Assembly: GCF_030684315.1 (NCBI RefSeq)
Contig: NC_081355.1
Location: forward strand, 82,298,924-82,362,923
Length of the DNA: 64,000 nucleotides
Direction of reading: 5' to 3'
DNA from: Stegostoma tigrinum
Lineage: Eukaryota
Shown here: positions 1 to 64,000 of the stretch, piece by piece
How positions within the stretch are numbered: the first letter of the stretch is position 1
Layout of the letters: every line of letters starts with the position of its first letter
Program-made: the position numbers and the translations under genes
Notes under the pieces: model-generated
Database searches by the model: none
Told to the model about the DNA's origin: nothing
Seen by the model: only the letters and a program-made list of their open reading frames with translations

Positions 1-468
1 TTATGGAGGGACTGTCAAATGAGGAGAGATTAAGTAGATTGAGTGTGTACTCACTGGAATATAGAAGAATGACAGACAATCTTGTTGAAACACACAATAT
101 ACTTAAAGGAATTTACAGGATAGATACAGAAAGGTTGCTTACCTTTTTTTACTCTAGAACCAGAAGACATAATCTCAGAATAAGGGAGCACCCAATTATT
201 ACAGAGCCAAGGAGGATTTTTTTTTCTCAGAGAATATTGGATTGATAGATTTCCTTGCTAAAGAGAGATTTTAAGGCTGGCTGGTTAAGTATGTTCAAGG
301 CTGGGATAGACAGATTTTTAATCAGTAAGAGAAACAAGGGTTATAGGGAAAGGCAAGAAAGTGGAATTGAGAGCTACCAGATCAGGAATGATCTCATACA
401 ATGGGAAAGCAAACTTGATAAGCTGAATGGTTTACTTTTGTTCCTACTACTTATTATGGTCTTATGAC
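1..468 (+). mobile_element. CR1 LINE 3' fragment (ORF2 C-terminus + tail)
   Basis: Translation GLSNEERLSRLSVYSLEYRRM...FFSQR resembles the CR1 ORF2 C-terminus; ends in a short (ttatggtc)n-like tail. Confidence 0.8.
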
Positions 469-1526
469 TGTGCTGTACCAAAACATGATTTAGCATGTGG
501 ATATTTTTTGAGCAACTCCCACTCCTAACTGAACATTAATTAATAAACTGATAATCCACCATAATTCTTGATTAGTGGTGTTAGAATGACAAATCTTTTC
601 TTGTGATCTGGTAATTGAAGGATCACTTTCCTTTGCTTAAAACCTCTTTGCTTTAGTGTTTAGCCTGCACTGATTGGGTTCAGAAATGAGCATCTCGGTG
701 ATATGGTGACAAAGTTATAGGTGACAGAAATAATTTCATTGTGATCAAAACGTTTAATGGCACATTGGACCGAAAATGTACTGCTCATTTCGGGCAGTGA
801 AAGAAAAATTCTTCCCATTTCACTGTTGATGTAATCCAACAGATGACACAAATTCTGTAAGTTATCTCCTTACAATTCACACATGTTCCTATTAGAAGGG
901 ATTTGATGTGACCATGCTGGATCCAAATGATGAAGCCCCTACTTCCCAATTATGATGTTCCTGGAGAAGATCTCCCAATTGGTTGCCTCCAAACATTCCA
1001 ATATCAACAGCTGACGGCTCTGAAGGTTTAACTGTTGCACAGCAAAGGTGGGCATCCCTGAAGCAATTGAGAGATTGAAAGAGTTAGTTTGAAAGATTTC
1101 TTTTCAGTGGGATCAAGCAGGCTGATACCTTGCATTGGAAAGGAAATCCCTCAGATTGCTTGCTGGGGTGAAGGGGTGGCTTTTCTTACTGGTGGCTCCT
1201 ACCCCGAGAGCTGGAGTCTCTGGCTCCGATGATCCAGAGACCACCTCACTAAGTCTTAGGTCATCACGCACAGTGGAACAATCCACTGTTATGGGAATAT
1301 TAATGAGTAAATGATCCTAACTTGCGTCCTTAAATATCCAGGTTCGCTGCCCACCATATCGAAGCAACAGCTTGGTCCTCCAGGGCAAGGTGTCCCTGAT
1401 GACAGGAACGTGTAATGGAGCCATTTCAATGTGACTCCCTATACTGATGTCCTGCACTCCTCTCCCAGTAGAAAATTTGACCATTCGTTTTGTGTTAGCT
1501 TCGATACTGCAGATTATCTTCAACTC

Positions 1527-2652
1527 AGATAACAATGTGTAGAGCTGGACGAACACAGCAGGCTAAGCAGCAACAGAGGAGCAGGAAAGCTGACATTTAG
1601 GGTATAGACCCTTCTTCAGAAATGGGGAAGGGGATTATGAAATAAGTAGTGGGGGGGGAGATGGATAGAAGATGGATAAAGGAGAAGATAGGTGGAGAAG
1701 AGACAGACAGGTCAAGGAGGCAGGGTTGGAGCAAGTAAAGGTGAGTGTAGGTGGGGAGGTAGGGAGGGGATAGGTCAGTCCGGGGAGGATGGACAGGTCA
1801 AGGAGGCGGGTTGAGGCTGGTAGGTAGGAGATGGGAGTGGGGCTTGAGGTGGGAGGAGTGGATAGGTGGGAGGACAGGTTGGGGAGGCAGGTACGAGCTG
1901 GGCTGGTTTTGGGATGCGGCTGGGAGAGGGGAGATTTTGAAGCTTGTGACGTCCACATTGATACCATTGGGCTGCAGTGTTCCCAAGCGAAATATGAGAG
2001 CGGTTCCTGCAAACTTCGGGTGGCATTGTTGTGGTACTGCAGGAGGCCCAGGATGGACATATTGTCCAAGGAGTGAGAGGGGGATTTGAAATGATTCGGA
2101 CTGGGAGGTGCAGTTATTTGTGGCGAACCGAGCGTAGGTGTTTCACAACGTGGTCCCGAAGCCTCCGCTTGGTTTTCCCGATGTAGAGGAGACCACAACG
2201 GGAACAGTGGATGCAGTATATCACATTAGCAGATGTGCAGGTGAACAGCTGTTGCTGTGGAAGGTCTTCTCTTGGGCCTGGGATGGGGGTGAGTGGGGAG
2301 GTATAGGGGCAGGTGTAGCACTTCCTGTGGTTGCAGGGAAAAGTGCCGGGTGTGCTGGGGCTGGAGTGGAATATGGAGCAGACAAGGGAGACACGGAGAG
2401 AGTGGTCCCTCCGGAAAGCAGATAAGGGTGGGGAGGGAAAAATGTCTTTGGTGGTGGGGTCTGATTACAGATGGCAGAAGTGTCGGAGAATGATGCGTTG
2501 GATCCGGAGGTTGGTGGGGTGGTATGTGAGAACGAGGGGAATTCTGTTTTGGTTGTTATTACGGGGAGGGAGTGTGAGGGATGAGTTGCGGGAAATGCGA
2601 GAGACACGGTCGAGGGGTTTTCGACCACTGTGGAAGGGAAGTTGTGGTCCTT
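1527..2652 (-). mobile_element. Penelope-like element (Neptune-type), 5'-truncated, degenerate
   Basis: Minus-strand peptides RIPLVLTYHPTNLRIQRIILRHF, HFKSPSHSLDNMSILGL, GTLQPNGINVD; pLTR end with a degenerate hammerhead motif near 1590-1620. Confidence 0.9.
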
Positions 2653-4184
2653 TAACTCTGTAACTCTTTTTTTTTCTCACAAACAAGCATTTGCTTAGTG
2701 AATGGAACTTTTCTTGACTGAACTGTTTACAGTTAGAATACTGAATGCAACTAACAGATGGGTTTGGAATCTGTGGAAAACATTTATACCAAATGATCAT
2801 TGACGGGAATAGAAGTTGCTCTGTCAGAATTTAGTAACTTTAACTGTAAATGTAACATTTCATAGCATTTCAGAAAAGAACTACATTATTATACTGCATT
2901 TTCCACTGCAGTAACAGTTGTACTGGTGTTATTTAATAATTATTTTACAAATATAGATCTCACTTTGGCAGCCAGTGCTGATTCTACAGAATATGTATTT
3001 CGTAGAAGGATATGACAATCTTTGCAACATAATTGGAAATTCAAACATGTCTCATGGACGGTTAGGCGAAAATCAGAATAAATGGTGTTTACTGATTTAA
3101 GAAAACGCACAAGTGTTGCGGTCAGTAGCTTTTGTTACAGGGTCAAACAGGCCAGCCACCCTGCTATGCTATAAATATCCTACAATCAACAATGAATGCA
3201 GAAGAATAACCTTTAGCTGTGTTTCTCCCTGGGCACTCACATTCTCTAAAAAATTTTGGTGTATTAGTTTTATATGGGCTGTCTTTTTTTTCTGCTGCCA
3301 GAAGAAAATATAGCAGCAAATGGCTTTGAATTTCATGAGGATATATTCCCAATGGTAATGCCCGGTACATGCCTATATGTCCAGCTGCACCAATGTTGCT
3401 GGAGTTTGTGGGCTAGTGAGGTGTATATGGTTCATGCAACTGATGCTTCACTGTTCCTCCTTTGGCTCAGATTATTGGAAATCTTAGCTCCCAGCTTCCA
3501 TTTGGAGAGGGATTGTTCAGTTCTTCTCTTGGAATCTCAGCCCTTATGCCAAGAAGATCATCTGACTTCTAACCTTTAGTGACATTTGTTCTGCAGCTGC
3601 CCTGGCCTAGATCCCAATGGTTTTTCCACTTACACCCAATTGGATAACAGTTCTTCCTGACATGAAACAAGTTAGTACCACTTGGAATGGCTGCAACCCA
3701 GTTCATGAAGATTTGTTTGTTGCAGGGAATTGAGGGCATTCCTCTGGTCTCAGCAGAATTATGGCAGGAGTCTGTCAGAAATCTGAGTAACTTTGGCTTC
3801 TTATCTCTAACTCGTTGCCGATTTTAACAGTCATAATATTATTGCATTCCCTTTCTCCTACTCTTCATTTATTTCAATCATCTCAAATGTATCCATTTAA
3901 TTTCAACTGCGCTGACATCCAGGATGAAACATCAAGCATAGATATTGTGACAGCAGAGAGGATATTAGCCAATGATTTGCGCTTACTGCTTGTTTCCAGT
4001 TGATGACTGGAAACTCTTGCCTGCTCCATTCTCAGCACAGGCTGTATCTGTAGCCACTGTGAATTTTCCCACAGGATGAGAATGTAGGGATTCCTAATCA
4101 TCGTGCTTTTGCTGTAAGATGAAATCATGATTAATTACATTTTTACATTCTCTTCGTGATTAATTGTGTGTTTTCCTTCTGCAG

Positions 4185-4253
4185 GGTGATCGTGGCCCCA
4201 CTGGTTCACATGGCCCAATAGGAGACCCTGGGATTGGATATCCTGGCCCAAAG
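4185..4253 (+). CDS. COL28A1: Collagen XXVIII-like triple-helix exon (GDRGPTGSHGPIGDPGIGYPGPK)
   Basis: ttttccttctgcAG acceptor and GTgatc donor; 69 bp, phase 0; Gly-X-Y with one G-X-G imperfection. Regular 23-aa G-X-G periodicity is characteristic of collagen XXVIII. The paralogue (a1 vs a2-type) is not resolved. Confidence 0.85.
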
Positions 4254-6193
4254 GTGATCAGCAGCATCTTGTTTCTACTTGTCATTAAAATTTATGTGGC
4301 ATATAATCAGCTGTTGCTCAGATTCCCTGAGAAAGCTTCTGGGAATTTGTGTGAAATATTGTAACAGTTATAGTCAGTAACTTGTGCTACATGAGGGAAG
4401 TGTGGAAATCATAGGCTGTTCTGCTACACCAAAGAAACATCCAGTCTATGGTCTGCCTATGGAGGGGTATATTGGGACTCCAACGAGCCAGTCTTTTAAT
4501 CAGAGAATCACAGAGTTATTGGGATACAGAATGAGGTCATTTGGCTCATCATGTGCATCATCTCCCTGAGTAAACACTGTGACTAAATGTCTTCTCCTGC
4601 CTTTTACTCCTGACCCTGAATATTGTTTCTAAGTAATCGCCTGATGGCCTCTTGAATGCCTTAGTCAAATCTGTCTGCTCCAATTTTTGCAGCAGTGTGA
4701 AAAAATTTCTTCCCACATTACATTTTTTTTGAAGTTTTTGCAAGTTATCTCATATATTTGTCCCCTCTGATTCTTGATCCTTTTATGCTAGGGAGCAGTT
4801 TCTCTCAAGCCCTCACAACTGATGTTTCTCATCTAAGGAGCTATTGTTGTATGACTCCTCCACACTTGTGCCACTGTGTTCACATCCTTCCTAAAGCCTG
4901 TGCCTCTGCAATTTTCATTCTCACTTCCTTCCTTGGACACCTCTCATCTGCCCCCAGTGATTACAAATTTATGTACAGGCAATCTATTCTATGCCAACAT
5001 CTAGTCAATTTTAAGTCCTTCAAGTGAGTGAGTTTCCTCCTCTATTGGCATGGGTCAAGTAGCAACTCCTTCCTTGGTTAAGACAAATGCAAAATATTCA
5101 TTTCGTATTTCAGCAATGTCCCTGCCTTCATGTGTAAATTCCCATTTTGGTCCCTAATCAGCTCTGAGACAACCTTGACCCTGGATTAACACAAGAGCAG
5201 CATCTCTACTGTGGCAATGAAAATCTGCCAATTTCTTATTAAATGGGAGACTAACATGGAACCTCAATCACTGGGAAGGCCCAATGGTGGCCACTTGAAT
5301 GCCTTAATAGTATTCAATTCCACCAGGTTCCCCCTGCCACAGACTGATCGAGGTCCCTCTCTGATTTCTAACTAGTGGACAAGAATCCCCTTGGCTCAAC
5401 AAAATCCTAGTTGTTGACTTTTGAATAAATTGAGCTTATGGAAGGTGGGAACTGGAAATCTGGTAAGTAAAGCGATGGTATAACAGCATCAAGAGGTCAC
5501 AAAAACATGGATAAGTATTTCAGGTGGTGAGGGTCAGGAAAAGGTGTGGAGTTCAGATCAACAGGGCATAATACTGGCATAAAAGTGCCAAGGATAGATT
5601 GTTCGTGGGTAATGGTATCAATGATTATGGAAACAAAATGAGTTGATCAAGTTAAGATTCAGATCAGCCATGATCTAATTGAATTCCTGAACAATCTCTG
5701 GAGGCTGAATGTTCTTCTCCTGTCCCTACGTTCTAATGTACTTATTCTGTTATATCTGCCTGATATAAGAATGAAGTTGTCATTTTCAAATAGTTAACAA
5801 GAAACCAGACAGCAAATTCAGAAAACAATCTTCTTTACTGGGTGTGACCAAAATGCAGACCTTGTTACCAAAAATGTGATAGTACTAAACTTACAAGTCA
5901 TTTGCCAGCACAGCAAGTATTGAAGTGAATAATATAGGTGCATTTAAGAGGAAGTTAGATAAACACATCAAGAAGTGGAGAATATAAAAATGTGTTAGTA
6001 GAGTCAGGTGAGGAAGGATCAGAAGTGGCCTGGCAAAAGAAGAAGTGTTGGCATCGTCTACTTGGGTCAAATGGCCTATTTATGAGCTGGATATTCTTGG
6101 ATATTCTGTGTAATTCTAAGTATGTCACTTTGCAGTGGAATAAAATTTGGACAGGCTCTATAATGGACAATCAATTTGATCAGATTGATTACA

Positions 6194-6558
6194 GGGGAGG
6201 CAGTGGCCGAGTGGTATTATCGCTGGACTGTTAATCCAGAAACCCAAGTAATGTTCTGGGGACCTGGGTTCAAATCCTGCCATGCCAGCTCTTGGAATTT
6301 GACTTCAATAGATATCTGGAATTAAGAGTCTAATGATGACCATGAATCCACTGCCGTTTGTTGGGAAAAACCCATCTGGTTCATTAATGTCCTTTAGCAA
6401 AGGAAACCACCATCCTTAGCTGGTCTGGCTGACATGTTACTTGAGATCCATAACAATATGGTTGACTCTTAACTGTCTTCTGGGTAATTAGGGATGGGCA
6501 ATAAATGCTGGGCTAGCCAGCGATGCCCTCATCATATGAATGAAAAAAGGAAAAAAAA
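6194..6558 (+). mobile_element. tRNA-derived SINE with Deu-like core and L2-type tail
   Basis: tRNA-like head (ggcagtggccgagtggt ... gggttcaaatcc) and 3' tail ggcaataaatgctgg...catcatatgaatgaaaaaa. Confidence 0.7.
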
Positions 6559-6596
6559 TTATCGCCCTTGCAGTAAAACTGAAAACATACCCCATT

Positions 6597-6760
6597 GTTT
6601 TAAATGGCACCTGGATGGGTACATGAATAGGAAGAGTTTAGAGGGATACGGACCAAATGTTGGCAGATAGGACTAGGTCAGATTGGAATGTCCGGTCGAT
6701 GCAGATGAGTTGGACCAAAGGATCCATTTCCGTGTTGTATGAATCTATGACCCTGTATCA
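6597..6760 (+). mobile_element. CR1 3' tail fragment
   Basis: tacatgaataggaagagtttagagggatacggacc...ctatgac, matching other CR1 tails in the window. Confidence 0.65.
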
Positions 6761-6882
6761 TGAAGATCTTCTCCTGCGTACAAGGTTTCTTCAGTTGAAA
6801 AAGATGTATTTGAACAATATCTTTTGTACAATACTTGATAAAAAAGTAATAACCATGTGAATGAAAATTGTTTTGTTCTCAG

Positions 6883-6951
6883 GGTGAAAAAGGTTCGCAA
6901 GGAAGATCTGGTCCTTCTGGACCTGCTGGCATTGGAGAACCTGGAATACCT
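6883..6951 (+). CDS. COL28A1: Collagen XXVIII-like exon (GEKGSQGRSGPSGPAGIGEPGIP)
   Basis: ttttgttctcAG / GTatgc; 69 bp, phase 0. Confidence 0.85.
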
Positions 6952-7156
6952 GTATGCAATTTTCATTTTTTTTTAAAGCATACTGTAATTATCAAACTAT
7001 TCCATCTTCCTCAAAGTCCAAAATACTATTATTTTTTGTTGTGGTTTCTTGTTCTGTTTACTATACAATGTAAGAAGTATTTAGATGTGCACTTGTGATA
7101 CCAAGGTATGTGAGGCTTTGAGACAAGCGCTAGAAAATGGGATTGGAATTATTAGA

Positions 7157-8281
7157 AAACAAAGTGTGGAGCTGGATGAACACAGCAGGCCAAGCAGCAT
7201 CTTAGGAGCACAAAAGCTGACGGTTCAGGCCTAGACCCTTTATCGGAAAAGGGGGATGGGGAGAGGGTTCTGAAATAAATAGAGGAAGCCGCAACGGGTA
7301 CAGCGGATGCAGTATACCACATTGGCAGATGTGCAGCATCCCCACCCTTGTCTGCCTTCCAGAGAGACCATTCTCTCCAGGACTCCCTTGTCCGTTCCAC
7401 ACTCCCCTCCAATCCCACCACCCCTGGCACTTTTCCCTGCAATGGCAGGAAGTGCTAAACTTGCCCCCACACCCCCTCCCTCACCCACATCCCAGGCCCC
7501 AAGATGACTTTCCACATCAAGCAGATGTTCACCTGCACATCTGCCAATGTGGTATACTGCATCTGCTGTACCCGGTGTGGCTTCATCTACATTGGGGAAA
7601 CCAGTGGATGCTTGGGGACCACATTGCAGAACCCCTCCGCTCGGTTCGCAATAAACAACTGCACCTCCCAGTCGTGAACCATTTCAACTCCCCCTCTCGT
7701 TCCTCAGACAACATGTCCATCATGGGCCTCCTGCAGTGCCACAATGATGCCACCCGAACATTGCAGGAACAGCAACTCATATTCCGTATGAGAACCCTGC
7801 AGCCCAATGGTAGCAATGTGGATTTCACAATCTCCCCTCCCCTTACTGCATCCCAAAACCAGCCCAGCTCATCCCTGCCTCCCTAACCTGTTCTTCTTCT
7901 CGCCTATCCCACCCTCCCACCTCAAGCCACACTCCCATTTCCTACCTACTAACCCGATTCTGCCCCCTTGACCTCTCCATCCTCCCCAGACGGACCTATC
8001 CCCTCCCTACCTCCCCACCTATACTCACCTCTACAGTCTCCATCCCCGCCCCTTTAACTTGTCTGTGTCCTCTCCACCTATCTTCTCCTCTATCCATCTT
8101 TGGTCCGCCTCACCCCTCTCCCTATTTATTTCAGAACCCTCTCCCCATCCCCCTTTTCTGATGAAGGGTCGAGGCCCGAAATGTCAGCTTTTGTGCTCCT
8201 GAAATGCAGCTTGGCCTGCTGTGTACATCCAGCTCCACACTTTGTTATCTCGGATTCTCCAGCATCTGCAGTTCCCACTAG
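7157..8281 (+). mobile_element. PLE copy with an internally deleted, inverted 5' arm (7157-7336), inserted in a CR1 tail
   Basis: GIY-YIG region (ANVVYCI-C-RCG-IYIGET) on +, hammerhead motif 8158-8185, tail ...gcatctgcagttcccacta; imperfect TSD gattggaattattaga (7141-7156) / gattgtaattagtaga (8286-8301). Confidence 0.9.
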
Positions 8282-9083
8282 GTCTGATTGTAATTAGTAG
8301 ACGCTTGTTTTTGACCAGCACAGATGTGATGGGCCTTTTTTGTGCTGTAGATCTCGATGACTCTTTGAGTATTACAATTTAACCTGTTTAATATCACCAG
8401 CCAGTTTTGTCTCATTTATTATTAGGTATATAAACTGTGTGGAAATAAGGAACATCGTGTTTTATGGTGATTGAATGATGAGCATAAGAAACTCTAGACT
8501 GAGAATTGCAAACATTACTGGAATTGAAATGAGCTCTTAAACGTACATGTTAGTTTCTGCAATGAAGACAAAGCTTCAGAGTGGTCACTTGAAGGGAGAA
8601 CAGTGCAGATTTGAGAGTTGCACTTGTTAGTTGCTGCACACTCACAGATATTATATTTAGAGCCTACATTTAGTTACATTGTTCCTGGGACATCCTTCAT
8701 TCCAAGCGAATATCCACAAGTTTTCCCGGACCACAATATGTCGCCTTTTCCTCAGCCGCCACTGGGAATTCGACACACTCTCACACCTTATTTGTCTCCC
8801 TTGCTGACTTATACTCTCCTCATTACCAGCGCAGGCTTGAGGGCCGAAGGACCTGTTCCTGTGCTGTAATTTTCTTTTTCTTTGTTCATTGCCCTGTACC
8901 AGACTCTCAATGACACTTTGATCATCCAATTTTCTGGGTATGTTTGGAAGCAAGTCCATGATTCCAATTAAAACTCTCTTTTCAAGAATGCACTGTACTG
9001 AGTCAATTGTTGCACTCAGAAGGTGAAAAGTGTAATGTTATGTAAAGTGGGCAAAGAAGTAAATGACGATTACTTAGTTTGTT

Positions 9084-9868
9084 AGATGACAATGTGTAGA
9101 GCTGGATGAACACAGCAGGCCAAGTAGTATCAGAGGAGCAGGAAAGCTGACATTTCGGATCAGGGCCTTTCTTCAGAAATGGGGAGACGAAGGGGATTCT
9201 GAAATAAATAGAGAGAGAGGGAGAGGTGGATGGAAGATGGATAAAGGAGCAGATAGATGGAGAGGAGAGAGACAGGTCAGAGAGCCGGGGATGGAGCCAG
9301 TAAAGGTGAGTGTAGGTGGGGAGTTAGGGTGGGCATAGGTCAGTCCAGGGAGGACGGACAGGTCAAAGAGGCGGGATGAGGATGGTAGGTAGGAGGTAGG
9401 GGTGGGGCTTGAGGCAGGAAGAGTGGATAGGTAGGAGGAAGGACGGACACGTTAGGGAGGCGAAGATGAGCTGGGCTGGTTTTGGAATGCAGTCGGGGGA
9501 AGAGAGATTTTGAAGCTTGTGAAGTTCACATTGATACCATTGGACTCCAGAGTTCCCAAGCGAAATATGAGGTGCTGTTCCTGCAACCTTCAGTTGGCAT
9601 CATTGTGGCAGTGGAGGAGGCCTAGGATGGACTTGTTGTCCAAAGAGTGGGAGGGGGAGTTGAAATGTTTTGCGGCTGGGACATGCAGTCGCTTGTTGCA
9701 AACCAAACGTAGGTGTTCCACAAAGCGGTCTCCAAGCCTCCATTTAGTTTCCCCGATGTAGAGGAGTCCACATCGGGAACAGCGGATACAGTATACAACA
9801 TTAGCAGATGTGCAGGTGAACATCTGCTTGATGTGGAAGGTCTTCTTAGGGCCTGGGGTAGAGGTGAA
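9084..9868 (-). mobile_element. PLE 3' fragment (GIY-YIG + pLTR)
   Basis: ORF 9590..9823 FTCTSANVVYCIRCSRCGLLYIGETKWRLGDRFVEH. Confidence 0.9.
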
Positions 9869-10149
9869 GATGTTGTTTGTTGCCTTGCTTGCCTAACTTG
9901 GTGAGATCATTGAGTTCTGTTTGTTACCAGTTAACAATCCTATGTAGAAAGATCGCCTCAGCACCAGTACCCTACCCACTGGCATAATTAACATACAATA
10001 AAAACAGAAAATACCAGAAACAGTGATATTTATATTTAGCTGACATGCCGGTAGACTCATCCATAGGATTATGCTCTCTGAATTCAGTTTTATCAAGAAG
10101 AGTTGAAGTCCAGAAAAATCCATTGTCCACAGAGATTTGGATGAAGCCA

Positions 10150-10720
10150 CGCTCAGAGAGGAGAGAAGATAGGAGGCAGCCAGGAGTTCATTGGAATTGT
10201 CAAGTCTATAGATAAGGAAGGCATGAGTGAGGGCTTTAGTAGCAGATGAGCTGAGGCAAGAGTGAAATTGAGCAATGTTACTGAAATGGTAATAGGTAGT
10301 CTGAGAATTAGCATGACTACATGGTTGAAATACCAGTTCACCCGTTCACAATTGAGCGAGCAAGCGATGGAGTTGGTGGATGTAAATCATGGTTTGTGAT
10401 GAGGGAGATTCAACGGCTTACATTTTCTGAATATTTAGTTGGAGGAAATTTTTAGTTACCTAGTATTGGATGTCGTGTAATTATTCTGACAGTTTAGCGA
10501 AGTGGAGGGTTTGAGAGAGATGGTGGTGAGAGAAGGTTAAGTATTTTCAGTGTACATATGGAAACAAATACTATGTTTGTTGGTGATGTTTGCTGAGTGC
10601 AGTATTCAGTGGGAAATAGGAGATGCAAAGCATACATCCCTGGAGTACACCACAGGTATTCATGTAGGTCAGGGAAGAAAAACCTTGATAATGACTGGAT
10701 AAATGAGAATAAATCCAAGA
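10150..10720 (-). mobile_element. Old L2 LINE ORF2 relic
   Basis: Minus strand reads approximately LTHAFLIYRLDNSNELLAA, resembling the L2 HAFITSRLDYCNSLL motif. Confidence 0.6.
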
Positions 10721-11447
10721 GAATCAGTCTCAGGTGGGTGAAATTGGAAAGGCATTAGAATTAGAATTATCTTTACTATCACAAGTACTCACATGAGTGA
10801 AAAGTTTACTTGTCACCACATACGGCACCATTTTAAGTACCAAGGTACCGAGGTACAGATTCTCGAGTGCAAATTCTTAGGAAAAAAATCAGAAGCAAAA
10901 TAAAGAAATAAAAAGCCCGGTAATAAATTAGAAAAATAGAGAAATAAGATTTCAGAACAACAGTCCTTCCAACCCAGACTGCGCTGGACTTCAACCCAAG
11001 GCCAGGAGCCTGAGTCCACGCTGGCCCTCACCCTGGTCATTACTAATGCTGTCCAAGGATAGGGCGTAAAACAAAAAAGAGAAAGGAAAAGAAACAAAGG
11101 GAGCAGACAAGCTCCAGCTCAGAAACCTAGTCCACCACCAACTTGGAGACAAAAGAAACGAAGATGATGTGGTTAGTTGTACCAAATTCTACACTTAAGG
11201 AGGACAAGCTCAAAGCATCAGCCTTCCTGCTCTGCTGATGCTGCTTGGCCTGCTGTGTTCATCCAGCTCTACACCTTGTTATTTCTTATGTTTGTCAAAC
11301 ATTAGCAAACATCACCAACAAACATAGTATTTGTTTCCATATGTGCACTGAAAACACTTAGCCTTCTCTCACCACCATCTCTCTCAAACCCTCCACTTCG
11401 CTAAACTGTCAGAATAATTACCTGACATCCAATACTAGGTAAGTAAA
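10451..11447. repeat. 144-bp inverted repeat pair (10451-10594 / 11304-11447)
   Basis: Direct reverse-complement match with only a few mismatches; spacer about 710 bp. Confidence 0.9.
11215..11285 (+). mobile_element. PLE pLTR terminal fragment
   Basis: cagccttcctgctc...cttggcctgctgtgttcatccagctctacaccttgttat. Confidence 0.8.
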
Positions 11448-12200
11448 CATGTTTTTAGATGTTCATGATCACAGTTAAGTAGTCGCTGGTTTGTAAGCAT
11501 TTTTCTAGTAGATTGTTGAGTCTGTTAAGACGTAGTAGCTTAAGCATGATACAGTTAGTTAAATAAAGAAAGTACAGTTAGTTCTGCTATAACGCATGTT
11601 TCATTAATGCGAATTGTCGGAATCCTTTTGGCCAATGGCCATGAGACAGCTACCCATGACATCAGATGATCATTGCCCCTTGCCTGCCCTCAACTATGGA
11701 TTTGTCAATTCTTTCCAAAACACACTGATAATCGGGTGCATTTGGTACAAGATAATTTGTTGATGCTAGTCTTGGGCTTCGTGGCCTTTGTGTTTTTCAT
11801 AATTCTTCCCTGTGTTTACATATGCTGGAGTTTTGGTAAGTTTGCACTGGTGTAAAAGTGGTCGCATGAAATCTCATGCTAAACAGTAAATACTACGACA
11901 GTTCAGTTATGAAGAGACCCCAGTATTCAACATCACAAACACATGGGATATCAATTGTAACTTGGGCAAGGGCCAGCATGGCACGGGTGAATACCTAATT
12001 GGAGGGATTTCATCATGAAGTTCGGGGCCAGATCAGCACGGATTAGGAGATCACCCTATTCGAAGATTTTGGAAAAGAGGGGAAGGTTGAAGATAGGCTT
12101 TGAGTTTATAAGGAGGAAGAGGTCAATGGTTCGTTTGAAGAAATGGGCATTGATGGCAGATTTGAAGAAAATATCAGTGAGAACACATAATGTAACTGCA

Positions 12201-12435
12201 ACAAAAATAGATATTGCTGGAAAAGCTCAGCAGGTCTGGCAGCATCTGTGAAGAGAAATTAGAGTTAATGTTTTGGGGCTGGTGATCATTCCTCAGAACT
12301 GTTCTGTGGAAGGGTAACTGGACCCGAAGCGTTAACTCTGATTTCTCTTCACAGATGCTGCCAGACTTGCTGAATTTTTCCAGTAATTTCTGTTTTTGTT
12401 TCAGATTTACAGCATCTGCAGTTCTTTTGGTTTTT
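12201..12435. mobile_element. Palindromic non-autonomous PLE mini-element, family 2 (head-to-head hammerhead-like motifs)
   Basis: Inverted arms centred at 12300 (cagaac-t-gttctg); extra tail on the right arm only; perfect 14-bp TSD ataatgtaactgca (12187-12200 / 12436-12449). Confidence 0.85.
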
Positions 12436-14866
12436 ATAATGTAACTGCAGTGTGCATTCAGATTCACAGAACCTCAGATCACACTGTAACATTGAAATTT
12501 CACCAACCTGTACGATTAAAGGAGAGGCACATTATTACATTGTGTGGAGCATTACTAAATACTTTTATCTGAACATCTTTACATAATATGTTCATTTTAA
12601 AATTTTACTAATGCCTGCCAGAAACAGTTGCTTTTGCATTAATTTAGTTTTCGCAGACACAAGGGACAAAGTCCAGATTTGGGCTTGTTGGGGTTTCCTG
12701 CTTCAAGGGCAATTTCTGTTTGCCTTACCAGAATTTCTCCTTCCTATTTCTACAAGTTAATAGTAAATAAAACAATTAGGAAATCCAAATCTAAATGCAT
12801 ATTAAACATCAAGCACTTATAATACATTTCTATTTTTACAAATGTCAAATCGAAGCCTCGTAACGTGTTTTATAGAGCAGGAAGATGAGGGACCATGTAA
12901 AAGGATACCGACATCTCCAAAATGTATTTTTCTCTATTAAGCAACATTGACTCACAAAAGTGTTCAAAAATGTAATGCCTCCCACACTTTCCTGTTTTCT
13001 CTTGCAATGTTTAGGAACACTTATGTTTCCTATTGTCAGATTCTCAGAAGTACTTTAACATGTTTCACATCTGTAAAAACGGGTTAGTGTTTCCATTTCA
13101 CTTGGCAATCAAATAGCTTTTTTTTCTGAAGTTCAGAAGCAAGCTTGTCCTTTTTAGAAACCATGTAATGTATGTGCATTATTGTCCCAGAAATTTGCTC
13201 CTTTAAACCTCCAGTGTGACAGGTAGATGTAATTGTTCCAATGAACAGGAAGTTGTTCACCATGTCGATACAGGCTCAAAGATCAAAGTGCAATGTTCAA
13301 CACTCAAAGTGGGCATTTTTAAAGAAAGCAACCAAATGTCTAACAGCCACCCCCACAACAAGGTTGGCACTTAAATATATTTTTCTTCCTTGAGGAGTCC
13401 TCTTGAGATTTACTCAAGATGTCCTTTTTGATATGTAGGTGTTTCATTCTCATTATCTCCTTAGTTAGGTGATCCAGTCCCATTGTAATAATGTCTTTAG
13501 TATTTGCATTGATATATGGGAGATTCAGAATCATTCAGGATCAGAATTTGAAAAATTTATCAGAATCCTTAGTTATCATCTCTGCTGCATTAAACCTACA
13601 GCGATAACACATGAGAAAAGCTTAATTTCCAAGACACTACAGTGGTTAAATTGTCACAAGATAGCAGGTGTGGTAAGCAATAAAATTTTCCTGAAAATAC
13701 TTTTATGCCCAAGAGATCATTACACTGCACGAAACACACTGTAAATGGATTCATGAGGTCATAGCTAAATGACTGCAGGTTTGTCTCTGCATTGTCACTG
13801 CATCTCCATTACTTCATAGTACGAAAGATGTTTTGAGATGTAATAACGCAAAAATACAAATTGGTATGAAATAACATTTTCATTATAATTTATCCAATTG
13901 ACAATGTTCCTTACAATAGCATCCATTGTATTTTCTTGTATACAGTAGCTCTTAAACTTCTGCAGCCTTAATCTATCTAAATGATCTGGAGGAAGGTATA
14001 GATGGTCTGATTAGCATGTTTGCAGATGACACTAAGATTGGTGGAGTAGCAGATGGTGATGGGAATTTTGGAGAATGCAGCAGAATATAGATAGATTGGA
14101 GAGTTGGCAGGTCATGTTGGAGTCATAGTTGGAGAAATGGCAGATGGAGCTCAATCCAGGCAAATGTGAGGTGATGCATTTTGGAAGATCCAATTCAAGA
14201 GTGAACTATACGGTAAATGGAAACGCCCTGGGGAAGATTGATACACAGAGAGAACTGGGTGTTCAGGTCCATTCTACCCTAAAGGTGGCAATGCAGGTGG
14301 ATAGACTGGTCAAGAAGGCATATGGCATGCTTTCATTCATCGGACGGGGTATTGAGTACAACAGTTGGCAGGTCATATTACAGTTGTATAGGACTTTGGT
14401 TCGGCCACATCTGGAGTACTGTGTACAGTTGTGGTCGCCACATTACCAGAAGGATGTGGATGCTTTGGAAAGGGTGCAGAGGAGGTTCACCAGGATGTTG
14501 CCTGGTATGGAGGGCACTAGCTATGAAGAAAAATTGAGTAGATTACAATTACTTACATTAGAAAGATGGAGATTGAGGGGGTCCTGATTGAGGTCTACAA
14601 AATCATGAGAAGTATAGACAGGGTGGATGGCAAGAAGCTTTTTCCCAGAGTGGGGGATTCAATTACTAGGGGTCACGATTTCAAGGTGAGGGAGGAAACG
14701 TTTAAGGGAGATATGCGTGGAAAGATCTTTATGCAGTGGTTGGTGGGTGCCTGGAACACGTTGCCGGCGGAGATGGGAAAGGCGGCATGAAAGTGTCATT
14801 TAAGATGTATCTAGACAGATACATGAATGGGCAGGGGGCAGAGGGATACAGATCCTTGGAAAATAC

Positions 14867-16076
14867 TGAGATAATGGGAACTGCAGATGCTGGAGAATCC
14901 AAGATAATAAAATGTGAGGCTGGATGAACACAGCAGGCCAAGCAGCATCTCAGGAGCACAAAAGCTGACGTTTCGGGCCTAGACCCTTCATCAGAGAGGG
15001 GGATTGGGTGAGGGATCTGGAATAAAGAGGGAGAGAGGGGGAGGCGGACCGAAGATGGAGAGAAAAGAAGAAAGGTGGAGAGAGTATAGGTGGGGAGCTA
15101 GGGAGGGGATAGGTCAGTCCAGGGAAGACGGACAGGTCAAGGAGGTGGGATGAGGTTAGTAGGTAGGAGATGGGGGTGCGGCTTGGGGTGGGAGGAAGGG
15201 ATGGGTGAGAGGAAGCACAGGTTAGGGAGGCAGAGACAGGTTGGACTGGTTTTGGGATGCAGTGGGTGGAGGGGAAGAGCTGGGCTGGTTGTGTGGTGCA
15301 GTGGGGGGAGGGGACGAAGTGGGCTTATTTAGGGATGCGGTGGGGGAAGGGGAGATTTTGAAGCTGGTGAAGTCCACATTGATACCATTAGGCTGCAGGG
15401 TTCCCAAGCGGAATATGAGTTGCTGTTCCTACAACCTTCGGGTGGCATCATTGTGGCATTGCAGGAGGCCCATGATGGACATGTCATCTAAAGAATGGGA
15501 GGGGGAGTGGAAATGGTTTGCGACTGGGAGGTGCAGTTGTTTGTTGCGAACCGAGCGGAGGTGTTCTGCAAAGCGGTCCCCAAGCCTCCGCTTGGTTTCC
15601 CCAATGTAGAGAAAGCCACACCGGATACAGTGGATGCAGTATACCACATTGGCAGATGTGCAGGTGAAACTCTGCTTAATGTGGAATGTCATCTTGGGGC
15701 CTGGGATAGGGGTGAGGGAGGAGGTGTGGGGGCAAGTGTAGCATTTCCTGCGGTTGCAGGGGAAGGTGCCGGGTGTGGTGGGGTTGGAGGGCAGTGTGGA
15801 GCGAACAAGGGAGTCACGGAGAGAGTGGTCTCTCTGGAAAGCAGACAGGGGTGGAGATGGAAAAATGTCTTGGGTGGTGGGGTCGGATTGTAGATGGCGG
15901 AAGTGTCGGAGGATGATGTGTTGTATCCGGAGGTTGGTGGGGTGGTGTGTGAGAACGAGGGGGATCCTCTTTGTGCGGTTGTGGCGGGGGTGGGGTGTGA
16001 GGGATGTGTTGCGGGAAGTGCGGGAGACGCGGTCAAGGGCGTTCTCGATCACTGTGGGGAGAAAGTTGCGGTCCTT
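14867..16076 (-). mobile_element. Young PLE, 5'-truncated, Neptune-type (Cys-rich linker + GIY-YIG)
   Basis: ORF 15429..16052 with PCNRRKCYTC linker and VVYCIHCIRCGFLYIGET; intact hammerhead motif 14967-14994; TSD gaaaatac (14859-14866 / 16077-16084). Confidence 0.92.
14967..14994 (-). ncRNA. Minimal type I hammerhead ribozyme motif in PLE pLTR
   Basis: Minus strand CTGATGA-A-GGGT(CTAG)GCCC-GAAA-CGTC: both conserved core boxes, stem II and a GUC triplet. Activity is not shown. Confidence 0.7.
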
Positions 16077-17119
16077 GAAAATACATGACAGGTTTAGATA
16101 GAGGATCTGGATTGGTACAGGCTTGGAGGTCCAAAGGGCCTGTTCCTGTGCTGTAATTTTCTTTGTTCTTAATTGAGAGACTCCACAATCATTTGCAAGG
16201 AATTTATTACCTTGGTGATTTCGAGTTATCCTGGTGCCCAGTTAGCTGTGTATGGTTTTGATAAAAGGCTCAAAACTAGTTTCACCTTTTAGTAGTGCTT
16301 CTACAAATGCTCCTTGCTTCAGAGCATCTTTCCCTACCTTTGCAGACCCTCACATCTCCTTTGTCGCCTCACTACTGTTTCCAACCTTGCTAGTCTCTCG
16401 CTCCCCTGATTCAGCTTCTTTTTTTCCTGGGGTCGTGCTTTAACCAACCCTCACCTCCTGTGCCTGCCCCATCCATTCAGTACCTTTCAACCCACATCAT
16501 CAGCTTTGTTTTTGTCAGCCATGTCTCTTGCTTCCATTCCACACTTGCTCTGACAGTGACAGCCTTGCTCCCGTTACTACGCCCACCTTTAATCACAAGC
16601 TGGCTCTAGTTCTCATCCATATTTGGGCTCTCTATGAATCTATTGGCAACAAATGTGAGAGAAACAGTGTATGAGTGGCGGAATGGTCGCTTAGGGAATT
16701 ATAACAATCCCACCTAAGTGGGTGATTTTTATCCCATTGAGCACTGTGAGGGAATTTTTCCAGGTTATTTGGGATTTTTCGAGGGCGAATTAGTCCACTG
16801 CCACTGTGTATTTTGAGCGCTATGGTGCAAGGTGTATTCAAGAAAAATATGTTATATTTTGTGACATAACAGGACCTTGTTTGTTCTGATCTAATCAAGA
16901 TAGTGAGTTTTTAAAGCTGGAGCTGGGATAGACAGATATGCTCCTGAAGATCATGGATGCTGTTGGACTTCAACACCTATCTCCATATTCTTTTCATCAG
17001 CAGTAATTGTGCATTCCCTAATTAACACAAATCTCTTGTCTGATTTGCTATAGCTCCTTGTCTACTCTCCCATGAACTCTCCTGATCACTAGTCACCGCT
17101 TCTCTTCCTTTGGTCACTA

Positions 17120-18380
17120 AAATCCTCTCTAAATCTAATCTTGGAGGCTTCTGAACTACTGGTATCATATTTACTTCTTTCAGATGTTGAATATTAGGTC
17201 TTGGAATTTATCAGCCTTCAGTCCCATTAAGTTCTTGAACACAACCTTCCTCCTAATACTATTTTTGCTCATTTCCTCATTTGCCCTTGTCCCCTGGATC
17301 TCAAATTCTGGGAGATTTCTTGTATCTTCCTCAGTGAAGATTGATACAAATTAATCGTTGAGCTATTCTATCATTATTCTGTTTCCATTATACATTCCCC
17401 TTACTCTGGATCCACATTTGCCTTAGATAAATGTTTCATTTGTAACATAACTGTAGATGCTTTGATAGTCCATTCTATGTCTTTTCTGATTGTTTGGAAT
17501 TTTGTGCCTAGAAAGAATGTTTGGCATCCTTGATCCTGGACCTAAGGAAGCAACACACCACCCTGAAGTCACATACGTTGCTACAAAGACACTTGTTTGA
17601 TCTCTTGACTATGAAATCCACCGTCTCTACTGCTCTTTCACTCTCCTTTGACCGTCCTTTTCAGCTGAGCAATCCATGGTGCCACAGACATGGCTCAGGC
17701 AGTACTCACCTGAGGGACGATCACCCTCACCAGTGTCCAAACTTGACAACTGATAGGAAAGCAAGACAAACTCAGGGGACTCCTTCTCTGCTTGTCTAGT
17801 TCATTTAGACTGTCAGTCACCCATTCCCCCCTGTGCCTGTACATTCCTAGCCCGCAGTGTGACCATCTCACTAGAACCAGATTTTCATTCGATATTAGCC
17901 CGTTAAAATTTCCCGTTTATCAGATCTCATTGCAGAGAGTTCAGCTCCTTTTTGGGCCAGATCTTTATCTTTGTCATTATATCATACTTCTAGATTGCTA
18001 CCTGCAACTGCAGCTCACTAATCTTATTTTCCATACTTCGGCCATTCATATACATGCACTAGTGTCCACCTTAGATCCTGTTTCATTCCCATCTTAGTCT
18101 ATTCCACTTAAAACCCTCTGTTTCTTATTTTAGTACTGTCTGTTTCTCCCAATTACTTGTACAAGTAGCTTTTTCCCTTTCTAATGTTATTACTGGGTTC
18201 CCATTACCCCCTCCAAATTAATCTAAACCCTCTCTAAAAGCACAAGCAAACTACCCTACAAGGACATTGATGCTTGCTCTATTCAGGGGCACCCCTTCCT
18301 GTCCAAACTGTCTCTCCCTTTAAAATGGCACTAATTCTCCAGGAATCTAACACTCACGTTCCAGGACCGTCTCTCCAGCC
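17120..18380 (-). mobile_element. Old CR1 relic (ORF1 end and ORF2 parts)
   Basis: Degenerate similarity to the CR1 ORF1 C-terminus (NVLVG-FACAFREGL) and RT-proximal sequence. Confidence 0.45.
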
Positions 18381-20266
18381 ATACAGCTAGAAAAGATAAA
18401 TCAAGACGTTAGGATTATCAATTTATTCATTAGATTTATATGCCATAACAAAGGACTGTTTATCTATGGAATCCTCCTTGCATCCTGTTGTAACTTGGGC
18501 AAAAGTTCATTACAGTGGGACTACCTCAACTGTAAATTATCATCAATTAGTTTAATTTTCACCTTGACTTCCAGATATGAAACTGCAGTTGAAAAATTGT
18601 AACTTCTGCAAAAAATGTCCTGTTTGTATTTGGACTGATCTCAGCCAACTTTAAATGTCAGTTATTAAATATAGTGACCCTGCAGCAACTTGAAAATGTT
18701 TGTATCATTTTCAAAACGCTATTTGATCATATAATTATTCTGGAACAATTCAGCCTTTCTCATGATTCAATTACTTATTCAAATCTTTCAGAAAGAATTA
18801 CCTGACATAGGAGGAATTGCAACTGAGGCGAGTTTGGTCTAATTATGCACCCCATACACATTTATGGGAATCTTCTCAGTCTGGTACAGGACATTGTAAC
18901 TTTTCCATTGTTATTTATGATGATTGACAAAGGTAATTGAAGCATTGGATCTGTTATATAATTTAGTTTATAGTGAAGACAATCTGAAGAAAATAAAATT
19001 TGATTTATAATTGTTCAAAAATATGGAAATATTCTGAGGCTCAGAGCTAAACAGGAAATTTAAGAAATCACAGGGGAACTCTACTGAAGCTTACTGAATT
19101 CCTTCCCTTAGATTATGCAGAAACAATGAAAACTGTGAATAAACAGAAAACTTTGGAAGATAGTAGCTTTCTCAAGGCTTTTAAAGAGGATATGTATTGT
19201 TATTCCTTTATAAGGACAAGTCAGACATAAATTTGTGGAATTGCAATGAAAAGGAATGAATTACAGTGAAATCACACTGAATCAAATTAGGATATGCTGA
19301 AAATCTGGTTCTGGCAAAATTATCAGCTATTCCTGCTGGCAGAATAAGAAATCTAAGGATTCCTATGACAACCAGCATTCTAGTTTGGTAACTGGTAATT
19401 CTGGATCAGCTGAATTTGTGGATGCTTGCTATATGACTGCATCAACTGGTTGGAGTGGAAATTGGCCATGTTAAGGCATGAAGTCATGCAAAGTATCATT
19501 TGATATTGAGATCATTCCAAATCTGCAAATATGGCTAAACCCGAGAGTCGTTTAGCGGTGTTTATAGAAGGCAAAGTGAAGTTGATACAGCAAGCAGAAA
19601 ACTGTGATGTGAAGTGAAAAGATTTTCTCGCCTCCCACCAACATGGTCATGCTCCAACCATGTTTGATGATATGGTTAACTGTATTTCACTCATCTGAAG
19701 ACAGCATTCTGTGCCCAAAAAAGACTAGTGAGTTTTTCTACATGTAACTCCCAGTATTTTTCTATGCCTTTTACTGTACAATGTCAATCCATTGTTAGGA
19801 GCGAACACATTGAAAATGATATCAGTTCAGCCCATGCTCCTGCTTACAGTCCTGCAAGAGAAAAATCTTGGCTTATTTTCAGAACAGGAACCGAGGTGTG
19901 ACAGCATTTTCAGGAGATCCCCCAATCCATGGAAAGGTTTGGAAAACACTGGCAGAGAAAACATCTGCCTATATTTAAATTCTCAGCATTTTGCTGTGAA
20001 TTGTTTTGCTTGGGTTCATCATGATCTATAATATTGGTTATCACAAATCTATTGTTCTGATCCCTTTGGAGATCAACTAATCAAAGAAGTGAATTTATTG
20101 AACAACAGCAACAAGAAAACCAATCACTTTAAAATTCGAACTCAGTTGAATATGAAATATATTTGTTACATTGCACATTACTTGGTAACTCACTCAACAC
20201 TAATGGCAACATTTTAGCCAAATATTAATTCAAGTATCTGATCTTTGTCAAACAAAATCCTACCTT

Positions 20267-20426
20267 CAGAGATAATAGGAACTGCAGATGCTGGAGAATC
20301 CAAGACAACAAGGTGTAGAGCTGGATAAACACAGCCTTCCTGCTCCTAAGATGCTGCTAAGCTTTCCTGCTCCTAAGATGCTGCTTGGCCTGCTGTGTTC
20401 ATCCAGCTCTACACCTTGTTGTCTCT
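20267..20426. mobile_element. Palindromic PLE pLTR mini-element, family 1, with internal tandem duplication
   Basis: Tail on the left arm; TSD aaaatcctac(c/t)tt (20254-20266 / 20427-20439). Confidence 0.85.
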
Positions 20427-21854
20427 AAAATCCTACTTTTGTTTCTTCAAAGATCAAGCCACCAACTTATATTCAATTTGTGTTCCAAATCATGTTCCAA
20501 AAGTACGACATTCAACAAAAAGGCAGACTTTTCCAGAATCTCCTCCACTCTGCTTATGACAAGGCTTCATAGTTAGGATTCATCAATGTTACCTATATTT
20601 CAACCTTAAGTGACAACTCTGTACACCATATAGTCAAGTGTGTGCGTCAATTAATTTAAATAACAGAAACAACTGTAACAACCTTATATTTGTCTATTGA
20701 CGGTTCCAGGATCCAGCTTTCATTTTCTTCAGTCTTCTTGTTAGGTAATTTGAACATGGACTATGGTGCCTTTTATGCAATTTCGACCAGTTTCAGTTTC
20801 TCTTTCAGTTACAGTCTGAATCATAAAACTTCAAACTTTGAAACCAGTGTCAGTAGACCCAACAAAATATTCAAAAAATCATCTGTTCCATCAAGAGCTC
20901 ACACAGGCTCCTTACTGGTCCTACAAACCATGAACTCTAACAAACACTTGTAACAATAATGCATTAGTTTTAGGATATTGTTTTGTTCATTTGCACACTA
21001 TGTACTTACCCACGCTTTATAACTTAACCATGGAATGTTTTCTGCTTCAAATATTCTTTTGTAATAACAGCAAAAGAGGAGTTACAATGCAGATTCAGTG
21101 ATAGTTTACCAGGGATGCAAAGATATAGTTACGGAATAAAAGAATTGCTAAGTTCGCACATTTTCTTACTCCTGCATAGGAGTGACTTGATTTATATCTT
21201 CAAGTTATAGTTAGATAAATGACTAAAAGTTAAGCTGCATTGATTAGCAAAATGGTGATAAGCAGGTACAAATTTTAAATGATAATTAAAAGACTTGAAT
21301 GGGAGTTTAGTAAAAATAACTCAGCGCTGTAAGTTAGTTAAAGCAGGAATTCTTGATGACAGGCTTTGAGTTTTCCTGAGTAGTTTTTCCTGTGAAATGT
21401 TATGGAATACACATTGAAGCTAAAAGGATTAACATCATATGGTATGCAACCATGCTTTGTAAACAAAAGTGCATGACTTTGAACAGACAGTATCTTGCCT
21501 GTTTAAAGACATGTTGATAGAAGTTGGGCTACATGATGCCTCACTGAGAAAGACCACAGACAAATGCTGTAGCAAACTGAGTACATTAGATGGCTCTATT
21601 GGAAGGTTTTCTTTCACATCGAAGCAAACAAAAGCAAGTTTTGTAGTGTATTTAACCTTGAGTTGTGAGTGCTTACCACTGATATAGATTCCCAGTTCTT
21701 GGAGTGGGGCCTGCAAGTTGTGACCTTGCCATACCTATTCAAATTGAGATGTGCAACAGACAAACTTGTTACACCCACTTGTCACAATGATTCTGCAGTT
21801 GACCTAAGTAGCTCCAACTCTGCTTCTTTATTCACCCATGTTGCCTGTGTTTGC

Positions 21855-21876
21855 GGGGGGGGGGGGGGGGGGGGGG
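21855..21876. repeat. Poly-G homopolymer (22 nt)
   Basis: Seen directly. Confidence 0.9.
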
Positions 21877-23129
21877 TGGCAAACAGCATTATAGACTACA
21901 CGGTGAAGCCAGCCTGCTGTTCTGATAAATTCACTTCTGTATTAAAGGGAGGGTGAACCCTGAACTGAAGTCTGTGGGAAATTCAACCTGGGAAACTCTA
22001 TGAACCATAACGGCATTACACACGAGGGAGCATGCAGCCTGATTCCATAGTACTAGTCAGGAGGCAGTATTGTGAGTTCCAGGAGGGATGCTACCTTTGC
22101 AGGTGGAGCTGCATTGCACCGACCTCAGAAGGGAGCAGGAGCATGTCACCACAAGGGTCTGGTCCTAGCTCTGCCAGAAAACATGCAATGGGCAGAATCT
22201 TTCCAGGCCCTGACTAACGTGGGTTCTGACGAGAAATTTGGGAGAATCCTGTGAGACATCAAGGAAGACTTTACTCAATGCATGTTCCAACTACTTCCTG
22301 GGCATTGAGACAAAATTCGTAGTGAGCAACAAGAGACCTATTAACAGAGATTATCACTCATCACCCTCATTACTAACAAATCCCACCTCCTTAATATGCA
22401 GATTTCCACTCTACCGATCACCAGATAGAAACTAGGTGCCAAGGATCCCTGACTGAAAACCAGTTCAGGTATCTAGTGACTCCAGCTCACTGCTTGCTCT
22501 TTGAGACCTCCACCTAGGCCATTTGGCAACAGTGTCAGAGGGCATACTCCATGAGCATGAGAATCTAACCAAACATGTTCAGTGCTAAAACTTTTGAATT
22601 TAAAATAATATTCAGAATAATACACACTATAGGGCATTGTGCCACAGATGACCTTCTACAACAGTTGCCACAACAAAATGCAGTAGCCAGGAACATTACA
22701 TTTAATAAAATGTCTCATTCTTGGCCTAAAATTGAGCGCAGAATGCCAAAATGTCATCATGTCTGATGAACAACCAGAACTGCGGCTCTTTGAGACTTGG
22801 CTACAGTGACAAAGATGCTGTTTCTTTGTCTGTCCCGCCATTAATTAATTCGGTGCTTCACATAAAATAACCTCCTAATTAGTGTAACTGTCTATGCAGA
22901 ATTGTTGTCAAGAACTGGCACTGTGTCTTTAATAGGGGATATGATCAGCGTATTTGGAAAACTATCTTAATACATTATATAATTCTTTATGAGCTTCAGA
23001 ATAGATTGTGGAGAAATCTTACAATGCCCATGTATGTAAAATGTGGTCTAATAAATTTGGGATTGGTCGGTGATATTACTTCCCTCATACTTATAATTGC
23101 CAACTGCTTTATAATTCTTTCTATTAAAA

Positions 23130-26100
23130 AAAGACTTGGGTATAGCATATTCACTTCCCTCACTTAAGTTATGAATATACACGTTGCAAATAATTGTGGC
23201 CCCAGCAGTGATCCCTGTGGCACAACACGAGCTGCTGGTTGCCATCCCAAAAATGCCCACCTTATCCCAACTCTGTCTTCTGTTAGATTGCCAGCTCTAC
23301 AAGCTAATAGTCTACTTCCAACATCATGGGTTCTTTTCTCATTAAGTAACCTATGTGTGGCACCTTATCAAATACCTTATGAAAATTCATCTATGTATCA
23401 TCCACCACTTCCTCTTTATATAACCTGATTGTTACCCCCTCAAAGAATTCTTCATAAATTCATGCTAATTCTGCATGATCATACTATGCATTTCTAAATG
23501 CTTTGTGATTTCATTCTTTATAATAAACTCAAGCATTTTTCCAATAACAGACATCAAGCTAATTGGTCAGTTGTTGCCTGTGTTTTGTTTGTCTCCTTTC
23601 TTTTTTAAATAAAAATATTTTATTGGCAGTTTTCCAGTCCTCTGGGACTTATCTAGAATCTAAGGACTTCTATAAGATTGCTATTCCTGTAGCTACTTCC
23701 TTTAATATTCTGGGATGCATTCCGTCAGGTTCAGGGACTGAGTATTCTTTATGAACACAGCAGGCCAAGCAGCAACTTAGGAGCAGGAAAACTGATGTTT
23801 TGGGCCTAGACCCTTCATCAGAAATGGGGGAGGGGAAGAGGGTTCTGAAATAAATAGGGAGAGAAGGGGAGGCGGATCGAAGATGGAAAGAGGATAATAT
23901 AAGTGGAGAGGAGACAGACAAGTTAAAAAGGTGGGGATGGAGCCAGTGAAGGTGAGTGTAGGTGGGGAAGAATGGAGGAGATAGGTCAGTCCGGAGAGGA
24001 CGGACAGGTCAAGGGGGCAGGATGAGGTTAACAGGTAGGAAATGGGGGTGCAGCTTGAGGTGGGAGAAAGTGATAGATGAGAGGAAGTACAACTTAGGGA
24101 GGCGGGGATGAGCTAGGCCGGTTTTGTGATGTGGTAGGGGGAGGGGAGATTTTGAAGCTTGTGAAATCCACATTGATCCCATTAGGCTGCAGGGTTCCCA
24201 AGTGGAATATGAGTTGCTGTTCCTGCAACCTTTGGGTGGCATCATGCCCACCGGCCTGACCAGTCCCCCTCGACTGACACCCTCATCTGCTTAGCCAAAC
24301 TCATCCTCACCCTCAACAACCTCTCTTTCAATTCCTCCCACTTCCTACAGACAAAGGGGGTGGGCATGGGTACCTGCATGGGCCCAAGCTATGCCTACCT
24401 CTTTGTAGGTTACATGGAACAATCCCTCTTTTACACCTACACTGGCCCTAAACCCCACCTCTTCCTCTGTTACATTGATGACTGTATCGGCACCGCCTCG
24501 TGCTCCCACGAGGAGCTCGAACAGTTCATCCACTTCACCAACACCTTTCACCCCAACCTCAAGTTCACCTGGACCATCTCTAACACCTCCCTCACCTTCC
24601 TGGACCTCTCTATCTCCATCTCGGGCAACCACCTAGAAACCTACATCCATTTCAAGCCCACTGACTCCCATAGCTACCTAGAACACACCTGCTTCCAAAT
24701 ACATTCCTGCAAAAATTCCACCCCCTATTCCCAATTACTTCGCCTCTGCCACACCTGCTCCCAGGATGAGGCATTCCATTCCCGTACATCTCAGATGTCC
24801 TTGTTTTTCAAGGACCGCAACTTCCCCCCCCTCAGTTGTCGAGAACGCCCTCGACCGTGTTTCCCACATTTCCTGCAACTCATCCCTCACAATCCCACAC
24901 TGTCCCTACAATAACAACCAAAAAAAATCCCCCTCGTCCTCACATACCCCTCCACCAACCTCCGGATCCAACGCATCATTCTCCGACACTTCCGCCATCT
25001 GCAATCCAACCGCACCATCAAAGACACTTTTCCCTCCTCACCCTTGTCTGCTTTCCAGAGGAACCATTCTCCCCGTGACTCCCTTGTCCGCTCTACACTC
25101 CCTTCCAGCGCCAACACACCTGGCATTTTTCCCTGCAACTGCAGGAAGTGCTACACTTGTCCCCACACCTCCTCCCTCACCCCCATCCCACGCCCCAAGA
25201 AGACTTTCCACATCTAGCAGAGGTTCACCTGCACATCTGCCAATGTGGTATACTGCATCCGCTGTTCCCGTTGTGGCCTCCTCTACATTGTGGAAACCAA
25301 GGGGAGGTTTGGGGACCGCTTTGCAGAACACCTCCGCTTGGCTTGCAATAAACAACTGTACCTCCCAGTCATGAACCATTTCAACGACCCCTCCATTCGT
25401 CAGATGACATGTCAATCCTTGGCCTCCTGCAGTGCCACAACGATGCCACCTGAAGGTTGCAGGAACAGCAACTGTTATTCTGCTTGGGAACCCTGCAGTC
25501 CAATGGTGTCAATGTGGATTTCACAAGCTTCAAATTCTCCCCTCCCCCTATCACATCACAAACCAGTCTAGCTCTGCCCTGCCTCCCTAGGCTGTTCTTC
25601 CTCTCATCTATCCTCTCCTCCCACCTCAACCCACACCCCTATTTCTTACCTACTAACCTCATCCCGCCCCCTTGACCTCTCCGTCCTCTCTGGACTGACC
25701 TATCCCCTCCCTACCTCCCCACCTACGCTCACCTTTACTGGCTCTATCCCCGCCTCTTTAACTTGTCTGTCTCCTCTCCACTTATCTTCTCTATCCATCT
25801 TCAATCCACCTCACCCCTCCCCCCTCCCCCTATTTATTTCAGAACCCACTTCCTCTCCCCCATTTCTGATGAAGGGTCTAGGTCCGAAACGTCAGCTTTT
25901 GTGCTCCTGAGATGCTGCTTGGCCTGCTGTGTTCATCCAGCTCCACACTTTGTTATCTCAGATTCTCTAGCATCTGCAGTTTCTATTATCACTGAGTAGT
26001 CTTTGCCCTGTTTTAGTATACCTAGCTGTTTTTTCTCTGGTGATAATGATTTGAATTTATTTCTTGTGCTATTATGCTTTGAATATTTAGTCATTTTTGA

Positions 26101-26400
26101 ACGCTATTAATGTCTCCTACTGTAAAGACTGATGCAAATTATTTTTTTGACCCGTCTGCCATTTTCTGGTTCCCCATTATAGCCTCAGCCTCATTCCCTA
26201 AGGGGCCAATTTTCTCTCTGGCTTCTCTCTTCCTTTTTACATTTTATAGAAGGTCTTGCTGTCCATCTTGATATTACTTACAAGTGTACCTTCACAGTTT
26301 ATTTTCTCTCTCTTTACTTGTTTTTGTTGTCTTTCGCTGGTTTCTGAAAACTTTACCAATCCTCTGGCATACCACTAATCTTTGCCACATTGTATGTTTT
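23130..26400 (-). mobile_element. Old CR1 ORF2 relic interrupted by a PLE at 23751-25990
   Basis: Minus-strand peptides such as PEPDGMHPRILKEVA and FASVFTV flank the PLE. Confidence 0.7.
23751..25990 (+). mobile_element. PLE with RT core + GIY-YIG (degenerate) and an inverted 5' arm (23751-24245)
   Basis: ORF 24360..24914 GMGTCMGPSYAYLFVG...YIDDC (PLE RT motifs); hammerhead 25866-25893; TSD actgagta(t/g)tcttt (23737-23750 / 25991-26004). Confidence 0.92.
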
Positions 26401-27402
26401 TCTCTTGGTCACCTAGTCATTATATCTGTATGATGGCCAGAATATCAATGATTTCAATTTGATCAATCACACCAATTTTTGAGTGATTATTTCAACTCTG
26501 AGCTTATTTGGTGGTGGTAACTCACGGGGTCCAGATTGCAGTGGCAATATGCACTTTATATGCATGTGGTCATCGTTCGCTATGGGTGGTGATGGTGTAG
26601 ATTTCAACTTTCTTTCCATCACATTGCTCACCAGGAATCCCTGTTGCTCTTACTGCCTGTTATTGACGTGTTTTGGAAGGGTTTGTAGCTTGTTATTTCA
26701 ACCTAATGGTCCACACTGTGACTGTACCTGCCTTAGCCATAATGTCCTAGAATGGGACCCAAACCTGATACTTTCACAAACAAGAATGCTGTCCACTGTG
26801 CAATAAGACCTTCTTCATGGTCTTATATCCTCTCTGCAAATGCTCTCATACCTCTGGTATCAATCCATTGTTATCTTTGGTATTGTGTTTTCTATTTTAG
26901 CCTTGATCTAATCATAATTCCTCAGCAGAACCATTATCTTAGGCCATCTTTGTCATTGGTACCTACATGGACTATGACAGCTGGATCATTCCCTCTCCTG
27001 CTCCACGTTCTTCCAGTCCCAAGACAATGCCTGTAACACTGAAATTGCGCAGGCATCACAACGTTTAGGACTCACATTTTGCAGTGCAGAAAACAATTTC
27101 TATCCATCTAACTTTGCTGCCACTGGCTACAACAACATCCCTTTGTATTTGCCCATGTGCCATGGTGTTGTGGTCAGTTTGTTCTTCTTCCCTTGAGACC
27201 CTGCTCTCATTCAGACAAACTGAAAGAACTTTAAACCTTTTGGACAAATGGAAAGCCTGAGTCTCATCCAGTGCTATGATCTGAAGCTCCATACTTGCTT
27301 CACTCATAGTCACATAGTTCCTGTTGCTGATCACAGACAAAATCTGACATATCTAGCTTAAAGTTTATGACTACCCCCTGAAACAAGATATCCTCTCTGA
27401 TA

Positions 27403-27578
27403 ACGCAGTGTGGAGCTAGAGGAACACAGCAGACCAGGCAGCATCAGAGGAGCAGGAATGCTGACAGTTTGGATAAGAACCCTCGGCAGCTTTCCTGCTC
27501 TTCTGATGCTGCCTGGCCTGCTGTGTTCCTCCAGCTCCACACCTTGTTACCTTAGGCTCCAGTATTGGCAGTTCTTAC
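27403..27578. mobile_element. Palindromic PLE pLTR mini-element, family 1
   Basis: Inverted arms gtggagct-gaggaacacagcag-ccaggcagcatcaga; TSD tatcct(c/g)tctgata (27389-27402 / 27579-27592). Confidence 0.8.
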
Positions 27579-29629
27579 TATCCTGTCTGATATATAACAT
27601 TCATAAAGTTCACGCTTCAGCTCATCAAATCTGAGCTGAAGTTCCTTGAGTGCAGATATTTTCTGCAGATGTGGTAGCTAAGGACCACACTGGTGCAACC
27701 AACCATCTGCCCTGCCATCTTTATTCTGTTTTATTTTGGAATGGATTTCAAGTTTGGAAATATCATTCAATGATTATCTGTGCATGTATTAGAGAGTTAA
27801 TTAGTTAAGCTGTGCATGTAATACATTTCTACATCTCCCACTGAGACCATCACTATTTTAATTACAATTTTCTCAATTTTTGCTTTTGAAATGTGAGTTG
27901 AGATTAAGATTTGAACTTTGAACAGCTGCTAGTTTCAGAAGGAGAAGAGAACAAAGGCAGAAGCTGTCTGTTTGGGATCTGGTCCAGAAAATAATATAAC
28001 TTAATTATTGATCTAAGAGTGCTGTAGATGAATTGGCACTGAGTGTTGCTATGCTCAGGGTTGGCAGCTGATTGGATGTTGAATTGGTCAAGTAAAGGAG
28101 CTAAACTGTCAACCACAGAGACAGTTGATGAAAAGGAAACAAAAACAGGGAACTATTTTTGACTGGATTTTGCAGGAGGCGGAGAGATTTTGGGAAGCTT
28201 CTGGCCTGGCTACTCTGTTTTGCTTTCTCTAGTTTTCTGTTCAGCTATTGAATTGTTGAATGTTCTAAGTAAAGAATCCCAGTCTGTAAGTAATAAATAT
28301 TCATAGCAGCCTACTGAAATTGTTTGCACCGACCAATAACTTCGGAATTTAAACAAGATCTGCAATTCCATGTGCCTGTGAATAACTCATTATCCAAGGA
28401 TTTCACAATTGTTGGCATTCATCATTTGAAACTGTTTAGTTGAACTGGTAAATTATCGTTCTTCTATCTCCTTTCAATTTATACTTTAACTGTATCAATG
28501 TGTCAGTCTGTCTGCGGGAGAATGCGAGTTATTGTCTAAGACGTTTGGGTTTAGATTGTAGATATTAATCAGATTACATTCATTAATCTTTGTTCTGCTA
28601 AAATTACATTATTAATCATAAAAATCTTAGTATCCAAGACCTTTTTTTTAAAGATTGGTTCAGAACAACTGAAGGCCTTTGAATGTTTTAATTTTGCTGT
28701 GTTGTGACTCCAATGATAGTGAGGTTCATCTGGTTTAGCTCGCTATCCCAGTGTTGTAACACTCTCCATGACCCTTTTAAGCTACTGACTCATTTAAATC
28801 CTTAAAAGGTATCAACAAATCACTGACCGGCTTTCCTAATATAAACCACTGGGATTTTGCATTAGCCCTTAATGCCTCCAGCCCTCTCTTTTTGAGCATC
28901 CCTTATTCTGTTAAAATAAAAGAACTCGCTCCCTTGCAGTCAGATTGCCACTCCAATCCTGAGTTGGAGGTCAGCTGAATAGTTATTGAGGAGTTAAATT
29001 AGGCTTTTAATTCCCTAACATTTCCTGCATAACTATTAGCTGAGGTGGAGTATTCCAAACTCTCCATCTTTAAGAGGTTCTTTTTGCAGGTTCCAATTGC
29101 TGGGGAATTTCCCATTAGAATCTTCAATTTCCCAGACAATATCCACAAATTCTGCTGTTTCTGGGATCCCATGGTGTCTTGATGTTACATCTGCTTCAAT
29201 AAGTTCTCCAGCACAGCATTCCTTGGAGAGTGTTCTCTGGCCTGTTGTACCATTTTTGTGTTCTTGCAGAACTTCAGCTATTCTGTAACCAATTCTAGCC
29301 CGTACTCCAGGCAGACAAAAAGTACAATGTGGCTTTTAGTAGTGCAGGCTAACTTCAGTGCTGCTAGTCATAAAGAAACTCTCACCATCTCTAACATGAA
29401 CAGCAATTTGATCCCTGTGCCTGATTTCAGGAGCTATCCATCTTACTCTCCGTTCTATTTAGAATATAGAAGATGCAAACAATGTTGTTTGGGAATTATG
29501 GATAACTCATGAGAGTGAGTGGTAATAATTTGAATTTCTTTGACTAGAAAAATAAATGTTAGCAATGAACAGGTTAAAGTGACCAGATACATTGTATACT
29601 TTTCCTGAAGTTCTTAATTTTAGGGCTTA

Positions 29630-30040
29630 GAACTTTATAAATAGAAATATAGAAGCTAGGAGCAGGAATACGCCACTCAAACCTGCTCTCCCATTTAATA
29701 TGGCCATAGTCGATCCTCTGCCTTAATGCCATGTCTTTACGCCTTTAAAATCCAAAAACTTGTCAATCTTTTACTTGAATATATTCAGTGACTTGATCTC
29801 CACAGCCTTCTGTGGTACAGAATGTCACAGGCTCACTGTTCCTTGTGGGGAAATAGTTCCTCACCTCTGCCCCGTAAATGATTTTATACTGTATCCTGAG
29901 ACTGTGTTCTCTGGTTTTAGTCTCTCCAGCTGGGGAAATACCCTCCCTGCAACTAGCTTGACCAGTTCTGTTCAAATGTTACACATTTCATTTAGAATCC
30001 CTCTCATTTTCTAAACTCTGCTGTATGCAGGTCCAATCAA
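29630..30040 (-). mobile_element. CR1 3' fragment
   Basis: Tail (tagaaata)n and ORF 29763..29975 resembling the CR1 ORF2 C-terminus. Confidence 0.7.
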
Positions 30041-30264
30041 TCCTGGGATATTGACGTGCTAAACCTTAATAAAATCACATTAATGGCTAAAGTTAGTAAT
30101 TGTGACATAATTGACAAAGACATATAATGAAAATACTCCTCTTGTAGTAACATTATCAATTTCATTTGCAACATTTGGGGAAGAGGGGACTGGACAGAGA
30201 TGACTATTGCAGCTGGTAATATGGGATGTCTCACATGTCTTTTATATCTTGTCCTGCCTCATAG

Positions 30265-30333
30265 GGTCTCAGGGGAGATCCTGGAATAAAGGGTGAAAAA
30301 GGACAACCAGGGCAAGGTTCTCCTGGTCCAAAG
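30265..30333 (+). CDS. COL28A1: Collagen XXVIII-like exon (GLRGDPGIKGEKGQPGQGSPGPK)
   Basis: cctgcctcatAG / GTaaga; 69 bp, phase 0. Confidence 0.85.
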
Positions 30334-31092
30334 GTAAGAAGTTAATTTAATTTCAAAAGAATCACTGAAAGCAGCCTTTTTTGTTGGCAACCAAGTAGGC
30401 TGAATGGTAAGAAAGGGAGCTGTGCTGAACAGAGACAGCCCAGTTACAAGCTTTCAGTTCTTCAATTTCACTGGGACAATGAACATGTGATTTCAGTGCT
30501 TACAGGCTTAAGATGATGGTATTGGCCAAATTTCCTACTCTTGATGATTATACAATTAATATAGCAAGTGTAATTTGTAGCAGGCAAAAGTTTAGTTTGT
30601 GTCCCCTGTTGTCAAATAGGCCACTAATACTCATTGTTTAGGCTCACACATTGGGTATGGATATTTTGTTGCCAGAGCTCTTGGAATTGTACTCAGGGAT
30701 GATTTACTTCATTTGGAAGAAACAGAGGAAATTGAAAATGAACCTGCAAAAATGTGAATTGTCACATAGTGGATTACTGTTCGATACCGAGAAGAGGTGA
30801 ATATTAACTTTTACACAACAATGAATGTAAAATGTTTCTCCTTATTTGCTGAGTTTATGAATCCATGATATAAGTACAGACCAAACAAAATGAATTTTGC
30901 CAAGGTATTTCCACTCTCAAGTGGTTTAATGAGGAAAAATACTTCAAAAGGTCAATCAGTTACTTTTCCACCAGGGAGATTATGAATGGAAAGGTTGGGG
31001 GGAAAAGTCATCTGCTTGAAATAAGCACATTAAGTGGTTGTGGATTTTTTTGTGTTCAGTATTTTTCAAGATGAATGATTTTAAGTTTTACT

Positions 31093-31252
31093 TGGTCAGA
31101 AGTCACACGACGTCAGGTTAGAGTTCAACAGGTTTATTTGAAATCACAAGCTTTTGAAGTGCTGACTTTTTGTCAGGTGAAGACTTGGGTTATAACCTAA
31201 TGTTGTGTGACTTCTGACATGGTCCACCCCAGTCCAACAGCAGTACCACCAC
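31093..31252. mobile_element. Short inverted-arm element with a degenerate hammerhead-like motif (putative PLE family 3)
   Basis: gtcagaagtcacacgac...ggtta and its reverse complement taacctaatgttgtgtgacttctgac; minus strand CTGACAA...AAAAGCTT. Confidence 0.5.
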
Positions 31253-32671
31253 GCCACCTTTAAATCTTACAGCCCATGCTTTCTGCCTCCAGTGGGTGTC
31301 TGTTTGCCCTATGACAGGTGAAAAGTGTAAGGCTTGGGAGTGCGTAAACATAAAACAGAAAACTCACTGGCTGGTTTTGCCTCATGTACTCAGAGACAAC
31401 AACGAGTTTTGTTGAGTAGAAATGAAATTCTGTTTATAAAACATTATTCCAGAAGCTGCAAAATAAATTAATAGCATTATGAGAGTCAAATTGAAAACAC
31501 AGAAGTTTAAAATAATAAATCTCTGTTGATGTAAAAAAGAAAAATTATTTTTATTGGATGCACTCTAGAATGTTCAACTATTTCTCAGTTATTTGCTTTC
31601 TCCATTATTTTTTCCCTCTGTCTTGTTTTGTATTTTGGCAATTATTGATGCCCTATTCCACTTTCACAGAGAGGTTGTTCAATTTTAGTTGGACTTGGGA
31701 CCAGTTGCCAGCACTTCTAAGATTTCAGAAACATTGACAAGAATTCAGTACTGAGTTTGCCTGGGGTATTAGAATGCCTCTTATTTTTCTTTCTCTTTAA
31801 AGAGCTTTAATGTTGAAATATTGTAGCACCCAGCTTACGACATTATAGTTAAACAAATGGAAATAAGAGTCAAAGTGTGGAAGGACAACTTGCAAATAAA
31901 TCTTTTATATTCTCTTAAATTACTGGGGTAGGGTATACTATAACAATTGTCAATAATATGTTAATTTATTTTAAACCACTTTGGACCCCATTTACTAAAG
32001 AAATTGACATTGAGATTGGGCTGACATTTGCTACATATGGGAGTCAATGTGAATGGAATATTTCAGGCTATTGGTTAATGGCTGAGATCTACTGAAGGCC
32101 TGTTGTTGCAATGTGAAAAGGTACCACAGTCAAAACTCAGTTGTGATGATTTGATTTTAGAACATAATATTAAACTTTGTGCAGTAGTCAAACATTTGTT
32201 TCTCTGCTTGTTTGATTGTGGAAAATCAAACCGACTCATTTTGCTGAAGACAGCAAGAAAGATAACATGGAGATAGCAGAAATAACCTGTTTCAAATCAC
32301 ATGGACCACAAGGTTGGGTAGAGTTAATAATGTTCTTTAACAGACTTCTGAAGATTTTATCAGATGACGTCTCACCTCCCAACTTATTACTCCGACAAAG
32401 ACCCTTCATACACTACCTCAAATATTTCAAATAACTTCTAAATTAACATTTTCCAGAAAACTTCTTTGAGAAGGTAAAATGTTTATTGCCGTATGGTGCT
32501 TTGCCTCTGTCACTGGAAGTAGTGTCAAGGCAATCAATCTTTAATTCTTAAAGACACCAGCACAATGTCGAAGGGTTAACAACTCTACAGTCAGACAGTA
32601 ATCAAATATTATTAATACTATTTTTTTTGCTTTCATTTAATGATTCTATAAATACTTTGTTTTCTTCATAG

Positions 32672-32740
32672 GGCCACATAGGCTATACAGGCCCCAAAGG
32701 CTCACGTGGGCCGACTGGAATTGGAATTAAAGGTGTCAAG
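32672..32740 (+). CDS. COL28A1: Collagen XXVIII-like exon (GHIGYTGPKGSRGPTGIGIKGVK)
   Basis: ttttcttcatAG / GTagaa; 69 bp, phase 0. Confidence 0.85.
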
Positions 32741-32894
32741 GTAGAAAAACAATCCATCAGCTTTTCTTTCCATTGTTGCCAAAAGCCAGATAAGAAATCT
32801 CAAGGTGTTTCTAGGTTGATATACAATGTCATGTTGCACTGAGTCATTTTGATCAGGATGATTATAGGATCAAACCCACTACTGAGGTAACAAG

Positions 32895-33150
32895 TAAAAA
32901 CAGAAACTGCGAGAGAAATGCAACAGGTCTGGCAACATCTGTGGAGAGCCTTCTGAAAAAGGTCCTGTTAATTCTTGTTTCTCTCTCCAAAACTACTGAA
33001 GAAACTGAGCAAGTCAGGAGAGAGAAGCAAGGATTAACGTGACCATTTGTCAAAAGGTTCTCCACAGATGTTGCCAGACCTGCTGAGTTTCTTGAGCAAT
33101 TTCTGATCTTGTTTGTTTCAGATCTCCAGTGACCGCAGTTCTTTTTTTTA
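32895..33150. mobile_element. Degenerate palindromic PLE mini-element, family 2
   Basis: caggtctggcaacatctgtggaga / tctccacagatgttgccagacctg arms; tail like 12201-12435. Confidence 0.7.
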
Positions 33151-33701
33151 ATGTAACCGACTTAATCTCAGCCAAGACAAACACCAGGAATGGCAGAAAT
33201 ACTTTTGGACTAAAGACAAAAAAAAATCAAGAATGCCTTCCATAAATACTATTCAGCAACAGTTGTTGATTTGAATGTTTTGATACAGAATTGATCTCAT
33301 TCCCCATATTACAGTAGCATTCTAACATTTGGTACATGTTGGCACCCAACATGTTCTATGTGGATGCAAATACATAACACACTTCTGGCATTAGTTTGAG
33401 ATTCTAGGATGTTTGCATTTCCAGACCTAGTTTCCGGCCAAAAACAGGTGAAAAGTGGTAGGTGGCCAGCAGCCAGGAGCAAAGATTTGGCTGCCCAAAG
33501 TCTGTCGGCCAGTGGTTTTATATTAACATGATTCTGGGCTCAATCACTAAATTTAAGTTACAATCTGCCTTGGCACCAATAACTTTCACTTTTAACGTTA
33601 ACAAAGTGTGAGATTCAGAAGTCATATGGAGAGAATAAAGCCAGAAGATTCTATGGTTTTAAACAAGCAATAATTAATTTAATGTACAATGTTAAAATTG
33701 T

Positions 33702-34031
33702 AATGTAATCTAAACTACATGTGCAACTCATTTCTAACACCCAGAATTAACATATGGTAAACATGGGTTATAGATGTGATCAAACATCCCACAAAGTGCA
33801 ATAAATAGAAAATCAAGACAGACTTCATGGATTCCTCAGCAAATTCCCCCTAAATATTAATGATGTAATATAATCTAAACTACATGTGCAACTCATTTCC
33901 AACACCCAGAATTAACATATGGTAAACATGGGTTATAAATGTGATTAAACATCCCGCAAAGTGCAATAAATAGCAAATCAAGACAGACTTCATGGATTTC
34001 TCAGCAAATTCTCCCTAAATATTAATGATGT
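33702..34031. repeat. 165-bp tandem duplication (33702-33866 / 33867-34031)
   Basis: Two adjacent copies, about 8 mismatches counted by eye. Confidence 0.9.
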
Positions 34032-35404
34032 GATAGGCCATCAAATCTCATTTAACTTCACAAGGATTACAATTCTTTATTACAGTTACAATCACATTTC
34101 TTCACTTTTGATGACCTGTCCTTGAAATTCCTCTGGTGAGCTGTTCTGTTATGGACTACATCAACGAGTATTCCAATTCGGATAAAATACCTTCCTTTCC
34201 TGAGTCTACATTTCCACTGGACTCCAAAACTACTTATTCTCAAGCATAACAAAACAGGTCTCCACCACTTTCTCACGGGAAACTAGGGACAGACAGTGAT
34301 GCCAGTATCCTGCAACTGAATAAAAAAAAACTATTCTCATTAATGACAGCTAGCTCCATGTGTCGGTGCTGCCCCTGAGTTTTCCTTCAAGCTCCAGTCT
34401 TGTTCAATTGCATCAAGCAGATATTGCTTGTAGTCCCTTTTAGCTGCATTGAAGTGCCAATGCTCATAGGCTTTTTCTAAGATCCTCACAGCTCCCTTTA
34501 AGACACAGCCATTGACCTCCCACATTCTCAGCTACCCTGTGAATCCTGACTGCAAAACTTAATGACCCTGTAATTCCCAGAACTTTGGTGTTCTACCAGC
34601 ATAAAGCCACCCCATTGGTCTTGACTCTTCACTGAGTCCTCTACACAGAATCCGTATAATCCATCTGCCCTCTCAGCAATGAAGCTAACTGCAGCATTTT
34701 GTAACATAGGGTTTGCCTTTCTCACCCCTTCATTTCACCGCTTGTATTCACTTCAAATGTCTCTTCTGTGAAACTCTCCCACCACATCCACCCTGCCCCC
34801 TCCACCCACACCAATGATCCTGTCCAGCCTGTTGAAAAATTTGCAATATTGCAGTAAACCCCTCACCTATTGTTGGGCAGAGCTGAATGTTACTAGCATT
34901 TTGTGTCACCCTTGTTTATGAAAGAACAATAAAGATTATGTTCCCATCAAAAGCCGGAAGAGGATTTCATCACATTATGCATATCCAAAACATAGCACAT
35001 TGGCGTGAAATTAGCTTTATAAACTCATTCTCAAAGGATGGTGTATTGTCAGAAATGCAACCATGATTGTCCAGTTTGTGTGAGGACCTGCAATAAATGC
35101 ATACTTTAGTCGACCTGTCAGAACTAGTGACATCACTATTAAGGGAGAGAGACTGGGAAGGTTAGAAAATTTACTACACAATTAACTGATCAAAAAATAA
35201 AGAATTCAAACATCAAGCAATAATTTATCACCAACTTTACAATGAAAAGTCCAAAATAACATGATGATGGATGAAAGAAGAAAAGCACTCACAGTGAAGA
35301 CATAGATTGCCAATAGATTGTGTCTGCCCATATTGTGGTGACAAAACCCTAATATTTGAAAATACTTGAAACTTCAGTTTTTAAATAGCCAGGGAAGTTT
35401 GAGA

Positions 35405-35644
35405 TAAAAACTGAAAGAACTGTGGACACCGTCAGTTAGAAACAAAAACTGACATTGCTGGAAAAGCTCAGCAGGCCTGGCAGCATCTGTGAAGAAAAGA
35501 TCAGAGATAACATTTCGGGTCTGGTGAGCCTTCCTGAGAATTCACTGTTCTCACGAAAGGTCACTGGACTTGAAACGTTAACTTTGATTTCTTTTTTCAC
35601 AGATGTTGCCAGACCTGCTGAGCTTTGCCAGCAATGTCAGTTTT
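35405..35644. mobile_element. Palindromic PLE mini-element, family 2
   Basis: aaaactgacattgctgg...gcatctgtgaa and its reverse complement; hammerhead-like aaggtcactggacttGAAAcgtt near 35550-35580. Confidence 0.8.
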
Positions 35645-36142
35645 AGAACATAGAACATAGAACATTACAGCACAGTACAGGCCCTTTGGCCCTCGGTGTT
35701 GTGCCGACCTGTCATACCAATCTGAAGCCCATCTAACCCACACTATTCCGTGTACATCCATATGATTGTCCAATGACAACTTAAATGTACTTAAAGTTGG
35801 TGAATCTACTACCATTGCAGGCAAAGTGTTCCATTCCCTTACTACTCTCTGAGTAAAGAAACTACCTCTGACATCTGTCCTATATCTTTCACCCCTCAAT
35901 TTAAAGCTATTCCCCCTCGTGCTCGCTGTCACCATCCTAGGAAAAAGGCTCCCCCTATCCACCCTATCTAACCCTCTGATTATTTTCTATGTCTCAATTA
36001 AGTCACCTGTAAACCTTCTTCTCTCTAATGAAAACAACCTCAAGTCCCTCAGCCTTTCCTCATAAGACATTCTCTCCATACCAGGCAACATCCTAGTAAA
36101 TCCCCTCTGCACCCTTTCCAAAGCTTCCACATCCTTCTTATA
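35645..36142 (-). mobile_element. Young CR1 3' fragment
   Basis: (tagaaca)n tail; ORF 35597..35962 LFPR...FFTQRVVREWNTLP. Confidence 0.85.
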
Positions 36143-36196
36143 ACATAGTTATCCTTCCAAGTTTTAAATAAAATTGTGATAGATCTGTTTTTTCAG

Positions 36197-36265
36197 GGTG
36201 ATATTGGACCTCCAGGAGCATCAGGACCTATCGGCATGACAGGAATCGGTTTGCAAGGTGAAAAG
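36197..36265 (+). CDS. COL28A1: Collagen XXVIII-like exon (GDIGPPGASGPIGMTGIGLQGEK)
   Basis: gttttttcAG / GTaatg; 69 bp, phase 0. Confidence 0.85.
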
Positions 36266-36283
36266 GTAATGTAACCAACAATT

Positions 36284-36412
36284 TCTGAAGAAGGGTCTTG
36301 ACACGAAATGTTAAACTTTCCTGCTCCTCTGATGCTGCTTGGCCTGCTGTGTTCATCCAGCTTCACACTGTGTTATCTCAGATTCTCCAGCATCGGCAGT
36401 TCCTACTATCTC
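36284..36412 (+). mobile_element. Solo PLE hammerhead mini-insertion (129 bp)
   Basis: Starts tCTGAAGAagggtcttgacacGAAA; perfect 14-bp TSD tgtaaccaacaatt (36270-36283 / 36413-36426). Confidence 0.88.
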
Positions 36413-36559
36413 TGTAACCAACAATTCATTGACAATAGATAATAGCATGTACGTCCTGTTTGCCACATTTACTTCCGTACTTTGATTTTGTAATTCAGGT
36501 CATGCACTTTCAAATCAGTGGCACTGCAGTTGTGTTGTGATACCCATGTATTACCTAAC

Positions 36560-36900
36560 ATGTTGTTTCCCTGTTTGTGAACACTGACATTAAACAAGGC
36601 TGTGTTACTGCAACACTTGTCCTGCTGCAATGTTGTGCACACGCGGACAGCAAATCACCCATAGGCATGGAGATAGTCTGCAGAACAGATAGGAAACATT
36701 TCAATCGAACCCATTCTACCATCATAACCACTATAACATCAGCCTTGGAGTTTCAATATACAGAAGATACATGCATGTGCACACACTCATGAGGAAATTG
36801 TGTTTCAAGTCATTGCTGACTCCTTCTCTAAAGCACATTAGAAAATGGACCTAAGTCTTAAACACCCTGAAAACTAAATATTCTTTGAACTGACTCCCAC
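36560..36900 (+). mobile_element. RTE-clade LINE RT relic
   Basis: NTDIKQGCV...CRTDRKHFN...LEFQYTEDTC resembles the RTE motifs GVKQGCV...YRTDGKLFN...ELQYADD. Confidence 0.65.
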
Positions 36901-37109
36901 AGCAAACTGGAGTAGAAGCAAACCATCCTTAACCTCAAAGGCATGCCTTAGATGAAGATGAAGGTCTAGTGTGTGCTTTTTATCCTCTCCTTTACACATA
37001 CCTTTCCATCCTTCTCAGACTATGTATTTTGAGGAAAACTGAACTGATTCATTTTGCTAAAGAAAGGAAGAAAAATAGAAATAACGAAGAAAAGAATCTA
37101 TTCTCCTTA

Positions 37110-37800
37110 CAACATACATACATACAACATACAAAAAGACAGCACAGAACAGGCCCTTCGGCCCTCATTGTTTCGCCGACATCCTTCCTCTCGCAAGGAG
37201 ACCAAAATCGATGGCAGTATTCCAAAAGCAGCCGAATCAATGTCCTATATGGCTGCTAAGTGATCTCCCAACTCCAATCCTCAATGCACTGACCGAGGAG
37301 GCGGGGATGAGTGGAGGAACTAGTCTTGGGATGAGGCGGACGGGTGGGGAGATTTTGAGGGTGGCAAAGTCCATATTGAGGCCATTGAGTTGGAAGCTCC
37401 CGAGGCGGAATATGAGGTGCTGCTCCTCCAGTTTCTGGGTGGTGTGGTTGTGACACTGGAAGAGGCCCAGGATGGACATGTCGTTCAGGGAGTGGGAGGG
37501 GGAGTTGAAGTGATGCAATGATTTGGATATGAAAATAGAAGGTGTGGTTAGTAAGTTTCCCAATGATTGAAGGTGTAGTAGCCAGCCAAGAAGGTCACCT
37601 CAGAATACAATGGGACATTGACAAGGGCCAATAAACTGAGGAGTGGCAGATGGAGTCGAGGTTAGATAAATGTGAGGTGCTACATTTTGGAAAGACAAAT
37701 CAGGGCAGCACGTTTACACTGAAGGTTGTGGGGAGTGTTGCTTAATAAAGAGACGCTGGAGTGCAGTTTCGTAGTTCCATCAAAGTACAGCCACCGGTAG
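37110..37800. mobile_element. Composite of a CR1 tail (-), a PLE GIY-YIG fragment (-, about 37295-37512) and a CR1 RT fragment (+)
   Basis: HFNSPSHSLNDMSILGL...LIFRLGSFQLNGLNMDF on -; DMKIEGVVSKF and KCEVLHFG on +. Confidence 0.7.
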
Positions 37801-39214
37801 AATACATTTTCAAGTTGTCATTTTTTTTTGGCAAGATTTGAGCTCTGAGGTTGAGTTCAAACATCTTAACTCGGAAAAAGCTGGCTTCACCAGATATTTC
37901 TCAGTTTCCATTTCCCCTAAGTTGCTTGTTTTCACCAGCGTAACTCGCCTCTTCAGCCATTCTTCCTCCTGCTTTACTTGTGAAACAATTTCTTCAGCCT
38001 GGTTTCTTTCTGGCAGGACCTGTCTCCTCATGTAGGCCCAGGCTGCTTGCTGCTAATGTCCTGTCCTCATCTAACCCGAGCTCTCTCATACCACATGTGT
38101 CCTTGACCCCAGGCTCTGATACACTCCATGTACAACTTACCTCCCACACTGGTCACTCCTGCGACTGTTCCCCAGTTTACTGGCTAATTCCTTTTTTAAA
38201 CTCTAGGGAAATTATTTCATTTTTAGAAGACATTATTAGTTTACCAGGGATGTTCAATGGCTATATTAAGCATCTTGTCTATTTTCGTTTAACTGTACCT
38301 CTGGGAAAAGGCAGGGCTCAGAAGCTTATTCCTGAGATCAATGGCCAAATGGGAAAAGAGGGCAGATTTTCCCCAAAGCACCAGGAAAATTCAGTCACAA
38401 AGGTGCTGTGATCTCTGAAGAGTTCACTGTCCAGTTTCAAGCTGGACCTCTCTTGTGCTTGCTGCTGATAGGTTCATGATTAAACCTATCAGGAGCAACT
38501 CTGAGATGGAACTAGCTGGTGATCAGTGGGGCAGTGGAAGGTACATGGTGATGGTTGAAAGTAGTTAAGCCTATGAGCTTTATGTTTGCAGAACCAGGGC
38601 CAGAGAAGTGGGACCAGGGTCAGAGATATAGCCTAGATTAGAGAAGTGCAACCAAGGCTGGGCAAGTCCAAGTTACTGGTCCAGGCAGAGAGAGAAGCAA
38701 AGGAGGAGACTACAGAGGCAGAGGTTGGGGGGCGCGGTCAGGGTGAGGCTGTAGGTGTTGCTGAGAAGGAAATCGGGAAAGGCTGAATGTATCAGGGAGC
38801 GGGAGGAGGGAAAAGGATGGCTGGAGAGGTGAAGGCAGAATATGGGTAAGAGAGAGATTCTATGGGTCAGGGCAGAAGATGGATAAAAGTGGTGGTTGCA
38901 GGGGCGTGGGTGGAAGAGAGACAGATGGAGGCTGAGCGGTAAGATCACTGAGGTTGCAAGGGGGTGAGCAAAGGAGGTGGTAAAGTTGGTGGTAGATGAA
39001 GGCTGCAAAGGGCAAAGTGAGAGGGAAGCTACAAACTCAGGTTGTGAGGACAGTCAGTCTTAAAAAAAAGTGAATAATTTTAAACCTATTAATAAAAGAA
39101 TACTCAGCTCACTAGGAGCCTGTAAAACTGGAAATCCCTGAGATAATGAACTTCTTGAAAATAAATGTGAAATCTCAAGCTCAAGGCAGCATACTTTCCA
39201 AAACCTTTTCCAAG

Positions 39215-39480
39215 GTAAGCGGAGAAAAATATGAAAAAGACATGAGGAGCAGTTTTTTTTTAAAACAGAGAGTGGTTCGCATGTGGAATGAACTTCCAGA
39301 GAAACTGGTGGATACAAGTGCAGTTACAACATTTAAAAGCCATTTAGATAAGTACATGGATAAGAAGCTTTGAAGGGATATGGGCCAAGCACAGGCACAC
39401 GGGCCTGGTTTAGTTTGTGATCATGGTCGACATGGACTGATTGGACCGAAGGGTCTGTTTCAGTGCTGTATGACTCTGAC
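39215..39480 (+). mobile_element. CR1 3' tail
   Basis: FFLKQRVVRMWNELP...FKSHLDKYM, followed by a tail. Confidence 0.75.
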
Positions 39481-39749
39481 TACTATGTAGAGGCAAGAAA
39501 AGTAATGGTTGCTATTGTACTGTGTCAACTGTTAAATTTAAATCCGAGATTGAGATCTGAGATGCAGTAAAAAGCATAATAACTGGCTCGTTAAAATTTT
39601 GCAGCTTTGTGCCAATATGTAATGGAAATTCATTTGCTATGACCTCATGAGTCTGTGTGTAGTCTATTGTAATGGCCTCTTGTTTATAGAAATGTGCACA
39701 GACGGTTGGTAAACTATTGTGGATTTTGATGAAAAAGTATTCTTCTAGG

Positions 39750-40040
39750 AAAGGGTGATCAGCCTGAGGTCATGGCTCACATTGGTACCAATGACTTAGG
39801 TCGGGGAATGGGGATGAGGTCCTGAAAGCAGATATCAGGGAGCTAAATCGAACAATGAATGGCAGGACTGCTAAAGCAATCATGTCAGGATTACTACCAG
39901 TCGTGTGCACTGATGAGCATAAAAATGAGAATTTAAAAATTGAACCTGTGACTGAAAAGCTGGTACAGAAGGGTTGTCATCAGGTTTTTGGGACATTGGG
40001 ACTCTTCTAAAAAAAGATGGAATCTGTACAAGCCAATCGA
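39750..40040 (+). mobile_element. CR1 ORF1 SGNH/esterase relic
   Basis: KGDQPEVMAHIGTNDLG motif. Confidence 0.6.
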
Positions 40041-40952
40041 GCTACAAGTCAACCAGACCAACAGCAACACTTACCACAGCAACAACATTCCCCACAAAAC
40101 CAATAGCATCTGTGAACCAGCAGATCGGATGAACGGCAAATACTTGTACACATACCATTACAAACCATGAGCATTTTAAACATTGTGTGCAATGCATGTG
40201 TGGGGACAGAAAAAATTGGTACAGTGTAGAACAAAATTTTTTTTTCTTTTAATGAAGATGGGGTTGTTTGTATAAATGGCTTTGTACACTTCCCACGTCC
40301 ATGTGACCTCTGATGTCAGTAAATGTTAGGAAAGGTACTAGGCAGTAGCCATTTTACTCACTGCCTGGAACATTCCTTTTGCCAGGGCCTGCATGTGGGA
40401 TGAAGTGATCACTGATCGCAGTACCCTGAATTCCAGAACAGCACAGAAGGCACTAGTCCAGGGACTCCTGTCCAATCATCAGTGGTCACTGCTCCCTAGA
40501 CTGGGTGACCCAACTCTGGGAGGCAAGACATCCTGCCTCAGGAGGGCAGTGGCCTCAAACTCAGACAAATAAGCTGCTGAACCTGTAAAACAGAGTCATT
40601 CAGACAGAAGGAAGCAATGGTTACGGCCACAGCCTCCACACTCAATCCCAGACTAAGCTGCAGCTCTGCAACATTTGTTTTTCTTGAGATCGAAGTCATC
40701 TACTTGAGGTAATTTGAGGGCCTTGATCCTGGTTAATGATAGACTTAATTTACAAGTATAAGTTAGCCATTCTTTTGTAATTTTGGGTTAAAAATAACAC
40801 AAAAATAATTGTCACTTAATTTTGACTCAGTGATAGTAAATAGTTCATGATAGTCATAAAGATTTGATAAGAAAATTTGATAAATATGGGAATATATTAA
40901 TTAATAATGTATTGAAACTCTAAAAATCCTGTTCTTTGTTTTACTTTAATAG

Positions 40953-41021
40953 GGGGAGCAAGGCCCTTTAGGACCACCAGGGCCAAGAGGTCCAACAGGA
41001 GAAGGTCTACCTGGTGCAAAG
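40953..41021 (+). CDS. COL28A1: Collagen XXVIII-like exon (GEQGPLGPPGPRGPTGEGLPGAK)
   Basis: ttactttaatAG / GTacag; 69 bp, phase 0. Confidence 0.85.
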
Positions 41022-42092
41022 GTACAGAATTAAACAACATTCTTTTACTTACATAATGTCATTCCAGCACTAGGAGAGCATGAGTTACGCTATCTAGAAT
41101 AGCTGAGAATGTACACTCACACCCCTACCCTCGATCCCTCAATTCCACAAGGGCATGTAGTAAGGGACACTTTCAATTCTGATGAACATTTTAAGAGATT
41201 GAAAATTTGTGTGACCATCTTGCAAATTACCTAGATCCTCTCTGATCAAATGCTTTCAAGTTTTATTGGGAGTCATATTCTGGTAATGCTAACGTGCTGT
41301 TATATTTTGTTCTCTTTCCTCATCTAATTTTATGTTTGTTGTTGATCTAATTGGAATTGTCACACATTAGAATTGTTAGATAGGCAAAAATGATTAGGAT
41401 TTGTTGAAGTTATAGCCAACTGTCCCTTACAAAGTTTGAAGCAAATGAGTCTATAAGAACTTATATTAGTGATATATAATGCAATATTGATACTAATAAG
41501 ACGTATTATATAGAAATGTAGGGAAGTTACAGCACAGAGGCAAACCGTTCAGTCCCAACATCTCATATCAACAAACAGCCTCTTTTAATCACTTTTACCA
41601 ATCCATATCCATTCAACCCAAGTTCCCAATTCCTTCATCTACCCAATAAACTTAATCTTGAAGTTTGACACAGTTTCTGCCTCACCCACTAGTCCTGCAA
41701 GTAAATTCCACAATCTGACATTCGCCTATGTAAGGAGCTATCTCTGGTCCTTTATTCTAAATTTCCTAGAAAATGGATCGTTTCTCTGGCCCCTCATTCT
41801 TGACCTCTCAATCACGGGAAGCTGTCTACTGATATGCTTTTGCATACCAATGTCCTTCAGGAACTTCCTTCCCTTTTACTTTCTTATGACCACACCCTTC
41901 TTCAGATTTCCCCCATTTGCCGTATTTTCACAGCCCCCTGTGACATTTCCATTTTGACTCCAACTAACCAGTCCTCAGAAAAGGTTTCAGCTTCATCTCA
42001 CTCTGCTCTACCTCAATATATTTTGAGTGCAACATGATAATGTGGAATCCAACATAGCACATAATACTCTAACTGAGGTCTTATTAATGCTT

Positions 42093-42380
42093 GGGTGGCA
42101 TGGTAGCTCAGTGGTTAGCACTGCTGCCTCACAGCGCCATGGGCCAGGGTTCAGTTTTATTCTCAGGCAACTGTCTGTGTGGAGTTTGCACATTCTTCCT
42201 GCGTCTGCATGGGTTTCCTCTTGGTGCTCTGGTTTCCTCCGATTGTCCAAAGATGTGCAGGCTAGGTCAACTGGCCATGCTAAATTGCCTGTAGTGTTCA
42301 GGGATATGTAGATTAGGGGTGTGGGATGCTGTGAGAGTGGGGGTGGGCTGAAGGGCCTGTTTCCACACTGTAGGGAGTCT
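42093..42380 (+). mobile_element. HE1/V-SINE-like tRNA-derived SINE
   Basis: ggtagctcagtggttagcactgctgcctcacagcgcc head; ctgtgtggagtttgcacattct...tccaaagatgtgcagg core. Confidence 0.85.
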
Positions 42381-42707
42381 AAGTTATCTCTTACGATCTT
42401 TATTATCTCTGGGCTTTTATGCATTTTAAGATAAACTAAAAACACTGAAGTGCTGATACTAATGTCGAATCAATCTGAATTGCAACCCACCACGTCCAAT
42501 TCCCCCACCATCTTACACCCAAGGAACTCTGCTGTGCCTGAGTATTCAGTCTAATGCCATTCAGGAAGATAATGTCAGCAGGAAGAAACGAGCAGCTGAA
42601 ATATTTGCCCTCTACTTCACCCTAATATTAAGTTGTTGGTATGTCAAAGGAAGCCAGCAGCTCTGCAGTGCTTTTCTGAGCTATTTAAATAAACGTTCCA
42701 CTTTCAT

Positions 42708-42880
42708 TAGAGAGAAATAATTGGTAGTGGCTTAACCTGAGGGTCACTACACCCCAGGCAATAGGCAAAGCTGAGAAGGTGGGTCTTCATTGTAGTCTCA
42801 GCTGCTATGAAAATTGAACTCACAATGTTGGCAGCATGCTGTCTGATAAATAGGATGGTTAACCACCCGCGTTAACTGGC
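42708..42880 (-). mobile_element. tRNA-derived SINE relic (same family as 60995-61212)
   Basis: Shared motifs agagag-ggtagt-ttaacct...tctcagct...attgaactca with the 61 kb copy. Confidence 0.5.
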
Positions 42881-43057
42881 CCCCTATCAATTTAAAGAAC
42901 AATTTCAGAAATTATAAAGGGATTACTATCAAATTGTGTTAATTTCTATTTTCTGCTCGTTTTTGAGCTTATGGCGTTGAAGAGCATGACATTACCTTTT
43001 AGTAACCAACGAATTTAAGTAAAGACATATTCAGTAACTAAGTATATTAAATGACAG

Positions 43058-43126
43058 GGAGACCGAGGATTTCCAGGAGAAAGGGGCCCAACAGGATTAG
43101 GGGAAAGAGGACCTCCAGGTCCAAAA
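43058..43126 (+). CDS. COL28A1: Collagen XXVIII-like exon (GDRGFPGERGPTGLGERGPPGPK)
   Basis: atgacAG acceptor with a poor pyrimidine tract; strong GTaagt donor; 69 bp, phase 0. Confidence 0.82.
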
Positions 43127-45937
43127 GTAAGTATGCTACAATATGTGTAATACTTGGTGGTCATTAGCTTTTGTTTTTACTGCATTTTTAGGAACTGTGT
43201 GCCCTTTCTAAAAAAAAGAATCATGAGATACTCAATTATCATCAATGTGCCAGATTTGTTGTAAATTGCTCAAATTGAGGAGAAGAGCGTGACTGACTCT
43301 AACAAGTACAATACCATCGTTGCCATTTAGAAGAATTTTGCTGGTGCGATATTATTCAACCCTTTGTTGTCTAGGAATCTTTGCTGACATGAAAGGTGGT
43401 CAAATGGTGCCCAGAAGTCAACTTTTTTTCCGGGCAGATTGTGGTTAATTGATACTAACATGTTGCATGGACTAGACCTAATTTATTTGAGGTGACAAAT
43501 TGCCTAAAAAATACCAAAGGGTAGATTGACAGATATTATTTCCTCTGGTTGGAAGTTAGAATTGGGGCTGAATGACATACTGTCAGAATTAGAGACAAAT
43601 CTTTTAGGATGATGTTAGGAAGCACTTTGTTGAACTATGTGTGGTGGAAATCTGGAAGTGGGAGATACAATATGATTGACCCTGGGTTTACTTTCTTTGG
43701 TCCTGTGAGCTGCTAATTCCAATGGAAACATATTTCTTTGAACATGACAACATGCTGCATAAAAAAATCTGCACTTTAGATAAATAATGATGACATACAA
43801 CTTGGTTTAAGGTGCAATAGTGAAAGTTTATTTCTTCAGAAGAAATAAATGAAAGAATGAGCACAACCCACAGATCCTGTTTGCCTATCTGTGCACCCCT
43901 CTCATGCAGGGGTCACACCGACCAATTTTACATTTTGATGGCCATATCTGAGTTCTGTTGAATTTTATGAAGACTTCTTCAGCATGAGCCCTAGCCCTAA
44001 AGCAGTAACAGTGAAAACTTTTGGCTCTCACCCTATCTTACCAAACTTATGCTTTCATTACCTACTCTGCCCTATGGCATCTTTCACATCCAATTTCTGC
44101 CCCGTCTTACCACCCAGCATTCCTGGAATGATTCGTCAATCAGCAGATATCTACTGAAACACCAGCATCTCTTGTGCATGTGCCATATTTGAAAGGCTGC
44201 TGTGCACCAGAACAAGTGTTGGTCCTCACTGGCAATGTCATGGCACAGTTGCCACAAAACCACACTGGCCATGGCACACAGCCAGCATAGCTGAAACTCG
44301 CTCACAGATACAACCTGAGTCTCTCACCCTAGTCACTGTTTAACCACCAGGTCACATGGTTTACCTGTCCATTACCGCATACCATCTAAATCAGCTAGCC
44401 TCTCCTCAATGGCCACTCAGCATCACAGCTTGTCATTATCCAACAGGTGAGCATCACATTGAGGCATGCAATCAGACAATTTCAAACAAAAACATGAGTT
44501 TTTATGTGCAGAAAGGAAAGGGGAACAGAAATGAAGCTAATAGAGACTGAACAGCACCCCACGATACCAACCAGATTGAAGCATCATGACCAAAGATTGT
44601 ATTACAGTCAACAATTGTCTGCTGTACCCAGATATCTTCAATTGGGACTGGGTGTCAATGGGGTTCAGTTGTGTACAGCGCCTGTCATAGCTAAGATCTG
44701 TCATGGACAATGTCAGCTTTCTCTTCTTCAATGTCCTCATCTCCTCACAATACTATTTCCCTTCAACTAATTTCACTCACTCAGCACATTGCACCACTGC
44801 CTCCTCCAAAAGTGCACAGCATAACATGCCAGGATGATGAAGCATGCTCTGTCTGGCGCACACTACGTGCCCATTTGTCTGCACTAAACAACGCATTAAA
44901 ACAATAACAGTGAAAATCTTTGGCTCTGTTTGAAGCACCAACATGTAAACAAGCATGGAACAGCATGTTTAGAAAAATGGGAATCAGTATTAATAAGGCA
45001 AGTTGTAGTGTAACGAAATGGTTAACAAATGTTAATCCCCGTCAATTGTCATCTCACTCCTACCTGGTGAGATCCTCGCTGCACAGCCTGTGTAAAACAT
45101 AAAAGTTAGTGAGCTGGTCTCAATATCAAAATGGGCTTTGCTGCACTTCTAATCCAATTCTGCCACACATTACTTTTACTCTGCCTTCAGGTTTATGCAA
45201 CATCTCCAAATTTACAACCTGACACCTTTATTAAAGGCCTTTTCAGTACAACGAAAATAGGGAAATGACGTACAATGGCTAAGCAATTAGCTGATATGTT
45301 GCCAAGGGAAAATAAGAACATGCAACATACACATGTGTATTGGTACCATTCTCCACTAGTAACGGTGGTGAGTGACTTACAAGCAAAGACGATAATGCGT
45401 TTAAGTTTGTACTACTGTTAGAAAAATCAATTGTAAAGGTAGGGAAATATCCTTGTGTGCGTCTGATTGGCTGAGGGAAACAGGCATGGTAGTGTTTTGC
45501 CAATTGTGTCATTGCAGTACGATGTTAAAACAATTAGCCTCTTCTCTGAAAAATATCTTCAAGAATATAATTTTCTCACCCAAGAACATGACCTCTTTAG
45601 AACAGAAACTGATGAACATAAGGGAAAAGACTGATGTTAGACATGAATGCATTTCAGCTACAAGCCTTGAAACTACTGTTAGCAATATTATCAGTCAAAT
45701 TAATTGCTGGAGTTCAATCTATTCATTGGTTTAACTGAGCTGATAAACTTTACACGGGTCTATATCCATATTACAAGAGTGGACAAAGTGATGACTTTTG
45801 GATATGTTGAATGTTCTCTTGTTAACAACCCACATAGAACTTATGGATTCAGCTTTTCAGTTCATCAATATGTATATTTCAGAAAATCTATTGTGACCTT
45901 GAATCTACATTTTTAATTGTCATTAATTATCCTTCAG

Positions 45938-46009
45938 GGTGATCCAGGAACACCAGGAGCAGCAGCTACTCCTGGAATCCCTGGTGATGCTGGATCAAAG
46001 GGAGCAAAG
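45938..46009 (+). CDS. COL28A1: Collagen XXVIII-like exon (GDPGTPGAAATPGIPGDAGSKGAK)
   Basis: atccttcAG / GTactg; 72 bp, phase 0; one Gly position reads Ala. Confidence 0.82.
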
Positions 46010-47714
46010 GTACTGTAAGGACTTTTGGTTCTATTTTGTTTTCCAAGCCTCTTATTCCAGAAGCCAATGATTCTTACTGGAGTTAGGTTCTACAGAAACT
46101 GATAGATTTTCACCCATGTGAATTCATCCAAGTGTCTGTAATATGTTTATGCACTTTGCTGCTTGCTGCCTAGTGAGGACAAGCAAATGAACCTGGTCTT
46201 TTTCTTAGCCATTCATTGCTCTGCTTAATTGTCCACTATTATTACCAGTCAGCACTTGGAATGCAGATTTCACTCAGCATGATCTAGTTCCCAGTTACTG
46301 CACACATGGCTTACAGATGGATATCTTTGAGCATACTTTTACAAATGTATCTTTAAAGCCTCTTCTTTTGCATTTCCTAAACATTTCCAGACCCCACTCA
46401 AACATTATAAGTTGAGCAGTGGGATGGTTACTCAGCATGGAGTATGTAGAAAGAATATAGCTTTTTTTTGATGTATAGGACACTGTTTTGTATGTCTCAT
46501 GCTACCGTTCACTGTTATTTGACAGAATGATCAGGTGAAATTATAAAATCAATACTTCATATTTGATATGAAATGCTAGTTCTGCTTAGTAAATCCATGT
46601 TTGATGGTTACATGTTTTCCAATAGGTGGCTTTTCTTAGAATTGAAAGGAGTTACAGTCTAACCCATTGACCATTCACATACAACTTGGGTTGACTCAAC
46701 CCCAAGAAAGAATAAATGATAGTTTTCACAGCTGTTAAAATTTCTAAAGGAAGTGAACTTCAGCATTCATCCTCCTGGAAATGGGTTCATTTCACTCCAC
46801 TGCTTTCCAATTTGGCAGCACTTTGACAATGTGCTCCTTAGAGAGGATATTTAAATAGAGTGTAGTGAATAGAATATGCTTGTTGTTTCCATGTGATAGG
46901 GAAGGCATTTTTGTGGAATAGAACCACAATACAGATAAAGCTCTTCACTGCATCTGGTCACTGTGTTACCTGCTCTGAGAATATTTGGTGCTGTACTTTA
47001 CATAATCAATTCCAATGTGGTGAAGCTTCTCCCTCTTGTATGTTGGCAGTATGAAACTCTGATTTATTGTATGACCAAATGGTACTTTTTGCACACCTGT
47101 GTGTAATTATTTCCCTCACAGTCACCCTCTGTTCATGTGTATACGTTTCACTCTGGCTGGGTTAGATTTTTGCCAGGTTGGGTTGGCTCAGAGCCCTTTA
47201 AAAATGGCAGACTGAATCCAATTCCTGGGGTTTCCAATTTTCAGGAGTGCCTTTTAAAAGGTGGCTTGGGGTTATAGACTTTTACACAACACTCCTGACC
47301 TGGCCAACAAGGAAAGGCATGATTTACTCCATTGCAGTTTTGGTTGTGTCCAACCAGCTATTTAGAGAGTTCATCGCATCTCAAGGCATCATGAACCATA
47401 GCCTGCACAAGGGAATCTTTTGAAAAGCATGTTGACCAGATGATGAGCACCATTTAAATGTTTCACATAACCTCTCTTTTATTTTGTAAAAACTTTCTTA
47501 AATAAAGTAATATAATACTCTTACTGTGAATAGTTCCCTGTAAGAAAGCATTCACTTTTGTCACAGTCCTAACACAAAGATTCAAATTTAAGGTGTAAAG
47601 CTTTTCTCACCATAGCTGTTAAAAATCAGATCATTTTACTCCAAGCTACATCTACTTTAGATATGTCCTTTTTACGAATATTGAGTCGAATACATTTCCC
47701 CTTCATTTCTGCAG

Positions 47715-47783
47715 GGGGAACATGGAAGTCCAGGGTTACCTGGTCCACCAGGGCTTGGCATTAAAGGAGATCCAGGAAAACCG
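47715..47783 (+). CDS. COL28A1: Collagen XXVIII-like exon (GEHGSPGLPGPPGLGIKGDPGKP)
   Basis: catttctgcAG / GTgagc; 69 bp, phase 0. Confidence 0.85.
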
Positions 47784-48970
47784 GTGAGCTTTTTTTCTGT
47801 TTGAATTTTGTTTTCTCTTGTGGGATTTAAAAATGCCAGACAAGGAGACCATTTTTCTGATTGACTGCCATGATTTCAATGTGCTAGACCAGGGCCTGTT
47901 ATGAATTCAAATTTTGTCAGTTCTCCTCATAATTAGCAGCACACTGAGACTGCCCTTTATGCCAGCAGCTTCATTTGCACAAACTCTTTCTATTGGGTGA
48001 ATTTTGTGTATGCACTGTGATTGTACCCTCAATTATAGCTGGCAATAAAGGCCGACTATTTCCTTGTCTTCAAAATATAATCTTTTGTTTAAAGCTAAAC
48101 TGCTGGAATTTTATTGGATGCAACTACTTTTCTGAAAATGGGTACAGCCTCTAAAGCCCTTCTACTCCTGAGTTTTTCGGAATCAAGAGATAATGGTGTT
48201 GATATGTAACTTCAGTTGTCTGTCTTCATTCATTTTCACCCATTGAGCCATGTTTGCAACCCTACACAGATAACTGCCAATTGAGGCTAAAGTTCGTTCG
48301 GGAAGTGATGATGAAACCATGCCATTTGCTGTAATCTGTACAATGGTCACCTTTTTCCAGCATTAGTCAATTTAACAATTGTCTTCAATCTCCATGTCTC
48401 TGGGCAATTCTTGGCTGCTTTTGACATTTCTTCAATATCAGGATTGCACCGATGAATCGAACAAGAACTAATACTTTGTCTACCAGACCAGCCAACTTTG
48501 TTAATTTTTCCATGGAAAAGTAAGATTGAAGTAACAGAGCAATGAACTACTGTTTTTTTTTCCCATGGAATATTGGTGTCACTCACATCTAGGGACACCA
48601 TTTAATTCTATTCACAGACCACAAAGGACTAAATTCAGAACTGACAAAATATCTCATCTGAGGCAAGAAAGAGCAAGAATTAAACTTAACCAACTTAATT
48701 TGGATAAAACCAATGTGCATGGAAGAATGTGTAATCTAATGTGCAGTATATCTGGTCTCCCAGTTGATCAGCAACACTGAAGCATTCACCTTAATTGGTA
48801 AATCACCAGACAGCAATCATGATTATTTTATTCTGAGATTTGTTTAAAGGGCAAGAGAAACTTGAAGGATGGCTCATGAGGACCCTGACTATTGACAATG
48901 TCAAAATTGCAGATAAAATTTGGCCTGTGCATTTACAAGAATAGTAGTAAAACAAACTGCTAACGTTTTG

Positions 48971-49664
48971 CCCTCCCAGTCGCACAATAAACAACTGCAC
49001 CTCCCAGTCGCAAACCATTTCCACTCCCCCTCCCATTCTTTAGATGACATGTCCATCATGGGCCTCCTGCAGTGCCTCAATGATGCCACCCGAAGGTTGC
49101 AGGAACAGCAACTCATATTCCGCTTGGGAACCCTGCAGCCCAATGGTATCAATGTGGACTTTACCAGCTTCAAAATCTCCCCTTCCCCCACCGCATCCCA
49201 AAACCAGTCCAGCTCGTCCCCTCCCCCCACTGCACCACACAACCAGCCCAGCTCTTCCCCTCCACCCACTGCACCCCAAAACCAGTCCAACCTGTCTCTG
49301 CTTCCCTAACCTGTTCTTCCTCTCACCCATCCCTTCCTCCCACCCCAAGCCGCACCTCCATCTCCTACCTACTAACCTCATCCCACCTCCTTGACCTGTC
49401 TGTCTTCCTTGGACTGACCTATCCCCTCCTTACCTCCCCACCTATACTCTCCTCTCCACCTATCTTCTTTTCTCTCCATCTTCGGTCAGCCTCCCCCTCT
49501 CTCCCTATTTATTCCAGAACCCTCACCCCATCCCCCTCTCTGATGAAGGGTCTAGGCCCGAAATGTCAGCTTTTGTGCTCCTGAGATGCTGCTTGGCCTG
49601 CTGTGTTCATCCAGCCTCACATTTTATTATCTTGGATTCTCCAGCATCTGCAGTTCCCATTATC
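48971..49664 (+). mobile_element. Young PLE 3' fragment
   Basis: ORF 48920..49309 (HLPVANHFHSPSHSLDDMSIMGL); hammerhead 49540-49567; perfect 15-bp TSD actgctaacgttttg (48956-48970 / 49665-49679). Confidence 0.92.
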
Positions 49665-50353
49665 ACTGCTAACGTTTTGTGGTAATGTTTCAGAGGCCTT
49701 GGTAGATCACGGGGCAGACCTTACAGTACAATCCTGCCAGTGCCTCAAGATTATCATTATACACTGAAGGTTCTACAGTTTGCTTCTATTCTTCCACACC
49801 TGGATAGATTTAGATGGCAAAAGTCAGGTACAAGAGCATATGAGGATACTGATGTTAATCCAAAACTTATTGCTGCAGGAGAACTGTTGCAAAGCTGAAG
49901 GATACTGATAGATTAAGTATTCCCTGAAATGCCTCTGCCATCCATTCTACTAATATTCTGTCCCTCAAACAGTAGACACATTACAAGACAACATAATATT
50001 TTGATGTTGTTGGATATAGCATGGTTCTTCAAGAGAGCCATCTAGTCTTCAAACAGTGCTATGACATCCTTTACCTGAATAGGTAGGTAGAACTCAGTTT
50101 AACTTTTAATATGAATTTGACATCTTTGGCAATGAATTACTTCCTCCGTAATACATTGAAATGTTGGTATAACAATTTGGAGATTTTATTGATATAGCCT
50201 TCAAAGCGTTTTGTTATAATATTGCTGCAAAAGTAGATTATGTATAAAAAGAAACAACTCCCAAAGGTACAGAAGCCATTTGAAATGTTTGTCTGAATGG
50301 CTGTGAATAGGGAGACCAAATAGATTACATAGCAGGTTATACATGTTTTCAAG

Positions 50354-50449
50354 AGATAGCATGATGTAGAGCTGGATGAACACAGCAGCCAAGCAGCATC
50401 AGAGGAGCAGGAAGGCTGACGTTTCAGATTGAGACCCTACTTCAGAAAT
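50354..50449 (-). mobile_element. Solo PLE hammerhead mini-insertion (about 96 bp, tail-less)
   Basis: Ends at ...ctacttcagaaat (core on the - strand); TSD tacatgttttcaag (50340-50353 / 50454-50467). Confidence 0.8.
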
Positions 50450-53400
50450 AGGTTACATGTTTTCAAGTTGTGTTTCTGCAAATTACGTTCACTAGGATGG
50501 TTTGTGGCTGAAATGAAGGCAGAAACAGCTGAAAGAACAATCAGCCGCCACTCTTAAGTTGCCAACAGAGAAATAGAATTGAAATGCTACCAGAAGCTGA
50601 AATAACAAGACAGCAAAGGTCTGAAGATATATCTCTCAGTCAGACTTTCAGGCTTCACTGAAAATGTGCTCAGCTTCTGTCTGTAGCTTGAATAAGGATA
50701 TCATTAGTCAGGGCTGTGGGGGAATGCCCAAATAAAAACTAAATAAAATTCTGGAAATAATCAGCATGTCTGAAAACAGTGGTAGAAAAGGACATAGAGA
50801 TAATGGCAGAATTTAATGTTCCCCCAGAGCTGAGTTGCCCAGCCGAAATGTGTAACGGGGTGGAAATTCTAACACCTTCCTGACCCACCTCACCTCAATT
50901 AAATTCAGAATGGAAAGGATCAAGGACGGTGCTCCCCCTCAGATACCATTTGAGGCCTTGAGGTAACCACTTAAGGGCCTTGTCCCACCATCACTGCTGG
51001 TATACTCATGGTCAGCAACGCCACACTGTGTGGGCAACATGCCAGCTAAACACTAGTCAATGTGCCTATGGCCTGGTGTGGAGGAAAATCTGTCCTTCTT
51101 GGGCATCCCGGGTCTATGGAGTGCCATCCCAGAACCAAGGGCTACCAATATGGCATGCCCTTGCCTACCTCTTAAAGGAAACCCCAAGGCCCCACCTTCA
51201 CTTGGCCCTTGCTGACCGACCCCAATGATTATGCCTGTCCTACCTTTCCTTCAGGGATCCAGCAATGACCCTGCTGCAAAGTACCTTACACTTACCCCCG
51301 TGCAGTACCAGTAGCATCTGCCACTGATGCAAAGAAAAGAGCAAAACTGAGTCATAAGGAGGGCTGGATTTTACGTTCGATATTCTGTTAGTTTGAAGTA
51401 GAGCAGGAAAGTGAAACCCAGCGACTGACTTTATTGCCACCTGGCTACTCATGCCCCGAACTGCCTGAAATTTTATGGGGGCTGGGAAGATGCCAAGGTT
51501 CCTACACCCCCACCCCTCCACTATCCCTCCCTTTAAGGCTCTTACATCACCAATTACTGGCCACTTAGAGATCTTATCTTATTTTGTGCGGTATTGTACA
51601 TGCAGCAGGAGCCGCTGCACACCAGGAAGAATGTCCAGCAGCTTTAACTGCCTGGACTGGTGTAATCTGCAGAGCTTGTCATGCAAGGGCTGACCCCCTT
51701 GTGGTACTAAAAAGCCCTATGGAACCTCACCATCTCGCTTTCAGATCTACACCTATTTAACCATTCCACCACTACCCCTACCCTCTTGAACCCAGAGCAC
51801 ACCTCCCTCACTGAGACCCCAGGCCCTGGGCCTACCTGGGATCTTTGGCATACTGGAATTCCCTGTGTTCCTGGCATCAGTTACCACTCCCACCTGGCAG
51901 TTCAGGGCATTCAATAGGCTAACAGCTCTCTAAGACAGGATGTCCTCCTAAGATAGAGGCAAAATGCAATTTGTACTGCTCCCAATGATACATTCCCCAA
52001 AGCATCTTCAGCTGCAAGTGCAAGAACCATTGCACCCTGTGAAATCCAACCCATTGAGTAATTTTCAGCACAGAAGGCTATCCCGCCCATCAAGTCAATG
52101 ACAACTCACAGTGGAATAACCCAGTTAGTTCCACTCCCATAGACAATCGACCCCAGTTACCAGGATGTGTTACTCCATTCATGTTCCTATCAAATGTCCT
52201 TTTAAAATCATTGTTTCTGCTTTCACTTCTACCAAGGGCAGCACAGTCTAGGTATTATCACACTGAATAATAAAAATCCTCTTCATATACTTACTGTACC
52301 TCATGTCCAAAACCTTATGTCTACGTCACCTAGTGGCATTATTAGCTTGTGGCTCATAGATTTAGGTTTATGTTTTATTGTCATGAGTACATGAGTACAA
52401 TGACAAGTATACAAAGTCACCATTCTTTGGCACCATTTTATGATGTAAAACACAGGATTAACAATTGAAGCAGAAATAAAACGAACAACCAAAAGATAAG
52501 GAAAAGTCGAGATTATGCCCAGTCTCTGCCAGGAGTCCTCACCATCAGAAAAGCAAAGCCACAAAGCCCATCCCTCAGTCTGTGAGCTCTCAGGATGCTC
52601 CGAGTCCCCATGTGCCACCGCAGCTGGAATGCCATCACCTCCACCGTCAGGTATCGATGCCGAGTCATGGCCTAGAGCCATGAGCACCGTCACCGCTGGA
52701 ACAGTGTCACCATTCTTCGGCATCATCTTGCCTCCACTGATGTCCACCATGAGTCTGCACTGGGCAGATCTTAGCAATGCAGCCTCCGCTGAAGCAGCTA
52801 GGACCCGGACTGGGCTCTGAAATGCAGGAAATGTGCAACAAAAACAAATAAAAAGCTTGAAATATAGAATATATCTATATCTGTATGAAATATAGCTATG
52901 TGAGATAGTGAAGAGAAGGGAAGAGTTAATATCTTGGACATAGTCCCTTGACCGGAATTAAAAACTAAAAGACAAGAAACTAATTTAATGGGATTGTGGC
53001 GGGGGTAGGGTTAAGTGTAAGACACGGACTACAGATATCCCAGTCACAGAGAGAAAATTCAAGAATTTAATGACCTACAAACCACATAATAGACAAGTGG
53101 AGAATTGTTAAATGGTATAAAAGATCATCTCAGTGAGGCAATGAAAATGCATTGAAAAGACAAAAGTACAAACAGCTAGGAACATGAAAAGGCATGGGAG
53201 AGGCATGAAGAGAAAAAAGGACATAGTTAAACAAAAGGAGAAAAAACGAGTCAGAGACACAGTCTGGAATGGAACCAAGAAAATGAAACATGTTTCAGGC
53301 TCCCCTTCCTGCCTTGTTTTCAGTATTTGAGTTGATGTTTCATAGTGGAATAGTCAAAAGGTGCTGCTTGACAACTGCCCTGTGATCATTTAAATGTTAT

Positions 53401-53660
53401 AATGATGCTGGAAGCCTGAGATTTGAACAATTTTGTAGCTCACACAGGGTGAAAGTGTTTTTATTGAAAATGTTGTGCCCTTAAAGGACTTTCAGTGGAT
53501 CAGAAAGAAGAGTGCTTCCCATCAATTCTCTCCTACACACTTATTTCCTTTGCACTGAACTTTCCAAGCAAAGAATTCCCCATTGGAATAGGCAGCTGTC
53601 CCCCATGGGTCAGATCAAAATCCCAGCATTAATTTGAAGGATCAAAGACAGAGAATTTAA

Positions 53661-54013
53661 GGGCAGCGCGGTGGCTCAGTGGCTAGCACTGCTGCCTCAC
53701 AGTGCCAGAGACCCGGCTTTGATTCTAGCCTCAGATGACTGTCTGAGTGGAGTTTGCACATTCTCCCTGTGTCTGTGTAGTTTTCCTCTGGGTGCTGTGG
53801 TTTCCTCCGACAATCCAAAGATGTGCAGGTTAGGTAGATTGGCCATGCTAAATTAGCCATAATGTTCAGGGAGGTGCAGGCTAGGTGGACTAGCCTTGGG
53901 AATTGCAGCCTTACTGGAATAGGGTGGGGGTTATGTCTGGGTGGGATCCCCTTCAGAGAATTGGTATGGGCTTGATGGGCCAAATGGCTGCTACCACACT
54001 TAGGGATTCTATG
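53661..54013 (+). mobile_element. HE1/V-SINE-like tRNA-derived SINE
   Basis: gggcagcgcggtggctcagtggctagcactgctgcctcacag head, V-type core, tail gggattctatga. Confidence 0.85.
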
Positions 54014-54327
54014 AGACCTACCGCTCCTTCAATCCTGCTGATGAGGTGTTGGCTAACTTGTTACTTCTGCTTTGGCCTCCTCTGAAGTACTCCCCGTCAA
54101 TTGGGAATCCAGCTCATCAGTCAAGCTAAGATCTAGGAAAGAAAACTCAAACTTCTGGGTCCTGTGACTGAGCCTTCCTGCTCAAATAAACATGCCCTGT
54201 CAATATCTGGGTCTTTTGATGACAGTTAGGGCTTTCTACCAAAATGAATGAGTTTAATTTCAAAACAAACAGGAATTTCTTTGGACTCATTTTAAAGCAT
54301 GTTCTCAAACTGGAAAACATGTTGGGA

Positions 54328-54447
54328 CAGTAAGAACTGCAGATGATGGAATCAGAGATAACACAATGTGGAGCTGGAAGAATGCACCAGGCCAGGCAGC
54401 ATCAGAGGAGCAGGAAAGTTGACGTTTCGGGGTGGGACCCTTCTTCA
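54328..54447 (-). mobile_element. Solo PLE hammerhead mini-insertion (120 bp)
   Basis: Minus strand begins CTGAAGAagggtcccaccccGAAAcgtc; TSD gaaaac(a/g)tgttggga (54313-54327 / 54448-54462). Confidence 0.85.
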
Positions 54448-54519
54448 GAAAACGTGTTGGGATATTCCGTTTAATGATAATGAATCCTGCACAGCCAATG
54501 GAACTCTGAAAGTAGATTT

Positions 54520-54610
54520 ATAGAACATAGAACATAGAACATTACAGCACAGTACAGGCCCTTCGGCCCTCAATGTTGTGCTGACCTGTCATACCAATCT
54601 GAAGCCCATT
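54520..54610 (-). mobile_element. Short CR1 tail (same family as 35645-36142)
   Basis: Near-identical (tagaaca)n ttacagcacagtacaggccc... sequence. Confidence 0.8.
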
Positions 54611-54925
54611 TCCTGAATTTGTAAGGCTGAGAAACAAAAATGGTCTTCGTGGCAGCTGTCTTTAGCAAGTCCGACAAGAGAACCCAGCTGCATGGTGGAT
54701 GCATGATGTGACAGGTTTGTCCTCACAACCTACTAAGCTGATATAACAGGAACGTTTGAAGGGCACTTTGTGAAATACAAATGTAGCCATTTCAGCAAGG
54801 AGTGACAACAAAGTTGAGAAATGCTTATTCTGATTTCAGCTGAGCCGGTAGGTAAATATTCTAATCTGAACTTGTATTTGTAACTGAAAAAGTGCATCAA
54901 TCTGGTCTGTCTTGCTATTTTTCAG

Positions 54926-54997
54926 GGGGAGCCTGGTAAAAGGGGACCCAGTGGCTTTTTTGGACATCCTGGACCAACTGGACCTGCTGGCGCTAAG
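54926..54997 (+). CDS. COL28A1: Collagen XXVIII-like exon (GEPGKRGPSGFFGHPGPTGPAGAK)
   Basis: ctatttttcAG / GTgatt; 72 bp, phase 0, perfect Gly-X-Y. Confidence 0.85.
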
Positions 54998-55079
54998 GTG
55001 ATTTCCTTTACTTTGAATTTATCCTTAATCATTTGAAAAACAAATGAAATTAATATACGGTTACAATAATATCCACCTT

Positions 55080-55445
55080 AATGGGACTAAACAGGGTAAA
55101 CACAGGAAGGATGTTCCTGATGAGCAGGGAGTCCAGAGCCAGGGATCACAATTTAAGGAAATGGGTTATGGTCTGTAGGACTGAGATGAGGATAAATTTC
55201 TTCACCCAAAGGGTGGTGAGCCTATGGAATTCACTGGCACAGAAAGCAGCTGAGGCCAAAACAATGAATATTTTCATGAAGGACTTAGATATAGGTCTTA
55301 AGCCTAAAGGGGTCAAAGATTATATGAAAAAAGCAGGAACTGGGGACTGAGGTGGATGATCAGCCCTGGTCGTGTTTAATGGTCAAACAGACCAAAAGGG
55401 TTGAATGGCCTATTCCTGCTTCTATTTTCTGTGTTTCTATATTCT
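55080..55445 (+). mobile_element. CR1 3' fragment
   Basis: ORF 55081..55350 (NFFTQRVVSLWNSL) followed by a tail. Confidence 0.75.
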
Positions 55446-56119
55446 ATTTTAGTTAGCTGATTATATATTAAATTCCCTTTAGGAATAATAGTTGCATCAT
55501 TGACTTAAATGGCAAGAAAATAATTTGCAATATTCACCTGAATTTTCATTATGTGACCTGATGGGTTTGGTTCCACCTAAGAGCATGAAGTTAGATAATG
55601 ATTTTGGGATTATTTTTAATTTTTGAAAAGGTATTAAAAGATAAGGTGTTAATTGTGACCACTGTTGTGCTTCATTTCCATGATTGGTCATTGAACATAT
55701 GCTGTTGGCATAAAACATCAGAAGGCCATATTTGAATATCAGGTGGGGAGGATTATGCACATCTGCAGCTCAGCTGATGCATCCTCATTGACAAAAGAAA
55801 ATGTAGGATTGCCTAACTGGTGTACCATATTCTGACTTGAGAGCAGAGAAGCAAGAAGCATATCCCGCAATGTTCTTTAGTTTAGCTTACAGTTCTCTCT
55901 GCCTATTAACACTATCATTGCAGCAGTAGTTGCCATGCTGATTAGTTGATGAATGGAGTTTGGGCAGGGAAAAGAACAAAGATGAACACGTACTCTTACG
56001 TAGCTCTGGGAAACTTAATCATAGAATTGAAGAATGATACTGAAAGGAGCAGTTATCATATCTGTGATGTCTAAAGAACAATTGAAGTTATTCCCTGAAA
56101 GAAACTCACTGGGAAGTTT

Positions 56120-56325
56120 CAGAGGTAGTAGGAACAGCAGATGCTGGAGAATCTGAGATAACAAGATGTAGAACTGGATGAACACAGCAGGCCAAGCAGC
56201 ATCAGAGGAGCAGGAAGACTGACGTTTGGTTCAAAAGAAGGTTCTAGGCCCAAAACATCAGCCTTCCTGCTCCTATGATGCTGCTTGGCCTGCTGTGTTC
56301 ATCCAGCTCTACATCTTGTTATCTA
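56120..56325. mobile_element. Palindromic PLE pLTR mini-element, family 1
   Basis: Inverted arms meet within the hammerhead region (about 56220-56260); tail on the left arm; imperfect TSD actgggaagttt / actgagaaggtt. Confidence 0.85.
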
Positions 56326-57046
56326 ACTGAGAAGGTTTTTTAGTTGTATTAAAGGGAGTTGAAATCAAAGATAACGTTTTAGCACTTCTGCTTAAATACA
56401 GAGCTAATGTGCTACCCATTGCCATGGAGATGCGGGTAGAGGAAGCCATTTTGAAATAAGGTTACAGGCTTCCCTAAATATCCAGGAATGTTTCTACAGT
56501 TGCAGTTTTTTCTTGTGCTATCAGTAATCAATTGAAACGTAGAGCAAGAGATCAGCAAGGCCTGCACTTTAAGCAGAGAAAATGTCGTTTTTATCATTTA
56601 CCACACAGACGGCAGATAGGAACTCACATTCATGTTGAAGACTAAGTTCATGAAGAGTTAAGGAAAGCTGGAAGATTTGCCTATCAAGTGCAACTGTCAC
56701 ATTGAGAAGTGGTTCTGGGATGAAAAGTTACTCACACAGGAAATAAAAAGGAAGCAAAAAATAGGAGTCTGGGAGCAACTGTGAATTGGGTGTGACAGTT
56801 TTGTAATTCCATCAAGAGTGTGCTATGTGTTAAGTAAAAAAGCTATGTTTAAAGAATGCTATGAAATATATCCACAAAAATAGAATAATGTTTCATGGTT
56901 AGTTTTTCTATTCACTTGTTACAATGAAGGTTTAAGATGTGGTACGTCAACATTTTATTCTTTCAACTATGAAACAGAAGTTCAAATTTCACTTTAAAAG
57001 TAATCAGCCTCAATGGAGATTTGTAAGAAAATGGATCTTGCAGGAA

Positions 57047-57181
57047 TGACCGTCTGATGAAGGGTCTAAGCCCGAAACGTCAGCTTTTGTGCTCCCGAGA
57101 TGCTGCTTGGCCTGCTGTGTTCATCCAGCCTCACATTTTATTATCTTGGAATTCTCCAGCATCTGCAGTTCCCATTATCTC
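57047..57181 (+). mobile_element. Solo PLE hammerhead mini-insertion (135 bp)
   Basis: CTGATGAagggtctaagcccGAAAcgtc at 57054-57081; perfect 14-bp TSD ggatcttgcaggaa (57033-57046 / 57182-57195). Confidence 0.9.
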
Positions 57182-57485
57182 GGATCTTGCAGGAAGTCTG
57201 GCACAGGGCTTGCATAACTAAGTGAATACTAAAATTGCACTTGGGGACTGGAAAAAAAGCAGATGTACTCCTATCTTTTCCAAAAGTAGGAAAGCGATCT
57301 GGAAAACCACAGGGCAATGAATTTGATGTCCATTGTATGTTAAGCTATGGAAACCCCTGTTAAAGATAAGGTCATTGTACATCTGGATTGAAATAAAATT
57401 ATAAAGAAAAGCCATGTGAGGTTTGAAAATTAAGCAACATAGTTTGTCTGAGTAGAGTAATGGAAAGTGGGGCAGTGAAATGTTA

Positions 57486-60433
57486 ATAAAATGTGAGGCT
57501 GGATGAACACAGCAGGCCAAGCAGCATCTCAGGAGCACAAAAGCTGATGTTTCGGGCCTGGACCCTTCATCAGAGAGGGGGATGGGGAGAGGGAACTGGA
57601 ATAAATAGGGAGAGAGGGGGAGGCGGACCGAAGATGGAGAGTAAAGAAGATAGGTGGAGAGAGTATAGGTGGGGAGGTAGGGAGGGGATAGGTCAGTCCA
57701 GGGAAGACGGACAGGTCAAGGAGGTGGGATGAGGTTAGTAGGTAGATGGGGGTGCGGCTTGGGGTGGGAGGAAGGGATGGGTGAGAGGAAGAATCGGTTA
57801 GGGAGGCAAAGACAGGTTGGACTGGTTTTGGGATGCAGTGGGTGGGGGGGAAGAGCTGGGCTGGTTGTGTGGTGCAGTGGTGGGGGGGGTGACGAACTGG
57901 GCTGGTTTAGGGATGCAGTAGGGGAAGGGGAGATTTTGAAACTGGTGAAGTCCACATTGATACCATTAGGCTGCAGGGTTCCCAGGCGGAATATGAGTTG
58001 CTGTTCCTGCAACCTTCGGGTGGCATCATTGTGGCAGTGCAGGAGGCCCATGATGGACATGTCATCTAGAGAATGGGAGGGGGAGTGGAAATGGTTTGCG
58101 ACTGGGAGGTGCAGTTGTTTATTGGGAATCGAGCGTAGGTGTTCTGCAAAGCGGTCTCCAAGCCTCCGCTTGGTTTCCCCAATGTAGAGGAAGCCACACC
58201 GGGTACAGTGGATGCAGTATACCACATTGGCAGATGTGCAGGTGAACCTCTGCTTAATGTGGAATGTCATCTTAGGGCCTGGGATAGGGGTGAGGGAGGA
58301 GGTGTGGGGGCAAGTGTAGCATTTCCTGCAGTTGCAGGGGAAGGTGCCGGGTGTGGTGGGGTTGGAGGGCAGTGTGGAGCGAACAAGGGAGTCATGGAGA
58401 GAGTGGTCTCTCCGGAAAGCAGACAGGGGTGGGGATGGAAAAATCTCTTGGGTGGTGGGGTCGGATTGTAAATGGCGAAAGTGTCGGAGGATGATGCGTT
58501 GTGACCAGAGGTTGGTAGGGTGGTGTGTGAGAACGAGGGGGATCCTCTTTGGGCGGTTGTGGCGGGGGCGGGGTGTGAGGGATGTGTTGCGGGAAATATG
58601 GGAGACGCGGTCAAGGGCGTTCTCGATCACTGTGGGGGGAAAGTTGCGGTCCTTGAAGAACTTGGACATCTGGGATGTGCGGGAGTGGAATGTCTTATCA
58701 TGGGAGCAGATGCGGCGGAGGCGGAGGAATTGGGATTAGGGGATGGAATTTTTGCAGGAGGGTGGGTGGGAGGAGGTGTATTCTAGGTAGCTGTGGGAGT
58801 CGGTGGGCTTGAAATGGACATCAGTTACAAGCTGGTTGCCTGAGATGGAGACTGAGAGGTCCAGGAAGGTGAGGGATGTGCTGGAGATGGCCCAGGTGAA
58901 CTGAAGGTTGGGGTGGAAGGTGTTGGTGAAGTGGATGAACAGTTCATCCACTTCACCAACACCTTCCACCCCAACCTTCAGTTCACCTGGGCCATCTCCA
59001 GCACATCCCTCACCTTCCTGGACCTCTCAGTCTCCATCTCAGGCAACCAGCTTGTAACTGATGTCCATTTCAAGCCCACCGACTCCCACAGCTACCTAGA
59101 ATACACCTCCTCCCACCCACCCTCCTGCAAAAATTCCATCCCCTATTCCCAATTCCTCCACCTCCGCCGCATCTGCTCCCACGATAAGACATGCCACTCC
59201 CACACATCCCAGATGTCCAAGTTCTTTAAGGACCGCAACGTTCCCCCCACAGTGATCGAGAACGCCCTTGACCGCGTCTCCCGTATTTCCCGCAACACAT
59301 CCCTCACACCCCGCCCCCGCCACAACCGCCCAAAGAGGATCCCCCTCGTTCTCACACACCACCCTACCAACCTCCGGGTACAACGCATCATCCTCCGACA
59401 CTTTCGCCATTTACAATCCGACCCCACCACCCAAGACATTTTTCCATCCCCACCCCTGTCAGCTTTCCGGAGAGACCACTCTCTCCGTGACTCCCTTGTT
59501 CGCTCCACACTGCCCTCCAACCCCACCACACCCGGCACCTTCCCCTGCAACAACAGGAAATGCTACACTTGCCCCCACACCTCCTCCCTCACCCCTATCC
59601 CAGGCCCCAAGATGACATTCCACATTAAGCAGAGGTTCACCTGCACATCTGCCAATGTGGTATACTGCATCCACTGTACCCGGTGCGGCTTCCTCTACAT
59701 TGGGGAAACCAAGCGGAGGCTTGGAGACCGCTTTGCAGAACACCTCCGCTCAGTTCGCAACAAACAACTGCACCTCCCAGTCGCAAACCATTTCCACTCC
59801 CCCTCCCATTCTCTAGATGACATGTCCATCATGGGCCTCCTGCACTGCCACAATGATGCCACCCGAAGGTTGCAGGAACAGCAACTCATATTCCGCCTGG
59901 GAACCCTGCAGCCTAATGGTATCAATGTGGACTTCACCAGTTTCAAAATCTCCCCTTCCCCTACTGCATCCCTAAACCAACCCATTTCGTCCCCTCCCCC
60001 CAATGCACCACACAACCAGCCCAGCTCTTTCCCCCCCCACCCACTGCATCCCAAAACCAGTCCAACCTGTCTCTGCCTCCCTAACCGGTTCTTCCTCTCA
60101 CCCATCCCTTCCTCCCACCCCAAACCGCACCCCCATCTACCTACTAACCTCATCCCACCTCCTTGACCTGTCCATCTTCCCTGGACTGACCTATCCCCTC
60201 CCTACCTCCCCACCTATACTCTCTCCACCTATCTTCTTTACTCTCTATCTTCGGTCCGCCTCCCCCTCTCTCCCTATTTATTCCAGTTCCCTCTCCCCAT
60301 CCCCCTCTGTGATGAAGGGTCCAGGCCCGAAACGTCAGCTTTTGTGCTCCTGAGATGCTGCTTGGCCTGCTGTGTTCATCCAACCTCACATTTTATTATC
60401 TTGGAATTCTCCAGCATCTGCAGTTCCCATTAT
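57486..60433. mobile_element. Fold-back (palindromic) young Neptune-type PLE insertion; arms 57486-58940 (-) and 58942-60433 (+)
   Basis: Mirror ORFs 57716..58669(-) and 58913..60166(+) encode the RT C-terminus, Cys linker and GIY-YIG; 1-nt spacer at 58941; perfect 13-bp TSD cagtgaaatgtta (57473-57485 / 60434-60446). Confidence 0.95.
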
Positions 60434-60994
60434 CAGTGAAATGTTACATGGTTTTAAAAAATCACTGAAACTGAAAGAAAATCTAAAACACAATTGTGAG
60501 ACCAGCCTCATATATAGTATAGAAACTTAGGCAATGCCAAGAAGAGAGGAAGAATGATTGGACACTAATAAATTGCAGATGCTGAGAAAAATAAGAAAAT
60601 ACACAATCAGGAGCCATTACATCAGGGGCTCAGCGGAAATTGTGTTAATGTCAAACAAAGTAGCCAAGAAAAGATTAAAAAGATGTGATCATTTATTGTG
60701 GAGTGAGAGGGGAAATGTGGTGATGTGAGTGATTGGGTCGTGCTACTGTGAAGAAGGAGAAGATAAAGGCCCAAGACTGATAGAAAGATTGAGTGGTGAC
60801 AGCTTGGAAAATGAATCGATGACTGACTAGAGCAAGGGAAATCATTCAGCATTGTGTCAACTCCACCTCCCAAAAAAATGGGTAAAGCTGAAAGAAGAAC
60901 AAAAGAAGAGTTCATAAAAGGAAGGCCTTGCCAATTTAGCTTACTCATTTTCTTTAATAGGATAACAAAGGATTTTGATAGTGCTAAGGCAGTA

Positions 60995-61212
60995 AAGGTG
61001 AAGTCGCCATAGTTATACCAGACCGTAGGGCTGCTCTCTCAATAGAGAGAGGTGGTAGTTTAACCTAACAGTTACTGAACCTCAGATAATAGGAGAGAAT
61101 GAGAAAGAGAAACATTTCTGATTAATCTCAGCTTGAGTAAGAATTAAACTCATGTTGTTGGTGCTATTTTATATCGCAAACCAGCCATCCAACCAACTGA
61201 GCCAACTAACCC
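60995..61212 (-). mobile_element. tRNA-derived SINE
   Basis: Minus strand starts ggttagttggctcagttggttgga (A-box-like). Confidence 0.55.
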
Positions 61213-61499
61213 TAATTAAGCAGGAGACGTTGTGTACTTAACATTAAGTATGGCATTTGATACCATTCTTCTAGAAGTGTTGATACCTTAAATAAAGAAA
61301 GGACCATTCTGAAGAACTATGTTTTGAAATCAGTGATTAATGGAACCTGAGGGTTATAATACAACAATCATCTTGGAAATTGCCCTCAGCTGCGTCTCAA
61401 AGTGGTTTCTTTGGGAGCTCTATTATTTAATATTTTTACAAAAGATGTGGAGGTGTGAGTCGTAAGAACAGTCATTGAATTTGAAAATTATTAACCCTC

Positions 61500-61660
61500 A
61501 AGACATTTAAGATGTCTTTGGACAAGCGTTGAAATGCCACAGCTTACAAGGTTTTGGGCCGAGAGCTGGAAAATGGTATTAGAATAGATAGATGCTTGAT
61601 GATCAGTACAGACACAATGGGCTGAAGAGTCTCTTTCCGTGCTGTATAAACTCTATGATG
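61500..61660 (+). mobile_element. CR1 3' tail
   Basis: gacatttaagatgtctttggacaagc...ccgtgctgtataaactctatga. Confidence 0.6.
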
Positions 61661-62029
61661 CTCCATGATATAAAGTTGATAAAGATAGTAGACTACAAAG
61701 CTGGACCAGCATACCTACAGGAAAATGTAAAAATACATGGAAATTGAGCAGGCATGTAAGAGATGAAATTTCATGTTGAGAAATGCAAAGTGCTTCAGAT
61801 GAGGTCAAGCATCTAGAAAGGGATTATTATTGCTGTGAAAACCGAATTACCATTCAACCAAATTACTTATCGACATGTGGAAGCTTTTAATTACACATGT
61901 GTTTCTTAAACAGCCAAAAGATCACAGCAGACAGAAATTCAGGGCTGCCACTGGCAATTATGCCATGGGAACTTCAAACAGCGATCCATCAAAGGAATCC
62001 ATCATAGCAATCTGGATTGTGATCTCTTT

Positions 62030-63320
62030 TGGGCACAGAGATAATAAAGGGCTGAGTACCCTTCTCAGAAGGATGTCATCCACTGTTGATCATGTCCCAG
62101 ACTGCAGGCATGTTTGTGGTTTACACTTCCAGAAATATACAATAAAAAGGTACAACTACGTTCACTGCCTCCATCACATCTATTTAGATGATGTAGTGTG
62201 CCATACTAGTATTTCCAATATGTCTTCAATTTTTCCTCAGTCAACAATTTCAACCCACCCTTGTTGACAAGGCTGTCCATTTTAGTACTCAGTTTCACAT
62301 ATCTGCTCTCACTCCTTCCCCTCACTTCCAGAATCTTGATAAGTTTCCTCTTGCCACGATCTTGTACCCTGCCAGCCTCTGCATTCAGTAGATCACACTC
62401 TACTATTTTTACCAACTCCAATGTGATACCACCACCAAACACATCTCTCCCTGTCTTCCCCTTTCAGCATTCCAATGAAATTGTTCCCTTCATAACACCC
62501 TGCTTCACTTCTCCATCATTCTTTACAGTCCAATTCTATGGCAGATGTAGAAGATGCAACACCCCACCTTTTTCTCTCCTTTATTCTTGGCATCAAATGC
62601 CCCAAACACTGCTTCCAACTGAAACAAAGATTTACTTGCACTTTCCATTCAATACACTGTTCACTCTACACTGGGGAAACCAAATGCAAACTGGGACATA
62701 GCTTTGCAGAACACCTCAGTCAGCAGCCATGACTTGGAGCTTTCTGTCTCTTGTCATTTTAATCTTTCCTCTTGATCCTATTCTGAACTTGTTATCCTAG
62801 TACTGTTATAGTCTTCTAACGAAGCTCAAAGCTCAGCACCTCTCTTTCAACTGGGCATTTTACAAACATTTGAATTCAACAATAGCTTAAGCAATTTTAA
62901 ATCACAATGTCTAATTCCATTTAGTTTCATTTTTTTTCTCTTTCTGAATCAGTTTGTTGCACATCTGAACGGTTACTGTCATGCCATTAACACTTTATTT
63001 TGATACATCTTTTGTCTCTTTACTTGTCTCATTATTACACACTTTGACTTTATACTGTGACGCTGTTGGCTGTTTAATCCATTTGCCCTCTATCCTATCA
63101 AAACACTTGACTTTTGTTTTATTCCCACCCTCTCCTCTCGCATACTCGAAATCTGTTATATTTCCAAATTTTCTTAGTTCCAACGGAAGATCACAGACAC
63201 AAAATCTTAACTTGATTTTTTCTTCTGCACTGTCTAAAAGACCTATTGCAGTGCTTCCCAAACATTTTCCCCACTGTGACCCCATTCCGCGATTTGTAAA
63301 ATCTCAAGACCTGCTGTGAT
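62030..63320 (+). mobile_element. Old PLE relic (RT C-terminus to GIY-YIG) ending in a family-2-like pLTR
   Basis: ORF 62538..62732 KQRFTCT...LYTGETKCKLGHSFAEHL; degenerate gttccaacggaagatcacagacacaaaatcttaact near 63177-63213. Confidence 0.65.
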
Positions 63321-63548
63321 AACTGTATGTGCAGAGAGTATAATACCAGAAAATGAAAATATTTTATGTATTACTATACAAGCCAACAGTTAAACCATAA
63401 TACAGTGGAATACTGTGGACAGTTTAGGCCTCTCACCTAAGAAAAGGTATAATGGCATTGGAGACAATCCAGAAGACATTCTCTCTGATACCAGATATGA
63501 CTTATAACATCAATCAATGCAAATATCAAGGAACACCATAATTTTGCA

Positions 63549-63770
63549 GATAACAAAGTGTGGAGCTAGAGGAACACAGCAGGTCAGGCAGCATCAGTGG
63601 AACAGGAGAGCTGACGTTTCAGGTCGGGACCCTTATTCAGAAATTTCTGAAGAAAGGTCCCGATCCGAAATGTCAGCTTTCCTGTTCCTCTGATGCTGCC
63701 TGGCCTGCTGTGTTCCTCCATCTCCACACTTTGTTATCTCTGACTCCAGCATTTCCAGTTCTTGCTTTCT
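63549..63770. mobile_element. Palindromic PLE mini-element, family 1, with head-to-head hammerhead motifs
   Basis: Apex ttcagaaa|tttctgaa at 63643/63644; tail on the right arm; degenerate TSD caccataattttgca / cacaataactttgta. Confidence 0.88.
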
Positions 63771-63803
63771 CACAATAACTTTGTATACTTTATTCAATTT
63801 CAG

Positions 63804-63872
63804 GGAGAACCTGGGCTCCGTGGTGAGGTTGGTTTACCAGGGCCAGTAGGAAAAGGATTTCCAGGACCAAAG
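63804..63872 (+). CDS. COL28A1: Collagen XXVIII-like exon (GEPGLRGEVGLPGPVGKGFPGPK)
   Basis: ttcaatttcAG / GTaaat; 69 bp, phase 0. Confidence 0.85.
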
Positions 63873-63904
63873 GTAAATGAAAACCTATAATTTTAAAATT
63901 GATT

Positions 63905-64000
63905 TTCTTTTCATTCATTCATGGGTTGTGCATGTCACTGGCCAGACCAATATTTCTTGGCCGTCCCTAATTGCCCTGGAGAAATCATGTGCAGCTGCCA
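63905..64000 (-). mobile_element. L2-type 3' tail (LINE or SINE), runs off the window
   Basis: ttcattcattcatgggttgtg...ccctaattgccc is the reverse complement of the tail of the 6194-6558 SINE. Confidence 0.65.

Follow-up and report, generated by a model that had tools for sequence, protein, structure and literature searches.

Four short insertions in a 64,000-nucleotide stretch of Stegostoma tigrinum DNA (the window) are TSD-flanked copies of the terminal 96-135 bp (pseudo-LTR, pLTR) of a Neptune-type Penelope-like element (PLE). When positions are numbered from the C of the hammerhead core CTGAnGA as +1, such short copies have a 5' boundary at -4/-5. Judging from the sequences, our preferred reading, with a probability of roughly 0.6, is that RT primes internally (at +96 or +127) and copies up to a discrete RNA 5' terminus at -4/-5, probably capped, where it runs off.

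Short and long copies in the window

All four separate insertions described by an earlier, sequence-only reading are present, with TSDs of 14-15 bp. Copy 1 (36281..36412, + strand, also delimited as 36284-36412) is a solo copy extending to +127. The final ATT of its perfect 14-bp TSD (36270-36283 and 36413-36426) overlaps the element's own ATTT, which places the 5' end between -4 and -1; its minimal hammerhead (36285-36312) is decayed in part. Copy 2 (50354..50449, - strand), a solo running from -4 to about +94, lacks the 30-nt tail and is flanked by a 14-bp TSD (50454-50467 and 50340-50353) that grows to about 17 bp when an indel of 2 nt is tolerated. Solo copy 3 (54326..54452, - strand) ends at +125, has a hammerhead motif at 54448-54421, and is bounded by a 15-bp TSD with one mismatch. 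This TSD extends into the element, so its 5' end may lie anywhere from -4 to +1, and the start proposed earlier, 54447, is one option within the overlap. Copy 4 (57047..57181, + strand), a solo of a young subfamily running from -1 to +127, has a perfect 14-bp TSD (57033-57046 and 57182-57195), a 6-nt filler preceding the element start, and a hammerhead motif at 57054-57081. The claim that all 5' ends lie 0-7 nt from CTGA(T/A)GA fits the ends and is inexact as to the motif, the core of copy 2 being mutated to CTGAAGT. As that reading had stated, pol III A and B boxes are absent from all four insertions (at most one mismatch allowed); so is a poly(A) signal, and a clearly extra G at the 5' junction was seen in 0/4.

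Random truncation had been thought unlikely to yield four such ends in 21 kb. The genome-wide peak is indeed far above chance, but the 21-kb interval, with five unpaired copies of which four are short, was picked after the fact. Short copies make up 4/16 of the unpaired copies in the whole window and 44/201 in the full sample; thus, the window is ordinary for this genome. On its own, the motif CTGAnGA shows no enrichment in the window (53 occurrences vs 43.8 expected).

The window also holds head-to-head pairs, listed without a strand: 63546..63770, with short arms whose 3' ends are at +95 and +126 and which both reach -4 and share an AT overlap; 56123..56324, within the 21-kb interval (arms +20..+126 and +4..+93); 27394..27582 (+8..+97 and +25..+125); and 20269..20428 (+30..+127 and +28..+97). 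Two long, 5'-truncated copies lie on the + strand. The copy at 24213..25990 comprises an RT fragment (YIDD), the endonuclease region and the 3' UTR, with a hammerhead at 25866; the other, at 58856..60434, comprises the C-terminal GIY-YIG region and a pLTR end at +125, and a related copy on the opposite strand contains a pLTR (57482-57573) and an ORF of the endonuclease region (57716-58735).

RT followed by a C-terminal GIY-YIG domain in a single ORF, the arrangement of endonuclease-positive PLEs, is found in copy L141 (RVT_1, E=2.4e-5, then GIY-YIG, E=7e-4, both below Pfam cut-offs), where a frameshift splits the two domains; its 5' pLTR is 627 bp long and its unit 3.92 kb. The pLTRs, tandem and inverted copies, tails and TSDs of PLEs are all found, with 65 head-to-head pairs, and the 3' ends of copies cluster at +96 and +127. 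By motif match, the pLTR contains a minimal type I hammerhead (CTGAnGA-stem II-GAAA-CGTC), putatively self-cleaving; a search of Rfam gave no hammerhead match, and the miRNA matches it gave are perfect hairpins below the gathering score. Neptune is defined (PMC8557442) by a CX2-5CxxC linker, also present in Nematis, and by two cysteines inside GIY-YIG. We found the corresponding motifs, a CNRRKCYTC linker and CIHC..C..YIG, which agrees with the Neptune RT/GIY-YIG identity proposed earlier; the name "Neptune-type" refers to these motifs. A single TGA recurs in RT matches. Selenocysteine was considered and rejected, as the stop is not at one fixed codon near YxDD in the loci inspected, and we take the TGA as ordinary decay.

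A 5' boundary upstream of the hammerhead core

We mapped 5' ends in a genome sample of 1.06 Mb containing 201 unpaired copies, leaving out of the counts a DNA search biased by its query's own 5' filler. Ends at 0 to -7 were found in 44 of the 201 copies, and ends anywhere from -8 to -140 in 28. Exact patterns searched genome-wide gave 2,924 ends at -4, 760 at +36 and 49 at -10, and 22 of these last 49 resemble mutated long copies. Among 188 high-scoring matches, solos number 25, 0 and 72 at 0-8, 9-24 and at least 25 nt upstream, respectively. In a 5'-unbiased listing assessed by eye, 35 of the 100 rows listed break within 13 nt, 20 of these 35 at -4/-5, whereas 65 run on past the boundary. The ends therefore peak at the core, as the sequence-only reading expected, do not decay smoothly with length and are not random truncations. 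Short ends are smeared over 0 to -7 rather than confined to one base. The ribozyme cut site is 32 nt downstream of the boundary, whose position is equal across subfamilies with different upstream letters (CTCT, ATTT, TTTT). Truncated PLE ends are already known; a boundary upstream of the hammerhead core is found in no paper searched, and no report of a fixed one at -4/-5 was found in the main texts of the open-access literature.

Junctions were taken from the first 100 places among the matches listed (contigs C1-C2); rows with G were counted by eye, and the significance tests were run on those counts. G precedes -4, where the natural base is C, in 69/100 rows listed vs 9/27 control rows (Fisher p=0.0015). 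The excess is also seen in flank-only rows (17/30 among rows listed, p=6e-4 against 0.27) and in the ATTT subfamily (43/100 rows listed, p=4e-4). Neither element nor target supplies the G at L223 and L264, nor, at direct-repeat jumps, at L225, L234 and L236. At six distinct TSD-resolved G loci the target also has G there, leaving only two or three clearly untemplated cases, so a nick-site preference is a possible source of the G. Many G rows are head-to-head joins, in which the -5 base of the other arm could give the G. Every subfamily presumably has, at -4/-5, letters similar to initiator or TCT motifs. An untemplated G marks capped templates of L1 and SVA (PMC4859970). In an in vitro assay, R2 junctions gained untemplated G and T (PMC13000458), and the junction G therefore need not derive from a cap.

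Origin of the boundary

The sharp 5' stop likely marks the start of a capped template RNA. By analogy with the Anolis Poseidon enzyme, target-primed RT would start inside the template at +96 or +127, and the boundary would be the physical end of an RNA made by the pLTR promoter; in Penelope, an internal TATA-less promoter lies within the pLTR (PMC2377424). The junction G would be a copy of the cap that either remains as an additional base or pairs with a G in the target. One primed strand would give a solo copy, and two would give head-to-head pairs, joined and trimmed at microhomologies. In 43/51 pairs an arm ending at 122 or beyond is combined with an arm of 85-105, which matches the two RT start sites and both-strand extension seen in vitro (PMC11167929). 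Long and tandem copies would come from templates extending past -4, through read-through, circular RNA or a template jump. The template could be the mRNA, copied in its 5' pLTR, or a short RNA transcribed from any one of the many truncated copies. Contrary to the simplest "capped mRNA" model, 0/8 ORF-reaching junction copies start at -4/-5; they start at -51, +74, +106, -261, +9 and -17, and two are tandems. One element of the sequence-only reading may hold: a short RNA that begins in the pLTR could serve as the template and be copied in trans. Where RT passes the boundary region a second time (13 loci found with one selecting pattern, tandem derivatives included), 0/13 stop at 0 to -8 (p=0.004, or 0.03 if an end at -9 counts).

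A variant of run-off that we regard as unlikely treats short copies as failed "strong-stop" DNAs. Here a capped RNA would start at -4/-5 and hammerhead cleavage within the downstream pLTR would set its other end at +28, so that 32 nt would be repeated at the two termini; RT, primed within the 5' pLTR, would copy as far as the cap and then transfer to the 3' end in the style of retroviral first strands. About two thirds of jumps would succeed, as 65/100 rows listed pass the boundary, and a series of jumps would restore the pseudo-LTR. If true, the PLE hammerhead would have a function, and pseudo-LTR regeneration would be accounted for. A programmed RT stop, as suggested in the sequence-only reading, would involve refolding of template or cDNA once RT has copied the +1..+30 hairpin, which together with a weak pyrimidine-rich hybrid would free the cDNA a few bases later. 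A CUGAUG/CGUCAG hairpin over +1..+30 is indeed predicted in the young pLTR (MFE and centroid), helix I of the hammerhead has its 5' edge close to the boundary, and the ends are spread across 0 to -7. However, folds are no more stable than those of shuffles (z from -0.08 to 1.08; 0/5 sequences more stable), RT arrives from the 3' side and has already copied the fold at -4, the boundary ignores upstream letters, and such a stop offers no reason for the G excess. We consider it improbable, all the more so with the second-pass result. Short copies with a promoter of their own, recopied in trans and forming their own lineages, are a still less likely source, even though extrapolation from 44 per 1.06 Mb gives about 130,000 solos and internal priming would wipe out traces of 3' flanks. 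In a poorly resolved tree (97 columns, one starred branch) there is no short-only clade (44 short/long changes vs a shuffle mean of 48; 36/300 shuffles as low). The labels do show a weak signal (19 changes, shuffle mean 22.5; 11/300 as low), which tracks subfamily age (18/41 vs 7/57). Young long copies are accompanied by one solo and several inverted arms, two of these identical to long copies, and pol III boxes are absent at the mismatch level given above. Short and long copies intermix in every subfamily and their ends are off the cut site, which speaks against the separate ribozyme-defined non-autonomous family suggested earlier; on the proposed clade comparison, only the weak label signal favours it. 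Mixing and the 0/13 second-pass stops together leave both a fold-induced stop and a separate SINE poorly supported.

Hammerhead cleavage is very unlikely to set the ends. In its favour, head-to-head joins at the AGCT palindrome, which begins exactly at the cut site (+29), outnumber those at ACGT (+24), a palindrome of equal length, by 41 to 2 (among 50 listed of 1,040), but the predicted hairpin encloses ACGT, a possible cause of the few ACGT joins. The main boundary is far upstream of the cut, and the young subfamily lacks a NUH triplet before -4. A peak at the cleavage site (2,786 ends) was rejected, as controls trace it to palindromic joins: non-palindromic +29 ends number about 920 (about 33/100 rows x 2,786), or about 1.2 times the +36 control (760). 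In Anolis the cut site was neither the start nor the end of any read (PMC11167929). Cleavage thus accounts at most for a minor class. A 3' splice site at the boundary is just as doubtful: the Drosophila Penelope intron terminates at helix I (PMC4209133), and a pyrimidine tract together with CAG at -5..-3 is present in the oldest subfamily, but young subfamilies have no AG there, and what precedes the boundary is a TSD, host flank or the second arm and in no case an exon in common. Least probable of all is an alignment artefact, in which the core is kept while the upstream pyrimidine tract has diverged. It may inflate counts for the oldest, low-scoring copies; for young copies it is already refuted, as the peak persists in high-scoring matches, exact patterns and TSD-defined junctions.

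Comparison with known systems

Endonuclease-positive PLEs (PMC8557442, PMC3846280) are known from 5'-truncated insertions with a pLTR, a tail of 30-40 bp and an adjoining inverted copy. They share with this element RT plus C-terminal GIY-YIG, partial tandems, TSDs, head-to-head arms with junction palindromes, solo pLTRs and, at one end, a tail of 30 nt that may be absent. The available texts of these papers attribute junction palindromes to self-priming on an antisense template and describe variable truncation, without a fixed 5' boundary at the hammerhead edge or a G excess. The Anolis Poseidon element PAc (PMC11167929) has in common two internal start sites around the tail, both-strand extension and no need for hammerhead cleavage; it differs in clade, and the ends of genomic copies mapped in the main text are the 3' (start) ends rather than the 5' ends. 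PLE hammerheads (PMC4209133) share the minimal type I motif with palindromic stem III and are mostly single, and single motifs were read as "probably related to truncated PLEs"; that paper proposes cleavage and circles, without a map of insertion ends. Non-LTR retrozymes (bioRxiv 10.64898/2026.07.22.740005) are likewise non-coding, pLTR-derived and hammerhead-bearing, and monomers occur among them. They consist of at least two tandem units, each with a hammerhead, whereas the four insertions are TSD-flanked monomers with ends at -4/-5 and not at +29. Tandem derivatives occur separately in the Stegostoma tigrinum genome (L295, L296, L302).

Pseudo-LTR regeneration and the role of the hammerhead in PLEs are open questions (PMC2377424, PMC4209133, PMC11167929). 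The sharp, G-marked boundary in thousands of copies indicates a single base as the expected start of the template RNA. This makes directly testable the transcription start, whether most insertions are abortive run-offs by internal priming, and the strand jump that would build long copies. For annotation, these very common short repeats are better labelled as the ends of PLEs than as a new SINE. The boundary has a parallel in full-length L1 and SVA (PMC4859970), which carry an extra G at a fixed 5' end, and L1 twin priming yields inverted arms; in the present element, by contrast, priming would be internal, so that the run-off product would be only about 100-130 nt long.

The short insertions and their parent element

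The sequence-only reading correctly recognized four short insertions in the window, at 36284-36412(+), 50354-50449(-), 54328-54447(-) (redrawn here as 54326-54452) and 57047-57181(+), each with its own target-site duplication (TSD); they are short pseudo-LTR (pLTR) ends of a Neptune-type Penelope-like element (PLE). The hammerhead core CTGA(T/A)GA that it saw at all four 5' ends is mutated to CTGAAGT in one, and the ends do lie at the core, but three of four are blurred by TSD overlap or filler. As it had stated, no pol III boxes were found in the four insertions. The window is located on contig C2 of the 3.2-Gb genome, probably inside a collagen-like gene. A 69-nt Gly-X-Y exon with one interruption (36197-36265) is preceded by AG and followed by GT, and the splice donor of this exon lies 4-18 nt ahead of the first insertion.

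The window also contains long relatives that keep fragments of RT and GIY-YIG. In L141, a near-complete copy fetched from the genome, the 5' pseudo-LTR is 627 bp long and another hammerhead follows after 3.92 kb. The L141 ORF region shows RVT_1 and GIY-YIG matches, both weak, and by motif match it carries a CX2-5CxxC linker and cysteines inside GIY-YIG, which an excerpt of PMC8557442 gives as marks of Neptune and Nematis. Counting the C of the CTGAnGA core as +1, the first ATG of L141 (+167) is immediately preceded by a pyrimidine tract and AG (L141:3340-3375), possibly a 3' splice site or other RNA end; the outer 5' end lies at +163..+165 in three tandem derivatives (L295, L296, L302). One exact 22-nt pattern of the young-subfamily core has 110,684 genome matches, and the putative hammerhead cut falls between +28 and +29. 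In a divergent subfamily, older head-to-head pairs (12210-12425 and 35456-35632) end near +77 and +118 on the 3' side, and long copies of that subfamily carry CAGTT ahead of the core. A long PLE copy begins at its 5' end with a near-perfect hairpin of 169 bp (58857-59025); miRNA matches to this hairpin were false and below the Rfam cut-off.

Distribution of 5' and 3' ends

Exact patterns of the same design identified, genome-wide, 2,924 ends at -4, 49 at -10 (22 of them mutated long copies by eye), 760 at the control position +36 and 2,786 at +29. These counts show that ends are common across the tail, top at -4/-5 and collapse beyond, which contradicts a smooth decay without a peak at the core, the pattern that the sequence-only reading had named as refuting its proposal. 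Among the 22-nt core matches listed (first places on contigs C1-C2), the natural upstream letters were broken within 13 nt in 35 of 100 rows by eye, 20 of them at -4/-5.

A sample picked by position, made up of the window and ten blocks of 100 kb (1.064 Mb in all), contained 331 core-plus-tail matches, of which 201 were unpaired and the other 130 formed 65 head-to-head pairs. Unpaired 5' ends fell in the core or tail (45), at 0..-7 (44, mode -4), at -8..-140 (28) or beyond (84). In a strict subset (score at least 70 and 3' end at least 88; 188 matches kept, 143 dropped), solos reached 0-8, 9-24 and at least 25 nt upstream in 25, 0 and 72 cases, with 18 ending in the tail. The corresponding numbers for paired arms were 39, 3 and 1, with 30 in the tail, although pairs were called only within an 80-nt gap and long arms cannot show among them. 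Clusters of 3' ends lie near +96 and +127, and in older, low-scoring copies near +77 and +119. Of 51 pairs in which both arms scored at least 30, 43 combined an arm ending at 122 or later with one ending at 85-105. This fits two primings, as with the Anolis enzyme, which, according to part of PMC11167929, starts at two internal sites and extends both strands.

At +29, about 67 of 100 rows among the matches listed are AGCT-palindrome joins, and the non-palindromic ends extrapolate to about 920, or 1.2 times the +36 control. The palindrome starts exactly at the hammerhead cut site. Most of 18 fetched AGCT loci (L311-L328) pair a long arm with a short one, and around two thirds carry a TSD-like repeat. 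Cleaved RNA may account for these joins as a minor class, and AGCT joins do exceed ACGT joins (41 versus 2 among 50 listed of 1,040 insertions); however, a predicted +1..+30 hairpin would hide ACGT, so this excess is no proof of cleavage.

RNA end or ribozyme fold

The best reading of the -4/-5 ends, with a probability of about 0.6 judged from sequence, is that RT ran off its template at a discrete RNA end that is likely capped. The sequence-only reading had offered the ribozyme fold itself as a programmed RT stop. We prefer the RNA end because RT meets the hammerhead at +33 and is already through the fold by -4, because none of five sequences folded was more stable than shuffles, because stops are missing on the second pass, and because G is in excess before -4. 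The second-pass evidence comes from 30 tail-to-ORF junction loci (25 distinct), of which 12 stop inside the tail and 13 run past +1. None of these 13 stops at 0..-8 and a single one stops at -9 (p=0.004, or 0.03 with the -9 end counted, assuming a stop rate of 35%). Among the matches listed on contigs C1-C2 (first places only, by eye), the base preceding -4 was G in 69, T in 19 and A in 12 of 100 rows, the element's own base being C and background G among non-C bases 0.26; G preceded -4 in 17 of 30 flank-only rows, the boundary of the ATTT subfamily in 43 of 100 rows and the control end in 9 of 27. Extra G is a mark of capped templates in L1 and SVA (PMC4859970, in part), and the Drosophila Penelope pLTR holds an internal promoter (PMC2377424, in part). 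At L225, L234 and L236, the copy starting at -4 comes after an extra G that itself follows a piece ending at +54 or +38, an arrangement resembling a template jump that followed run-off.

Several observations weigh against a capped RNA. None of eight ORF-bearing junction copies starts at -4/-5, and 5' ends are smeared rather than at one position. In TSD-resolved solos the G is common to the target in six distinct loci and clearly extra in two or three, while in head-to-head joins it could come from the other arm. For R2, an excerpt of PMC13000458 describes G and T added at junctions in vitro without a template. A fuller strong-stop and jump scheme, in which RNA capped at -4/-5 is cleaved at +28 and RT reaches the cap, jumps to the 3' end and rebuilds the pseudo-LTR, seems improbable to us.

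Relation to known retroelements

Whether short copies form clades of their own had been named as a check. The tree, built over 97 columns from 146 tails (73 of long copies, 48 of paired arms and 25 of solos), has one starred branch and no clade made up of short copies alone. Short/long changes numbered 44, with shuffles averaging 48 (36 of 300 shuffles as low), and solo/long changes 19, with shuffles averaging 22.5 (11 of 300); the latter tracks the older subfamily's higher proportion of solos (18/41 versus 7/57). Retrozyme-like derivatives, distinct from solos, are internally deleted units, for example (-131..+231) in tandem. Each has a junction of its own, linking about +200..+410 to -43..-290, and some lie in tandem arrays that end at +93 or +128. 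They were identified at L302-L304 (C1:49657.6-49659.0 kb of this genome, G000), at L295, L296 and L310, and at C1:104.861 Mb (period 329), 140.329 Mb (period 166), 110.520 Mb (period 293) and 135.852 Mb (period 336). They are possibly rolling-circle products, and tandem retrozyme-like PLE units are a known kind (bioRxiv 10.64898/2026.07.22.740005, in part).

Our literature search, which covered main texts, found no report that 5' ends stop at a fixed boundary beside the hammerhead; the supplementary Fig. S2 of PMC11167929 may be relevant here. Truncated PLE ends, tails, inverted arms, solo pLTRs and scattered single hammerheads are already published (parts of PMC8557442, PMC3846280 and PMC4209133). 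The boundary is real and general, but the elements that show it belong to a known class and do not make up a new one.

What the first reader, a model, noticed from the sequence alone, without database searches (positions are those of the whole stretch)
57486..60433. 2.95-kb near-perfect fold-back Penelope palindrome with a 1-nt spacer inside a collagen intron
Seen: arms of about 1.45 kb mirror each other around base 58941 and are enclosed by one perfect 13-bp TSD, so this is a single insertion event. The arms differ at scattered positions (e.g. NLWSQ vs NLRVQ, RNFP vs RNVP), which argues against a read or assembly fold-back artefact. Established: long spacer-less palindromes are unstable, and when transcribed they give long dsRNA. 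Inference: host transcription makes a hairpin covering the RT C-terminus, GIY-YIG and pLTR, a possible endo-siRNA source that silences the family, and a strong ADAR substrate.
Basis: partly seen in the sequence, partly recalled or inferred. Interest (0 to 1): 0.75.

Follow-up and report, generated by a model that had tools for sequence, protein, structure and literature searches.

The report
Long head-to-head Penelope-like retrotransposon insertion
This 2.95-kb DNA mirror in a collagen intron is a dead, fairly young insertion of a very common Penelope-like jumping gene in a back-to-back layout already described for this class, unusual only in its long equal arms, which were likely copied from one RNA at both sides of the DNA cut.

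Summary
Two 1,455-bp arms mirror around 58941, with 36 substitutions and two 2-bp indels, a 13-bp TSD, and a 37-nt tail on the right arm only, inside an intron of a + strand collagen gene. It is a 5'-truncated, non-autonomous Penelope-like element of Neptune/Nematis type. [quoted passage not shown] is the published layout (PMC8557442, PMC3846280). This window holds 7 such head-to-head inserts, 2 of them symmetric. The "1-nt spacer" is the element's own GAAC-A-GTTC micro-palindrome. A related species appears to lack the insert. No laid contig bridged the apex, so the exact apex is unverified. Favoured mechanism (0.5): both target ends primed one RNA and the two cDNA ends annealed at the micro-palindrome; cDNA snap-back is the rival (0.3). 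The intron RNA would fold into a long hairpin, but siRNA and editing are untested, and siRNA from inverted Penelope copies is already published (PMC3681739). The scan noted this layout many times on other DNA, including a 3.2-kb case in this genome.

The parts
57473..57485 (+). left copy of 13-bp target-site duplication
   Evidence: exact match to 60434-60446; only two copies in the window
57486..58940 (-). left arm: tail-less 5'-truncated element copy (RT C-terminal part, thumb, zinc-finger linker, GIY-YIG, 3' UTR, pLTR); one in-frame stop at 58736
58937..58945 (.). apex: native GAAC-A-GTTC micro-palindrome of the element, giving a 4-nt microhomology junction; centre 58941
   Evidence: same 9-mer in ordinary copy 24519-24527 with a different upstream sequence; native upstream letters in read contigs
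58942..60396 (+). right arm: 5'-truncated copy, open frame 58943-60163, starting about 13 codons after the RT YIDD motif, so no catalytic RT
60308..60340 (+). hammerhead-like core in the pLTR (motif recalled; the first C of the core is G in this arm); mirror copy near 57542-57574
   Evidence: seen in sequence; no Rfam hammerhead hit among 37 matches; not the minimum-energy fold
60397..60433 (+). one-sided 37-nt tail (35 nt if the shared TA is counted as arm)
   Evidence: matches the 30-40-bp tail of PMC8557442
60434..60446 (+). right copy of 13-bp target-site duplication
   Evidence: contig of organism B starts matching exactly here
54926..54997 (+). upstream collagen exon (Gly-X-Y, AG/GT)
63804..63872 (+). 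downstream collagen exon (Gly-X-Y, AG/GT)

Best explanation
It is one non-autonomous head-to-head insertion of an endonuclease-bearing Penelope-like retrotransposon, bounded by a 13-bp target duplication, whose two arms were likely made by priming reverse transcription of one RNA from both strands of the cut target and then joining the two cDNA ends at a native 9-base micro-palindrome. Steps: (1, inferred from the TSD) the GIY-YIG nuclease made a 13-nt staggered cut; (2, inferred; shown in vitro only for the anole element) each 3' end primed cDNA synthesis, one at the tail end and one about 37 nt upstream, which leaves the one-sided tail; (3, inferred) both cDNAs stopped at nearly the same place because they shared one template; (4, junction shown, annealing inferred) their ends paired through GAAC/GTTC and were filled in; (5, shown) the arms have since gathered private, mostly transition changes. 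It most likely has no host function. The intron RNA would form a long hairpin as a by-product.
For: Layout matches published PLE inserts: inverted 5'-truncated copy and 30-40-bp tail at one end (PMC8557442 passages); palindromes at inverted junctions and TSDs (PMC3846280 passages and Discussion). The anole PLE protein cleaves and extends both strands and starts at two sites that bound the tail; a dimer is predicted (PMC11167929 main text). In the window 7 of 7 head-to-head inserts carry the tail on exactly one arm. In 3 of 7 the tailed arm is the shorter, which plain snap-back cannot make; 2 are equal and in 2 the tailed arm is longer. Tail-less ends also occur in 4 single, non-inverted copies inspected, so that site is a priming site. 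The arms are closer to each other (2.5%) than to any of 7 other window copies (3.2-18.7%) and share 10 bases that no other covering copy has: one template or a very close one. The apex sits on one of only 6 stems of 4 bp or more with spacer 0-3 in 1,497 nt. Two cDNA ends pair at -6.6 kcal/mol, whereas the self-hairpin is +0.4. Contigs of organism B (X5, X7) match the right flank from exactly 60434 and run on for 1,029-1,030 other letters, the length predicted within 1-2 nt for an empty site.
Against: At this locus snap-back fits equally well: equal arms come free with it, and the central base is the one it predicts. Short tailed arms elsewhere could come from later deletion at the apex. In 2 of 7 inserts the tailed arm is much longer, against a strict leading/trailing order on one RNA. 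The left arm ends 3-5 nt short of the commonest tail-less end, about 60401. The identical inner 204 bp (P=0.004) suggests later homogenisation or assembly polishing near the apex, so the apex may not be the original junction. The right-junction contig has only 20 letters on the element side, below the tool's 31-letter bar. The unlike part of the B contig was not itself laid on the left flank.
Confidence: 0.5

Rival explanations
1. Snap-back: one tailed cDNA stalled at the micro-palindrome, folded on itself and copied itself back; the second arm was then cut or stopped near the tail boundary and joined to the other target end.
For: Explains equal arms, shared private bases, the apex on a native stem and the central base at once. 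Self-priming was proposed for junction palindromes in PMC3846280 (on an antisense template). Endonuclease resolution was proposed for the tail in PMC8557442.
Against: The self-hairpin is only 3 bp plus a 3-nt loop, +0.4 kcal/mol. It needs a separate reason to stop next to a known RT start site. It cannot make the 3 of 7 window inserts whose tail-less arm reaches further 5' unless they were later deleted.
Confidence: 0.3
2. The insertion is real but the perfect core or the exact 1-nt apex is secondary: gene conversion or hairpin repair homogenised the inner arms, or the assembly collapsed or polished the centre.
For: The inner 204 bp have no mismatch (P=0.004).
Against: The apex falls on a rare native micro-palindrome (6 such sites in 1,497 nt), as a biological junction would. 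A 219-bp mismatch-free stretch also occurs mid-arm (P about 0.1). A second symmetric apex lies at 63643.
Confidence: 0.12
3. Functional hairpin locus: the collagen pre-mRNA hairpin is diced into endo-siRNAs that repress the family, or is kept as an ADAR substrate.
For: Predicted 1,425-bp hairpin. In transgenic D. melanogaster, siRNAs mapped to the inverted parts of rearranged Penelope copies (PMC3681739 passages).
Against: The same review says these siRNAs did not silence Penelope efficiently. The family is extremely abundant (summed contig depth over the element is millions against tens in the flank; not a copy number) and the same gene holds many inverted pairs, so one locus would add little. 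Arm changes look neutral (transitions, CpG), and the insert appears absent in the related species. From my own knowledge, intron RNA is nuclear and short-lived and vertebrate somatic Dicer handles long dsRNA poorly.
Confidence: 0.06
4. Two independent RNAs, or two separate insertions, that happened to end at the same base; or a foldback DNA transposon.
For: The 2.5% arm divergence could in part reflect two templates.
Against: One TSD encloses both arms. Matching 5' ends within a few bases of 1.5-kb arms is unlikely by chance. The arms share 10 private bases. The arms encode RT and GIY-YIG, not a transposase.
Confidence: 0.02

Closest known systems
Endonuclease-bearing Penelope-like elements with an adjacent inverted 5'-truncated copy, one-sided tail and TSD (PMC8557442 Fig. 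2 legend and passages; Adineta vaga Pen2a, PMC3846280)
   Same: RT then C-terminal GIY-YIG, pLTR ends facing outward, head-to-head junction with a palindrome, 30-40-bp tail at one end, TSD around the unit
   Different: Arms are long (1.45 kb), equal, and meet with no spacer; in the passages read, the inverted part is usually a short pLTR
Neptune/Nematis clades of PLEs (PMC8557442 passages)
   Same: CX2-5CxxC zinc finger in the RT-EN linker and CCHH in the nuclease
   Different: Neptune versus Nematis not resolved; no reference tree was built
Poseidon of Anolis carolinensis, PAc (PMC11167929 main text)
   Same: Tail bounded by two RT start sites; both strands cut and extended in vitro; only 1-2 nt of primer-template match at our junctions
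   Different: Different clade (no linker zinc finger); the text read does not address how inverted copies form
L1 twin priming (recalled, no paper read)
   Same: Both target ends prime cDNA on one RNA and the products join by microhomology within one TSD
   Different: In L1 the second primer anneals internally, so the inverted and direct parts do not overlap; here both arms cover the same 3' sequence
Inverted Penelope copies as siRNA sources in Drosophila (PMC3681739 passages)
   Same: Long inverted repeat of Penelope sequence able to give dsRNA
   Different: Shown in flies; nothing measured here

Membership tests
EN+ Penelope-like element | Single ORF with RT followed by C-terminal GIY-YIG nuclease with CCHH | tested here: met
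   GIY-YIG hit E 9e-4 and 2e-3, below the curated cut-off; 52 hits among 1,490 longer candidates, e.g. P0002 53% identical with RVT_1 + GIY-YIG; C..C..H..H residues aligned
EN+ Penelope-like element | RT falls in the PLE/telomerase branch of an RT tree | not tested
   arms lack most of the RT; no named reference set was at hand
EN+ Penelope-like element | pLTR with optional 30-40-bp tail at one end | tested here: met
   37-nt tail on one arm; tailed and tail-less ends across window copies
EN+ Penelope-like element | Inverted 5'-truncated copy at the 5' end, unit bounded by a TSD | tested here: met
EN+ Penelope-like element | Hammerhead ribozyme motif in the pLTR | tested here: inconclusive
   core-like motif seen by eye; no hammerhead among 37 Rfam matches; folds of 5 copies not better than shuffles
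Neptune/Nematis clades | CX2-5CxxC zinc finger in the RT-EN linker | tested here: met
   C-X4-C-X2-C before GIY-YIG in both arms; definition from PMC8557442
Neptune/Nematis clades | Placement in the clade by RT phylogeny | not tested
   no named references
Penelope/Poseidon clade (strict 'Penelope') | No linker zinc finger | tested here: not met
   linker zinc finger present
Hairpin endo-siRNA locus | Transcript folds into long dsRNA | tested here: inconclusive
   fold predicted; transcription not measured
Hairpin endo-siRNA locus | 21-23-nt RNAs from both arms, Dicer-dependent | not testable with these tools
   no small-RNA data at hand
Foldback/MITE DNA transposon | Terminal inverted repeats flush with the TSD, transposase-type origin | tested here: not met
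   one-sided tail; RT/GIY-YIG coding

The most novel reading that the evidence does not exclude
Long symmetric inserts like this record the unsolved second half of the Penelope cycle: a dimeric RT-nuclease primes both strands of a staggered cut on the same RNA at the two tail-bounding start sites, and the two cDNA ends are joined by annealing at native micro-palindromes. PLEs would then routinely seed kilobase spacer-less palindromes that can persist in a vertebrate germ line. I did not find this model in print in my searches (listings only for 44); earlier notes of this scan propose it.
Probability: 0.45. Interest if true: 0.5.

Novelty: new member of a known kind. Interest (0 to 1): 0.22.

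Why it matters
As an object it is ordinary: one of many head-to-head PLE inserts. Its value is as a long, dated example. It has 1.45-kb arms with enough sites to test whether both arms came from one template, a junction on a native micro-palindrome, and a probable empty site in a related species. The arm divergence (2.5%) is about 0.41 of the flank divergence between the two species (6.0%), so a nearly spacer-less kilobase palindrome seems to have persisted a long time despite the known instability of such structures (PMC7999016 passages). If the apex is confirmed, it bears on how PLEs complete insertion and on how palindromes survive.

Tried and rejected
No whole genome is held, so no family-wide count could be made. 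Sequencing-run search: no RNA holder listed, which is no evidence on expression. Apex in read contigs: of 1,149 (X1) and 917 (X3) records laid on 58909-58973, the 8 listed per run were native pieces of 37 nt and none bridged the apex. This is inconclusive: the tool filters records, and hairpin dropout and graph cleaning are possible (my knowledge). Small steps in summed depth near the apex were considered as a hint of bridging pieces and dropped, since 1-nt gaps in other copies explain them. Rfam: 36 of 37 matches are miRNA-precursor models on the perfect hairpin and one is a lncRNA model, all below gathering score; rejected as generic. A suspected G>A excess on the element's sense strand (deamination of single-stranded cDNA) was not significant (p=0.24 and 0.25). 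No A>G excess in the arms (2 of 296 and 1 of 290 A sites), which says nothing on editing of the RNA. Whole-arm read fold-back artefact rejected: distinct flanks, TSD, tail and private changes on both arms. Literature search for this clade in sharks gave one unrelated paper (listing only); the twin-priming search gave two papers that look unrelated (listing only). No supplements were read; those of PMC11167929 (Fig. S1-S2) may bear on start-site positions. Collagen type not determined (the interrupted 69-nt exons recall COL28A1; recalled, untested).

Full report
Observation. The repeat finder gives inverted arms 57882-58940/58942-60000 and 57484-57855/60027-60398, both 97% complementary, 1 nt apart at the centre. 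A global alignment shows 36 substitutions (23 transitions, 13 transversions, 10 CpG-type) and two 2-bp indels over 1,455 sites, and an exact 13-bp direct repeat at 57473 and 60434 found nowhere else in the window. The right arm carries 37 more bases (60397-60433) that the left lacks. Gly-X-Y exons with AG/GT sites run along the + strand; the nearest are 54926-54997 and 63804-63872 and my scans found none between them, so the insert is intronic.

What it is. The right arm has an open frame of 407 residues with a weak GIY-YIG hit (E 9e-4, below the curated cut-off). It matches 52 longer proteins among 1,490 candidates, several with RT and GIY-YIG domains; one from Chiloscyllium punctatum is 65% identical over 54% of the query, which suggests a shark host. 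The arms begin about 13 codons after the RT YIDD motif, judged from the longer copy at 24246-25990 and the alignment, so the insert cannot encode an active RT. A C-X4-C-X2-C motif precedes the nuclease. By the passages read in PMC8557442 this marks Neptune/Nematis, not Penelope/Poseidon; no tree was built. The family is very abundant: 29 blast pieces in the window, and summed contig depth in the millions over the element against tens in the flank (not a copy number).

The layout is the family's habit. Seven inserts in the window are head-to-head: 7152-8285, 20267-20426, 23751-25990, 27403-27578, 56117-56325, this one and 63547-63774. Each has a candidate TSD of 9-14 bp (exact here, one mismatch in the others) and a tail on exactly one arm. 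Two of the 7 have a symmetric apex. [quoted passage not shown] PMC3846280 describes inverted pLTRs with TSD and tail, and palindromes at the inverted junction (passages and Discussion). Earlier notes of this scan list many such cases, among them a 3.2-kb and a 1.15-kb palindrome in this genome (unchecked AI notes).

The apex. In an ordinary copy the element reads through GAAC-A-GTTC, and read contigs show the same native context. The '1-nt spacer' is therefore a 4-nt microhomology junction on a native quasi-palindrome. Stems of 4 bp or more with spacer 0-3 occur at only 6 places in 1,497 nt, so the join was sequence-directed. The inner 204 bp are identical, which random placement of 36 changes gives with P=0.004; conversion or polishing is possible. 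No laid contig bridged the apex, an inconclusive result, so the exact apex rests on the assembly alone.

Real insertion and age. Against 7 other window copies, 15 differences are left-arm changes, 18 right-arm and 3 unresolved; both arms share 10 bases that no other covering copy has; each arm is 2.5% from the other and 3.2-18.7% from the rest. In run X1 one contig covers 60414-61206 with no difference, though only 20 letters lie on the element side. In both organism-B runs laid (X5, X7; two studies) a 1,796/1,797-nt contig matches 60434-61199 with 46 differences in 767, starts exactly at the TSD and goes on for about 1,030 other letters. If this insert and the solo pLTR at 57047-57181 are both absent there, the contig should end at 56294-56295; the neighbouring repeat predicts a break at 56296. 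This is a strong but indirect sign of an empty site. Arm divergence is 0.41 of flank divergence, consistent with identical arms at birth after the species split.

Mechanism. PMC11167929 (main text) shows that an anole PLE protein cuts and extends both strands, starts at two RNA sites that bound the tail, needs no homology to the target, and is predicted to be a dimer. Double priming on one RNA explains the TSD, the one-sided tail, sister arms, matched 5' ends and the join: two cDNA ends pair at -6.6 kcal/mol, while a self-hairpin is +0.4. Tail-less ends occur in 4 single copies inspected. In 3 of 7 inserts the tailed arm is the shorter, which snap-back cannot make. Against this: snap-back fits this locus fully, later apex deletion could explain short tailed arms, 2 of 7 inserts have a much longer tailed arm, and our tail-less end is 3-5 nt short of the commonest end. 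I give 0.5 to double priming, 0.3 to snap-back and 0.12 to a secondary or mis-assembled apex. I had read earlier notes favouring double priming before running the arm-length test.

Function. The + strand RNA is predicted to fold into one hairpin with 1,425 pairs and a 3-nt loop; 9 of the 36 differences become G-U pairs. Nothing was measured on expression, small RNAs or editing. siRNA from inverted Penelope copies is reported in Drosophila, and was there not able to silence the element efficiently (PMC3681739 passages). The same pre-mRNA holds many other inverted pairs, for example 812 nt at 95% between 15268-16079 and 59225-60036. A dedicated silencing role is unlikely (0.06). Palindrome instability rises with arm length and identity and falls with spacer length (PMC7999016 passages); 2.5% divergence may now dampen it, though the core is still perfect.

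Verdict. A real, new member of a known kind, at the long and symmetric end of its range. Interest 0.22.

Noticed in passing
window 57033-57195: Solo tailed pLTR (57047-57181) with an exact 14-bp TSD, about 300 bp left of the palindrome and 3-4% from its arms; contig-length arithmetic suggests it too is absent in organism B.
   Followed up: partly
window 63547-63774: Second symmetric head-to-head insert (apex at 63643, no spacer, at the pLTR 5' end) that ends 29 nt before the collagen exon at 63804, next to the splice acceptor.
   Followed up: partly
window 60400-60435 (read contigs): Opposite-strand joints 60400->60434 and 60401->60435 in 36+25 contigs (X1) and 37+22 (X3), none in X5 or X7: a tail-less end meets a tailed end, likely new copies landing in the family's own pLTR at the tail boundary.
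   Followed up: no
window 7152-8285: Head-to-head insert whose left arm jumps from the nuclease region to the pLTR (about 570 nt missing): an internal deletion or a template jump.
   Followed up: no
window 23737-26004: Head-to-head insert with unequal arms (0.5 and 1.75 kb), a 14-bp TSD with one mismatch, and the only window copy seen to reach the RT YIDD motif.
   Followed up: partly
window 20267-20426 and 48971-48985: Short duplications of element sequence at the 5' junctions of two inserts, suggestive of primer realignment.
   Followed up: no
window 60309 and 57548: Each arm has a change in the hammerhead-like core; in the right arm it corresponds to C3G, which abolished cleavage of the anole ribozyme in PMC11167929.
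   Followed up: no
window 4185-63872: Collagen gene on the + strand with 69-72-nt exons carrying regular Gly-X-Gly interruptions; type not determined.
   Followed up: partly
window 12200-12390, 32893-33103, 35441-35638: A second, more distant family of short repeats with similar terminal motifs (families D17 and D20), possibly another pLTR family.
   Followed up: no

Follow-up and report, generated by a model that had tools for sequence, protein, structure and literature searches.

The window analysed here (the whole 64-kb stretch of DNA) contains a 225-base hairpin (arms plus tail) within an intron of a collagen-type gene. The element is placed in an intron because the exon downstream of it is one of nine Gly-X-Y exons on the plus strand; these are 69–72 nt long, span positions 4185–63872 and represent an interrupted collagen-type gene. 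The Pfam Collagen model gives only E = 0.051 on the 23-aa piece encoded by the nearest of these exons. The features of the locus are as follows:

63534..63547, no strand: left target-site duplication (TSD), worn, 13–14 bp, 11/13 match to 63771–63783
63548..63643, minus strand: tail-less arm, PLE pseudo-LTR (pLTR) from the ribozyme edge to the "short" 3′ end
63611..63643, minus strand: minimal type-I hammerhead motif of the left arm, core G8 mutated
63643..63644, no strand: apex, zero-loop junction, the central AT assignable to either arm
63644..63739, plus strand: tail-bearing arm, PLE pLTR in sense orientation
63644..63676, plus strand: minimal type-I hammerhead motif of the right arm, G10.1 mutated (numbering after PMC4209133)
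63740..63772, plus strand: one-sided PLE "tail" of ~33 nt, aligned with the tails of 8 other copies
63771..63784, no strand: right target-site duplication
63804..63872, plus strand: host collagen-type (Gly-X-Y) exon, 69 nt, 31 nt downstream of the insertion

The two arms (63548–63643 and 63644–63739) are 96 nt each and 90% complementary, with a spacer of 0 nt. Watson-Crick pairs form at 86 of the 96 positions, and a further four are G-U pairs on the plus strand. The first-pass annotation described arms of about 95 bp meeting at the 5′ edge of the hammerhead cores and proposed an RNAfold check. The arms do meet there, with the apex 3 nt short of the CTGA core in either arm, and the predicted RNA fold has −164.8 kcal/mol (z = −20.5; 0 of 200 shuffled sequences were equally stable). 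In parent copies ATTT precedes the core, which bears on the assignment of the central AT at the apex. The right arm alone extends into the tail. The target duplication (63534/63771) is borderline, i.e. 7 of 300 random flank pairs score as high. An Rfam search over the hairpin yielded miRNA matches only, of a generic hairpin type and with scores far below gathering.

The right-arm hammerhead motif has its core at 63647–63653, helix II at 63655–63666 and a predicted cut at 63674/63675. Either strand was previously said to carry one sense ribozyme motif plus its antisense; both motifs are present in the focal copy, but each breaks one conserved position (G8 to U on the left, G10.1 to A on the right). 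The core columns, compared in 20 arms from two families, are ≥90% conserved, with the bulged base and the G10.1–C11.1 pair. Helix II has 4 bp and helix I 2 bp, and the third helix I pair is unpaired in 16 of the 20 arms. A covariation test of helices I and II shows 80.7% of cells paired, yet 193 of 500 shuffles pair as well; thus covariation is not above that of shuffles. Rfam displays no hammerhead match in the whole window at E ≤ 1. The predicted cut is 31 nt downstream of the apex (63643/63644); cleavage thus cannot create that end. Reverse transcriptase, moving 3′ to 5′, would already have passed the whole motif at the apex, and cleavage or folding of the motif would therefore be a poor explanation of the stop.

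The focal arm sequence matches ~20 further places in the window, including the ends of kilobase-long repeats. One of these is the end of a copy bearing the open reading frame 58937–59965 (343 aa). This frame has 71 longer homologues. Many of them carry the annotation RVT_1 and some that of GIY-YIG; among those named, the closest (65% identity) is from Chiloscyllium punctatum, which points to a genome of the shark type. The GIY-YIG score of the frame itself is 20.4 bits, just below the Pfam cut-off of 22.6, and a homologue with 46% identity passes the cut-offs for both RVT_1 and GIY-YIG. Pfam searches with four open reading frames of the window gave no match at E ≤ 0.001, and there is no full-length element within the 64-kb window. 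The terminal match to an RT/GIY-YIG element, together with the domain-bearing homologues, identifies the arms as the pLTR of an endonuclease-bearing (EN+) PLE. The terminal repeat of an element with RT and GIY-YIG, the one-sided 30–40-nt tail and the target-site duplication are the marks of an EN+ PLE. Judging by its RT motifs, the family may be Neptune-like. The arms of the focal palindrome are thus pLTRs of an RT/GIY-YIG family, flanked by a 13–14-bp duplication, and the feature is almost certainly a PLE insertion product, as had been proposed for these MITE-like structures. In total, 19 PLE insertions occupy ~12.3 kb of the window.

Other insertions in the window, with one or two arms, are:

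12196..12437, no strand: mini-palindrome of family B (a second family, related to the focal one), ribozyme-edge apex, TSD 14/14
20267..20426, no strand: sister mini-palindrome, coreless, with an internal duplication, TSD 10/10
27399..27585, no strand: sister mini-palindrome of the focal subfamily, CTGA box missing in both cores, TSD 12/13
35400..35644, no strand: second family-B mini-palindrome, apex at the ribozyme edge, junction differs
36281..36413, plus strand: single-arm pLTR and tail, from the ribozyme edge, TSD 14/14
50352..50458, minus strand: single-arm pLTR without tail, from the ribozyme edge, TSD 14/14
54323..54451, minus strand: single-arm pLTR and tail, from the ribozyme edge, TSD 14/15
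56119..56325, no strand: sister mini-palindrome, tail on the left arm, asymmetric apex
57050..57182, plus strand: single-arm pLTR and tail of a young subfamily, 6 filler nt followed by a start 1 nt before the core, TSD 14/14
57484..60435, no strand: 2.95-kb two-armed insertion, parent PLE family (RT thumb and GIY-YIG), perfect 13-bp TSD, tail on the right arm only

The insertions at 56119, 27399 and 20267 are palindromes of the focal family with one-sided tails, and each has a different apex. The first-pass annotation had these three as related structures with two hammerhead ends. The relationship holds, but two whole hammerhead cores are kept only in the focal copy, both of them mutated; the copy at 56119 has one degenerate core and its other arm ends ~20 nt short, that at 27399 is without CTGA, and that at 20267 is coreless. 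Its statement that all four have PLE-type duplications and tails is likewise correct for the one-sided tails and for the duplications of the focal copy, 27399 and 20267, but not for 56119, where the duplication (8/9) is not above chance (13 of 300 random pairs). At 20267–20426 there is an internal direct duplication of ~26 nt at the apex, which suggests template switching during joining.

The 2.95-kb insertion is a fold-back with arms that are 97% complementary and an apex on a short inverted repeat found in the parent. The mini-palindromes had been regarded as miniature forms of this fold-back; they share its architecture, but its subfamily is a different, younger one, and over the arm length its identity to the focal arm is 78%. 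Its left arm (57484–57574) is 96% complementary to the single-arm copy at 57053–57143, 340 nt away, and the two can form a further hairpin, although the two belong to separate insertion events of the young subfamily, with a TSD for each. The two family-B palindromes (12196 and 35400) have arms that meet 2–8 nt ahead of their cores, at different junctions. A palindrome of a third related family is found at 32889–33150; it differs in its apex region, contains an additional internal segment and shows no clearly recognisable hammerhead core. The long asymmetric two-armed insertions at 7146–8280 and 23751–25991 complete the size series. An inverted pair at 31095–31218 (26-nt arms, 72 nt apart, 88%) matched neither family A nor family B in the searches made and is possibly another decayed repeat.

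Some features recur throughout. A tail is present on exactly one arm in 10/10 two-armed insertions, and the other arm ends at the short end in 8/8 of those with intact ends (0.5^8 = 0.004 if start sites are independent). Both the tail end and the short end occur on single-arm copies too. The apices of all seven mini-palindromes differ. Of the 13 elements tested, 8 have duplications that match exactly over 10 or more positions or at 12/13; those of 56119, 35400 and 32889 are not above chance, and those of the focal copy and 7146 are borderline.

The 5′ ends show a preferred position. The single-arm copies at 36281, 54323, 50352 and 57050, which have clear duplications, begin 1–4 nt before the core, and 5 of 16 family-A insertions, including the focal one, end there (p = 1e-5, assuming a 2% chance per insertion, a figure chosen after seeing the data). 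The ribozyme-edge 5′ stop is thus real and is common to single-arm and two-armed copies, not specific to palindromes. The first-pass annotation had staked its reading on apices that are not randomly placed, and the clustering of ends 1–4 nt before the core agrees with this.

Assembled contigs of four public runs were aligned to a single-arm reference (24840–26040); the counts cover part of the aligned contigs. Runs X1 and X2 are from the window's own organism (A), belong to one study and are possibly the source of the assembly, and runs X5 and X13 are from a second organism (B). The top 5′-side loose end in both X1 and X2 is at 25863, 3 nt before the core (at least 530 and at least 543 contigs); its flanks are unrelated and AT-rich (agreement 0.35). 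Short-end loose ends at 25957–25960 are found in at least 5856 contigs of X1. In X1 the two pLTR bins reach summed depths of 22.6 and 53.9 million, which are not copy numbers, vs. ≤5.3 million in 25 upstream bins. This excess from the ribozyme to the short end is smaller in organism B than in organism A, and the core-edge peak is absent among the best six loose-end rows for each of X5 and X13. The 15 joints listed, out of 346, include none that connects two arms head to head at the core edge. Head-to-tail returns of 95–97 nt do occur among the listed joints (at least 18 and at least 4 contigs).

The 25959→25865 joints (at least 18 contigs in X1, at least 16 in X2) are head-to-tail repeats of a 95-nt unit that reaches from the ribozyme edge to the short end. 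They lie elsewhere in the genome and are candidate retrozyme-like dimers of very small size, in which minimal ribozymes could pair. Opposite-strand joints 25957↔25990, from the short end to the tail end, are present in at least 6–7 contigs and are tail-to-tail junctions; they may stem from palindromes in tandem or from a copy inserted into the end of the element itself.

Several causes of the ribozyme-edge end were considered. YYANWYY is an initiator consensus. Older subfamilies have a YYANWYY match that includes the base 4 nt before the core (25862; 1623, 9180 and 23825 in parents); the young subfamily does not. The match gives a weak hint of an RNA start, and we lean slightly towards an RNA 5′ end as the cause of the hot spot. 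ATT-directed trimming as the sole cause was rejected, as the motif is missing in the young subfamily and in family B, which have the same end (1 and 2 insertions). Some arms (27399, 20267, 11210) were candidates for a start at the ribozyme cut; this was rejected, as they run 1–4 nt past it or a 4-nt microhomology explains them. There is no cut-site peak among the loose ends listed, and one joint record re-enters at 25894. A splice acceptor, as described for D. virilis in the available text of PMC4209133, was also rejected: no AG is present before helix I, the nearest being ~20 nt upstream.

Comparison of the arms bears on whether each palindrome was born anew. A 65-column block of 21 arms was used, with the truncated arms of 20267 and 23751 left out. 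The arms of the focal copy and those of 56119 are nearest or tied-nearest to their own partner, and those of 27399 are not nearest to each other; in the two arms of 20267, the last 33 columns contain a single difference. One state is common to both focal arms and is found in no other arm. The mean within-copy distance is 5.7 of 65 columns for three mini-palindromes vs. 9.0 for 13 same-group arms (p = 0.012). In the 10 pairs formed by five two-armed copies, 64 sites split by copy and two by arm type. This test had been proposed in the first-pass annotation, and its outcome favours repeated de novo birth, except that the focal copy and 27399 tie, 17 vs. 17, with one common arm-type site. In family B, within-copy differences (17/94 and 16/95) are no smaller than those between copies (14–21). 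The copy-wise grouping implies that palindromes arose separately in at least four subfamilies. They probably formed de novo rather than replicating as units. The focal copy and 27399, being of one subfamily, may descend from a common palindromic master, and likeness within a copy could also stem from later conversion between arms. An origin of the arms of the 23751–25991 insertion from two RNAs was rejected: they are each other's nearest relatives over ~500 nt (87.6%), despite differing at three subfamily sites.

The focal feature is best read, with a probability of about 0.6, as a short two-armed insertion of the hammerhead end of a PLE, made in one event in which both nicks primed on one RNA and the products were joined head to head. 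In a lizard PLE in vitro, according to the available text of PMC11167929, cleavage and extension affect both strands of the target, RT initiates at two internal positions separated by the length of the tail, and ribozyme cleavage is dispensable. By analogy, the PLE protein would nick both target strands, each of which would prime cDNA on a single RNA, one at the outer site (the tail arm) and the other at the inner site (the tail-less arm). Priming at both sites of the same RNA would explain one tail per insertion. The pile-up of 5′ ends, alike in single-arm and two-armed copies, may mean that cDNA synthesis runs off an RNA whose 5′ end coincides with the ribozyme edge, i.e. the start of helix I; such run-off would be expected, e.g. 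when priming falls on the 5′ pLTR of an mRNA. The two cDNA ends would then anneal by 0–4 nt of self-complementary sequence (a 2-nt microhomology in the focal copy), and repair would complete the palindrome. Junctions lie on self-complementary 2–4-mers or on a parental inverted repeat: AT in the focal copy, CATG at 24241 and a 4-bp repeat at 58941. Unequal arms may reflect later deletion.

The alternatives differ in where the second arm comes from. In a snap-back, tail-primed cDNA would halt at the ribozyme edge, fold back and copy itself to the short end, the fold of the ribozyme not being the block. This would likewise yield one tail per insertion and arms from a single template; of the seven copies with unequal arms, three (7146, 23751 and 12196) have the longer arm on the tail side, as it predicts, and junction palindromes are read as self-priming in the available text of PMC3846280. 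The 4-bp parental inverted repeat at the 2.95-kb apex fits snap-back as well as twin priming. The zero-loop apex of the focal copy speaks against it, however. The tail-less arm extends further 5′ in the other four of the seven (56119, 27399, 20267 and 35400), for which snap-back needs a later deletion, and the halt at the short end would have to be explained separately; single-arm copies show this end to be an independent terminus. The version in the first-pass annotation, in which RT stops at the ribozyme and snaps back, is not supported in that form, in view of these unequal copies, of an apex that lies beyond the whole motif, of single arms that end alike and of the lack of a loop. A de novo snap-back is unlikely for the focal copy, and twin priming is clearly favoured over it.

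A self-propagating non-autonomous family appears less plausible still. Here the PLE protein would re-insert, as units, transcripts of a few master palindromes or of short single arms that have an RNA start of their own. The shared subfamily and the one common arm-type site of the focal copy and 27399 fit with this, as does the fact that 3/3 family-B-like copies in the window are palindromes. In organism A, the only one for which the edge peak is listed, depth (not a copy number) is far greater between the ribozyme and the short end than in the body, and head-to-tail joints of the 95-nt unit exist. Against it, an apex is shared by none of the seven mini-palindromes, copy-type sites outnumber arm-type sites 64 to two and at least four subfamilies formed their own palindromes; in addition, a 96-bp RNA hairpin would probably bury both RT start regions and the ribozymes. 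As for a DNA-transposon MITE whose termini only resemble PLE ends, the size and the near-perfect inverted arms are suggestive, but the focal palindrome is not a MITE because both arms are the pLTR, that is, the 3′ end, of an RT/GIY-YIG-encoding PLE. Symmetric terminal inverted repeats and uniform copies are not what is seen: the tail makes the termini asymmetric, apices vary, the 13–15-bp duplications are of variable sequence, and the arm sequence is also present on TSD-flanked single arms and on kilobase-long PLE fragments, which already contradicts a MITE. The probability of this reading is negligible.

A broader scheme would join several of these elements to twin priming. PLE RNA would start at the first base pair of the hammerhead, priming on the 5′ pLTR would give a "strong-stop"-like run-off cDNA, and twin priming would turn this into fixed-length palindromes; the short units would now be a self-propagating, ribozyme-bounded non-autonomous family, seeding introns with 100-bp hairpins that feed small-RNA silencing of the parent. 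Taken as a whole this scheme is quite improbable. For the focal copy, sequence analyses of the window found no evidence of function. We propose that it is now inert and that any dsRNA formed in the host intron is a by-product.

Such hairpins risk being labelled as MITEs or microRNA precursors in annotation, and are PLE insertion products. According to the available text of PMC11167929, second-strand completion and the formation of inverted ends are an open question for PLEs. Short copies exist in the thousands; their two fixed 3′ ends, their single preferred 5′ end and their readable junctions form a natural data set, which could decide between twin priming and snap-back and place the RNA 5′ end relative to the ribozyme.

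In the literature covered, which is mostly outside the subscription journals, no paper was found that reports fixed-length head-to-head PLE mini-elements or 5′ ends located at the edge of the ribozyme. A link to ancient vertebrate hairpin repeats was considered and has no support in the available text of PMC5753468. A metagenome scan for the head-to-head motif gave one match, which was rejected as a bacterial-looking chance hit without similarity to the window.

Among known systems, MITEs of TIR DNA transposons share with the focal element a short, non-coding sequence, inverted arms and a TSD; unlike them, it has retroelement-derived arms, asymmetric ends, a variable apex and single-arm relatives. 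Animal non-LTR retrozymes, as presented in the available text of bioRxiv 10.64898/2026.07.22.740005, are also short, non-coding, pLTR-derived and dispersed as monomers with a type-I hammerhead, and are present in a chondrichthyan. Retrozymes are head-to-tail repeats with intact ribozymes, whereas the window palindromes are head-to-head, TSD-flanked and have decayed motifs; the focal copy, with its two mutated type-I motifs, is a case in point.

The minimal type-I hammerheads of metazoan pLTRs, as described in the available text of PMC4209133, resemble the motifs found here in their core boxes, in the extra base between 9 and 10.1, in the palindromic 15.2–16.2, in the short helix I and in their location mostly on truncated PLEs. 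The same source describes dual minimal hammerheads on opposite strands, 100–700 bp apart, in Schistosoma. In contrast to those hammerheads, helix II has only 4 bp here, helix I only 2 bp, and both focal motifs are mutated. The Poseidon element of Anolis studied in vitro (PMC11167929) has, as proposed here, two RT start sites separated by the tail; these lie ~110–120 nt downstream of its ribozyme. The element cuts and extends both target strands, and its targets are AT-rich. The available text of that paper derives neither head-to-head products nor a fixed 5′ end.

Inverted pLTRs, one-sided tails and palindromic junctions of PLEs have already been described (PMC3846280, PMC8557442, PMC2377424, PMC8969392). 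In the available text of the first three of these reports, inverted-pLTR insertions of EN+ PLEs are like the focal element: a head-to-head 5′-truncated copy with a TSD, a palindromic junction and strong 5′ truncation. The published insertions also have a tail of 30–40 bp on one end only, as here. They differ in that the arms here are only ~95 and 130 nt and the 5′ ends cluster at one position, and the TSD is 13–15 bp vs. 8–10 bp in the rotifer PLE cases. The focal palindrome is thus a frequent and known kind of PLE insertion product, in which the ribozyme-edge 5′ end is the one notable detail.
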